From Takakia lepidozioides (lineage: Eukaryota; Plantae; Bryophyta): a stretch of DNA of 64,000 nucleotides. A program made the position numbers and the translations under genes. The DNA lies in assembly GCA_030704615.1 (NCBI GenBank), contig CM060731.1, positions 16,430,001 to 16,494,000 of the forward strand, read 5' to 3'. Positions 1 through 64,000 of the stretch are shown in pieces; position 1 is the stretch's first letter; every line of letters starts with the position of its first letter. The notes under the pieces are model-generated. The model saw nothing but the letters and a program-made list of their open reading frames with translations, was not told where the DNA came from and ran no database searches.

Positions 1-2990
1 ATAGAAATTGCTTTGCCTTCGGTTTGAAGGATTTGGGGAGTTTGAAGGGTCAGGAGATTCGTATTGATTTGACAAGTGACACGCCAATCTTTCGAAGGCC
101 CTACCGGTATAGTGATATGGAGAGGTCATTGATCTAGTCACGGACTATGGAGTTGTTCGAAGCTGGATTGGTGGAGTTGTCAGGGGGGGAGTATGCCTCG
201 GCAACGGTGATGCCAGCTAAGAAGGATATCTATGGCAATTGGACAGAAAGAAGGATGTGTGGGGACTATCGTCCTGTGAACCGTCAGACTAAGTCCGATA
301 GATATGCCATGCCAACTCCAAAGGAAATCTTTGATGCCATTGGGCATGCGAAGGTGTTTAGCACATTGGACTTGCGATCCGGTTACCACCAGTTGCCAAT
401 CAAAGAGGCTGACAAGCAAAAGACGGCATTCTGGGGGATTGACCAACATGGGAAGGATTGCTTGTATCAATGGCGCTTCCTACCGTTTGGGTTGAAGAAT
501 GCTCCTGCAGAGTTTCAGAGGGTTATGGATAGGATTCTCGTGGGGCTAGACTTTGCCCGGTGTTACATTGATGACATCATCGTCTTTAGTGCTACGGTTG
601 AGGAGCATGAGAGACACCTTCAGGTGGTGTTTGAGTACTTGAGAGCGCATGGGTTGAAATTGCACCCTGGGAAGTGCAAGTTCTTCCACAACCAGATTGA
701 GTATCTGGGCCACATGATATACCCTAGAGGATTGGGTATTCAAAAGACGAAGGTGGAGGCCATTGCACGCATTCCACGCCCCATAGATGTTAGCAGAGTT
801 CGTGCTTTCATGGGGTTGGCAAACTATTATCAACGGTTTGTTAAGGGATTTAGCATCATTGCAAAGGCTCTTACTAAGTTGACCAAGGTGGGTCAGGAGT
901 GGCAGTGGGGAGGGGAGCAGAAGGAAGCCTTTGAGGAACTCAAGGCTCGATTGACTTCTGCACCTATTCTGAGGCGGCCTATTCGGGGGTGGCATTTCCA
1001 GCTACATACGGATTGGAGTATGTTGGGGATTGGAGCAGTGCTCACACAGATGGTGATGAGGGAGAGAGTTCGTAGTGGCATATGCTAGCCGCTCAATAAT
1101 GATGTCGAGACAAGTATAGTCCTATGAAGGGGGTGTCTAGATGCGGTATGGGCAAGTGGCACATTTCAGATGCTACCTCTATGACATCTCTCACCCTTGT
1201 CACGGATCACCAACCATTGAAGTGGGTGATGGAGTCAGACAAGCTTACAGGGAAGCTTGCACGGTGGGCACTTATGCTTCAAAGAATACGACTTTCAGGT
1301 GGTGCACTCGAGCTCGGTATTGTCAATCAGGATGCCAGATGGATTGAGTCGTAATTGTCATGCCCGAGCGAGCATGATAATACTGGAGCTCGGTTGGGCA
1401 TGGTGAGCGGATGAGGAGATGGTATCAGGATGACATGCATCTGCCTTTTTATGCATCCTAGCAATGGGAGCTCAAGCTGGTCCATCGATGGTGTGCATGA
1501 CGATCCGGAGATCAGTGAGGAGCTTGGTGGTGCTAAGGATGTGCATGAACGATGCAGCAGTGTTGGACTACCTTCGTACTAAGAGACAAAAGCCAGTGTG
1601 ACTGCTACGGAGAGAGATCGGATCCTACAACGAGCCAAGAGGTCAAAGTGGGAGGGGACTCACCTATTCCAAGTATGGGAGGATGGACGACTGAGGATTG
1701 TGCCTCATCCAACACAACGAACGTGATTTGGTACACCATGCCCATGAGGAGTTGGGACATTTTGGGGTGCGGCGCACTCATAGTTTGCTGCAAGGACACT
1801 ACTGGTGGCGGGGCATGCACACGGATGTGCAACAGTTAGTGGCAAGGTGCATGGTGTGTGATAGAGTGCGAGCTTCTTTCAATGCACCTACTCCACAATT
1901 GCATCATTTACCCATTATGGGTTTGGGCTATCGTTGGAGTCTTGACTTCGCAGGCCCATTGCCACTAACGATTCGCCATAACAAATATGTGCTGGTGTTG
2001 GTGGAACATTTCTCCAAGTGGATTGAACTGGTGGCATTGCCTAACAAGGCAAGTGAGAGGGCTGCGTATACATTCTTAGATCGAGTGCTTAGCCAATTTG
2101 GTGCTCTAGCCGAGGTACTCATGGACCAGGGGAGAGAGTTCTTGGGGGAGTTTCAGGCTTTGTGTGAGCAAGCCTTGATAGATCACCGCACTACTTCTCG
2201 GGATCATCTCGAGGCTGATGGCCTGGCAGAGAGGGTTGTACAAACAGTCAAGCAAGGCTTGCGTAAATATGGCTTGCAGAAGGGACACTTAGGAGATTGA
2301 GACCTTCAGCTACCTTGGTTGGCCATGGGCTACAGGTTTAGCAAACAAGCATCACTTGCCTCGTTCTCGCCTTATTTCCTTCTCTTTGGCCGGAAGCCAG
2401 ATTTGCCTGCATCTATTCGCAGGGAGACTGCAATAGTTTTCAACCTTGATGATCCGGATGTGTGGACACAAGCATGTGCCCAGCGGGCAGAGTTGTTCAA
2501 GAGAGTTATGCCTATGGCTTTTGAGAACCTTGCTATTGCCCAACACCAAGACACATTGAGGTACGGCACACTACGTGGACGGGGATATCGGCCAGGTGTT
2601 CGGCGTTTCCACCCTGGGGACTATGTGTATCTGCAGCAGACAGCGCCTATGACTTTGGATGTCACAGCAGGACGTGTGATTCTAAGGGTCCGAGAGGTGT
2701 TGCCTTCAGGAATGTTGATTCTGGAGGGTCGAGATGGCATGATAGAGAAGGACCATGTGTGCAATTGTGCGCCATGTTACCTTCCACATGTGGATGGGAG
2801 GATAGATCCCAACCTTGCAGTGGTACCTGCAGGGTTGCGTTGCATGCTAATGTGGTCATGCTGGTGGTGCCGCGACCATGTTGGTGTGTGACAAATGATC
2901 AAGGAGGTGGCACATGGGATGCTTGACACCGCACTTGAGGAAGTTCCTAGTGGAGAATGGTTGTGTCTACGATGCCTTGGACATAGGTAG
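1..2990 (+). pseudogene. Gypsy pol (RT 147-1088, RNase H ~990-1350, integrase 1698-2300, C-terminal PHD finger ~2835-2990), broken by stops and frameshifts
   Basis: ORFs 147..1088, 1698..2300 and 2319..2891; in-frame TAG near 135 and TGA at 2298; several 1-bp indels between 1050 and 1700. Confidence 0.9.
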
Positions 2991-3244
2991 TGGGCATGAC
3001 AATGGTGGAATTGACAAGTGATCCAAGGTCTAGCTGATGGGAGCTCAACGCCATGGATACTTAATTGAAGATCATGGATTGTAGGAAGGCGAGTAACGAT
3101 GGGGCTACTTTTGCACCCGGCCTCTTGATCTATTGACTTTAGATACTGGGACATGTGCGATTGACCAAACGATGATTTTATTGAGATGGATACTTGTCAG
3201 CTATCCGGTGTTAGAGGGACCTAATCACCAGCTAGGGGGGCGAT

Positions 3245-3786
3245 TGTGGCATAGCTTTATAGGATTGTGTGCTTAGAATGTATGGTGGACAGCGATGTAT
3301 GTTGTGGCACGATGCTTAGGTGCACGACAACTGTCATGGTTTTAGTCATGGTTAACTAGAATTACCTACTTTTAGTTAACTAGGACATTTTGGATATTTA
3401 TATTAGTATTTTGTGTGTTGGGACTTCATTTGGTCTCACATGCCAAGTGAGGTGTCAAACCTCACTTGGGACATGGGGATGGGTTTTCCCCTTGTGAGTG
3501 TTGAGGAGGGCTCATCTTCTTGTATTTGAGCCTCCATGAGCCTCTCCCACCTCCATAGCTCTAGGTATTGAGAGGGAGTGTGGTGAGGGCTTAGTAGGGT
3601 GGATTCCTTTAGCAAAGGTGCCTTTGGCTTGACTTAGTTTATGTGATTGAGTGGATTCATGAGTGGAGTGTTTCCATTGTGTGTTACACTTCCATTATCA
3701 TTGTGGCATAGCTTTCTAGGATTGTGTGCTTAGAATGTATGGTGGACAGCGATGTATGTTGTGGCACGATGCTTAGGTGCACGACA
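3245..3786 (+). repeat. 3' LTR of Gypsy copy A, containing two 85-bp direct repeats (3245-3329 and 3702-3786)
   Basis: Begins TGTGG just after the PPT and ends CGACA; the same structure recurs at 48666-49261. Confidence 0.85.
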
Positions 3787-3789
3787 ACT

Positions 3790-4640
3790 GTAAGAGATTA
3801 TCTGTGATAGAGATAAAAAATTTGTTAGTTTTTTTTTGAGGTCTTTGTTTTCGATATTGGGTACTAAGCTTAAATTGAGTACTTCTTATCATCCAGAGAC
3901 TGATGCCCAAACTGAAAGGACTAATCAAACCCTAGAATCTATGTTGAGAACATACATTAGGAAACGGCAGAGTTCAATTTTCGATCTTTATCAAAGATGA
4001 TCTCTCGCGGTAATCCATGCAACCTATACATCTCATTCATGAAAAGCTGTGCAATATCAGAAGCGGTGGCTGTCATCTGGTGGGCACAAAATGTGCTTGT
4101 TTTGACAGTCTATCCACCACAACAAAACATGCTATCCATGGTTATGTCGTGTCTTAGGCAAAGCCACAATAAAATCCATGCTTATGGATTCCCCCAATAG
4201 TACTATGAGGCTTGTCATTATAAGCAAACTCTAACATATAGATATACCCTTCCCAAGAACTCTGTCTTTTCCCAGCGTATGTCCTCAACATAGATACTAA
4301 GGTTTGATTAGTCCTTTCAGTTTGGGCATAAGTCTTTGGATGGTAAGAAATACTCAATTTAAGCTTAGTACCCAATATTGAAAACAAAGACGACTTATAA
4401 GTGGATTTCCCTTATTTCCCTAGATAAAAATAGATCTTATCGTAAATTTGAGGTTGGTGATACGGTATTCCTGAAAGTGTCACCACAAATAAATCATTTA
4501 AAGCTGGGAAACTGTTGGAAATTCTCTCATAAATATTGTGGTCCCTTTCCCATTTGGAAAAATACGGATCAGCAGCATACAAATTAGATTTACCTCCTTC
4601 AGGGAAAATACATAATGTTTTCCACGTAAGTCTATTAACC
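3790..4640. mobile_element. Scrambled fragments of a second (Tf2/chromovirus-like) Gypsy integrase, in both orientations
   Basis: + strand LSTSYHPETDAQTERTNQTLE (~3870-3945); - strand VVVDRLSKQAHF...YRLHGLPREII (~3980-4125) and ORF 4154..4387; + strand KFEVGDTVFL...YCGPF...IHNVFHVSLL (4440-4640). Confidence 0.8.
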
Positions 4641-5987
4641 CTTAAGCGACCAGCTAAGTTTTGGTGGGCCACCGCCAAAATGGTACACACCAGTGTTGTA
4701 CTGGTATGTCCATTTTGACATACCAGACTGATACTGGTAGGTCCAACTTGGCTCTTGGGTCCAACTGGTACTGCCCGGGGTAGATTAGGACTGGCCACCA
4801 TCTGACGGCCACTCGTCAACCCATTTCCACTGTGCCAACGTAAAACCACCTCAATGTGGTATGATTTTCCAGGTCATATGGTCCCGAAGGGGAGGGTAAT
4901 ATGGTAGGACGTGAAAGAAACATGTGTGGTGGTTTTGAGATGATGAACCCTGGGATTTTCACAAATGCCCGGGCTTTCTTGGCTGTAGTTGTGTTTGTTG
5001 GATCAACATGCTCTAAAATTGATACGGAGAAGAAGGTATGCCATTGTGGGCGAGTAAGCAACATTCCTGTCCAACCCACTGGATACTAAGCACAATTACC
5101 TAGCCCCTGATCATCAATAAATCATAGATCTTAGCAAAAAAATTCTTTTCTTCCCCAAAACTCGGCCAAGAATGAAAGATGGAAGGAAATTTCTAACATC
5201 CACACATTTTGAGAGATTTTGAGACATTATATGGACAATCCGCACCTTTTGAATCTGGCACTATGGTGGCACATATAAGCAAACACGCCAAATGTACATC
5301 AATAAGGCTTTCTTACAATAGTTTGATCATTGGACTCAGTCCTAAGGGAGATTCCTCTTCATTGGAGGGTCGAGAAAGAGTACACCAATATTGAGCCACA
5401 GAATGGATACCTCACACTTTTGTCATCAGAATGTGATGTCAAACATCTGACAATAACACCACTCTCTCACAAGCTCACAAACCCAAGTAGGAGAGATTGA
5501 AAAAAAACGTTCATTGAAAAGAGAAAGAAAAATTCAGCATCTATAGGATATCAATGCATGTCTATGAGAACAATCCATACATCTGTATGATGCATCACAA
5601 CAGTCCGTATAATCAGCCCAGTGTAGGATGAAACCCCCGGAGCCTGATTAAGATGGTTGGCATTGCCATACTGCATGCACTCAGTTGCTAATGATTTAGT
5701 ATTACATATGCATCTCTAAACATTGTTATGTTTCAGTGTCCTGCTGAGAAAGCCTGTATCATGACCATACCTGATGTTCCCTCAAGATTGCCTGCCAGAC
5801 GCAGTCTTGGTATTTCCTGTTCACTGGCTCTCACACAACATTGCTGGCATGTTGACTCAGATTATAACACACTATCCAGCAGACTCTTTACATACTTCAA
5901 GTTGAGAGCAACCCTTCAGATGAGACCATTCAATTGAGACGCCTAATACTAGAATATGATAGTTCAAGGTTGTTGATGAGAGTCAAT

Positions 5988-6248
5988 TTAGCCATTGTGA
6001 GCCAACATCTTCTCACACCTTGTTTGCAAGTCACCTTCAACCATCATAGCCACCAATTGCTTGAATGTATAAACTTTTGGTCTCCACCTAAGAATGTACT
6101 CGGCCTCTAAGTTAGCTAAGTCTCTGAGATTTGTCAACCTCTGCAGGCCGGAAGTACATGCCAAAAAGAAGAAAAAGTTGCGCTCCTTATGAGTATTGAG
6201 ATATCTCCATACTTCCAGTTTAAAGTAGCCCAAACACCTCCCAAACAC
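5988..6248 (-). pseudogene. GMD: Degenerate fragment of the GDP-mannose 4,6-dehydratase C-terminus
   Basis: Across one frameshift it reads YFRPAEVD-NLRDLA...ILRWRPKVYTFKQLVAMMVEGDLQ...EKMLAHNG*, matching the recalled GMD/MUR1 consensus YFRPAEVDNLxGDxxKAKxxLGWKPxVxFxxLVxMMVxxDL. Confidence 0.6.
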
Positions 6249-7472
6249 AAGTAATGAGAAGATCTGACCTGTGGTTAGAGAGATTTTTCGTTAGCTCCCA
6301 GACAATGGGTAGAGGTAATTTAAATGCACAAAGCCAACCTACCCCGTTTCTGCCACATTTTGAGAAGTAATGGGAAACTCAGTCATGGTGTTGGCTATAG
6401 CTTCAAAGAATTGGGAGGGAACAAGCCAAAGAAGACCAAAAGGTCAACACATGAAAATAGGCTAAACTAGTGCGTGTGATGAGAAAATCTATCCACAACG
6501 TGTATCCAGGTTAATAGAGCTGAATTACTTTTACAAAAGAGATATATCGAAGTCACAACAGGTTTAGGAATGTTCACCATGAGGGAGTCCGTCCTCTCTG
6601 TGAACAAGACCGTCCCGCAACTCTCCATCCAAGCACATGCTCTTGTAGAGCAAAAAGCAATTTGTATCAACAGCGGCGCACCTGAAGCGGATATACATGT
6701 TCCCCCCATGTGGAATGCAGGCTGGTCCTATCACAATATCAGGGCGATCAGGGCAATCATTCAGGGTCTGCATAGAGAATCCTGATGCAGAACGCCTCCG
6801 AGTCCTGATCAGCATCCTCAAACCAACGGATCGTAAACGGCTCAACCTGTCCATGTGCAGCTCTCTCACTATAGAGAATAACAATTGGTACTATAAAGAC
6901 TAATATAGAATCTCCTTCTCATCAACGTCCATTTCATCTCGGTGACATTTTGGTTCTTTAAGAACGTGTTCCGACGAACGAACTAATTCAGAGACAGAAA
7001 TGGCTCTACAACCGGATTCTCACCAGACCAATCAATAGGCGTTGATGGTCGGTTGCCTCATTCCGTGCCACTTGATCCTCCGATTGCCTCATTACTATCG
7101 CCACGAATACCAACCTCTCCACTTGATTATATTCTACACTCCCCCTCATACACACCCCCTCATTGTCATAGTGATAACGCATGAAAGCTTGCGGAGAGTG
7201 ATGTCTTGTGGTTCTCATTGCAACTTCTTCATCTTTATATGTTTACAAGGGGTACTCGCCCAGTCTTGTTGGAGTAATTTCCATGAGAAAGATGTGGAAC
7301 AACTACAACCATTTACTTCATGCCCAAGTACAATGGTCCTCTCTCCATAGGAACAATGAGGACCACCAAGTACAGTGGTCCTCTCTCCATAGTGTGTAAT
7401 GTTAGAGAGCGACTATGAGTACCACCAAGGATGCATACATATGGACATTTGGCCACAGGTGTGATCTAGGGT

Positions 7473-7480
7473 TAGGGTTT
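7473..7480 (-). promoter_or_regulatory. Telo-box (AAACCCTA) about 95 bp upstream of the POP1 start codon
   Basis: tagggttagggttt at 7467-7480. Telo-boxes are typical of plant ribosome-biogenesis gene promoters, but the motif is short and could occur by chance. Confidence 0.4.
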
Positions 7481-7575
7481 AAAGTATCCCGCAGTCGAGA
7501 GTGATGCAGGGGATGCAACAGAGTGTTGGAGAGATGGAGGGCTTGTGTACAGTAAGCTTAGGTTGAGGGATTGTA

Positions 7576-10500
7576 ATGGCAGGCATGGATGGCAGTGGAG
7601 GGAGCCGTCATTGTGGAGCTCCGCGGACACTTGATGTGCAGGAGTACGCAAATGCTCGCGGCCCCGAATTGAGAGCGCTCGTTTCGGTGCTTAAGAGTGA
7701 CGGCGGGGGAGGCAGTGGAAGCACGCAGGCACTTACAATCCCTCGTCATCTGCGTAGGCGAACGACAAGTCACAACCGCCGGCGGTCTTTCTACTGGCAC
7801 AAGAAAGATAAAAGGAAGGCGGAGACGCTTGATGCGGCTGGCCTCCAAGAATCTTTTCAAAGCAAGAAACATAAGGCCGGTCCTGCTGACGGAAATTCAT
7901 TGGATGTCGGCTCAGCTCACCAGGGGCCTGCATCACCAACAAGACGGGATGTGGCAGGGAAGACTCCGTGTAGGCTTGTTCGAAGGAAAATTGAGCTGAA
8001 GGGAGGGAGTGACGGCGGGGGTGGTTGCTCTAGCGATGGAACCCAACGTCTGGGGACTCATGTTTGGCATGCAAAGCGTTTTACCATGACCAAGATCTGG
8101 GATTACTGGCTAGCTGAGGGCCTTCCTGGCAGGTGATTTCCAGTTATTGCTTGTCCACATTGCGGAAGAGAGAGAGGGAGATCCAAATTGGTATGGATCC
8201 ATAATCCAATATCTATCCAAATCCAAATCCAAATCCAATACGTATGTAATTAGTGAGAAGTTGAAGGCCTTCGATCTGGGGCGTCTGAATTATTGTCAGA
8301 TTATGTGGCAAAGAATATGGTGTCTTAGCATAGCCCTCCGGCTTTATATTTCAGGATGTAGGCCTTAGGCTGGTAGTACATTGGATTTCTTAGTGTTATG
8401 TGTAAGTGATGAGAGCTGGGACGCAATAGCAGGGGACGAGGTTCCAGAGCAGTGTTGCGGTGGGTTAGAGATGCAGTCGTGCTACATGATACCTGCTTCT
8501 ACTCTCCAATTGAGCTGCAAGGACCTTCTGTAAGTTCGACCTTGTTTCATGACATTTTTCTTAGGGGTTTAGGGTTTTAGGAGGGGGCAGAGATATCTCT
8601 TGGGTCGTTTGTGATAGGGCAACGGGATCATTTTCTAGGCCTGGATGTGTTTTATGGAGGAGGAAAACGTTGGGAGCTACTTCTTTCAAATTAGAATGAA
8701 ATGGTATAGAAGTGTTTGTCCTTCAAATTAAGTTTTTGCAATGTGATCGACCTCGTGAACCTGTTTGAAGAGACTAAGGTTGTTCGCCTTCAAGTCAGTG
8801 CACACATTTAAGAACAACTTCTGCTTGGACGGGGGTTTGTTTATTTCCAGGAAGCCATACTCAAGGTTCTCCAACTTGTATTGGAGCCACCGCCTCCTGA
8901 TGTGAGTGAAATGCCCGATGTTGCCAAGGCAGAATACCAGGGTGTACGGTACAGCAGTGCTGTGGTGAGTGTCCTTCCTTCCACTCAAAAGTCCAATATG
9001 AAGTGGATGACAAGATTTAGTCAGTCCTTGCAAAGGGGCACACTAGCTCCTCCACTGGCTGGGAGGGAGGTCAAGAAATGCTTACTACCCGGCCTCTTTT
9101 ACATTCTGATCACCTTGCTTAAATTGAGGGTATCAGAGCAGCTGTACTCATTTGTTGATTGCAGCTGCATAGGAATGGTAGGGCCCCACATGATGCCATT
9201 GCACCAGTCACTGTTATGTGGCGTCCCGCTACTGAGAGGCAGCAACAGGCACACGCGGAAGCACCAAAGGAGTGCCAACTGTGGGTGTGGGTGCATGCTG
9301 CAGCGTTGACTGATGCCTTAACTTGTCTCCAGGCTGCCTGCCAAAGACAGGTATGCCATTATTAGGTTAGCAGCTTATTTCAATTTGCCATCTAGTTTTT
9401 TCTTTAAAGAACAATCAGTGAGCGCGGTTTTGCTCCTGTACCAGGATTCCACCTGTACAAGCTCACGCGCTTGCTTGTTACGCATGCCATCACATTTGCT
9501 ACTCGATGAGGAACAATGTACAGACAATCTGATCCTACGTCTCTTCTGTTGAATTTTCAACTGTTTGTTTCAGGGGGCTGATAGCAAGAACAGGGTAGTG
9601 CAGTGTCGGTCAAGAAAAGGAGAAGTGGGACGCTTGGATCTGTTAGGTAGAGATGCTCTTGCAGTCCTGCGCAAGGTGTTGCATCCCATATCTAGGTCTG
9701 TATGTTTCCGGCTCAGCCTGCCTTGGAAGTGCACATTTGGGTCCTGCAATCAGTCTATTCTCAAGGCAGTGTTTTTGCTTTGGTTTGTCTTTCCTGCTTG
9801 AAGAATTTTGTGAAATACAATTGGTGGTGCTCAAATTCATGAGGTCAGATCAACATTCAGAGTGATTCTACTTCTATTTATTATGAAATGTCTCATTGTA
9901 TGCAGTGACCTTGCTGGTAGTCAGGCTCCACAACAATGTGGCATTGAAGACACCAGTACCAGCAACTCGACTCCTCTGTCTTCTGTGTCAAGGGTGCTGG
10001 AAAGCGCCGATGCCGTACCAGGTGCAGCAGTGTTGGCCATGGAGGTGGGGGATCCCAGGGACCCCCCACACAAAAAGAGGAAGTTCAAACCTGCACCTCT
10101 TGAAGCTATGGGCCCCATGTCAGAAACCATACCTGTGGATATACGTAGTGTTGGAGAAGAGACAGAAGAATCAGCAGCGGAGTTGGCACACAGAAGCGAT
10201 GCTCTTCAATGTGAAGTAGGTGTCTTCCACAAATGTGCATGTTGGTAGTAGCTTGGTCACATTCCACCCACCTGCAGGGTCCTCGACTGGAGTGCTGTTT
10301 TTGCAGAAATGCTAGTTATTTAGTCTCCCTCAACTTCGGTCTGGTAGTTTAGGGTTATACCCTTTCTGTTGAATTTTATCATCGTGCTCAACAGCTGGAA
10401 CCTCAACAGCTGGAACCTAAGTATGGGATGACCTGCAGGGGAAATCAGTGGAAGGAGACATGCAAAGGTGGTTGGAAGGGCACATGTCAGACAGCCCTCG

Positions 10501-13500
10501 TTTGTGGGCACCTCTGATAGCCCCCTCAGTAAGCACCCCTCTAAGCGAGAAGGCTTTAAGCACCAGGCGACACAATGAACGCATGGCCTACTTCAATTTC
10601 AATGATGCATCTAGCACTCCCAAACAGGAGGTGGACTCTGGGCTTGGAAGTGAGGACTGTCCAGTGTTGCTTTTGAAGCACGAGCATCAGGCACTGTCTG
10701 CTTGTGGGTGAGTGACGTTTGCAAGAGTTTGTGCCTGGTATGTCTAATGTAGTGAGTAACCAAGTTTGCTACTGAATGGTCTCATAGACTTCTCTGAACC
10801 TGGTGCGTTGATGGTTATCTTGCGCCTTATGGGTGGAGTCTGTTGTGCATACGAAGCCCAGTAACCTTGCTCATGTAGTAGGCATGCTGCACTGTGAAGC
10901 TTTTTGATGATGAAGATACCACTGCTAGATCTTTAGGGTCTGATGGTGTGGATGGGGATGGATTGCAGATGGTCCTTGATTATGCCGATGGCGTGGGTGC
11001 GTGCATTTTGGACTCCTCTGGTGTTCGCAGGGGGTCATGTGATCGGATTACGAGAGCGACACTGGTTGTCTACTGATGTACCACGGTCCTTCCCTTCATG
11101 TGGCCAATTGAAGATCTTCATGTTCTTTATTTGTGTTGAGAATATTGTCTGCAACAAGGCTTCGTAGTTAAAGTAAGCCTTGCTGGGTCCTGTCGAAAAG
11201 AGAAACTGGCCCCTACTGTTATGCCTGCAAGGATAGGTGGTCCTGTATACCTCGAACTGAGACCATTGCCAATCCCAAGGCCTGATTCCCTAATCAATCT
11301 TCTCAATGCAAGATGCAGGATCACAAGGCTGGCCATGTTGTCACTGAGGGTCTAATAAGCGCCATGGTTATCCATCTTAGGCCAACCTGGGGAGAGAGAG
11401 AGAATCCGTGTCTGACATAGGTGTCTGATGCAGGCAGGGTTGCCATCATTCCCCCATGATTTTCCCGACTGTGTTGCATACAGCAAACTTATGGCAAGGC
11501 AGGCTGCATTGTTTCAAGAAGCAAATATGCGCCGACCTCCTTCCAAAAGATGCTCATCCTCTTCCAATCCTCTTCTATGGAATAATGCATCCCAACATTC
11601 AGGTGAAGCACATGGTGAAATCCTTACTGGTCTTCGGGTGACATTGCCCTTAGGAGAGGTTGTCAGTGATGCTGTCACCCAGACTCCTCTTACAGCTCTG
11701 GGTGATTGTAGCCAAACCAGCAGTGAGTCCCTTGTCCCTACAAATGCAAGAGCTGTGGAGACTGACACTCACAGAGTGGAGGATGCAATAACTGGAACCA
11801 GAGATTCCGGTGCATCACTTGCAGTGATTGGGGCTATGGCAGCTAGCCTGGACAGGGGTGTGGTTGATGCAGCTCATACTCCCCTGCTCCTTGGTACAAA
11901 GAGTGAAGAAGCTGCTGCTAGCCCTGAGTCTCAGGAGATTGGTATACAAACAGGATCAATCATTAGGAGAGCCGCTGTCAGTGCTGATACCAGGGGCACT
12001 GTTGACATTCCTGTTGATTCTTTCGCAAGGAAGGAATGTAATGGCAGTAAGACGTCAATATCCAAATCTGTAAGTCACATACACCATGCCCTTACTACTG
12101 GCTATACAGTTTTCAAATTTTCAGCTTTTCTGAAGTTCAACAATCCCCTTTGAGATAGGTCCATCCTCCAGCGGACAATAATGTGAGTTGCCTTCCAGAC
12201 TGGGCTTGCAGATTCAGAGTGTGCAGTAGCGTCAGTCGTGAATGGTGGGGGGCACAGCATATTGGACTTCGTGGCACGAACAGGCACGACATTGACAAGG
12301 GTCTTAACAGACAGCGGCCTCCTGCATTTGCCTATTTTCGCAGAGGGAGGAGGAGCTACAGGTGTGTGTACAGTGGGCAATGCAAGGCTCACGTGGCACC
12401 CTGCTGCAGACATGGCTGCAGAGGCTCTAGTGAAATGTTGCTCAGTAAGGATTCTGATTCGAGCTCCACGCAGAGGGGCCTTCAATGAGGGGGCCATCAT
12501 TTACATGTCCACACGCAACGACCTGGATGATTATCTTTCGCAGTACGTGAATAACCATGCACCCTAGATGTGATTGAATATCTATAGGAGTATCCGGACC
12601 TTACTTGAAGTTCAAGCAAGGGGTAACAAGCACCAGTAGACTGATGGAGGCCTGTCTCTGATGATGACTGCACTGTGCTTCTGTCCTTCTCAAAGGTTGG
12701 GTTATCTTATTTTGGCAGGCAAGTCATGTGCAGTACTTGAGATTCCATTCAGATGTGTGGACTGCATGCAAACTCCCCTCTTGGCTTCTGCAGTACATTC
12801 CATACACTGACGACATTAGGTGTACTGATGGTGTCTGGAGTGCGTGTATCACAACAGTTTAACCATTGTCAAGCCCAAGACTGCCACTGTATCTGAATCA
12901 TACAATGGCTGCAAACAGCTTACCTCACTGATGAAGAAGTCAGTAACACTTCCAAGTTATGTGGGCCGGAATGAAATTGTGTCATTCCAATCGTCAAAAT
13001 TTGGGTCTCTCCATTGGCAGGCCTCGCACTTTGGTTGCTCTAGCTTTCTTGGGGGTTGTTAATGTTGAGAGTTCGGTGCAGTGTAGGGCAGCCCGCTTCA
13101 TTGGTATGCTTGGTCTGCTTGCTGGGTTCTAGTTCCTCTCTGGGAAGTGGCCTCCGGTATGTCAATGTGTATTCTACGTAACTTCGCATGTCACAGTGCA
13201 GATCACAGCGTTGGCAAGGGTTTGATGTGCCTTCAAGGTTAGGACGGCCAGAATATTCTCCAAAAAAAACGAAGAGTAAAATTAGGAGAAATCGTGGGGC
13301 CTCATTGACATTATCGAACGAGGCACATGTACGTGCTGAACAACCTGGAAATGCCATCAAACCATCCCAAGCAGATGATGGCAACGTGCACCACCAGACT
13401 TGCCATGCACGCACACCCATTGGGTTTGTGACCTCCCCAGTTCCACGAGGAAGGTATTAAACTTTTACTGACCATTCAGAATGCTACGTGTGTCAGTTAG

Positions 13501-13948
13501 GATTTCCAGATTTTCTTGTTCGTTATGAAAGTAGGTGACTCCTGTCAAGTCATTGAGCTCCTGCAGATGTTGGCCATTGCGCCTGCACTAATCTTTCCTA
13601 TCAGCCAAAGGTTGTTGGATGAACTTTAGGAGTGGTAGAGTATGGTTCCTTTTCTTTTGAGTTGAGGCCATTGCACAAATTCACATGCAATGCTCTCGGA
13701 TCAGCTATCACATGAGGAGCATCTAGTAATCTGGGTGTTGAATGACGGACGGGTGTTGCAGTGTGTCAACTTCAGCCATAGGTATCTGTGAAGTGGCTGG
13801 TCTCGGCAAGCTCAGAGCCAGGCAGTTGACAGACAAGAGATGGCATAACCATAATGAGATTCTTTTGCTGGTGCGTAATATAGGTGCAACCACATACCGG
13901 CCTGCACTCGCCTCCATTGTTGTGGAAACTACACCTGATATTGTGTAA
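7576..13948 (+). CDS. POP1: Ribonuclease P/MRP protein subunit POP1 (about 12 exons: 7576-8132, 8433-8529, 8851-8964, 9164-9350, ~9574-9695, ~9906-10215, ~10438-10707, ~10969-11077, ~11434-12069, ~12212-12542, ~13202-13453, ~13760-13948)
   Basis: POP1 N-domain motifs IPRHLRRRTTSHN and LGTHVWHAKRFTM; RGSRAVLRW...LHDTCFYSPIEL; LWVWVH; POPLD motifs WSLIMPMAWVRAFW...IGLRE and PSFPHDFPDC...RRPPSKR; C-terminal PIGFVTS and LLLVRN...YRPA. GT-AG boundaries are visible. Confidence 0.93.
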
Positions 13949-16625
13949 CACAAGTATCGTCAGCTCATCTCGGAACTTTTAATCTTTGGGCTGAAATAGC
14001 CTATTGTACCGTTGCAGTGTTCTCTTTTCATGGTAGTGTCAACCGATGAACTGGGTGTGCTGGAAATACTGCTGTCTTCTTCCAGTGACATAGAGAATTA
14101 TATGGTGGGAGATGGATTGAGCCCTCAGAACTTCCCAATCGATGAATTGAGCTGTCTCCAATCACATTTTGCTGTTGAGCCACTCAGCCTAGAAGCCAGG
14201 CCTGGATGAGGGTGAGGATGTTGGGTACTTGTACTAGCCATTTGGCCTCAAGTGTGTTTAAGAGGTCTCTAACTGGAGGAATGCACACAAACAATTGCGA
14301 CCTTCTAAAAGAATGGGTAATGTGATGGTCGACCTACCATGTGCGCCATTCTATCAGTAGTAAGAGCACATGCCCCTCCCCTTCCTGAAAAAATGTAATA
14401 AGCAAGGTAGTTTGTTTGTTTTGTTTTGTTTTGTTTGTCATGTTGGACAGCGCCCGACGGGTAGGGGTGCATTGAGGTGTTTTCATAATTTTGGACCCGG
14501 TGCGGGATATCTTGAATTTCAAGTGTTTTTCGTCATGGGAAATGCATGATAAATAGCAGATTGGGTTTTTGTAATACTGGCCTTTCATTTGTCTTTTGGA
14601 ACAATTGGTCATAAATATACTTATGTATATATCTAATTATGCAAGGGTACAATATGTGCTCTGGCTGGTACAGGTCACGCAAGTTTGAATAAAGTGATCT
14701 TTACATTCCCTGATTTGTGCTGCATCAACTCCCCCTTGTACGACCTCCACTGTAGACCACCCTCTCATAGACAAGGTTTGTAGTAATGTCTTGCTACGCA
14801 TTCAGAAGGGGACCAATCAGATTCCAAGCAATCACAAGAGATATGTAGTTCATGGTTTTAACAGCCTTGCTATGTTCAGCTGTTTCTGAAATGGAGGAAA
14901 TGTCTTCACAATCTGTAAGGCCACATACATATCCAGTGTACAGCCCAATGTCTAAAGAGCAGCCAAAATAGTAAGCCAAGAGCAAGTTGACTGATCAAAC
15001 AAACAAAGTCTTGTCAACAAATTGGATACCACAAGCTACTACTTACAGCTAACAATCATCATGTATTTTTAAGTAAGAACGTTTACACCTTTTTTAAAAT
15101 GAATTCCATTTACTTTGATTTGCTGTAGACTTATACCCACTAAAATGGACAGTTTAGGTGATAAAGCTCCATCACAATGTTTAGCCACTTTTTGGTATCT
15201 TTTACAATGGAGTAAACATCTCCATATAAATTATAATTCATTGGATATTTCTACTATGGTAAACATAAAAATCTGTGTGACTATTGGTTCTATGTGGGTT
15301 GCCCTTGGGCAAGCCATAAACGGTGCATGGCTATGCAAGGGAGATATGTTTGATAAGGTACTCATTCTTGAGTTTCTCAGGCTGGGATGCTACTCATGGC
15401 ACCTTCATGTGCAATCTTTTCAAATACTGCAAAGTATGAACCTTCATGTTCTTTCTTAGAAGAACCTCAAATTGATGATCGAACTGATCAAGTTGTTTGA
15501 ACAAAACAACATAAAGAACTGATCTTTGTGAGAGAGAGAGACTCCCGTAGCCGGAGTGATCTTTGGCATTCCCCGCCTACACTCTCAGTGCCAGTTAAAA
15601 ATGGTACACACATTAACAGGAAAAGGAAGATGAAGAAGAAGAGAGGCATGGGTTGGGGTAGTTTATTTAAACCTTAACTATGGGAATGTCGGAACCATTA
15701 TTTTATTAAAGGTTAGTAAAACACCTACTGTCAGTTTAACTAATAACATGATCCAGATCTAGGACCCAGCTATCTTTGTTCCTTACAAAAGAAAACGCGG
15801 GAGCTATTGACTGTTTGCTGCTTTTAGGCTAACTTATCTGCTTTTGTTTGTGAGCTTGAGCCCTATGCTTCTGCCGCTGGTTCTCGTTGGGTGGCTCTTA
15901 TGGTTACATGACAGACTCCTCACCTGATAACCTTAAATCTCTTCGTCTCTCTTCCTTGAGATTGCAGAACATTCAGTCTGCTTTCTTCGCTTTTCCTTGT
16001 AGTTGGTTACGAAGCAGGTTCTTCCTGCATCAGCCTCCATGGCACTTTTGAGAGGTTACTTTTTCCTCTTTTTAACTTCCTGGACACTTCGTCCCCATGA
16101 TATAAAGTTTCAGGGCTACTATCCCCTTTCTTCAAGGAAAAAAAAAAAAAAAAACGTTTGTGAACAGAGCTATTATTCTTTTTGTAACACATAAATCCTG
16201 TGAACTAGCATTATAGCTATTAGCCAATTTCCAACAGCATGGTGGGAATGGTGCCGGAGTTCATTCAGCAATAGTTGACACAGACTGAAAAGCTGATTTG
16301 TGTGAACAGGTGTTGAAATTTATTATGATCATGCACTGAAATAAGATTTCCAGGGCGGTATAACCTTTTATGTAAAAGTGAAAGTATTACATAAAAGTGA
16401 AAGTAAAAGGTTGCGTAAAAGGTGTGGCTACTCATTGGCAACATGCAAACATCTGAAAAACCTTGCATGTTTAGGGTTTAGGGCGCGGCTAACTTCATCA
16501 TAAAATTCCTTTACTTAACTCGTCATCACAATGAATAGCAACTTTCTCTGACTCAAAGTCGACAAACACTTCCGCAGGCATAGCCCTTTCGAGCCTCTAC
16601 CACCCCAGCAACAAGGTGCTTCCTG

Positions 16626-18881
16626 CTAGTCAGTCTTACTATGGCTCAAAAAACGATCAAAGGGACTTACCTTTCCCTCTTGAAAAAGGGGGCAGAAGGA
16701 GTGGTGCACTATCAGCACTGCCAGCACGGAAATAGTGACTCCAAAGAAAATAAGGCTTGCAACCCAAAGCTGCAAGAACACGTTCTGACCTTGAAACTCT
16801 AATAAATAGGCCCAAGCCAACCAATGTAGCTGTGCCGCAGTCCAGATACCCATACATAGTGCACCCTTCCTCCACGACCTCAGCCTACTTGATGGCAAGA
16901 TGAGGGGTAGCAGGCAAAAGAACCACACAAAATACTGAGCAGTAATTACCTGCAACACACAAATGAATCAACCACCTGTGTGGAACATAAATGAAAGACA
17001 TGCATAGATTCCACTGGTAGCTAAGCATGTAGCAAATGGACAAAAATGCACACATTCACAAATCCATATAGAGTGGTTATTTCAGATGTAGCTGAGCCCA
17101 GAATCAAGCAAAAGGGGACGATGTGGGGAACAGACCTTATTGAAGGCAACAAACGCAACCGTTTGAGCGAAGATGCAGAAGGGAAGGTCCTTTGAGAAAA
17201 AAATGGCAAGCACCAACTGCACACCCATTTGAGGCACAAATGCCAAAAGCCGCTCCAACACTGTGAAGCCCAGGGTGTGATGGAGGTATATATAGTAGAA
17301 GTATATGGAGAAGTTGTGTCTGGGATCGGTGCGTGTCAAGTGATAGAGTAATGCTTCATTCAGAAACTCCATGCCATACTTGACATAGCAAACCCCTGTC
17401 AATACAACAAAAACTCCTCCTGAAACAACCGCAAATGTGATCCTCTCTCTGTTTATCAGGCCTCTCCAGCTTTTGTGGATATCCGAGGTTTTATCCTTTT
17501 TTGAGTTTAACACTGGATTCAAAATTGTAGCACCGTCGGCTGGGATATCTTCATCCTTCAGAGAGGGAATGCATTCTTTCTTTTGAGATATCAACGAATA
17601 GTTATCATCAAGCAGTAATAGTATTGGAAGAGCGTAGATGATTGGGTAGATTCGGAAATGTACTACCAGTCCGTACCAAATGGCTGCCTGCACCAGCCCA
17701 CCTGTAGTACCAAAACAGATGATCCCTCTCAGATTATACTCAGTGTGGCTAAGTTAACTTATTGACCAAATCATTGTGGACATCATTGCAAGTAAAGCAG
17801 CCACATGCACAGCTTAGATGCAGGGCCACACTGACACCCTTTTGATCAAGCCCCAGAGTGCTCAAATTTGCTAAGTGCCATTTACATCCTTGATCCCTGT
17901 CATACAGAGTGAAGAGTTGACAACCACCCACCGTCTAATGCTAGTATCATGAACCTGCATAGATGCTCACTGCAGCTACAGAATGTGAAAAATCACAAGA
18001 TAACATACCAGTCATTAGGCAAATAAGAAGCCAAAGGATTATAGCGCATACAAGAGACTCGCAATTTCCACGTGTGGCCACCGCAAAGGTGAAGGGATTA
18101 AAGAACCACAACGAGATGCACCACATCCGCACTTTGCCTGGCACACTGCGCATTTGCAATGTGCGACTGAGCAAATGACCCACCACCAAATCTGCATCAG
18201 AGCAGAGCCCCCTCCCGTTCAGCTTCCCGCCAGCCAGCACCAATGTCTATACACCTGCCATTTGTCAAACAATGCCTGCTCTTCTTAGTCTGCATCACAC
18301 CAGCCCCCTTGCATTCCTTTCGTCTAGTAATCCAAGATGTGATTGTGCAATCTGTGAAGGTTTCGTAATATCAGTGCGTTTCACATAGCGAGCCCCAGGT
18401 TTTTTTTTTTTAATATTGCCATCCCCTCGCTTTATGTATTTGGTACTTACTGTATCTTGTCTGGCAGAAACCAAGCAAGCTGTTTCTGCAGAAACATAGG
18501 AAGTAATCTTTTTCTCAATGCTCTCTCTCTCACACAGATTATGAATCGTCACTAAAAGATACATGAACTTCAGAATGAGAGGAAGGATTAACCGGCAGCC
18601 GAGAACAGGACTTTTCCCCAGCAGCGATGCAGCAGGATGTTGGGCACAAGGGCAAGGGCCAACAAGGGAGAATAGCGATAGGTGTGTCTCTCGTATGGGG
18701 ACCTTCCCTGCGACATGAGCCTGGCCGCGTCAGAGAAGACGGCGTAGTCAATGTCAGTATAGGGCACCTCCATGTGAGCGTCTTGCCACTCTCCATACAC
18801 TATCAAACCCACCCGCAGCACCGCTGCCGCCCACATCAACCCTCTCACTTCCGCATCCCTGCCTCCCCTCCAAGACGCCAT
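16626..18881 (-). CDS. PIGM: GPI mannosyltransferase 1 (PIG-M / PEANUT1-like), 4 exons (18881-18593, ~18192-18010, ~17702-17135, ~16949-16626)
   Basis: [13 protein letters not shown] (DXD motif), [74 protein letters not shown]. Confidence 0.95.
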
Positions 18882-20434
18882 AGCCCCACCAGCCCCCCGC
18901 ACCCAGCGAGCGAGAGAGATGAAGACAATACTCACTAGCGACCGTATATCAATGTATTATTCTATGTATGTATCATATATACAATTGGAGTCGTTGAAGT
19001 TTACTATATACTTGAAGGCCCTCGAAGCTTCACATGAAGGCTTTTACAAGCAAGGGGCCAACTACCAGCATATCCCAACGGACCCAAGAGCTACAAGCTC
19101 ACACAGAGCAAAAACCAGAGACTCAGATGGGAACAACATATGAGATTCACTGAGAAAACCTTTTGTAGCGAAGATCGAGATGTAGCGAGAGTCAAGGCTT
19201 GCTTCGTAGAGCTTCAAAATTGAGATATGCTTTCATCTTCGAGCTGCGATTCTTACCCTGTTTCCACTTGATGTCTTCCCCACTCACCCAAAGGCGAAGG
19301 CAAGGACCCCCAATGCGCAGGGAGCTTGTAGGCCCATCGGGTGTAATTCCTTGCCACCCCCAAGTGGCGTCGAATTCAGAGATGAGAGATGCTCGTTTGT
19401 CCTCACTGCATCTGCGAAGTGCTGCTCTCAAGCTTTCACACCCTCCAATAGTAAGGCACAGTATAGTTTTTGAAGAGTTGTTGCCACAGAAGGAGGAGAT
19501 GGAGTATAGAACCACTCGCATCTGCTTTTCTACATATGCCAAAGAATGAGTGATCGGAGGCAAGACCAAATAGAGCATTTATTCTAGGTTCGGCCATTAT
19601 AAAGATGAGTTGTTACATAATCAGCTCTTACCAACTTTCATGTTGAGTACAATACACGAACTCTTGTCCAGATAGTGCCTCCAACAGCACAGCGAAAGAA
19701 GCAATGCTCAATTGATTCTATGTATCCAACTGCAAGGAGCAGGCGGCTTCCAATTGGCACCCAGGGAAGCACTATGTTGCATAGTTTCCACATGAACTTG
19801 ACCTACTTAGCCATTGCCACTCCCTTGGATCAGACTTTAGGTCTTCCAGATGGATTAGTCAAATGCAAGTCATCCGACAAAACCCAGGAGGCAAGCGAGC
19901 AGGTGAGAGGAAGAAGCGGGTCAATCGAGCTCGAGGATAAATCAAGAACTAGAATAGGAAACACAGCCTTCCTTCAGATTGGAAACTTGTCCCAATTTCC
20001 CCTCTCTTTTAAGGAGATAACATTCTTTACAGTGTTTCCTTCTTTTCATTGTTCATCTCCTTGTGTAACTTTGGCTTTCATGGTGCTTTTGTCTTCATCT
20101 TTGAAAGCTGCTGTCTACCTTGGATGTGTCTGCTTATCTCTAAAATGTGAGCTCAACCAGCAAGCTTACATTCGAAAGCTTTTAATTCTCAGTCTATGTT
20201 GATCAAGAGGTTCTTTGTGGTATGTAGGCGCAGTGGTCTGCAAAGAGGAACGCCTCGACCAAAAGCAACGGTCCCGACTATCGGAGCCTCCGCCACGTGT
20301 CATCTCCCGCCTAAGGGGATCAGAGACATGGGGATACTTTAGAAAGGAGAGGGCGGGCAGGGAGTGTTGGGGATGATTTATGCTGTGAATCGCTGGACGT
20401 AATATTTCCTTGCTTTGCAGCTAGGCAGGCAGGC

Positions 20435-23400
20435 ATGGATCCGCTGGACAGTGTGGTTAATGCCTTGTTCCAATGGCTTGAGAAACAAGGAGAGCTGAAC
20501 AAGATTAAGAAGGAGATCCTCTCCCATGCAGAGGCTATTGTGGTGGACATTGATCTCATGGAGGTCCTCGACTGGAACCTACAGCTTGGCAATGCAATGG
20601 CGGGAGATCCCGATGCTTTAGCTCTTAGCCTGTTAAGATTCATGAAGGAATATTGGAAACCGAAGTATGTTTGTCTTGGTACATGTGAGACGAAAATCCA
20701 CCAAATAGCATCTGCAGAGACTCCTGTGAGGAAGGCTGATCGCGAGACAATGCGTCTGAGGCTTCGTATTCGTAGCGCTCCGCTTCCCATGACTCCTGTG
20801 GAGAAGATGTGGAAATATTGCAGAGCTGGAAAAGACCAGGAGAGAGAGCTTGTGCATGTTCATGGTGTTGTATATTCTGTGTCAACAGAAGAAAAAATAT
20901 CCTGCTTACTCCCCTAAACCTTAATTCGGCTCCTTCCTGACGAACTCTTTCGGTTCATCACATGGAGATCATGTTTTCTCTCTCTTAGGTTGAATTGTAC
21001 GTCGTATATGTGCTCGTCTGTTCTTATGTAGCTGTAAGTCAGGAAATATATAGATGATGTGTAGAATCACACAGCATTGATACTTCCAGATTTTGCCTTG
21101 CGGCCTTGACAATATGGACAACACACAGCATTTATGCGAAGGTTCACATGCAAGATTTGCGGATTGACTCATGATGTGTACATGGAGCTCAATCAATCAA
21201 TGCCATATTGCTGCGCTAAATCTGACGAGTCTATGGTAGAAGATCAGAAAGCTTACATCCTCATATCTTCTCAGGTATCTCCCTAGTTTTTACAGTTCCC
21301 GTCCTCCTTGTGTGGACTCTCTTGGCCAAGATGGAAGGATGATGCAGGTGGTTGAAATGTGTGACACCGATTGACTACAGGAAGATTAATTTTCAATTAG
21401 GCTTAATATCTCTGTTGAAGTGGGGTACAGTTTCAGTACAGTTTCAGTCTAGCAAATATGTCGATTACACTATTCGTGCCACCTGGTTACTCACGTTTAT
21501 GCATGTGGCTTCGGCCCTAATCTCCCATGCGAACGAGAAGCATTAATCTAAAGCCTTGTGAATCAGCCATAAATAGCTACGTTGAGTGCGCAGCAAAAGA
21601 ATCGGTTCTCTTTTTGAGCCAAGAGACTTACAAACAATGACGAGTTTTGCCGCACACTCAAAGGTTTTCTTGCCCTTTCAATTGCAGAAGGTCATGCTGG
21701 GGCCTATGCCGCGAACTGGAGCTGCCAGCAGAAACTCTTGTCGACAGCCTCCAATCCCGGTCAGTCTGCTTGAGGATCTGACAGGAAGAGTGCGTGTTGG
21801 AGATTCTCTGTCCGTGATAGGACATGCACACTTGTCTATTACTGCAAACCTTGCCTCCTTGCCACTTGATAAACACCTGTTTGGAGTTCTGGCTGTCAAG
21901 GCGAACAACATTTTCGTCACCTCCAATACCGTGAGGTTGGCCAAAACTGTGAACCTCTGTATGCCGTGGGCCAGCAGCGAGGGCGTTTCTTTGGAAAGGT
22001 TGTGTAGATGCTTCTGCAAAAGTATCAAAATTTCTGATGCACATCCAGCACATCTCAGCTTTGCTGTCTTACTCAGCCTTGTGGCCAGTCATACAAGGCC
22101 AGAAACTAATAGGCTGCGAGATTGGGAAGACGCACCTAAGAGAAGACAAATACATGTGTTGCTCAGTACAAGCTCAGTAATTTCCTCGTCTATGCTTCAG
22201 CCACTACAAGCCGCAGCTCAACTTTATTCACCAAGGGTTGTTCATCATAAGGCTGGGAGCAACGGAAATTTACTTTCCAGCCTAGGAACTCCTGATGCGG
22301 TGACTGGTAGCCAGGAAATCCACGCTGGCAGTCTGACACTAAGCAACGACGGCATCTGTATTCTGCGTCTCTCTGAATTGATGCTATCGAAAGGGGATCA
22401 AAGTTGGTTGCATGAAACAATGGATAGATCTTTCATCCAATTGGGATCCACCCCAGAACTTCTTGTGCCATGTCAAGTAAGCATATGGGGCTTAGATTTT
22501 CTGCGCACTACGACCAAGGCAGCACGAGGAGGCAAAGCTGGCAGTCATGTAGGACTCAGTCACCGGCTACTACGTCAGTTCGACATTGTCGTCTCTGACA
22601 CATCAGATCAGACAAAGGCCTATGAGGATCAGATTTTGGAATTTATCCTGCAGAATGATATGTGTGATGATAGGTTTCAAGGAAAGCTCGCTCAGCACTT
22701 ACACTATGCCGCAAACATCAAGTCCGTGAGCATATCCCAGGGTGCCCACAAGCTGATCCGAAGTTACTACCTTACACTACGAAGAGCCAAGTGCTTTACT
22801 GTGGAAAGCCACTCTGAGGACGTATCATCATTGATCTTGGAGAGCCTATTGCGTGTAGCACAGGCCTGCACAAGACTCTGCTGGCGCTCTGAGACGTGCG
22901 AGGTACATAACATGAATCCTGCAGCTGCTAATTGCCTCTTATTTTTTCGTTATAATTCCAATGTGTCGTTTTGTTCCCTAACTAGCATAATCCATCTCCA
23001 TATTAATGTTAGGAGCTTGTAACTCTACAGGTCCCAGATGCAACATTAGCGATTCTACTTTGTGAGCAGACACATACGGCCAAGGTACAGTTCCAGAGCT
23101 TCGTGTTTCTGCCTGCAGCATTTGCGCTAGTGCTCCAAGCCCGCAGAGAGAGTCTCTGTTCTATGTCCGTGACCAAAGATTGATGTGGAATACCTGTCAA
23201 GAAACAACTCCCTAGCATGTGACTGCTCTGACCGAGCCAATCAAATGACGTTTGAGGAATAGCAATGCTTTTAGCGCTTTTATGGCTGCTTAGGCGTTGT
23301 AGTGAATACTTCAGACAACTACATTAATTTCCAGCAACCACATATACTCCTCTAATTCAAGTTCAGGTTCCAATATGAACTTCACCCATGACGATGCCAA

Positions 23401-23936
23401 CATGCTGACCTATTTTTGTGTGGATGCTTGTGTATAGTACGGTCTGTCAGTTTTGGGGTGGTCCGGGCAGAAAATGCAAACCGTGTTGCAAAGTCAAAGT
23501 TCATGCGAAGACTTCGACTGGGGAGACTATGACAATCTCAACCATAGGTTGAGTCGCTTCCATGCTGAGCTGCTGGAATGGCTACATCCTGAGCTAGATT
23601 TGAAGGGTGAAGAGTGATATTTTCTTCCTCGCAGCACTGAAGCCTAGGCAGGACTTCATGTTCAATCCAACATAAATTTTCTCTTTCGCTGCTTGCAGAT
23701 CTTTCAAGTGCTGCTGCAAGACGCCAAACCTGCCAAAAGCTTGCAGTGACAATGCACCTGATGGGGACATCCACTGGAGAGAGTTCCAAGAACAAGCTGA
23801 TCAGCTTGGACACTTTTTTCTATACAAAGAGAGACAACGTCCCTTGGGCATTCAGCACTCATCCTTTGTGAACCTCTTCGAAAAGCTTAAACTGTCTCCT
23901 GCCAAAACTGAGCAGGAAGCTGTGTTTCAGCAATGA
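20435..23936 (+). CDS. MCMDC2: MCM domain-containing protein 2-like (catalytically inactive MCM paralogue); exons 20435-20896, 21125-21274, 21688-22902, 23031-23084, 23438-~23547, ~23699-23936
   Basis: MCM N-domain (IVVDIDLMEVLDWNLQLGNAMAGDP), OB fold (LVHVHGVV; LLEDLTGRVRVGDSLSVIG), zinc finger (TCKICG...CC), and AAA+ fold with degenerate Walker A (IHVLLSTSS), Walker B (AGSLTLSNDGICIL) and R-finger (LLRQFDIV). Lid LESLLRVAQACTRL; C-terminal LAILLCEQTHTAKYGLSVL. Confidence 0.75.
20897..21124 (+). other. U12-type (minor spliceosome) AT-AC intron
   Basis: 5' ATATCCTG donor at a codon boundary, branch site CCTTGAC at 21104-21110, AC acceptor 14 nt later. Removal gives in-frame ...VSTEEK|TAFMRRFTCKICG... 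Confidence 0.8.
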
Positions 23937-24824
23937 AACCAGTGCAAGGTCTTATAAACATGCCCTGGGGAAAACAACCATGCAACACAGTGGACTACCT
24001 ACATGGAAATTTCCGAACAAAGTGACGACCTCGACATCCTTAAGACATGATAAAACAATTTGCCAAATCAAATCAATGGGTGCCCTCCCTCTGACCCAAA
24101 GGACGGGAGAGGACCTCACTTTACCATAAGAAGAAAAAGTTTCCTACTCCGGGTTTTGAAGGAGAAAGCCTCGTCAAATATTAGTTAGACACGAAGAGCT
24201 TTCTCCCCCTATCTAGTCATCCTCTGTGCCCCGCAGCCGAGCGTTCCCATTCGTTACTGCAACATTCAACTGTGCAGCACGCTCCACTATTGCCTTTCGC
24301 TTCAGCGTTGACATGTTGTGCGCGATTTCAGCTCTGTACTTCCTGTATATCCAATTCATGTTAGTGCTTAAACCCTAATACTTTGAAGACGACCTCAAAT
24401 GCTTGGAATCCCGAACCGAGAAGGAAAGGTTCCAATGACACTACGAATTCAAACCGAGGTCCTGTGACTGACCGGTTGTGCATGAGGAGAAGCTCAAGGT
24501 CGGCCACATTGTACACCAGTCACACTGGAATAGGGCTCTAGCTTTTCTTCAATAAGACCAAGCCTGATTTGTGAAGATTACACTTATACCAAAAGGACAT
24601 GTTTCAGCAGTGGGGATATCACAGTATCCCAGGCTCCAAGGAGTATAGGATTAGAACATTGTCGTTCTAATCCTAGAAGTCTCACCTTAGATGCCTCCAT
24701 GTATGTTTGCCTTGCCCTCACACAAGAGTGTAGCCCCACTAGAGAGGAGGGATTATGCACAACCCTCAAAGGCAACACGTAAATGACTGGGTTCTCCTTC
24801 CCACGTATCAGGGTTGAAGAATCT

Positions 24825-24960
24825 GTAAGGTTGTAGCATCTTTGGCCAGATCTCACACAACACTTTGAGCAACATTTCTGAATACATCCCTTTGCTGCAG
24901 TATTTTGGCAGTGAAGAAATGAGCACTGAAAAGCCACAGGGACTTCAGGGAGGATTTGGG
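24825..24960 (-). pseudogene. Cys-rich zinc-finger fragment resembling the SHI/STY (SRS) RING-like finger
   Basis: CSFLHCQNTAAKGCIQKCCSKCCVRSGQRC versus the recalled SRS consensus CxDCGNQAKKDCxHxRCRTCCKSRGFxC; no intact gene model found around it. Confidence 0.4.
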
Positions 24961-26692
24961 GGGGGCTTGTGATAGGGGTGGTTATGGCTTGAATTTTTCA
25001 GTTTGGGGTGCCTTTCTTTCAGTTGTTGGGTGACATTTCCTGCGAAAGGAGGTATAACAAACGTCAGCACAGTAAACTTTCTCACACGAAGCTGGCTACA
25101 GTAATCTAGACATGAACTACACTTATATGATCACACCTAATAGTCGGTTCATAACAGAATCCTGTACTAGAACCAAATTCATTGAAACACAGATACCTGG
25201 CAAGTGAAATAGAACAACATGGTCAAATGAGAGTTTGTCATTTGGGTGACTGGACTATCACAAAATCTACTAGAATGCAACCCCTAGAGGTTGTGTGCTC
25301 TGTCAGCATTTTTTGGCATGTTCAGTGGGACGGTTCCTCCGTGCACAATCGAAGGAGAAGAGAGATTTGCACATACCTTGAAACCTTGAGTCACGGAAAA
25401 AGGCCTTGACAGCAGCTCTGGTGGTGCGAGCAGCAGCCCCACGTAGATACTTCTCTGCCAGTGCCGCCCTCCTCTTATCTTCATTGAGCCATGGCTACAC
25501 CCCACATTCATCTCTCAAACCCCCATCTCTCTTTCTCTCCCTTTCTAAATTTCTCTCTCCCTCATAGGCTACAGAAAACAAAGTCTTATGAGTACATCTT
25601 TCTCTCATAGGCTCATTGCACACCTTGTTCCAGCATGGTTAGCACTTATTTCCCTGATGATTCAAAAAGAAAAAAGATGAAACAAAGACATAACCATCAG
25701 AATAGAGGTTCACACAAATGAAGGTGGTTGACATTCATCACTGAATATGGCCACCTTCATGTGTGAGCAGCTGTGATATGCAGTGAAGTGAAAATGAGGG
25801 GGCCAGGAAAGACAGTAGACATGGTTGGTGGTTAGGATTGTGACGCCATGCCTTGACATGCCTGTTGCAATGACCTGGGGCCAACTGATAAAGATGTGAC
25901 TCAGAAGCAAGAGGGAGAGAAAGAAAGAGAGAGAAGCTTAAAACATCCACCAAAGAGAGGATAAACTTCACTGCATATCGCAACCAGTAGTAGCTCAGAA
26001 CAAGAGAAAGTTGGCCACACCTGTCGAAAAGTGCGAAGACGATAGAGAGTCCTGCCCTTGATGAGCAGAGGATGCATGGAAGGCAAACCTGTGCTCCATA
26101 GAACCTCGATCTGCTTATGACACATTACGCGACATCAAGTCCATTTGGAGAAGTTTTTATTGAACAACACACCAAGAACTCAAGACATCAAGGTGGCGGA
26201 GATTTTCAAATACAGCAGACTGAAGCTCTGAAAAGTGAGAGGCAGTGCCGTATAATTCAAGTAGTTTGAAAACTCAGCCATGGTGTCTATGCCATGAAGC
26301 TAAGCTCGTGTCTATGCCAGGAGCTAAGCTGTGGTTAAAGGCTCTTTCGGCGGGTTCTAATTCCTCCTGAGGTCACGAGGAGGCTTTGGCTTAGCTCCTG
26401 CGTTCATCTTCGATTTGCTCATGACTTCTCCAAATTCCAGAGGCCTTGTGAGCTCCCGAGGAATGTGAAGCCTCGCCGCCAAAAGAGCGTTTACGAGACA
26501 TTCTTATCTTCCCTCGCCTCCTCGTAAGAATCAAGAAGACAATCCATTGCTCGAGAAGTTGAGAAAATAAATGACAAGATGGTGCCCTAGGTCCTTTTAT
26601 AGTTTGAATATTCGTCCGCCCAATTCATCCATGCAAGTCAATATTAGCAAAAGGATGGGCCACACCAGTAAAGGCCACACGGTAAGGCGGGG

Positions 26693-26748
26693 TACCACGG
26701 GTGATGTGAGCAGCGGGTGGCACGGGTGATGCCACATCACCCGTGGTA
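26693..26748. repeat. Perfect 16-bp inverted repeat (hairpin) taccacgggtgatgtg...cacatcacccgtggta
   Basis: Read directly; a third partial copy (cacgggtgatg) lies in the loop. Confidence 0.8.
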
Positions 26749-26932
26749 ATGTTTAGCTGAACATTTGAACCATTTTTTGTACATAGAGGTGCATCCCGGT
26801 TACAACAACAAGGTACTGAAGAGAGACAGAGAATTCATGTACTCTTAAGAGTTTGTTTGCCATAGCCGTCTGGCAAAGAGAGGGAGAGAGTTCATTGGGG
26901 AAGAAACTTTCAGTAAGAAAGGCAGCCTTTAC

Positions 26933-26987
26933 CTTAAGTACCAAGGCCCAGTTATAGAGGGCGTCATGGTGGTCTCCAGTCTCCACG
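26933..26987 (-). pseudogene. Isolated exon encoding a TPR segment (HDALYNWALVL), HLB1-like
   Basis: Flanked by cag acceptor and gtaaag donor; the peptide resembles the plant HLB1-type TPR motif as recalled; no neighbouring exons found. Confidence 0.4.
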
Positions 26988-27546
26988 CTGGTGGAAATGA
27001 AAGAATATACCAGTTGCATCATTACAGTTTACAGTTTCCTTTTGTTTATCATTCACTTGAATGGATGGATTGAGCGGATGAACACTCAAATTATAAATGG
27101 ACCCGAGGGACTCATCTTGTCATAAATTTCTCACAAGCTTTGGTGCAATGGCCTCTTCCGCATTTCACAAGGAAGCGATGGAGGCTAAGATGCGCTTGAG
27201 CGCTCGTTTGGGGAGTCGACTTTCCTCGGGAGCTCACAAGGCCTTTGGGGAATTCGGAGAACTCAAGCGGATGAAGAAGAAGAAGGTAGGAGGTAAGCTG
27301 AGTTTAAAGGCTCTTTTGATGGGTTCAAAATCCTAGGGACCTCACAAGGCCTCCAAGGAATTTGGGGAAGTCAGGAGAAAATCCAAGAACAAAGCAGGAG
27401 CACCACCAAAGCTCCCGTGTGCTGTTGAGCGACTTGGTGTAGTCTTGGCTACGTTCTACGGGGCAGGTGGGGGAATTGAATTCGCCACCTCTTGCTCCAG
27501 TGACCCCGTAAGGACTTCGCAAAAAAAAAAAAAAAAACACAAAAAA

Positions 27547-30500
27547 TCTCACTATCTAGCATAAAGTGGTCAATGCATAATGATCAAGACAAAGCAAATG
27601 TTATGGAAGCAAACGAAGCTTTTACTACTTAGAGAACCACAGTCTTTGCGATGCCCTGGTATATCTACCCATCGTGGAAAACCCCGTCAAGATACATGCA
27701 CGCCACCATAGGCAATAGTAGGCCATGATCAGGGAAAAAAGCGGGGGAAAACAGAAATTCAAAAGTCATAAGCACACTAGTGCCACGTAGAACTATGTGC
27801 TGCATTTTAACATCTTGTGAACAAACCCTCATCTAACTATTCTACTGTTTCAATATATCTGTAACACTCCCACTCAGTATAATAGTTCATGACTTCTGTA
27901 GACAATCACCAACTGTCACCTCCCACTTCATGTACTATTCGCTGTCTGGAGGAATCAAACGCAGGAGCTGGCGGAATCGCAAAAACTTATCAGATGCAAG
28001 TACTATAAGGAATCGTGGGCATAGTCTGTGCATGCCCAATATCTACAAGAAGCCGTCTAACCCAAACAATTTCCTTAGCAGCAAGACATGACGCTATGTA
28101 CTCCGACTCCGTCGTAGATGCTGCTGTACAAGTCTGTTTACGGCTAATCCATGTGACGGGACCATTGTTGAGGTATAGAACACAGCCACTTCGAGACTTA
28201 CGATCCTGTAAGTCCCCAGCAAAATCCGCATCAGCAAAAGCCTTCAGAGTATTCTGTCCATCACCTCCTGAGTATTCAAGACTATAATGTGCAGTACCGC
28301 GAAGATACCGCAAAATGCGCTTGATGGTTGTGCAATGAATCTGTCTTGGATTCTGAGAGAACTTCGATGCCATACTATCAGCATACGATATGTGGCAGGT
28401 CTGGACCCTATCATGGCAAACATAACACTTCCCAAAGTCTCTTGATAAGGAAAGTCTGGGTCTGGAAAATCTTCGTCTGTACCCAGGGGTGTACAAAGTT
28501 GTACACTAGGATCTGAGGGTGTCAAAACGGGATTGCAATTATCAAAACCAAACTTCTTCAGAATGAGAAAAATGTAGCGAGTTTGGTCAATCCACAAAAT
28601 TCGTAACACTCTGTTTGGGGAGATCCGCAAACCAACGTAGCAATCAGCTGGTCCAACTGTCACCTCGAACACCTTCTTCAAATGATCAATAACACCATGA
28701 AGCTTAGGTGTATCAGTACATCCTCCCAAACCATCATCTACATAAATGGCAAGTATCATCTGTGGAGGAGAAGCATTGTAGTAGATACAAGGATCAGCTG
28801 TGCTGGCTGTCAAATTGTATTGTACAAGGAACTCATGAAATTTGGCATTCCACATGCGTGAAGCCTGGCGCAATCCATATATGCTCTTCAGGAGTCTGCA
28901 GACGTGTGCTTCTTGCCCTAGGACGATAAAACACTTAGGTTGCACCATGCAAATTTCTTCATCCAAGTTACCATGGAGAAAAGTTGTCTTAATATCAAAT
29001 TGAAGTAGTTCCATGTCTTGAGCTGCAGCTATGGCCAAGAATGTCCTGATAGACTCAAATTTCACAACTGGCGCATACGTCTCTTGATAATCAACGCCAT
29101 ATTCTTGTGTGAATCCTTTTGTGACTAATCTGGCCTTAAATCGCTGGATGCCACCATCTGTGTTGGTCTTTACTTTATAGACCCACTTGTTTTTTACTGT
29201 CTTTCTGTGTGGTGGCAAGTCAACTAAAAACCATGTATCATTCTTGAGTAACGAAGCATACTCATCTTCCATGGCTTCTTGCCACTCACTGGAATAGGCT
29301 GATCTTATGGCTTCTTCATAACTCCGTGGCTCATTGTAGATGATTGGAGCAATCATTTCTGCTGCATACGCCCAGTCACCATAATGTTTTGGCATCTGCT
29401 TTGCCCTTGTTGACTGTCGTCGTATCTCTAGATTGACACTCATCACTGTCGATTGTGCGGTGGGATTCTCCCCTGCCACCGGTATTTGCACAACCAGAGG
29501 AACTACTTCAACTGAAGTATCTGGAATAACTGAATGAGTCTCTCCCATTGCTTCAGTCATCTCTGCAGTTGAATGATCTCCCACTGCTTTGATAGATGCA
29601 ACAGGTACCACTCCCACTGGTTCCACCGAATCAATAGTGGGATGATAAAAACTTGAAATACCTGTGGAGTGCTTCGAAACACGTGTAGAAACCATCACGA
29701 CTTACGATGATCTTTTGTTTCTCTGGGCTGCACAGTCTATAGGCTTTAGACTCGGCACAATATCCCATGAAGATACAGATGTCACTCTTGGAATCTAGCT
29801 TTGTACGTAGCTGTTTCGGTATATGCACATATGCCACCGAGCCAAACACTCTCATATGGCTCACATCTGTTAGCCTACCACACCAAGCTTGTAGGGGTGT
29901 CTGCTGATCTAAGGTGCTAGTGCCGACCCTGTTTAGAATGTAAACAGCAGTAGTAACAGCCTCTCCCCAAAACCGTAAGTCTATGCCTTTGGCATGTAGC
30001 ATACATCTTACACTTTCAACGATAGTACGATTATCACGTTCTGATACTCCATTTTGCTCTGGAGTGTAGGGAGCAGTAAGTTCATGACGAATGCCCGCTT
30101 GAACAAGATAATTCTCAAACTCTTGACTAGTAAATTCCCCCCCCTCTATCTGTCCTCAGCTTGGAAATATTGTTTCCCGTCTCTTGTTTAGACTCAGACT
30201 GGAGTTTCTTGAAGGCAGAAAATGTATCACTCTTTCTCTTGAGGCAATATATGACTCTATAGCCACTATGATCGTCCTTAAACGACACATAATATCGTGC
30301 TCCTCCAATGGACGCACACTCATAGGTCCACAAAGGTCAGCATGATAAAATATTCCAGGTTTGTCTACTCTTTGCCTCTCTTTATGGATTGGAAATGGTT
30401 TCCTGTAATTTTCGCCATGTGCACAACCATCGCAAAAAAATGAAGCAGTTTCCTTGTCAACAACTCGCAAACCTATGACACTGCCATCTCTAGCCATTTT

Positions 30501-31756
30501 CTTGATGGTCTCATTGTTAATATGACCAAGACGACTATGCCACATCTGAAGATTCAAACTAGCCGTGCTTGTCTGTTGAGTAGGTACATCTTCTTTCATC
30601 GTAATTGTTGACTCACCTCCACTTTGGAGATCTGCAGCTATGACTGAATTTGCTTCACCTTCTGTTGTAACGACCGTGATCTGCATATGCCATAGTTGCC
30701 CTTCTTTAACTCCTGACATCATGAGTCTACTCCGTGATTGATCTGAGTAGAGATTGCAGCTGTCTTTGTCAATGATCGCTACAATGTTCTTCCATGTCAT
30801 TTGTCCAATGGACAAGAGCTTCTTGCGAAGTTCTCGTACATATAAAACTTTCTTGATAACTCCTGGCTGCCACTTGCCATTTACATTTGACAGAATGTGA
30901 ATGTCTCCAATCCCCGCTACCCAGACAATGTTGTCATTGACAACTTTCACTCCCCATTTCCCAGGCTAGAATGTCTCAAGATTCTGAAACCAATATTTCT
31001 TGTCTGTCATGTGTTGTGTGGCTGCATTATCAACATACCACGCTTCCTCATCACTTGCTTAGACATAGCTAGTTCCGCTAAAAAACAATCCTGACTTTTC
31101 CATTGTTCTTCACAGCATAATACTGTAGTCGCTACAAATGCATCACTCTCTACAATGTTTGCACGACTCTGCTATGCTCTGCTGTCATTCTTCTTTTTGT
31201 CTTTGTTAGTACACTCCCTTGACCAATGTCCATACTCACCACATGTATGACATTTGGTTATCTTCTTCAAGTTGTCAAGCCTGTCATTTCTCTCCCTCCA
31301 CTGGTCTGGAGTAAGAAAGTCTCTCCTCTGTGAACTACTACCAGGTCCTGTACTTGACTTTCCTACATAGAAAGCCTTGTCTGTCTCGGCTTCAGTGCTG
31401 GCCTTTGTCTTCAATGACGACTCTCTCTTAAGTAACCTAGTTTGAAAAGCCTGAAAGTTTTGTTCAGCAACAGGTACACTATCCCATGTTAGTAGCCATT
31501 TTTTTTTTTGGCTTCTATAACATCAATCACTATGCATAATTCTACAGCGCTCGTGGGCCATAACCTAATGGACTCTCAGTATCTAGCATAAAGTAGTCAA
31601 TGCATAATGATCAAGACAAAGCAAATGTTATGGAAGCAAACAAAGCTTTTACTACTTAGAGAACCATAGTCTTTGCGATGCACTGGTATATCTACCCATC
31701 GTGGAAAACCCCGTCAAGATACATGCACGCCACCATAGGCAATAATAGGCCATAAT
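27547..31756 (-). mobile_element. Ty1/Copia LTR retrotransposon, degenerate (gag largely deleted; 5' LTR interrupted by a Gypsy)
   Basis: Zinc knuckle CHTCGEYGHWSREC (31172..31414), protease WYVDNAATQHM, gag-pre-integrase WHSRLGH, integrase LRTDRGG, RT KNKWVYKVK...FKARLV...IYVDDG (28244..29698), RNase H FADADFAGD...STTESEY. LTRs at ~27547-27866 and ~31569-31756, PPT 27867-27878, half-tRNA-iMet-type PBS GGTTATGGCCCA at ~31553-31565. Confidence 0.93.
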
Positions 31757-34700
31757 TGTCAAGGGTGAGAACATGATTGAACACAAACAAGAGATCAGAC
31801 TAGAGGTACAAGATTAGACAAGAAGTCAAGGTCGGCGTGGCCGAATGCATGGTGCGTAAACATGAATCAAGATGATCTTTATAACAATGGACAAGAGTAC
31901 AAGATACTCGAATACATGAATGCTAGAAACTGGACTGGGGTACCAGATACTGGAAACAGGACTAGAGTACTGGAAGCTGGACTGGAGTACTGGGACTGGG
32001 AACAAGAGTAGCTTAAACTTGTGTTGGCGAGACTGAAGAGTGTTCAATCTCGCCTCCTATATATATTGGCTACTAAGAAGTTATCTAAGAAGTTTCCCCT
32101 ATAGAGGTTTCTTGATGGAGAAGTTTCCAAGATTAAACAAAGGTTTCTTGATGGAGAAACTTCCTTAAGCAAAAGAGGTATCTTGATGGAGAAGTTTCCT
32201 CCAAATGAAGCTTTATCAGCAGTTCCCAACTTACTCTTGATAATTTGGTAAACTCCCGGTAACTTGACAACTAATGGTGAAATATGGTAAATCATGATAA
32301 ATAACGATAAATCATGGTAACTTGGTAACTTCTGGTATTTACTCCTGGTAAGTTTCTCTGGGCTATGTCCGTGACATCACCCCCTCCTCTAGCGCCGAGG
32401 TCCTCGAGGAGCAGTAAAATCTTGGACTTGCTTAGAGTTGGAGAAATTCCAAAATCCGGCGAATGGTACTTGCCAAGTTTTGGGCTCTTCGTTCTTGACT
32501 CAAATGATTTATAGGTCCCTGCAATCATCGATAGTGTCCAACACCTTGAACTTGGGACCACACAGTGATTTGAGCATTCTGATTTTCGAAACTGCCTTCA
32601 AACATGATTTCGTTGCTCTCTGGGTCCGAAGCCTCAACCTCCAATAGAATTATCAGATTTCAAGTAGGCTTCACTTGCCGTAGTACGGAGTCTAGACGAG
32701 GAAGTACGCGTCGCATTGGTGGCCCATTGTCTCGAGAGCGTCGGCGTGATGTTGAAGGTCGTGAGAGTCGAAACGGCTGATCTGGTAGTTGGATAAGCGA
32801 CAACTCCAATGTATCTGGTTCATGTGACTCCATGCTGCCAATACAAGATACAAGAGTGGTAGAAGTGTAGCTATATATACTGATGTGTGGTGCTCTTCTC
32901 TGTATCAGGTACATTGAATGTGGAGTCTTCACCTTGAAGCTAACTTGGCTGACATCATCGTTGTGACGTCTTATTGACGTGTAGCTCGGGGCTTAGCTGG
33001 ATATTGTTGATGAAACTCTTGGACTTTGTCAGATGCATTGGCGAGGTTGGACGAAGGTTCTCACGTTCGTTCACTGATGTAGTAGCCTTTCCAATGTACG
33101 AAATACTCAAGACGTTTATACTTGATGCGAGAGTCTAGGACTTCGTCGACTTCATACTCAATTTCCCGATTGACTTCGATTGGTGGAGGTGGTACGGAGA
33201 CTTTCCTTGGAATATTCGATGGATTATATAACTCCAATAATGAAATATGAAAGACTGGATGGATGTGCATACTTCGTAGGAGTTCAAGCCGAAAACTGAC
33301 CGGATTTATTTGTCGAATAATTTTAAATGGTCCCAAGCGTTGATAATCCAACTTCCTTGATGGACGCGAGGTTTGTATATCACGTCGAAGAAGCCACACA
33401 CGATCTCCGACCTTGAACTGGGGTTAGAGTTGACGACGTTGATCTGCATACTCCTTGTATTGTTTTTGAGCTTCTTCGAGGTGAAATGTAAGTTCCTTAT
33501 GAATTGTAGCAAGATGAGTAGCAAGGTTTTCTGCAGCAGTGCTTCATGTGGAAAGGGTTTGCTCGAGGATGATGGCCATAATTGGAGAAAAATGGAGTTT
33601 ACTTGGTCGACGAATGTGTAGTGTTGTTGTAGGCAAACTCAGCCAATGACAGAATTATCTTGGTGATAATTTATTGTACAACGAAGATATTGCTCCAAAA
33701 TATGGTTTACGCATTCGATTTGACCATCAGTCTGTGGATGATTAGCTGTAGAGAGATTGATCTTAGTGTCCAATATGTGAAATAATCCCCTCCAGAAATT
33801 TGATATGAACTGTGGTCATCGATCAGATACGATGTCCGTCGGGAGTCCATGAATGCGGTAGATATTATTGAGGAAGAGTCTTGCAGTTTCATCGCCAGTA
33901 ACCGTTTTATTACATGGAATGAAATGTGTTATCTTTGTAAAACGATCTACAATAACAATGATTGAATCGGTGGTCTTGGAATTTGGAAGGTCCGTAATAA
34001 AGTCCACAGACACGGACGACCATGGACCATTGGGTGAATGTAGGGTTGATTGGACCAAAATGGACGTTACCGGCACAGTTTTAGATGACTGCAATTGATG
34101 GTGTCATCAATTGAATTTTAATTAACTCATTAAAACCAGAATATATATATGTCATTGGATTCCTAGTTATAATATGCACCCATAGCAACTCTCCAATCAT
34201 GAATCCGATAAGAAATGACTATGTTATGGACTTTTGAACACCGTCATTGTGGATTGTTACCACAGTGAATGGAATTACAATGGACTCAAGTTCTCCTATG
34301 TGTCATTGGTGAATTCCATTGAAATTTGGACTTAAGGTGGCCATTTTGGTCCACATCATAGGTATGGATTTGAAGTGGCAAAATCATTTGTCATTTGACT
34401 CATATTGACTAATATATGTCAAAAAATAGGTGTTTTTTTAAAAGTCCATAGCTCATCTTGTTTTTTGGATTTTGGGTGTCATTTTTTTTCTAGAAGTATA
34501 AAAACCTATAATCTTCAATGGCTAGGTGGCATATTGAATTTGTTTTGTAAACTCTAATTTTTAGATTTTCATAATTTCTCTAAATAATAGACTAAAATAT
34601 TTAATGAATTATATCTTTAATATTTGGGGTAGGACTCTTTACTAAATATGTTCAGTATACCATTATCTATCACTTAAAAAATATTTTGGATAGTATAATC

Positions 34701-37630
34701 AACTTTCTATTTTTTGGTCATGGACTTTCATGGAGCAGGATCTGTCGTTTTTGGTCCACTCAACCCTGCAACTGCCCCAGTGGGAATGGGTAATGGTTGA
34801 AGAAGGCCGTAAGGTCGATGTCGTGGTCCCTTCGCTCTAGCACACGTGTCGCAAGATTTCATAAATTCTTTCACGAGTTTCCACATCTGCGGCCACCAAT
34901 AGTCCCTGGATATCAATTCCATTGTTTTGTAGAAGCCGAAATGTCCTGCAGCCGGAAAATCATGACATGTTTGAAGAATTTGCAATCGTGTAGGTCCTGG
35001 AGGTACACAGAGAAGTCCCTTGAAATAAAATAAGTCATCTTTGAATTTGAAGTCGTTTGTAACATGTGGGTTGTCTCGAGGTCGATTTAATTGACTTCGT
35101 AGTGTCGTAGCAAATTGGTCACTCTTCAGTGCTTCCTAAATCTTCTTTATAATCTCTGCATCATCATAGCTGGATATGGATAGCATATTCAATTGGAGAT
35201 TTGTTGGTTTCAAGATGATGGATTTCTGTTGGTCAAAAGCTGTATCCCCTTCTTTTGGCGCAAGATACGATCGTCGAGAAAGAGCATCTAGTTTTCTTTG
35301 AAGATGTCCGGGACGATAGGTAATAACGAAATCAAACCTTGCTAGTAACATACTCCATCTCGCTTGACGTCGATTCAAAACACGAACACTCATAAAATAC
35401 TCGAGGTTTTTGTGATCAGTATAGACAGTTACCTGATGTTTAGCTCCCTCCAATAAATGACGTCACTCCTCAAAAACATTGATAATCGCTAGAAGTTCTT
35501 TGTCATGGATTTCATAATTGATCTCCGCAGCGGAAAATTTGCGAGAACGGAAACCAACAGGGTGGAGTCGGCCATCTGTACCGTATTGATAGAGTACCGC
35601 GCCAAGTGCAAAGTCCGATGCATCTGCTTCCAAAAAGAATGGTTTAGATGGGTCTGCATGTACTAATATTGGAGCCGTTGTAAATGTCTGCTTCAGCCTT
35701 TCAAATGCTTGGTCAGCCTTCTCGTCCCATACAAATTTGTCGTTCTCTGTGACTCGTGTCAATGGTGCAGCAATTTTGGAGTAGTCATTGATGAAGATTC
35801 TATAAAAATTTGTAAATCCCAGAAAACATTGTACATCTCAGACTGAAGTTGGTTTAATTCACTCGATGACAGTTTGTATTTTCTTCTGATCCATAAAGAC
35901 GCATTTGTCGGAAATAATGTAGCCCAGAAATTCGACCTCAGATTGATGGAAAAGACATTTTTCCAACTTGGCATATAGTCTTCTTTCTCTAAAAAAGTCA
36001 TCTAAAAATTCTCGAAAGATGTCATTCATCATATGTTGGAAAATTGTTGGAGCATTTGTAAGACCGAAAGGCATAACACTGTATTCAAAATGTCCATACT
36101 TTGTTCGAAAAGTTGTTTTCCATTCGTCTTCTTCTTTTATCCGTACAAGGTTATAAGCTCATCTCAAGTCAATTTTGGTGAAAATCTTCGTTCGTCCTAG
36201 TTGGTCAAGAAGCCCAGAAATCAGCGGCAACGGATAACGATTCTTAATTATGACTTTGTTGAGACCGCGATAGTCCACACACATGCGTAATGATCCGTCC
36301 TTCTTTTTCACAAACAAGATAGGCGCCCCCGTAGGTGATTTTGAATGTCGGATGAAGTTTTTCGACAAATTTTCATCAATGTACTCACGTAATGCAGCCA
36401 ACTCCGTTTGGGATAAGTTATAGATTGGGCCGAATGGTGGTTGGGCTCCTTCTTGTAATTCAATTGCACAGTCATAAGGTCGATGTTCTGGCAATATGTT
36501 TGCATTTTTCTTCTCGAATGCATCATTGAAATCTTGATATTGAGTGGGTAATGTCGAAGTACCTTTGTCTGTTGTGGTCTTGATCGGAGTCGCATAAAGT
36601 GCAAATGTCGCATCCTTTTTGGTAGCTCTCATGAAAGCTCTAGCTCCAAGGAATAGGGGTTGAATACCTTTGATATTTCTACATTTTTGTCTTGCAAAAA
36701 TCACCAGTCGATGTCAGGATTGTGAAGTCGAACCAGGGATGTCCAAGGATCACAGGATTCGTTGGAGACCGGATGATGTTGAAAACAATATATGATGCTT
36801 GATCTTCAAGCTTCACTTCAAGTGGTCGAATTTCATGGTCAAACATTTCCTGATGCTAACGGTCGTCCATCGATGACTTCAATGGGGCCGAGAGTTTCTT
36901 CTTTACGAGCGTTAAATTGTGTTGTTTCGCAAATTTTTTGTCAATAAAACATGTTGAAGCCCCTGAGTTCAAAAGTGCTTCTACAGAGACATCTCGATTT
37001 TGCACTCTGATTTTTACCGGAACTGTGAAGCAAGGTGCAGGGTCTCGAGGTAGAAAGAGACCTTTTTTTGGTGAGGAATTTGTGGTGTCCAGCCGCATGG
37101 TCCCTACTGTGACTGGACATCTTCGTTTTCCGACCTCCTCGTACACTTGAGTTGCGCCCCGAACTTTGAATCTTCTCTTATTGGGGCAATTTATTGCTAT
37201 GTGATATTCTTCTCCGCAATAGAGGCATAATCCATTCGAGCGCCGTCTTTGTTTCTTGTGGCGTCAATGGCTTGAATCGGACAGCATCAATCTGCATAGG
37301 ATCTTTATCGGATGTCTAATGGATCGTTGTGTTTGGTGCCATAGTAGCAGTGGCATGATGCGTCGTCGACCATCCAGATCGCTTCTCTTGACGTCTTTCG
37401 AACAAACGATTATCACATGTAATGACTTGGGTGATGAATTCGCTTAGTGTGCTCACGTTTGGCATTGTCAGCAACAAATACTTTACATCCTCATTTAGCC
37501 CACATCGAAAGTGACTAATGAGGCTCTTCTCATTCCAGTCGAGATCACACGCAAGTTGTTGAAATTCGACAGCATAAACGGAAGCAGGACGTGCTCCTTG
37601 TCAAAGATTTCGCATCTTTCGCATCGAGTC
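31757..37630 (-). mobile_element. Chromovirus Ty3/Gypsy retrotransposon, 5'-truncated, inserted into the Copia 5' LTR
   Basis: LTR 31757-32376 (TG...CA) with adjacent PPT; chromodomain EYEVDEVLDSR...YFVHWKGY (~33070-33170); GPF motif; integrase; RNase H (EADASDFALGAVL, YTDHKNL); RT ([11 protein letters not shown]); protease with D>N change (LLNSGAS); gag CLYCGEEYHIAINC. Confidence 0.93.
34032..34777. mobile_element. Non-autonomous TIR DNA transposon (MITE, possibly PIF/Harbinger-like) inserted in the chromovirus integrase
   Basis: AT-rich 746 bp that splits the LQPLPIP|GPW motif; imperfect TIRs gggtgaatgtagggttgattggaccaaaa and gggcagttgcagggttgagtggaccaaaa (reverse complement); TSD not resolved. 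Confidence 0.75.
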
Positions 37631-40420
37631 TTTTGAGAAAGATCAGGCCTCATTATCAGCCAGGCATCCCAGATGGATTGCCATGCCTTAGATCCAAATT
37701 TGGCAGATTTAGAAGGAAGCCCTTGGACCACCCATTTGAGTGAAGAAGGCCAGGGATGAGCTGTCGATGGAATGGAATCCATCACATGGTTCCTAACAAT
37801 TAGGCTCCAAGGAGCAGAGAGGTCCAAGAAGATTCTAGGCACCCATTTCGCCAAGAGAGCTATCACCTGAGCCTGGGGGTCAATAGTCCCCAGTCCACCA
37901 AACTTCATTCATCCGACGATTGTTTGCAGGAGATGAAGCACCCCAAAGGAAGTTACGTACCAGAGCCTTCATTTGCTTGATCATGACAGAGCCAGGAGAG
38001 TATGCCGAGGAACTGAAGCAAGAAGACTGGAGAAGGACTTGATTAACCACCAACGCTCTCTCTGTAATTGACAGGTGTGCGGAGCACCAAAAAGCCTGCC
38101 TGTCGTCGAGCCATACGAGGCCCAAGTCGCTACCCCAGGGTGCACAGTGCACAGCAGCTCCAGGATTTTGGAGTCGGGATAGAATACCCACAGATTTGCC
38201 CCAATCAATAGATAACCCCGAAGCCTCGCAGAAGGAATACATGACGTTCAATGCACTAGTGACGTTCATCAGGGAGGTGTTGTCAATCAAAAGAGTCGTA
38301 CCATCAGCGTACAGAGAGGCCTAGATCGAGTACAATGCACAGAGGGCATGAACCTGGGGACTGCCAATCCCCTCACACCGTCTATAGCTTCCAAAAATCC
38401 CAGTCCATCTGCAGCGATAATGAAAAGAAAGGGGGCTAGAGGGCATCCCTGCCTAACAGAACGGTAAAGGGGGAAGGAGGAAGACAACGCTCCATTCACC
38501 GCCACTCTACTAGAGGCAAACTGCAAGAGAATTTTCACCCAATTCAAGAAAGAGCCATTAATGCCTACTTTTTCAAAAGCCCCGAAGAGAAAATGCCAAT
38601 CTACATTATCAAAGGCTTTTTCAAAGTCTAACATAAGCATAGCCAACGGCTGGTTATTGATGTGGGCTTGATGCAAAGCCTCGTTGGCTAGTAATATATT
38701 ATCAAGTATCGAGCGGTTTTTAATGAGCCAGACTGCTCTGGGCGAATAATCTTCGGGAGCAAGGGTTGTAGCCTCATGGCTAATGCCTTGGCAATTATTT
38801 TGTAAACCGAGGAGAGAAGGGTTATTGGTCTGTAATTAGATATTAATCCCCTATCCCCTTTCTTATAGATAAGAGTTATCAACCCTTGCGATATTTGAGA
38901 GGGAAGGATCCCTTTGAGGATGACATCATTAGCCATGGCCAAGAAATCCCCACCTCTTCCTACCAGAGGATTTTGAAGAACTCAATCGGAATTCCGTCCA
39001 AACCTGGGGCTTTAAGAGGACTTAAACTTTCAATGGCCTGGAGGAACTCCATGGCTGAGAAGGGCTCAAAAAGCTTTGCCTGCTCTGCAGAGGAAATGAT
39101 AGAAGGGATAGCAGCCAGCACTTTAGCACGACTGGCAAAAAAGGATGGCTCCTTTGATTGAATAGGTTAGAGAAATAAACAGAGGCCACCTTAGTCATTT
39201 CTCTTGGAGTGGAAACCATTGAGCCTGAGGAGCCCCTTAAGGAGGCAATTGAAGTTGAAGTCTGCCTTTGCTTGGCTTTTTGGAAAAAGTATGCTGTCAT
39301 TTTTTCCCCTTTAAGGGACCAATTGACACCTACTTTCCGTCTGAGGAACTCCTCTCTACCATGCAGAAGCTCTCCCTGATTTTCTTTTGCCGTGTTGTAA
39401 GAGGAGAAGGTTTGGGGCCCAGCTGCCCTACATTCAATCCTACTCTGACATTGCGCCAGACACTTAAGAAGAGCTTTTTCCTTACGAGCTCTTTCAATGG
39501 CAACAACTCTAGATAATTTCTGAGCCATCATCCTGGTTTCGTGGAGCTTAGCTAAGAACCTTCAGGTAGGCGAGGAGTACCTATTTCCTGCCTCATTCCA
39601 AGAGCTAGCTAGCTGCCTTACAATCTCTTTAGACTTAAGCAGCATGGGGTTGAGCTTAAAAAAACTACGACCCTTGACGTAGGTGCCTGGAGCACTAAAA
39701 GTTACCTCAACTTGGGCATGATCAAAGTCTGGTAAAATTGGTCCCAGCGGATGGGGAGATGACCAGGTAATAGCAATTGGCGTGAAGTAAACTATATCTA
39801 ACCTGGTCATACAGAGGTCTGGAGGCTACTTGTTATTAAACCAGGAGAATCTCAAGCTATTACGTTCAGGCAAGGAGGCATCTATGAAGCCGACAGTGAA
39901 ACACAAGCTATCCCAAGCATTTTGCTCATCCATAGACAAGCTGACTGCTGCATCCCCAAAGCGGTCAGCAGCTAATTCAACCATATTAAAATCCCCCGCC
40001 ATGACCCAATGAGCAATCAACGGATGATCCAAGATCTTGATCCTAATGTCGTTCCAAAACACCGCTCTCTCAGAGGCCTGGTTCGGAGCGTAGATGTTAA
40101 TAAATCCACATATACCGAAAATAGAAGAGGCCTTGGTGAATGCACATTGCGCTCTACCTTGAGCCCAGATTTCCACATTGCTAAAGGATGGTGCTAAAGA
40201 AGGAGAGATGAGCACGGCAATACCACCACAAGTGTCCACAATCGTGGGATTCCACCACAGTTAGCAGACAACAAAGACGAAGCCCAACTTTGTATTCTTC
40301 TCCTTTTAGGAGCCGAGGCATCCGATCCTATCCCCTTGACATTCCTAGAGACAATGTGGTGAGGGCACCTTCTTCTTCCTCCTATTTCAGCCTGTTTTGC
40401 CATCTCATCAGACTCGGCCC
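37631..40420 (-). mobile_element. L1/Tx1-type LINE ORF2 (APE endonuclease + RT), frameshifted and truncated at both ends
   Basis: IVSRNVKGIG, INIYAPN, WVMAGDFNMV, RLDIVY...DHAQV (APE); NYRPITLLSSVYKIIAKALA, LDFEKAFDNVDW, VRQGCPLAPFLF, GGLGTID (RT). Confidence 0.9.
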
Positions 40421-41014
40421 TGAATTTGCAGCACTAGAGACAGGAGGGAAAGTGGTGGGATGAGAGCATTCAGGGGTTAGGAATTGCTTTAGTTTCTCTT
40501 CTCCATAGTCTTTCACCCTCTCTGTAGGCCAAAACCTTTCTGTAGGTGGAGGCAAGAGTCAGTCCGGGTTTGGGCTGGGGTTTCCTTGCAGGAGCGACAC
40601 TGTGGAGTGTTTTTGGTGTGGGGGAGTTGCTGTCTTGATTTTCTTGTGTTTGGATCCCCTCCACACCTGCATGCTTGACTGTGCGCCATGTTAGCTTTGT
40701 GTGGGCGCTTGTTTTCATAGGAGGTTGGTCCGGATTTGATCACCGGCCAATCCTAAAGTATGCTGTCGGTGGTGAGGCTGGAGTGATGACCAGCAAGACC
40801 ACCAGTGTTTCTTCTATGGTGAGGTTGGGTTGATGACCAGCAGACCAAAGGAGTGCTTGCAGTGGATGTAGGTGCAGGTACAAGTCTACGTTAGAAACCT
40901 ATTATTTTTGCTTGAACCAGTAGCCGCAACAGGTTCTCTACCCGGTTACCTTGTAGAAAGTGGGGATTAGAGACAGGTTGACAACCGGTTAGGTTGTGAG
41001 TTTTCATCACGGAG

Positions 41015-43585
41015 GTGCCACCAGCTGCTGAGGGGAGTACCGGTACGAGCACCAGCGATACTAGTGGGTACACAAGACGAGGTGTGCGGTTTAGGCCACT
41101 TTCACCTTTAGTGTCTTCTGAGGAAGGTTCAGACTCGGAGTCAAGAGGATTCTCGCCAAGGGTGCAAGTCATTTCCATGCCATTGTTGTGGGACACGATG
41201 GAGGAGATGTATGGAGCTACCAAGGGGCCACGAAGGTACTCTGGAGCTATGGGCACCATCGAGCTTGATGACTTCATACAAGAGTTTGACAGTTGGTGTG
41301 ATTTGCAGCAAATGCGCAATCCACAATTGTTTACGCCCTTTATGGCATGGAAGGGGCTATTCCAGCACCTTGAGGGGCCGCCCATGGATGATTACCATGA
41401 ATTTAGGCGGGGACATGCGGTGGAGATTGAGGAGTAGCGAGAGTATTGGTCATCTAACTATGTCTCAATCACTAGAGGCACAAGGGCAGCGGTGACACCA
41501 GCAGCTACACAAACATCTCCAACTACAAGCACTAGTAGTGGGACAAGTGGTACAGGAGCTGGCAAATCCACTCAAGCTCCTGCTGCAGCACCAGCACCCG
41601 TGCCTGCCTTTAACCCAGTTGTGGAGTTCTTCGAGGAGTTGAGGAGAAACTACCAAGGGATAAGGACAGAGAAATTGCGGAGCTTGCAAGAGTTCCAACG
41701 AAGGTCTACTGAGAGTTTGAGGGAGGCTTACAATCGCATGAGGCGCTTGATAAACATAATCCAAGGGGTTACAGAAGCTCAGGCAGTCCAGTTCTGGTAT
41801 GGGATCCGGGACAACGAGCTGAGGAGAAGGGTGCAGGATGCAACTCTCCTACAAGTGGACTAACCCACCTTAGCAAACATGTTTTTGCTGGCAGAACGGA
41901 TAGAGCTCAATATGGTGGAGGAGCGAGTGGTCGTGGTGGGGTTTGGTAAGGAGACACGACAAAGCGGGGCTCCTAGCCAACAACAATCACTACCCCAACG
42001 TGCTCAAGGCAACAAGGGGGCTCAGACAAAGCCCAGGGAAGGACAAAGAGGATCTCAATTGCAGAGGTCACTTCCTTCATTCTCAGGCCAACAATAGTTG
42101 GGTGTGACATGTTGGGATTGTGGAGGACCCCATGTTAAGAGAGATTGCCCAGAGAGAGGCAAAGGGCCAGCACAGGCACAACCTACACAACCACAATGTG
42201 GGCATTGTGACAAGTATAGGCATGAGGAGGCCCATTGTTATGACTTGCATCTTGAGCTACGGCTAGGCCAGTTCCAAGGGAACAATGGTGGCCGAGGACA
42301 AGGCAATGTAGTCCAGAGAGGTAGAGGAGGCAGAGGTCGCGGTGGAGGTCGTAACCAAAACCAAGGAGCACAGGGTCAGGGTCAAGGTCATGACCAAGGC
42401 ATGGTGGATAGACTTGCCCAGCTAGAGCAACGTCTTGCTGCCATGGCCACTACTCATGTTGCGCCAGCTCCAAGGCTTGAGGTTCAAGCCCTACCTACAC
42501 AACCTCCTATGCCTAGGGAAGATCAGATTTGTATGGGCTTCATGTGTGGAGCCGCACTTGCAAGGCCATTGCATGTATTGGACTCTGCTGCTGCTGTCAC
42601 TCGAGTAGCAACGCGTGCTCCTAAGCCACGAGGAGCGGATGTGGATTTTGATCCACAAAGGGGGGAAACAAGTCATCAGACAAGGCTTCCACAGTCCTTT
42701 ACATTGGCTGAGACAGTGCCACCTACGCCATCAATGGCACCCGCTCGCCCAAGTGTGTCAGAGGTAGAGCCACGAATGTCATTGGGGAGAGTTGGTGTGG
42801 CTCGGGAAATGCCAGTGGGTGGTGCTGCAAAGCAAGGTGCAGCCAGTACATTGTTGGGGGCGGCTATGGCGGTTTGCCAAGCTCCATTATTTGCAATGAC
42901 CATTGCAATGTCGGGGATTCGGCCAGCTGCTGTGTTCAGACTAGCAGCTAGACTATGTGAGAGTGGTGATGCATCGGCACTATCTGCGGAGATAGCAGAT
43001 ACGGTGCAGTCTATGGATGCTTTGGATTCGAGGGTGAAGTCAGCCACAGCCGCGCCATGGCAAGCAGCAGCTGCAAGGTTGCAGGAGTTGCCAGCTAGAC
43101 CAGTCATTGAGCGTAGTATGGTGACTCCTGGGGTAGTCCTGGTGGACAATCAGGATGGTGTGTTTCAGTTGGGTGGCCCAGCCGAGAGGAGGTATAGGCC
43201 ACTGCGGGTCTTGTTGGACTCGGGAGCACAACCATTGATGTTGGGAAGAGCAACAATTGCAGGCTTGGGCCCTACAGAGGCAGATTTGGAGCCTTGCCCT
43301 TTCCAAATTCAAACATCTTTGGGCGGTTCAGAGAAGGCACGAGGGATTACACGCCATGAGCTCTTCATTCGATTGCAGCTGGATCATCCAACGGACGGCT
43401 CAGTCATAAGAGCTAAAGCCATTGTTACGGACGCGATGTCTTATGATGTGCTTGTTGGTGGGGCACTGTTATCCCCATGGGATTCACTGTGGATTTTTGG
43501 GAGGAAATGGCATCCTATATGCCGGAATGGCAGTCAGGAGATGGCCGACGTGCACTGCTCCCAGTGCGGTTTATTGGGAATGTAA
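41015..43585 (+). pseudogene. Gypsy gag + aspartic protease (one frame, broken by C>T-type stops)
   Basis: ORFs 41015, 41492, 41879 and 42098 share one frame; CWDCGGPHVKRDC and CGHCDKYRHEEAHC knuckles; LLDSGA and YDVLVGG protease motifs. Confidence 0.85.
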
Positions 43586-43899
43586 CGGTGGATCATAGGA
43601 ACATGATGCCCACATTGGCTGCATTCTCAGGGGTGGTGGCTTGGGGTGGTGAACTCTTGGAGGGAAATAGCCATGCAGATGATAGGCCATCACCTGGTGA
43701 GGACAAGCAATTGGCATACAAAGCTGATTTGTTTCCTCATGTGTCTGTGCATAGTCCACTGTGGGGTACGGTTGGGAATTTGCATCGAGTAGCAGGCGAG
43801 TGTGTGTACCAAACTTGGCAGGAGGCCTTTCCATTGGTGAGTGAGGGGAGTTCAGTGACATCACTTGGACCTCCTGAGTTAGCTCATTTGGACACAGTG

Positions 43900-44890
43900 C
43901 CCATTACCTGGCAACCACCTGACTCAGGGATTTGTTTGCTAGACTTGTTTGGCAGCATGAGCACTAGGCTTATAGGAGTATTGCAAGCAGAGATTAAAGT
44001 ACGCAAGTACTTGTATGTGGAGAAGGATGAGATAGCTTGGCGTATTTCTATGCGCCACATCGCCTTGCTCACACACCAGTATCCTGAATTGTTGCCTCTC
44101 TCAGCAATTCAAGGGTATCAAAAGGCCTTGCCAGCAGACATTACCTTGCTGGGGGTGGATGATTTGGACCGGCATGGTTCCATAGACTTGGTGATAGCTG
44201 GATGGCCTTGCCAAGGACACTCTCCCACAGGTCATGGGAATGGCTTGCATGATGCATGATCGCATTTGTTTTGGGAGATGTTGCGAGTGTTGCGTGACTT
44301 GCAGGTGTGGCAAGTGCAACCTCCAGCTTACATCCTGGAGAATGTGCCTCTCATGGGGGATTCTTGGGCCAGGGTTATGGCCAGTATGCATCAGATTCGG
44401 TCATGGATTCGACCAGCTGTATTGTTGGATGCAGCTGCAGTGGGTTCACGGGCACATAGGCCTAGGTTGTGGTGGACCAATCTTACACCAACAGAGTTGC
44501 TCAAGAGAGACTATGATTCCATTCAACGGCCACCCAACCTCACGGTTGAGGGCATTTTGGACTAAGGAAGGCAACCACAGAGGGTGCGACATGATGACCA
44601 TCCACCTCTAGCAGTGGTAAATCGAGTAGGGCAGCCACGTGCAGTCTTGCCTACGCTCATGAGCTTTCCCTCATCTCATGCTTTTAGAGACAATGGTCCT
44701 GGGTTGATTTGGGATAGTGTGCTACAGCAATTGGTGGAGCCCAATGCGGATGAGCAAGAGCGGGCAATGGGATTTGCCACGGGCACTACAGCTGTGCCAG
44801 CTCTGTCAACGACATCACAATGCCAGGTGTTGGGTCAAGACATGGATCTCAATTGCTTGACATGGATCATTGGCTTGTGCATGGCTGAGC
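43900..44890 (+). pseudogene. DNMT3-like C5 cytosine DNA methyltransferase domain within the Gypsy polyprotein
   Basis: Motif I LLDLFGSMS (~43936), II YVEKD, III ADIT, IV IDLVIAGWPCQGHS (44200-44214), VI YILENV (44338), VIII DAAAVGSRAHRPRLWWTN, IX EQERAMGFATGTT, X QVLGQDMD. ORFs 43477, 44266, 44584 and 45265 share one frame, separated only by TGA/TAA/TAG stops. Confidence 0.92.
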
Positions 44891-46019
44891 AACGGAGATT
44901 GCAAGCATTAGCGGCTACTTCTACACTTCTATTGGATATTGCACCATCTCTGCCAACCGGGACGGTGGAGGCAGTGAGTGGGGGCGAGCACAGGATCATG
45001 GGGTGCAAACACCCATGGCAGATGTGGGATGAGATGCGCAAAGAGAGAGTCATTGGATCTCTCAAGCAGCAGTATGAGGAGTGGGGAGAGCCATGGACTG
45101 AGGATCAGTTGGAGGCCAAGGTGGCCAAGGTTTTTGAAGAGGTTGAGAATGTTTCTTGCTCATAGGATGTTCTTAAGGTGGCTATGGCGGGGCAAGTGGA
45201 GGCTACGCCACGGTCAGATTGGGTGGACAAGACCCAAGAGGTTGCTATCTAGCAACCAAATGATTTGTCTCCTACCTCCAAGCCTGGTGTACCCAAGGTT
45301 GCAGTCACTGAGGACAATTGGGAGCCAGATGTTGGACCTACAGTCATCGGAGGAGAGAAACGGAGGATCCAGCGATTTTTAAGGGCTTATAGAAATTGCT
45401 TTGCCTTCGGTTTGAAGGATTTGGGGAGTTTGATGAGTCAAGAGATTCGTATTGATTTCCGGTTACCACCAGTTGCCAATCAAAGAGGCTGACAAGCAAA
45501 AGACGACATTCTAGGGGATTGACCAACATGGGAAGGATTGCTTGTACCAATGGCGGTTCCTACCATTTGGGTTGAAGAATGCTCCTGCAGAGTTTCAGAG
45601 GGTTATGGATAGGATTCTTGCAGGGCTAGACTTCGCCCATTGCTACATTGATGATATCATCATCTTTAGTGCCACGGTTGTGGAGCATGAGAAACACCTT
45701 CAGGTGGTGTTTGAGCGTTTGAGGGCGCATGGATTGAAACTGCACCCTGGAAAGTGCAAGTTGTTCCACGATCAGATTGAGTATCTAGGCCACATGATAT
45801 ACCTTGGAGGATTGGGTGTTCAAAAGACGAAGGTGGAGGCCATTGCACGCATTCCACGCCCCATCGATGTTAGCAGAGTTCGTGCTTTCATGGGGTTGGC
45901 AAACTATTATCGACGGTTTGTCAAGGGATTTAGCAGCATTGCAAAGGCTCTTACCAAGTTGACCAAGGTGGGTCAGGAGTGGCAGTGGGAGGAGGAGCAG
46001 GAGGAAGCCTTTGAGGAAC

Positions 46020-46980
46020 TGTCGAGCGGCTTTTACTCACCCATCCCTTCGTTATCCGAGGCGGAAACTCCAAGATAGAAGAGTTGGATATCTCTAAGCA
46101 CTCAGCCCGCTCAGAACAATCAGTCATGACCTGCAGCTAGTGAATCTTGGTTGTGCTTCCTATTTGTATTCCTTCCTGCCTTCATGTTATCAATTTACCT
46201 TACCGTGTATACTGAAGCATTAGATTGCTTCAGTATCTACTAAGTTCCAATTAATCATGCATTCATTCCACATTCTCTCGTGTCTCTCTACACAGTATGT
46301 TTGTATCGATTCAGTATCGGATTAAGATTAATCATGTATCATGCCTATGCCATGGTGTCTCTATTCTACCCTACTGTATAATTTTACAGCTTGCAATGAA
46401 CTAAGCCTCATTCAAGTCATCATCTCCTCTTCACTGTTTCCGCTCTCCGTTACATCTCCTCATCTCCTAAACAAGTCGCCCTCCTCCAGAAGTGATCCCC
46501 TTCATGTTGCCGCTCTGCCTAATCTACCCGCAAGCTGTTCTAACCACCTAACTAACTAACCGTCACCCCTGAAGTAACATGTTCCCTCTGCAGATGTTGT
46601 TCCCACACAGTCGTTCCCTGTTAATGATAACTGTTCCCCATGTACTGTGACAGGCTGTGTCAAGCTGTGCCGAGCTGTGACTGGCTGTGTAAAGTTGTGT
46701 CGGGTTGTGTGAAGCTGTGTCGGGCTGTGACTGGCTGTGCAAAGTTGTGTCGGGTTGTGTGAAGTTGTGTCGGGCTGTGACTGGCTGTGCGAAGCTGTGT
46801 CGGGCTGTGTCTGGCTGTGATAGACTGTGACGGGCTGTGTAAAGTTGTGTCGGGCTGTGTAACCCCCCTAAAGCCTGCTCCTGCCACCCCTAAGGCTCCT
46901 ATTGGTCTCAGTCTGCGTAAAAATTAAGGGTACCCCATAGAACCCATAAAAGCGTCTAAGTCCCAAGCAGCCCTCTAACA
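46020..46980. mobile_element. Solo LTR of an unrelated family inserted in the RT-RNase H junction
   Basis: TG...CA termini with a perfect 5-bp TSD GGAAC (46015-46019 and 46981-46985); the host frame resumes EELK/RLTSAPIL. Confidence 0.88.
46645..46862. repeat. 10-bp-unit minisatellite (ctggctgtga / cgggctgtgt / aaagttgtgt variants) inside the solo LTR
   Basis: About 20 tandem decamers, read directly. Confidence 0.85.
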
Positions 46981-48255
46981 GGAACTCAAGGTTCGATTGA
47001 CTTCTGCGCCTATTCTGAGGCAGCCTATTCGGGGGCGGTCTTTCCAGCTACATACGGATTGGAGTATGTTGGGGATTGGAGCAGTGCTCACACAGGTGGA
47101 TGATGAGGGAAGAGAGTTTGTAGTGGCATATGCTAGCCGCTCGAATAATGATGCCGAGGCGAAGTATAGTTCCTATGAAGGGGAGTGTCTAGTTGCAGTA
47201 TGGGCAGTGGCACATTTTAGATGCTACCTCTATGACAATCTCTTCACCCTTGTCACGGATCACCAACCATTGAAGTGGTTGATGGAGTCAGACAAGCTTA
47301 CAGGGAAGCTTGCACGGGGTGCTAAGGATATACATGAAGATGCAGCAGTGTTGGCCTACCTTTGTACTAGAGAGACAGCAGCCAGTGTGACTACTAAGGA
47401 GAGAGATCGGATCCTACAACGAGCCAAGAGGTTCAAGTGGGAGGGGACTCACCTACTCCGAGTATGGGAGGATGGACGAGTGAGGATTGTGCCTCACCCA
47501 ACACAACGAGTGCGATTGGTATGCCATGCCCATGAGGAGTTGGGACATTTTGGGGTGCGGCGCACTCATAGTTTGCTGCAAGGACAGTATTGGTGGCGGG
47601 GCATGCACATGGATGTGCAACAGTTAGTGGCAAGATGCATGGTGTGTGATAGAGTGCGGGCTTCTTTCAATGCCCCTACTCCACAATTGCATCCTTTACC
47701 CATTATGGGTTTGGGCTATCGTTGGAGTCTTGACTTCGTAGGCCCATTGTCACTAACTATTCGCCATAACAAGTATGTGCTGGTGATGGTGGAATATTTC
47801 TCCAAATGGATTGAACTGGTGGCATTGCCTGACAAAGCAAGTGAGGGGGCTGCATATGCATTCTTAGATCAAGTGCTTAGCCAATTTGGTGCTCCAGCCG
47901 AGGTACTCACGGACCAGGGGAGAGAGTTCTTGGGGGAGTTTCAGGCTTTGTGTGAGCCCAACACCGAAACACATTGGGGTACGCCACTATACGTGGAGGA
48001 GGAAATCGGCCAAGTGTTCGGCGTTTCCATCCTGGGGACTATGTGTATCTGTAGCAGACAGCGCCTGCAATCTTGGATGTCACAGCAAGTCGTGTGATTC
48101 TAAGGGTCCGGGAGGTGTTGCCTTCAGGAGTGTTGATTCTGGAGGGTCGAGATGGCATGGTATGGAAGGACCATGTGCGCAATTGTGCACCATGTCACCT
48201 TCCACATGTGGATGGGATGATAGATCCCAACCTTGCAATGGTACCTGCAGGGTTG

Positions 48256-48408
48256 CGTTGCATGCTATGTGGGCATGCTGGTGGTGCCACGACCATGTTG
48301 GTGTGTGACAAATGCTCAAGGGGGTGGCACATGGGATGCTTGACACCGCCACTTGAGGAGCTTCCTAGTGGAGAATGGTTGTGTCAACGATGCCTTGGAC
48401 AGAGGTAG
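48256..48408 (+). other. PHD finger at the C-terminus of Gypsy integrase
   Basis: CMLCGHAGGATTMLVCDKCSRGWHMGCLTPPLEELPSGEWLCQRC has the canonical C4HC3 pattern; also present, damaged, in copy A. Confidence 0.9.
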
Positions 48409-48665
48409 TGGGGCATGACAGTGGCGAGGTTGACAAGTGATCCAAGGTCTAGCTAACGGGAGTTCAATACCATGGACACCCAATTGAAGCCATGGATTGC
48501 AGGAAGACGAGTAACGATGGGGCTACTTTTGCACCCGGCCTCTTGATCTATTGCCTTCAGATACTGGGACTTGGGCAATTGATGACCAAGCGATGTTCTT
48601 ATTGGGATGGATACTTGTCAGCTATCCGGTGTTAGAGGGACCTAATCCCCAACTAGGGGGGCGAT

Positions 48666-49261
48666 TGTGGTATAGCTTTCTAGGATTGTGTGCTTAGATT
48701 GTGTGGTGGACAGCGATGTATGTTGTGGCACGATGCTTAGGTGCACGACAGCTGTCATGGTTTTAGTCATGGTTATCTAGAATTACCTACTTCTAGTTAA
48801 CTAGGACATTTTAGATATTTATATTTATATTTTGTGTGTTGGGACTTCATTTGGTCTCATATGCCAAGTAAGGTGTCGAGCCTCACTTGAGACATGGAGA
48901 TAGGTTTTCCCCTTGTGAGTGTTGAGGAGGCTCATCTTCTTGTAGTTGAGCCTCCATGAGCTTCTCTCACCCTCCATAGCTCTAGGTATTGAGAGGGAGT
49001 GTGTTGAGGGCTTTGTAGGGTGGATTCCTTTAGCAAAGGTGCCATTGGCTTGACTTAGTTTATGTGATAGAGTGGATTTCACTTGGAAGGACTAGGGCTT
49101 GTTCTTCATGTGATTGCTTCATGCTTTGAGAGCTTTCATTGTCTTCTACTTCTCTCATTTCTCATCTCTTATCCATTGTGGTATAGCTTTCTAGGATTGT
49201 GTGCTTAGATTGTGTGGTGGACAGCGATGTATGTTGTGGCACGATGCTTAGGTGCACGATA
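48666..49261 (+). repeat. 3' LTR of Gypsy copy B with two 85-bp direct repeats (48666-48750 and 49177-49261)
   Basis: Follows PPT ctagggggg; homologous to 3245-3786; terminal CA changed to TA. Confidence 0.85.
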
Positions 49262-49289
49262 CCTTTTTTTTTTTTTTTTTTTTTTTTTC

Positions 49290-52200
49290 CGTTGTTGCTC
49301 ACAAAAATAAACAAACCAAAAGGGAGAGAGGGTGCAGAAAAAATTAAAAAGATTGTACTCATAAGACGTTGTTTGCCGTAGCCTTGTGGCCATTGACCCC
49401 GCGCCCAGTTTGAGCGGAAACAAAAGGGACAGAACCTGCCTTTGTCAGGGGCTGACGTTGGTAGTAAGACTTATTAATCTGGGTTTTCCAGATATCCTCT
49501 AGAAATCCCTTCACACAAGCATCAATCTGCTGTGTGTGGTTTGCCCAATAACTAGGCCTCGGGAGGGCCTGGGCTTTTGGCTCAGCCTTGAAACTTTCAA
49601 AGTTGGTAAACAGAGGTATAGGCACAATTCCCTTGATAGATTTGAAAAGAGCATCTCTTTGGTGAGAGAACCCCGGACAATGTATCAGAAAATGAGTACT
49701 GTCTTCAGATTGCCCACACAACGGGCAATTGCACTCTCCCTTTGCTCTCTGCTTCTGTTTGTTGTTCAAAGGTAGGCTTCCTGCCCTGAGTTTAAATTTC
49801 AGTCTAGTGCCGAGAGTGGGTAGACCCTTGAGGTCACCCAAGATGTCCTCCCCCATGTCACTGACTATAAACAAGTTCAGGGAAGTTTTTTGCCTAACTT
49901 CATTTTCATCAGACAATCTCATGGCAACAGACATGGCTTGGGACACTACAGCCTCTAAGTCAGATTTATCAACCCATATTGCAGATCCGTACTCCAAGGC
50001 AGGTCTAATAATGCGACAAAGCATGGTTTTCTTAACCTCAGAGTTGACCCCTCTGCAGAAAAAGTTAAAAAGAGAGAGGGAGAGGGAAGATATTCATGTC
50101 ATGTCAAGACATGGACAAGACCCTACTAGGGTCAATGTCAATTAAAGACATAAACAGCCCATGACAGGGCACCATTTAACACTTCCAGTCTTGTCATAGC
50201 ACACCAAGTGACGACACCCGTTCGGTCATGATAAAACGGGGTGGGAGGGTGGGGTATATTCATAATCAGATTTTTGTCATGTACTCAAGTGACCCTCTTG
50301 CACAATATAAGTCAGATTGCAGCCTCAGATTATATCATCCATAGTTATCCATAAGATATGCATCATGCAAGATATCTTGGGCATATAAGAACTTCTTGCC
50401 ACATTACAGATCCAAGATATGTATACACAGGTACCTTGAAGTGATCCAAGACCAGCATTATGCAAGGTAGGTAAGAACAGCCTGCCCTACAACACATTCA
50501 GGGAATGTACAGTACACAGGCAACTAGAAGGACCAGTCTGCATTTCGGGCATGCCACCAAGTAAACTTCTTGGGCATGGCAAACCATATTGCAGCTTCAC
50601 ATTTGGCCAAATGTAAGTATCCCAAGGCGTGCATCATGCAAGGCCTTTTGGGTAGGTAAGAACAGCCTATTTTTGTACAGATTCAGGACCTGTGTACACA
50701 TGAATCTTGTTGGACCAGCCTGCAGTTAATCAGACTCCAAACATGCAACCAAGTGATCACATTGGGCATGACAAGACTGACTGCAACTTCATTCTTCATC
50801 ATGTACAGTTGCCCCAAGATATGCATCAAGTAAGGTATTTTGGCATGGAAGAAAGGCCTGCCCTGTCACAACATCCAGATATGGACACACATACAATTTG
50901 AGTGCCCAAGATCAAGCCCACTTGGCCATGATAAATCATACAATGCAGGTAGTTGTTCAGATGGCAAAATAAGGTAACTAATCACTGGCCAGAGTCCTTT
51001 AGAGCTTACTATCACTGGTTCCCAGGAGGCTAATGCCATGTTTTGCAAATAGAACCTCATTATGCTCCATTCCACATCAAATCCAGGTCTGAAAACGGCC
51101 TGTCATTGCCTTATCAGGCTGTCTTCTTTAAAAAAAACAGGCCTCCTCTTCCTTAGAGCCTAACAGCCACTGATGTCTTTACCCTTACACCATCAATCCT
51201 CTTTTAAGGCCAAAAATGTACCTAGTCTAAAAATCCACAGGCAAAGCTGTCAAAGATTCAAGACAGGGTAAGATTCACATGTTGTGCTGCAAGAGACAGG
51301 GCTGTCAGGCCGAAATGCTCCATCAACCGCAGCAAAAGATAAGTCAAAAGCAAGCATCATCATGTCAAACCGGGAGCAGGCGAGCTGAAATCGGGGCTGC
51401 GGGCAGCAGCAGTATGTTCATTTTGCTCACATCCTTATCTGCAGGCTCAAGAGAATTCAAAGCAAGTAGGGATCCTCACCTGGTCCCATCACAAGCCCCC
51501 ACAGAAACCAATGGGTTAGTGAGGATTGTGGAACCCCAGGTGAATCACAGACCCCTACACTTGTCATCGATGTCAACTAAGAACCTCAAAAACAAGAGAG
51601 AAAGACATGAAGTAAAAGGAACCCTAATCACCAAAAGCACCTTGAGCGATTGGGGAAGGTAACTGTGCGCCATCGCCATCGCCACCAGCAAGCCACCTCC
51701 AGCACAGCTAAGGAGAAGCGAAGCATACAAATGCTAGGTTTAAGAAGGGAGAGAGGGAGATATACTTCCCCACATAAGCGCCGCTGCGAAACATAAAAGC
51801 CAGAGGAGTGAAAGAGACGATGCCATCACAGCGGGGTCTCCCGCCTATGAGAAGAGACAAGACGCCGCCATTGCGCATCCCCAGGAGCTCGTCCGGCATG
51901 GGCACGAAGCAGCAGACAGGGTAGCAGCAGAGCTCAGACGCCATAACTCTCAGCCCGCGACCTCAGAAGCACGAGGAGTGTAGCTGACGGCGGGAGAGAC
52001 ACCCTAGGACAAAGCCCGATTTTTCATCCGCGGAGGATGAATAATCAACACCCTTTATCTCGAAAACCCGATGGATGTCATCCGTTAGCTAGGTTTAAAC
52101 AGTAGATTATAGGGTAGGGGTTAGGGTTTCACCCTGACAGGTAATTCATCATCCCCTAAGACAAGCCTCATCCAGTATGGAAAAAAAGGCATAAAGGAGG

Positions 52201-55200
52201 AATATAACGAATTCAAATCCTGGTATTTTTCATCCGGCATGGATGGAAAAATTATAGATAGGATGCCAGTGTCACAACCCCTACAGAGGTAATTCCTCAC
52301 TCTCTGGTGACTCATTTGGTATAGATGAAAGTCAATAAAAGAGGAATGAAAAATTATAGACCTTTTTTAGAGGTTTTTTAGTGTTCACCCAGGTAATTCT
52401 TCCGGTATGGACAAAAAAACTTTATAGGGCGTGTGAAAACACTGTTTAGAGTCCATCTGGTATAGATGGAAAAACATGGAAAAGAACACTGATGCAACCG
52501 GCCAATTCCGAGGAGGGAGATAGAGGGAGAGAGGGGGCAACAAAGAAAAAACAAAAAGGTGGGGGGGGGGGGCTTGACTGAGCAGCTGCTACTCAGACAC
52601 TCCCCCCCTCCCCAACTTCCTCTTTTTCTTTTTGTTTCCTAATCTCTCCCTCTAACTCCCTCTCTCTTTCCCTCTCTCTCCCTCTCTCCCTCTCCCTCTA
52701 TAACTCTTTGGATTTCATCTGGCCTTAACCTTTTGAGGTTATTTAGTTTTTGATCCCAACCTTTTTCATCCAAATCTGGATGATATTATTATAGGATGAT
52801 GAAACTTAATGTACAGAAAGCTTGGTTTACCATCTATTTCTTTCATCTAAACTGGATGAACTACATGAATAATGGTTACCTATTTTAAAATCCAAGAGAT
52901 AATAAAACTACCATCATAAATGATGGCAGTTATTAAACCTAAGCCTATACCATAACCCTAAAAGATACCTTTTTATTGGATGTTATCCATTGACAAAGTG
53001 CTTCTCTTGATAAAATGTGATTTTCATCCACCCTGGATGAGAAATCGGGAAGTTATGCCCTAAGCACGCCAACACATTTCACAGCACTGAACTCGTGCTT
53101 CAGTGAACCTTGATGATGCGCCGCGTAAACCTGCTCCCTGCTGCTACATGGTACTCGTGATGGCTGGCTCTTGGGATGCGCATTGGCGGTTAGGCAAATT
53201 CATCTCTGGCAGACGACAAAGCGATGATCGCTTTGCTCAGAAACTCATGGTTCTTTATTTTGCAGCGGCGCTTTTACTCCTCGTTGGGAAGTACTCTATC
53301 CCTATTTACATGTTGCTCTCTTTTTGTATGAGCCATTCTATATCTGTGAACGCTTCTACTTTGATTGCGTTCTGTTGGAGACGATCTGTTGGACGCCATG
53401 GCGCAGGGCATACCACAAACACTCAAGGTTTTTTGAGTTTACCATTGCTTGAATTGTGATCTGTACATGCTTTAGAATTCAACACTGACATGGATAGCAA
53501 CTGTGAAGACCTGCCACTCACCTGCTGCATCCTCACTAACACACATCGCTATGTGGTGGTTTTTGGGACGGGCACAGGTGAGGGTCTTCACTTGTCTTGA
53601 TTTCTTGAAGCTTGCAACTCCTGTTCTTGCAAATGTGGATTCTGCTGCTGCCTAAGCTGCTGATGCCATTTGCTGTTTCAAACTGCCACCATGCCGCTTC
53701 AGACCTGCTCCAAGATGGCTCCAATGAGGATCTGTTTCTCTCCTTACCCCTGTTTCTGGTTTTTTACAACCACATTTGCATGTGTAGGAGTTAAGCAATG
53801 AAGGGTATAAGGGTAGAAAATAGCAGTTATTACTCTGACTGCTTTGATACTTGGCTCTGAAATGAAACTTCTTGGTATGACTCTGATGGATCAAAAGGAT
53901 AGGCTTTGATAGATAACACACATTCTTCAAGGCCCTCATATCATTTTGGTTTCATGGCTTGATAACAAACAGGGGTTTCTGAGCTGCTCTTTCACCTTGG
54001 CAGAGCTATTAAAATACCATTCCAGGCCTATACCTGCTTAAGGGGGCTCAACCCTGTTGTTTCTTCTTCCTTTTTAAGAATCTTGCTTGTATCTTGGTTC
54101 TAAAACATCAACTTCAAACCAAACCTGCAATCTGGTTTTTGAAATGAGTTTGAAATGAATTTTTGAGATGATGGTGCAAACTACGGTGCTTTCATGATAT
54201 GACTGACCTGGAATCCCACCCTCCCACCCTGTTTTTTCAGAGACCCTGAAATGTAATGGGGTATTCAAATGAGATTGTAAACATGAAAGGGAATGTTAGA
54301 TGGTGCCCTGTAAAGGGCTGTTTTGTCTTTCAATGACAATGACCTTAGCGGTCTTGTCCATGTCTTGACATGACATGTATATCTTCCCTCTCTTTCGTGC
54401 TGCTCACCAAAAAAAAAACCCACAGAGGGAAAGAGGGGGTAGAAAAAGTTAATAAGAGAGAGAGAGAGAGAGAGAGAGTGGGAAAATATTCATGTCATGT
54501 TAAGACATGGACAAGACCAACTAGGGTCATTGTCAATTAAAGACATAAACAGCCCATGACAGGGCACCATCTAACATTTCCAGTCTTGTCATAGCACACC
54601 AAGTGACTCCACCCATTCAATCATGATAAAATAGGGTGGGAGGGCGGGGTATGTTCATAATCAGATTCCTGTCATGTACCCAAGTGACCCTCTTGCACAA
54701 TATAAGTCAGATTGCAGCCTCAGATTACATCATCCATAGTTATCCATAGGATATGCACCATGCAAGATATCCTGGGCATATAAGAACTTCTTGCCACATT
54801 ACAGATCCAAGATATGTATACACAAGTACCTTGAGGTGATCCAAGACGAGCATTATGCAAGGTAGGTGAGAACAGCCTGCCCTACAACACATTCAGGGAA
54901 TGTTCACACATGCAACTGGAAGGACCAGCCTGCAATTAATTACACTTCGGGCATGCCACCAAGTAAACTTCTTGGGCATGGCAAGCCATATTGCAGCTGC
55001 ACATTTGGCCAAATATAAGCACCCCAAAGCGTGCATCGTGCAAGGCCTTCTGGGTAGGTAAGAACAGCCTGTCATTGTACAGATTCAGGACCTGTGTATA
55101 CAGGACTCTTGCTGGTCCAGCCTGCAGTAAATCAGACTCCAAACATGCAACCAAGTGATCACTTTGGGCAATTTGAGTGCCCAAGACCAAGCCCACTTAG

Positions 55201-57205
55201 CCAAGATAAATCATACAATGCAGGTGGCTGTTCATATGGCAAAATAAAGTAACTAATCACTGGCCAGAGTCCTTTAGAGCTTACCATCACTGTTACACAG
55301 AAGGCTAATGCCATGTTTTGCAAATAGAACCTCATTATGCCCCATTCCACATCAAATCCAGGTCTGAAAACGGCCTGTCATTGCCTTATCAGGCTGTCTT
55401 CTTTTACAAAAACCAAACCTCCTCATCCTTAGAGCCTAATAGCCACTGATGCCTTTACCCTTACACCATCAATCCTCTTTTAAGGCCAAAAAAAAGAGTA
55501 CGTAGTCTAAAAATCCACATGCAAAGCTGTCAAAGATTCAAGACAGGATAAGATTCACATGAGTGTTGCATGAGAGAAGGCTGCCAGGCCGAAATGCTCC
55601 ATCAACCGCAGCAAAAGATAAGTCAAAAGCAAGCATCATCATGTCAAACCGGGAGCAAGTGGGCCGAAATCAGGGCTGCAGGCAGCAGCAGTATGTTCAT
55701 TTTGCTCACATCCTTATCTGCAAGCTCAAGAGAATTCAAAGCAAGTAGGGATCCTCACCTGGTCCCATCACAAGCCCCCACAGAAACCAATGGGTTAGTG
55801 AGGATTGTAGAACCCCAAATCACAGACCCCTACACTTGTCATCGATGTCAACTAAGAACCTCAAAAACAAGAGAAAAAGACATGAAGTAAAAGGAACCCT
55901 AATCACCAAAAGCACCTTGAGCGATTGGGGAAGGTAACTGTGCGCCATCGCCATCGCCACCAGCAAGCCACCTCCAGCACAACTAAGGAGAAGCGAAGCA
56001 TACAAATGCTAGGTTTAAGAAGGGAGAGAGGGAGATGTACTTCCCCACATAAGCGCCGCTGCGAAACATAAAAGCCAGAGGAGGGAAAGAGACGATGCCA
56101 TCACAGCAGGGTCTCCCGCATGTGAGAAGAGACAAGACGCCGCCATTGCGTATCCCCGGGAGCTCGTCCGGCATGGGCACGAAGCAGCAGACAGGGTAGC
56201 AGCAGAGCTCAGACGCCATAACTCTCAACCCGCGATCTCAGAAGCACGAGGAGTGTAGCTGACGGCGGGAGAGACATCCTAGGACAAAGCCGGATTTTTC
56301 ATCCGCGGAGGATGAATAATCAACACCCTTTATCTCAAAAACCCAACGGATGTCATCCATTAGCTAGGTTTAAACAGTAGATTATAAGGTAGGGGTTAGG
56401 GTTTCACTCCTTAATTAGCAATAATTAAGGGTAATTAAACAATTCTCCAGTGCCATCATAAGCTGCTTTTTTCATCCGGTTCAGATGAAAAAAGTAAATA
56501 GGTTCATTTATTTGGAGAAGGTCCATCAGCAGGATGAAAGAGCAGTACACATCATCCAAGGCAACGGTTTATCATCCTGACAGGTAATTCATCCTCCCCT
56601 AAGAGAAAGCCTCATCCAGTACAAGAGAAAGCCTCATCCAGTACGGAAAAAAATGCATAAAGGAGGAATAAAACGAATTCAAATCCTGGTATTTTTCATC
56701 CGGCATGGATGGAAAAATTATAGATATGATGCCAGTGTCACAACCCTTACGGAGGTAATTCCTTATTCTGTGGTGACTCATCTGGTATAGATGAAAGTCA
56801 ATAAAAGAGGAATGAAAATTTATATGCCCTTTGTAGAGGTATTTTAGTGTCCACCCACGTAATTCTTCCGGTATGGATAGAAAACCTTTATAAGGCGGGT
56901 GAAAACACTATTTAGAGTCCATCTGGTATAGATGGAAAAACATGAAAAGAACACTGATGCAACCGGCCAATTCCGAGGAGGGAGACAGAGGGAGAGAGGG
57001 GGCAACAAAGGAAAAAAAAATGTGGGTGGGGGAGTGACCGAGCAGCTGCAGCTGCTGAGCAACAGTTGCTCAGTCACTCCCCCCCCCCCCCCCCCCCCAC
57101 ATTATTTATTTATTTATTGGTTTCCTGATCTCTCCCTCTCACTCCCTCTCTCTGTCTCTCTCTATCCATCTCTCCGTCTCCCTCTCTCTCCCTCTCTCTC
57201 CCTCT
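49290..57205. repeat. Large foldback / tandem structure: arm U1 (49290-~52700, forward), diverged inverted arm (~52750-54395), arm U2 (~54400-57205, forward, high-identity copy of U1)
   Basis: 50054-52690 closely matches 54440-57205. 53062-54395 aligns in reverse complement to U, e.g. gggatgcgcattggcgg, gcagcggcgctt, caggtgagg, and 54293-54392 versus 54470-54580. Confidence 0.8.
49353..50053 (-). mobile_element. 5'-truncated LINE 3' fragment with C-terminal CCHC zinc finger
   Basis: IIRPALEYGSAIW and CPLCGQSEDSTHFLIHC; 20-bp TSD tgcagaaaaa(a/g)ttaaaaaga at 49333-49352 and 50054-50073. Confidence 0.85.
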
Positions 57206-57229
57206 CTTTTAAGCTCCCGACGAGATGAA

Positions 57230-57497
57230 TTTAAGGTCAGATGGTGGGGTCAGCTGCATCATATGTCCAACACAGATATCCTAAGTTAATCGACTCTATA
57301 TCTTGGAAACAGGACCGCCCACCGACCTGTCAAACAGGCTAAGTCCTGGCAGAAGACAGTAGAAGAGATTCTCAAGGACGTGGACCTGGAACCGCAAGTC
57401 TTTACCCTGCTGGATAAATCTGACTTAGAGGCTGTAGTGTCCAACCATGTCTGTTGCCATGAGATTGTTTGATGAAACTGAAGTTAGGCAAAAAAAT
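57230..57497 (+). mobile_element. Short LINE fragment, same family as 49353-50053
   Basis: 57412-57497 (gataaatctgacttagaggctgtagtgtcc...gaagttaggcaaaaaa) matches the reverse complement of ~49885-49970 (DKSDLEAVVS...). Confidence 0.7.
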
Positions 57498-57499
57498 GA

Positions 57500-60400
57500 G
57501 TAGGATTTTACCCCCTCCGTCACCAATCACCCGCTTCTAAGTCTCATGTGTCTTCCCGAACATGAAATTGATGCGGTGAAGGATTTCTGTGAGCATGTGG
57601 AAATGTCACACAGGTGGAACAAGACAGGGCAGCAGGCGCTACCCCGGGGAATCAGCAATTTGTCCCTTGGACACCCCCTCGCTCCGTTGAGCTCGACGTG
57701 GCCAACAACGAGCACATGATGTGGCACCCGCAAGCCAACATCAACCTCTTAGCACCCATCTCCATCGAGATGTGGATGAAGTGGGGTAACATCACTAATG
57801 CTGAACACCTACGTTGTTATCAGGATGCTATAGATGGTTTCCAGAGATTAAAAAAGGAGCCCATCGCTGTTGCATGGCCCTTAAAAACAATTTATTATAA
57901 GCTATGTGACAAAGGGGACAATATCACTCTTAGGACCAAAAATGATCCCCCTACTGGATCTGTTCGTTCCCGGAATCACAAAAGCCAACTCTGGAACTGG
58001 CACAGGCCATACCTAAGATGTAATTGTGGACCTGGTGCTACTCCGTCTGGATGTGTTGGAAGTGTGGCTTGGTTCGATCATTTGGTCTGGTACATGATTA
58101 ACCATCTTGGGGCTTTCTTTCCTGATGCAACATACCCCTCAGCACAAAGCAAGTACTATAGCTTCATTGTATGGCTGATGAGGGCTGCCAGATCTGCAAT
58201 ACTGGCTCAGATAACACTCCAAATGATCCGGGAGCTCCTTTTGGAAGCAGCAGAAACTTTTGCCGATAACCCCAAGGCAAAATTGCTTGATAAGCTACCG
58301 GACTCCAAAGGGGCTAGATTCATTGAGAGATTGATCAAACCTGGATCTTTCTCCGACAGCCTCCCCAAACCTGCGTTTAATAGCTATAGACGGCAACGCA
58401 TTGAAGGGAACACTTTCCAGCAAACAGGGAGACCCAACAGGGGCAGGGGTGCTAATTTTAGAGGACGTGGGGGCTACCAAAGAGGTGGTAGGTTCGGGCA
58501 GAAACAACATTCTTTCTCCAACTTCGAGAATGCTAAGTCCGTAACCAGAACATCTAATGGAGGCTCTGGATCCAATTCCTGCTCCACAATCGACATTGGG
58601 AGCCATGGGTCGAACCGATCCAGGCAGGAGAGTTCTCCCCAATCCACAAGAGGAACTTTGATGCCTGGGAATGATCATTGACAACCTAAAAATGGTATGT
58701 CCTTTCCCTTATGTATGCAGATTTGTTGACTTTTGATGGAACAAAAAGAAAGAAAACCATGCATAAAGCAGCTGGTTTCTTATACATGTAATACCTTGAA
58801 TAAACTAGTTTTATTTCGGGGTCTATGCTCAATACATACCCCAATCACACCATTAAGGTTGTTATACTTGTTTCGGATACCCAGTTTGTCTAAAGGTAGC
58901 TTGATAATCCTTTTCAGGACATCTTCCGAAGGATTGGCATATGAGCAGGGAGAGTTTGCCCTTTTGGAGAGGAGTCTGGTATGCACTCCCTTACGGGGTG
59001 AGTGCATACCGCACTCACTCCGTAAGGGCCTGCCATACCATGGGTTGGATGGTGGGATTCCCTCTCGCAAATGAATCTGAAGTGCACTACCTTGACAAGG
59101 TGAAAGAACTCATGTCATTTCAGAAGGTAAACTCTCAGGAGGTTATAAGGGACATGCTCGTATCTGGAGGGCGTCTGGACATCCCTCTATGCCGGATGAT
59201 ATCTATGCCTGTTGTGCGTCCACCCTTTCCCATGACATAACAAAATTGGAGAGTGATTTCGTGCATGGATACAGACTTGGTGCACAAGTTTTTTATGTGT
59301 CACTGACGGATATAAATGGGAAAAGCACATTAGTGTCTCCAGAGATCAGTGATACCTGGGATGAGTGCTGGAAAGATGCTAATGAGGAGTTCGAGCTGGG
59401 CCTCATGATGGGAAAGAACACCCAACAATTCTGCAACCACATGTTCTACGTCTGGGACGGCAACCACCGATTGCTGGCATGGATGGGATACATTCAGAAA
59501 CATCATGCGAAAGACAAAGACAAGCATGTTGTTGTGGAGGCAATGGTTTTGGATCCTGGAAACGACATCGTTAGGCTTCTTATAGCTATGCACGACGTGA
59601 ACAAGTAAGTCATCCTAGAGACTTCATTCCCTCTGTAGTGTCTTGTTAATCCCAAAAAAACAGTGTTAAGGAATACAATGTTTCCAATGTTTTTGCAGAT
59701 CGACAGAGAAATCGCATGTGACAACAAGCTTGGTCCACACACTATTCCGAATTCAGAGGATTGGTTTGATGAAGCTGGATGATTTTCGGACAGTACTCCC
59801 CCCCAATATAATCAAAAAGTGCGAAACAGGAAGAGCTGCAGGCACTTGGTATTCTTTGACTCGAGAGGCGTTTCTGGAGTACATGTATGCGGTAAGCCCG
59901 AGTCTGTACTCCTTCGGAAAGCAGCTTAGAATAGTAGATCCTGGACTTGGTTCTGAGTTCCTTCAGTAGATCAAATCTCACTACGACAAGCATGTGCATC
60001 CGGAGATGCAGCAGGAGAAATTGCACCGGCTGGCCATATCCATGGTCGACCCACAAACAAAAATAAGGTGGCTGGAGATATGGAACTCAGATCAGACAGT
60101 AAAGGACTTGAATCAGTTCCCAAAGAGCACCATACAGCCTGGCACAAAAGTGGAAGGAATCTGTGATTTGGTGTTTGATAACTGGCTCCACAAGGCTACA
60201 TTTTGGAGTCAGGTGTGTATTCAAATAAGCCGTTTTTTTTTCTTCAATTATGTGAAGAGTATCTTATTTGCAATACTGACAAATATACAATTTGCAGCTC
60301 GAAAAGCGCGCCGTCATTGTGCTGGATCAGACTTTGAAGGACTTGAACATTTCGATTGTTTCCCCTCCCAAAATGTCATTGGAGGCATACATAAGGAAGT

Positions 60401-63400
60401 GGAGAGGTCTCACCTGGAGATAGTTTTTTCCGGGAGTTCTCCAAAGATGGTAATATTTTACGGTCCAACGACTTTGACAGTCAGGTTGGAGGAGAGTGGG
60501 CCATGATGCGAGTTGTGTACAGGTGCAATATCATATTGGAAACTCTACTGCACTTTTTGGAAAATAATTTGGCTTCATAAGGATTTTAATCATAGATCCA
60601 AATTGAATGTCGTTGACGACATTCACTGAGTCATTCTTAAGCGAGAATTTGAATTCACCTGGATTAGGAGCTTAGGGTGTATTTATAGTGTCCCTGATTA
60701 GAATTGATAATGTCCCTGAATGGCGTTGACGACATTCACATCCAGAGTTGTTAAGAGGTCCTTAGAGTTATGTAAGTTTTTGTAATGTCCATAGAGTTTA
60801 CAGTGAGGGTTCCTCACTCTAGTTTGTTGAATGTCAATGCAGACATTCAGTTGTTCTGCAATGCTTTTGCCTCTTGCGAGAAATCTTGAGGCTTGATTAG
60901 CTGTGTTATCAAAGATCCAAAATAAATGTCGTTGACGACATTCACTTCTATGTCTGTGTCATTCACCAGCGACAATTTGAATTTACATGGATTAGGAGCT
61001 TAGGGTGTATTTATTGGTTCCTTGTTCGGAATTTTGTGAATGGCGTTGACGCCATTCACATCCAGTGTTATTATGAGGTCCTTAGTGTTATGTACGTTTT
61101 GAATGTCCATTGAGTTTTTAGGGAAGGTTCCTTACTCGAGTTTCTGAATGTCGTTGCCGACATTCAGTTTCCATCCAATGATTTTGCCTCTTTTGAGAAA
61201 TCATTAGGCTTGATTAGCAGTGTATTCACAAATCCAAAGTGAATGACGTTGACGACATTCACTTCTATGTATGTGTCATTCCAAAGCGAGAGTTTGCATT
61301 CACGTGGATTAGGGTGTATTTGCAGTATCATTGAATGGAATTTTTTGAATGGCGTTGACGACATTCACATCCAGAGCTGTCGCGTGGTCCTGAGAGCTTC
61401 TTGGAGCAGTTCTCAGAGCCATTTCATTCATTGTTTTTTTCATTATGTGCTACGTGCATCTTACTCACTTCGCGCTTTGGTGGGTTGGGATTTATCTCCT
61501 GTTTAACAGGTACACGAAATATGTGCTTATGGAAGGAAATCACCTGAGCGGTATTCCAGACTATCTTGACATGTGGTCGGACCCAACAAACGATCCAACC
61601 ATGTATACTGCAGGGATATTGAAGGACTGGAGTCATTCTCACTTCAGAGACTGTGGCTGGTACCTTGACTGCCCACCGGAGCACACGACCTTTCAAGAAC
61701 AACACATGAAATATTTGAACAATAATGCTGAGATGCTGGCGCCTCTGACTGACGAGCAGTACCAAAGAAACATAGCAACATTGGCTGCCAAGGAGCCTGA
61801 TGCTCAAGGAACGCCGCAGAAGGGAAAGAAGGCGGGCCGCAAACCAAAAGACAAGGCTCTTGATGTCATAGCAATCTCACCAGCAAAGCCAAAGGACAAA
61901 GACAAGTCCAAAGAGAAGGAGAAGGAAAAGGACAAGGGGAAGGAGAAAGAAAAGGAGATGGAGAAGGAAAAGGAGAGTGGGCAGGACTTCGCTGCTGGAA
62001 GATATACCCGCACAGTTCAGTGCGCGTTCGATGCCAAGCCACACCCTTCCCGTTCTGATTCGGCAGGAGAGAGAGGGTTGACTGGCGATGATGCACAGTC
62101 AAAAGAGAGGATACACTGGGGTGCCTTCGCCTACCTGGGACAACATAATCTCATTCCTCAATCTGGTGAGAATTCCAGTTTCTTTCTTTTTTCTCTGAAA
62201 GTTTCATTGGCAGTATTTCAGTCTGGTTCTTTGAAAACATTATTGCCATCGTTCTTAAAATAAATATGTCTGTTGCAGGTGAGCACTGGTCCCTCCTTCG
62301 TGTGCGGTGTGCAGAAAACATATGCGGCTGACATTGTCATTCTCGACATCCCGGATGGCCAGGCTGTGCCAGAAGTTCTTTCAAATGGCAAGACGCCAGG
62401 CTGGAATAAATTCAAGGACAACTACTGGAGTTGGGTGTTCGGGTTCTGTAATAATTTCCTCTCTGATGCAGGGACACTTCTGCTTTTTCAGTCATGTGAC
62501 AAAGATAGTCGTCGGGCATTGGCATCATACTTGAAGTCTTCAGGGTTTGAAGTTTTGCGCACATGGAATTGTGTGAACAGCCTCTACCTTGTGAAAGGGG
62601 GTTTCCCTGGTCAGCTGGTATGTCGTCTCCCTTCTGCTTGTGCTTTCATGATGAGTTTCAATGTTCTCTGCAGCTCCACTCTAGAAGAATCTGTCATGAT
62701 CGACACCGATCATCACCGATTCGTGATAAAAATGATTGTTTTATGCCTGAGTTCTGAATAGCCGATGTGCACACTTCCACTATAGATTGTGTTTACCACA
62801 CTAGCCTGCTATCTTTGGCAGACGAGGATGTTCGAGGCGATCTGCCTGCGGAGGATTCGCACCTCAAAGACACCATCCTCCATCCGCAGCTTTGAGATTT
62901 CTGACCAGGGTTGTTTCGTCAACCCCCCTATGAGCCGCATGTCGATGACATTTTGTACAACTTCATGCAGTCCAGTCAGACTCTGAAGAGACCAGATGGC
63001 ACTCCCTGGAGAGGTGCAAAGGAAAAAATCCCTAGCGTTCATGCAAATACTGCTAGAGTCATGCAGCCACCACTCTGCACGGGTGGTCGATCTTTCTGTG
63101 TCCACAGGTTCGTTCTCTCCCTTCCGAATTGATTTTCTTTCACCAGTTTCATCTGCTTAAATCCCCCCCACCAAACTTTTCATGTCCTCCTATCTGGTGC
63201 AAGAGCAACTTACCATGCATGCAAGGTAGGCGGAAGAACCCTTTTTGGCATGGAGGGTGATTCTGACCTCTACAACACTGTGCTCCTCCCCCTTTTGTCT
63301 GGCTCCACTTCAGGCACACAGATTGATCGGATTCAAATTCGAAATGATGACGATCCCGAAGATAAGCAGGTCGACAACGACTTTTCATGTGAGTAAGTGC

Positions 63401-63725
63401 TAAACCCACTTTGGGAGCCTTACTCAATTTCTCAATAACATCAAAGTTACAGTAATAACTTTTTCAGGCTGTCTTTCAGGAAAGGCAGCGGTGGATCTTC
63501 AGAAGATACAGTCATTTGTGGCGAGTCTGTTTTTGACAGCCCCCTTTCCAATTTTCTGCTTCCTGATTATGCCGAAGCAATGGCACTTCACGCGGCCGAG
63601 TCCCTATCCCCTGACTTTTTACTGCCCGGCCGTAGGTGTAGCCAGCGTAGATCCGGAGTTCTTAAATACTTAGACTTAGATGCAGAGGAAGCGGGGATAC
63701 ATTGTACTGACTTTGAGTCAGAATG
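57500..63725 (+). pseudogene. Multi-exon gene: unknown N-domain + RGG tract + ParB/Srx-like domain + helical region + K/E-rich linker + beta-class amino (N6A/N4C) DNA methyltransferase-like domain; several frameshifts
   Basis: GT-AG introns, mostly phase-consistent, at 58695-58917, 59605-59698, 59892-59969, 60213-60297, 60523-61509, 62166-62278, 62618-62821 and 63108-63467. ParB motifs IPLCRMISMPVVRP..DITKLESDFVHGY and YVWDGNHRLLAW (59456-59470). MTase motif IV ADIVILDIPDG (62345-62359) precedes X/I/II WRGAKEK-SLAFMQILLESCS..ARVVDLSVSTG|CLSGKAAVDLQ..VICGE. Confidence 0.75.
60604..61367. repeat. Array of eight 22-bp palindromes TGAATGTCG-TTGA-CGACATTCA within a ~318-bp higher-order tandem repeat, inside an intron
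   Basis: Copies start at 60604, 60717, 60828, 60923, 61037, 61145, 61240 and 61346 (spacings 113/111/95/114/108/95/106). Confidence 0.88.
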
Positions 63726-64000
63726 AACTATGTTCTTTTAATATTCTGTTTCATCCTCTTTGGAAAACGTTGAATCCCCTTCCTCCACCGTAGTTGTTCC
63801 TTTGGAAAGAAAAATAATCAAAGAATCAACTACCATTTAAATTGCAATATGTATGAATCCATCTCACAAACCTCCCTCACTCTTGTCATATCCATTGTGC
63901 TTTCATCTACAGTGTATTCATGCGTGCTCCATTCATGAATGTTTTCCTTTGTTCAACATCCATTGTACATTCATCCTCTGTACTCTTTAATCCACCCCAC

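Follow-up and report, generated by a model that had tools for sequence, protein, structure and literature searches.

The window, a stretch of 64,000 nucleotides from the moss Takakia lepidozioides, contains a decayed Gypsy element that carries, judged by its sequence, an unpermuted DNMT3-like C5 cytosine methyltransferase domain (positions 43900–44889, + strand). The copy is dead, and it almost certainly represents a family of DNMT-carrying Gypsy elements of green plants. Taken as a whole, the observations are best explained by a dead copy of a Gag-protease-DNMT Gypsy lineage with a leaky stop and self-methylation, a reading that we hold with fair confidence.

The translation of positions 43477–45492, with X at stop codons, matches PF00145 at 42.5 bits (cut-off 22, E = 7e-11). 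The methyltransferase motifs follow each other in canonical order, with motif I at 43942, PCQ at 44206–44214, ENV at 44338, HRPR at 44455 and motif X at 44830. The domain is flanked by a protease motif (43214) and by the reverse transcriptase (RT) N-terminus (45334–45459), and shares its frame with the latter. DNMT3A provides the best solved relatives of the window domain (E = 2e-7), with HhaI/HaeIII and DRM2 behind, and a 24-row family profile matches DNMT3A at E = 2e-19 versus 2e-8 to 9e-7 for DRM-type chains. A natural relative (P0003) shows a DNMT3A-like fold (Foldseek E = 2e-16). The initial annotation, made from the letters alone, had described canonical unpermuted motifs including PCQ and ENV, a place between protease and RT in one frame with the RT N-terminus, and a DNMT3-type domain not permuted like DRM; the profile search of the read-through translation and the structural matches agree with it on all of these points. 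Meanwhile, the copy has decayed. Four stops interrupt the frame (TGA 44257, TAA 44563, TAG 45163 and TAG 45250), the first two of them inside the domain, and compared with the family motif I carries G>S and G>R and motif X carries A>D. In a cross-subfamily protein alignment, 13 of 73 loci have a stop at the 44257 codon, and 0 of 72 have one at the 44563 codon.

The other Gypsy domains surround the methyltransferase on the same strand. The gag region (41198–42184, +) has premature stops and a zinc-knuckle-like region after it; it matches the N-terminus of Marchantia Mp4g09160 at 58% and PF03732 weakly (E = 8e-4). The aspartic protease (43139–43477, +; DSG at 43217) matches PF13650 at E = 0.19 here and more clearly in relatives, and one frameshift near 43465–43475 puts the protease and DNMT frames in disagreement. 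The RT (45253–46019, +; PF00078, 87 bits) has lost about 308 nt at 45458 relative to copy A, a second family copy in the window, and the final TGA (45490) comes after this deletion. RNase H and a DDE integrase follow (46981–48267, +; PF17917, PF17921, PF00665), with deletions at 47317 (~264 nt) and 47956 (~369 nt), and the integrase C-terminus bears a PHD finger (48259–48393, +; PF00628, 44.1 bits, cut-off 24). No chromodomain was found.

Two protein searches returned 194 and 56 matches. The named ones belong to Marchantia, Calypogeia, Riccia and Sphagnum, in line with the annotated idea that a land plant hosts a Gypsy lineage equipped with a DNMT3-like domain; no K. nitens sequence is among the named matches. 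Relatives of the window element also exist in Closterium, and 61 pattern matches among viral contigs gave no relative of the family. Between 53 and 72 distinct contigs of run X1, which may be the source sample, cover the listed DNMT positions 44184–44756; their read depth is no measure of copy number and was not taken as one. In run X8, guessed to be RNA, a related 911-nt contig lies over 43349–44052 and says nothing on transcription either way. For the domain neighbours, we compared 80 metagenome loci (the best 80 of 107), which come mostly from few metagenomes and one subfamily.

The 3′ part of the window element has an unusual repeat layout. A polypurine tract (48655–48664, +), kept in related loci, stands immediately 5′ of repeat B1 (48665–48750, +), which by sequence comparison is 86 nt long and ends in CA. 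The B-A junction (48747–48756, +) reads GACA-GC-TGTC, a palindrome of both element-end sequences with a 2-nt spacer. Repeat A2 (48753–49175, +) starts with TG, ends with CA and lies flush to B2 (49176–49261, +), which is the right end of the element and is identical to B1 at 85 of 86 nt. Copy A (1–3786, +), 87–96% identical and extending from RT to the end, has B-A-B as well; it begins inside RT, so its DNMT region falls outside the window.

Four complete related loci (L029, L049, L056, L077) show the arrangement A-coding-B-A-B. Gag-PR-RT-RH-INT order, polypurine tract, TG...CA ends and target duplication are those of Ty3/Gypsy elements, with ends and duplication read in relatives; two matching terminal LTRs are not present, as A stands at the left and B-A-B at the right of the four complete loci. 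The duplication is 4 bp in seven two-ended elements (exact in four, one mismatch in two, left end damaged in one). All seven related loci that have B-A keep the 2-nt spacer, and related loci share the internal CA-nn-TG palindrome at this junction and the flush A-B joint. The following A-B is missing in 10 of the 17 loci having a 3′ B, and A-coding-B forms are common. We did not see a tRNA primer site; in its place is an LTR-complementary stretch, as in Tf1/Tcn1 self-priming (PMC6317226). In 7 of 13 loci, a stretch of 10–17 nt that follows A1 pairs with a single site within A, and shuffles gave 0–3 of 200 in a biased test, on seven loci picked after seeing the 13.

Two-LTR circles are usually regarded as dead ends. 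Retroviral integrase can cleave a palindromic LTR junction (PMC1905944), and LTR-junction circles can feed integration (PMC4372172). We give an even chance to the idea that the repeat anatomy reflects integration from a two-LTR circle. In the DIRS/Ngaro replication model, template switches rebuild the repeats, and a comparable route into linear DNA already ending in A and B would require neither a ligated circle nor an internal cut. The A-coding-B-A-B layout is typical of DIRS elements, as described in PMC5890265, and the abundance of A-coding-B forms fits this route too. However, the polypurine tract precedes B1, A2 is flush to the following base as an end-joined B-A-coding-B-A predicts, and the 2 nt separating CA from TG are compatible with a staggered cut by integrase, so that we consider template switching the less probable of the two, though a serious contender.

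The stop codon at 45250 has a different character from decay. The initial annotation took all stops in the frame for decay, which fails for this TAG: 61 of 61 sequences alignable at the DNMT-RT junction, a sample that excludes the window's own subfamily, have a stop at the corresponding position (39 TAG, 22 TAA, no sense codon). With near-duplicates removed, the junction stop is found in 42 of 42 sequences, and no other codon of the 121 is a stop in more than 7 of 42; an independent RT anchor recovers it in 54 of 54, and it is present in four subfamilies. The cross-subfamily protein alignment had a stop in that column in 12 of 41 loci, which we read as misregister and which the junction and RT-anchor counts supersede. 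The window linker is longer: 23 codons separate stop and RT anchor, versus 17 in the other loci. TAG 45250 is very probably a programmed stop and not decay. A conserved stop between DNMT and RT means that DNMT ends ORF1 (Gag-protease-DNMT), and the placement "inside pol" in one open frame has to be revised for the land-plant clade, where DNMT belongs to the Gag-protease ORF.

The stop and its context, TAG CAA CCA (45250–45258, +), agree exactly with UAG-CAR-YYA, the TMV-type readthrough motif (PMC2754532, PMC2194720). L020 and L078 also have the exact context, whereas the main moss subfamily has CAA CCC; this sequence follows the stop in 51 of 61 loci and is one base off CAR-YYA. Published values are about 10% for TMV-type readthrough and about 20:1 for the gag:pol ratio of retroelements. 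Folding of 90 nt after the stop in five sequences, with no shuffle control, gave no common structure and no conserved hairpin. Marchantia, Calypogeia and metagenome proteins end 98–100 residues after motif X, and a separate RT-RH-INT-PHD protein of 1073 aa exists (P0348). Readthrough is the probable way past the stop to RT-RNaseH-integrase-PHD. It is doubtful that the stop is a true end, with the downstream part expressed through an internal promoter, splicing or re-initiation at a nearby ATG; the methyltransferase would still travel with Gag in that unlikely case. An ATG does stand two codons past the stop in the main moss subfamily, CAA CCC falls short of the full consensus, and in Candida Tca2 a promoter is located where gag, stop and pol meet (PMC2194720). 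But the ATG is missing in the window, L020/L078 and L048, and the phase and CAA-CC are kept across subfamilies with saturated synonymous sites.

Based on these features, we propose a life cycle. ORF1 would encode Gag, protease and the DNMT3-like methyltransferase and end at the conserved stop; low-level readthrough of this stop would probably yield RT, RNase H, integrase and PHD finger. The methyltransferase would thus enter particles in quantities like those of the capsid protein, and we predict that it methylates the new DNA of the element prior to integration. The RNA would self-prime beside repeat A and the plus strand would start at the polypurine tract; the linear B-A-coding-B-A product, joined end to end, would give the flush A-B joint. 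Integrase would then cut the internal CA-nn-TG palindrome at B-A and insert both new ends, generating A-coding-B-A-B. In this scheme the PHD finger would serve as a reader of target-site chromatin. We speculate that a copy thereby arrives pre-methylated and escapes the host response to naked DNA or damps its own expression.

The cDNA is, by a small preference, the likelier main methylation target. The CpG observed/expected ratio of the element (0.34–0.53) is similar to the values for LINE, Copia and host exons nearby (0.19–0.57), which gives no hint of additional self-methylation, and CpG/CHG depletion does not single out the element in this window comparison. Between copies A and B, transitions amount to 0.11 per CG, 0.09 per CHG and 0.04 per CHH site, which host methylation would equally give. 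That the enzyme mainly acts on chromosomal DNA, whether integrated copies of the element or its insertion site, or that it is no more than a nucleic-acid binder, appears unlikely. The PHD finger suggests chromatin contact, self-restraint and insertion-site effects are among the options listed in PMC5890265, and the lack of special CpG loss points the same way; against a chromosomal target, the Gag-protease fusion would place the enzyme in the particle with RNA and cDNA, and the kept catalytic residues speak against mere binding.

A sister clade (Hariotina, Haematococcus) has DNMT between RNase H and integrase, and in the algal-type relatives P0399/P0509 no stop interrupts the DNMT-RT frame. 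We compared an RT tree of 72 rows (68 of 153 RT-bearing proteins, namely all with DNMT or PHD, all of at least 45% identity and 14 others, plus four DNA translations; quick search, midpoint root) with a DNMT tree of element domains only, four short domains being left out. Separate captures of DNMT3 by bryophyte, charophyte and chlorophyte elements seem rather improbable. They would account for the domain occurring in two places, ahead of RT in some elements and between RH and INT in others, separate capture is documented among DIRS (PMC5890265), and the trees contain neither host DNMT3 nor the Klebsormidium sequence; yet both trees split by architecture with one exception (P0165), the C-terminal PHD is present in both types, and the domain occurs in 23 of the 150 best RT representatives. 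Only tentatively do we suggest one ancient lineage from chlorophytes to mosses and liverworts with obligate integration from two-LTR circles, which the DDE integrase would open at the internal palindrome, and a PHD finger that would pick the landing site. In land plants this lineage would have shifted its DNMT3 to the Gag side of a leaky stop, giving every particle sufficient enzyme for dense methylation of the circle ahead of any contact with host chromatin.

Within the family, the domain is common and not a one-off: among metagenome loci with enough flank, 48 of 56 have the protease upstream of it and 44 of 46 have RT downstream. The sequence comparisons indicate purifying selection on it, with dN/dS of 0.11–0.22 between subfamilies (or saturated dS with pN of 0.23–0.26) and 0.40–0.71 inside the decayed subfamily; the initial annotation had called for this check. 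The catalytic Cys is kept in 124 of 127 sequences, the ENV Glu in 153 of 163, and the motif VIII Arg residues in 144 of 168 and 150 of 165. A rough count finds a stop-free domain in only 3 of 60 loci. That a host DNMT3 retrocopy once landed in a dead element, as the bad decay of the window copy might suggest, is refuted by this family-wide presence, constant position and selection, and no DUF3444 appears in Pfam scans of the window domain and its relatives.

The basic design is known from KnitGypsy-Dnmt3 of Klebsormidium nitens, which has a Dnmt3 domain in Gypsy (de Mendoza et al. 2018, PMC5890265). As described there, it shares with the window family the Gypsy domains, an intronless unrearranged Dnmt3-like domain, purifying selection and A-coding-B-A-B; it differs in having Dnmt3 in the Pol ORF, whereas the window family has a stop between DNMT and RT and a land-plant host. 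Compared by description, PHD finger, 4-bp duplication, self-priming match and junction palindrome do not appear in the KnitGypsy-Dnmt3 text. In yeast, the Klebsormidium domain produced no methylation, a result that its authors call inconclusive (PMC5890265). SymbioDIRS-Dnmt3 of Symbiodinium also combines a retrotransposon Dnmt3 domain with split repeats and two domain orders, but it is a tyrosine-recombinase DIRS element with CG methylation in yeast (PMC5890265), unlike the DDE-integrase window family. Host PpDNMT3a/b have an unpermuted DNMT3-type catalytic domain in non-flowering plants and differ by a C-terminal DUF3444 (PMC6453930), in contrast to the window domain fused to Gag-protease. 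DAM-LTR/EpiLTR are Gypsy elements with a DNA methyltransferase and a chromatin reader, yet use an adenine methyltransferase or DNMT4-like domain and a chromodomain (bioRxiv 10.64898/2026.05.21.726589); this preprint names 'streptophyte Gypsy-DNMT3'. The accessible texts of PMC12344493, PMC11982613, PMC9915684 and the Chlamydomonas v6 preprint hold nothing beyond 'streptophytes' and a PHD-bearing Gypsy-7a. In the open-licence literature we found no account of a land-plant family (supplementary figures of PMC5890265/PMC12344493 and preprint supplements may include members), and neither the conserved stop nor the B-A junction and the predicted circular integration step in print.

Methyltransferase-bearing Gypsy elements thus extend into land plants, including Marchantia, where family ORFs sit in annotations as hypothetical genes. 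Marchantia methylation mutants exist, so that what the enzyme does for the element becomes testable, and the conserved stop allows a definite prediction of enzyme dose. Judging by its repeats, this may be a DDE-integrase element with circles as normal substrate, and A-coding-B-A-B elements would escape LTR finders that need two matching LTRs.

Other sequences lie within and beside the window element. A 961-nt TG...CA insert (46020–46980, strand undefined) with a 5-bp duplication GGAAC (joint 46013–46980) is likely a solo LTR of another element. No A repeat was found upstream of the window copy, which lacks A1, the 5′ twin of A2; at the expected place of A1, its 5′ side adjoins a decayed L1-like non-LTR element (37700–40880, −; approximate borders) with an RVT_1 match (E = 1e-14) and endonuclease-like sequence. 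A neighbouring PIG-M exon has its best named match in Physcomitrium, at 60%.

The DNMT3-like domain of the decayed Gypsy copy lies within 43477–45492. The translation in the initial annotation was reproduced and, with X at the four stops, matches the PF00145 profile at 42.5 bits (cut-off 22). Motifs I, IV, VI, VIII and X follow the canonical order claimed there. The DNMT3-type assignment also holds, as DNMT3A is the top solved relative by sequence, by family profile (E 2e-19; DRM-type and bacterial enzymes among solved structures reach 2e-8 or weaker) and by the predicted fold of a natural relative, P0003 (pLDDT 75; Foldseek against DNMT3A E 2e-16, TM 0.77 on target). In the window element, gag, protease, RT, RNase H and integrase flank the domain, and a PHD finger scores 44.1 bits.

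Protein searches brought up 194 near-length relatives and 56 longer ones; those that are named, from Marchantia, Calypogeia, Riccia and Sphagnum, reach up to 66% identity. Among the best 80 of 107 metagenome loci, those with enough flank place protease upstream of the DNMT domain in 48/56 and RT downstream in 44/46. One metagenome locus clusters with a Sphagnum fallax protein in the DNMT tree. Many distinct contigs cover the domain in run X1, which may come from the window's species. The dN/dS between subfamilies is 0.11–0.22, or dS is saturated; inside the decayed main subfamily it is 0.40–0.71. Relatives, dN/dS and the PF00145 match exclude a one-off insertion, absent selection and an absent profile match. 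The methyltransferase-bearing Gypsy element is real and family-wide.

The interrupting stops had been ascribed to decay only, and the domain had been placed inside pol; neither statement survives comparison with the family. With nucleotide probes, a stop codon occupies the DNMT-RT junction (45250 in the window) in 61/61 sequences and a sense codon in 0/61, a count that covers 60 loci and the window, the sole sequence from its own subfamily, and leaves out 20 loci unaligned at the junction. After near-duplicates were removed, the stop is present in 42/42, and other codons reach at most 7/42. ‘*QP’, or a decayed version, appears in every locus translated across the junction. The first stop upstream of the RT anchor lies at 17 codons in 52 loci, 21 in locus L048 and 23 in the window. 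Liverwort and metagenome proteins terminate at a distance matching the junction stop, and a separate RT-RH-INT-PHD protein is found among the relatives. On the other hand, the protein alignment across subfamilies is off register at the stop. Judged from these sequences, the TAG at 45250 is not a decay product, and the junction stop is very probably programmed.

Readthrough is the probable way past this stop. The window context, TAG CAA CCA, matches the CAR-YYA signal, which gives about 10% readthrough in TMV (PMC2754532). Most loci carry CAA CCC, one base off the signal, with an ATG behind; this ATG is absent in the window, L020, L078 and L048. Whatever the bypass, the methyltransferase lies upstream of this stop, as part of the Gag-protease ORF. 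Its output would therefore exceed that of RT and integrase; the gag:pol ratio is reported as ~20:1 in retroelements (PMC2194720). Fusion to Gag would carry the enzyme into the particle, so that new element DNA is the predicted target, a reading we slightly favor. De Mendoza et al. name chromatin at the insertion site and self-restraint, which are rival readings (PMC5890265); base composition of the element does not discriminate between the proposed targets.

As described in PMC5890265, KnitGypsy-Dnmt3 of Klebsormidium shares domains, selection and repeat layout with the window family, whereas its DNMT lies in the Pol ORF and ours outside it. Because of this feature, and with K. nitens compared by description only, we regard the window element as working like KnitGypsy-Dnmt3 but set apart as a variant. 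Later papers, including bioRxiv 10.64898/2026.05.21.726589, use the name ‘streptophyte Gypsy-DNMT3’. In the literature searched, figures and some supplements aside, we found no published description of members from land plants or chlorophytes, of the junction stop or of the B|A junction.

Among more distant relatives, protease-DNMT-RT forms a single run in P0399, P0509 and Closterium proteins, the latter being gene models that are possibly spliced. A large sister clade is ordered RT-RH-DNMT-INT-PHD; in its chlorophyte members, from Hariotina (P0161, P0167, P0185) and Haematococcus (P0510, P0513), the DNMT3-like domain follows RNase H and precedes integrase. Architecture divides both the RT tree and the DNMT tree (no host DNMT3s included), which fits a single old DNMT3 capture followed by a move of the domain; different lineages may instead have captured DNMT3 separately. 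Beside its main element, L049 holds two older, more distant DNMT-then-RT copies (2261–4546, minus strand, and 17576–18686; ~35–40% identity), which points to several waves of the family within one genome. In two other Gypsy polyproteins, P0462 and P0484, a Dam adenine methyltransferase separates protease from RT, and a PHD finger comes after RNase H; both are likely the DAM-LTR kind of bioRxiv 10.64898/2026.05.21.726589.

The terminal repeats are split into A and B. Both window copies close with B-A-B after the polypurine tract, four complete relatives read A-coding-B-A-B (9–11 kb, TG...CA), and three further relatives read A-coding-B. Target duplications of 4 bp in these seven two-ended relatives are exact in 4/7, one mismatch off in 2/7 and unreadable in 1/7. 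At the B|A joint, two bases separate CA from TG in 7/7 loci and both window copies, and the joint is palindromic in the window; A2 joins flush to the base just after the polypurine tract. No tRNA primer site was seen in the elements examined. In 7/13 loci, 10–17 bases past A1 are complementary to one site within A, the kind of pairing described for self-priming elements (PMC6317226). Ordinary LTR replication of the element RNA would yield B-A-coding-B-A; joining its ends and cutting one B|A palindrome would give the observed A-coding-B-A-B. For A-coding-B, seen in 10/17 loci with a 3' B, three origins are conceivable: a circle with one repeat, cleavage at both joints, or B-B recombination at a later stage. 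HIV integrase can cleave palindromic circle junctions (PMC1905944), and circles with such junctions can feed integration (PMC4372172). We give the circle route an even chance; DIRS-like template switching is a rival source of the layout.

The window copy is dead: premature stops interrupt it, the frame shifts past the protease, DNMT motifs I and X carry substitutions, three deletions show against copy A, a 961-nt solo-LTR-like piece is inserted (containing a 10-nt tandem array, 46626–46865), and the left repeat is missing. At its right end (49262 onward, minus strand), a poly-T run and downstream sequence directly adjoin.

Elsewhere in the window, we notice a Copia pol (RVT_2; 28244–30965, minus strand) and, judged from the sequence itself, a second Gypsy-like fragment (36000–37740, minus strand). 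A unit of about 4.3–4.5 kb is duplicated in tandem at 50122–57185 (92–98% identical), and a ~318-nt unit occurs three times at 60555–61394 with the conserved core GAATG(G/T)CGTTGACG. The PIG-M gene is 60% identical to Physcomitrium and ≤57% to other named plants; by this single gene, a moss host is likely. A single open frame of 478 aa (21586–23022, plus strand) with weak MCM P-loop and lid matches may represent a diverged gene of the MCM family or one large exon. Two plus-strand open frames, 57593–58681 (362 aa) and 61394–62263 (289 aa), have no Pfam match.
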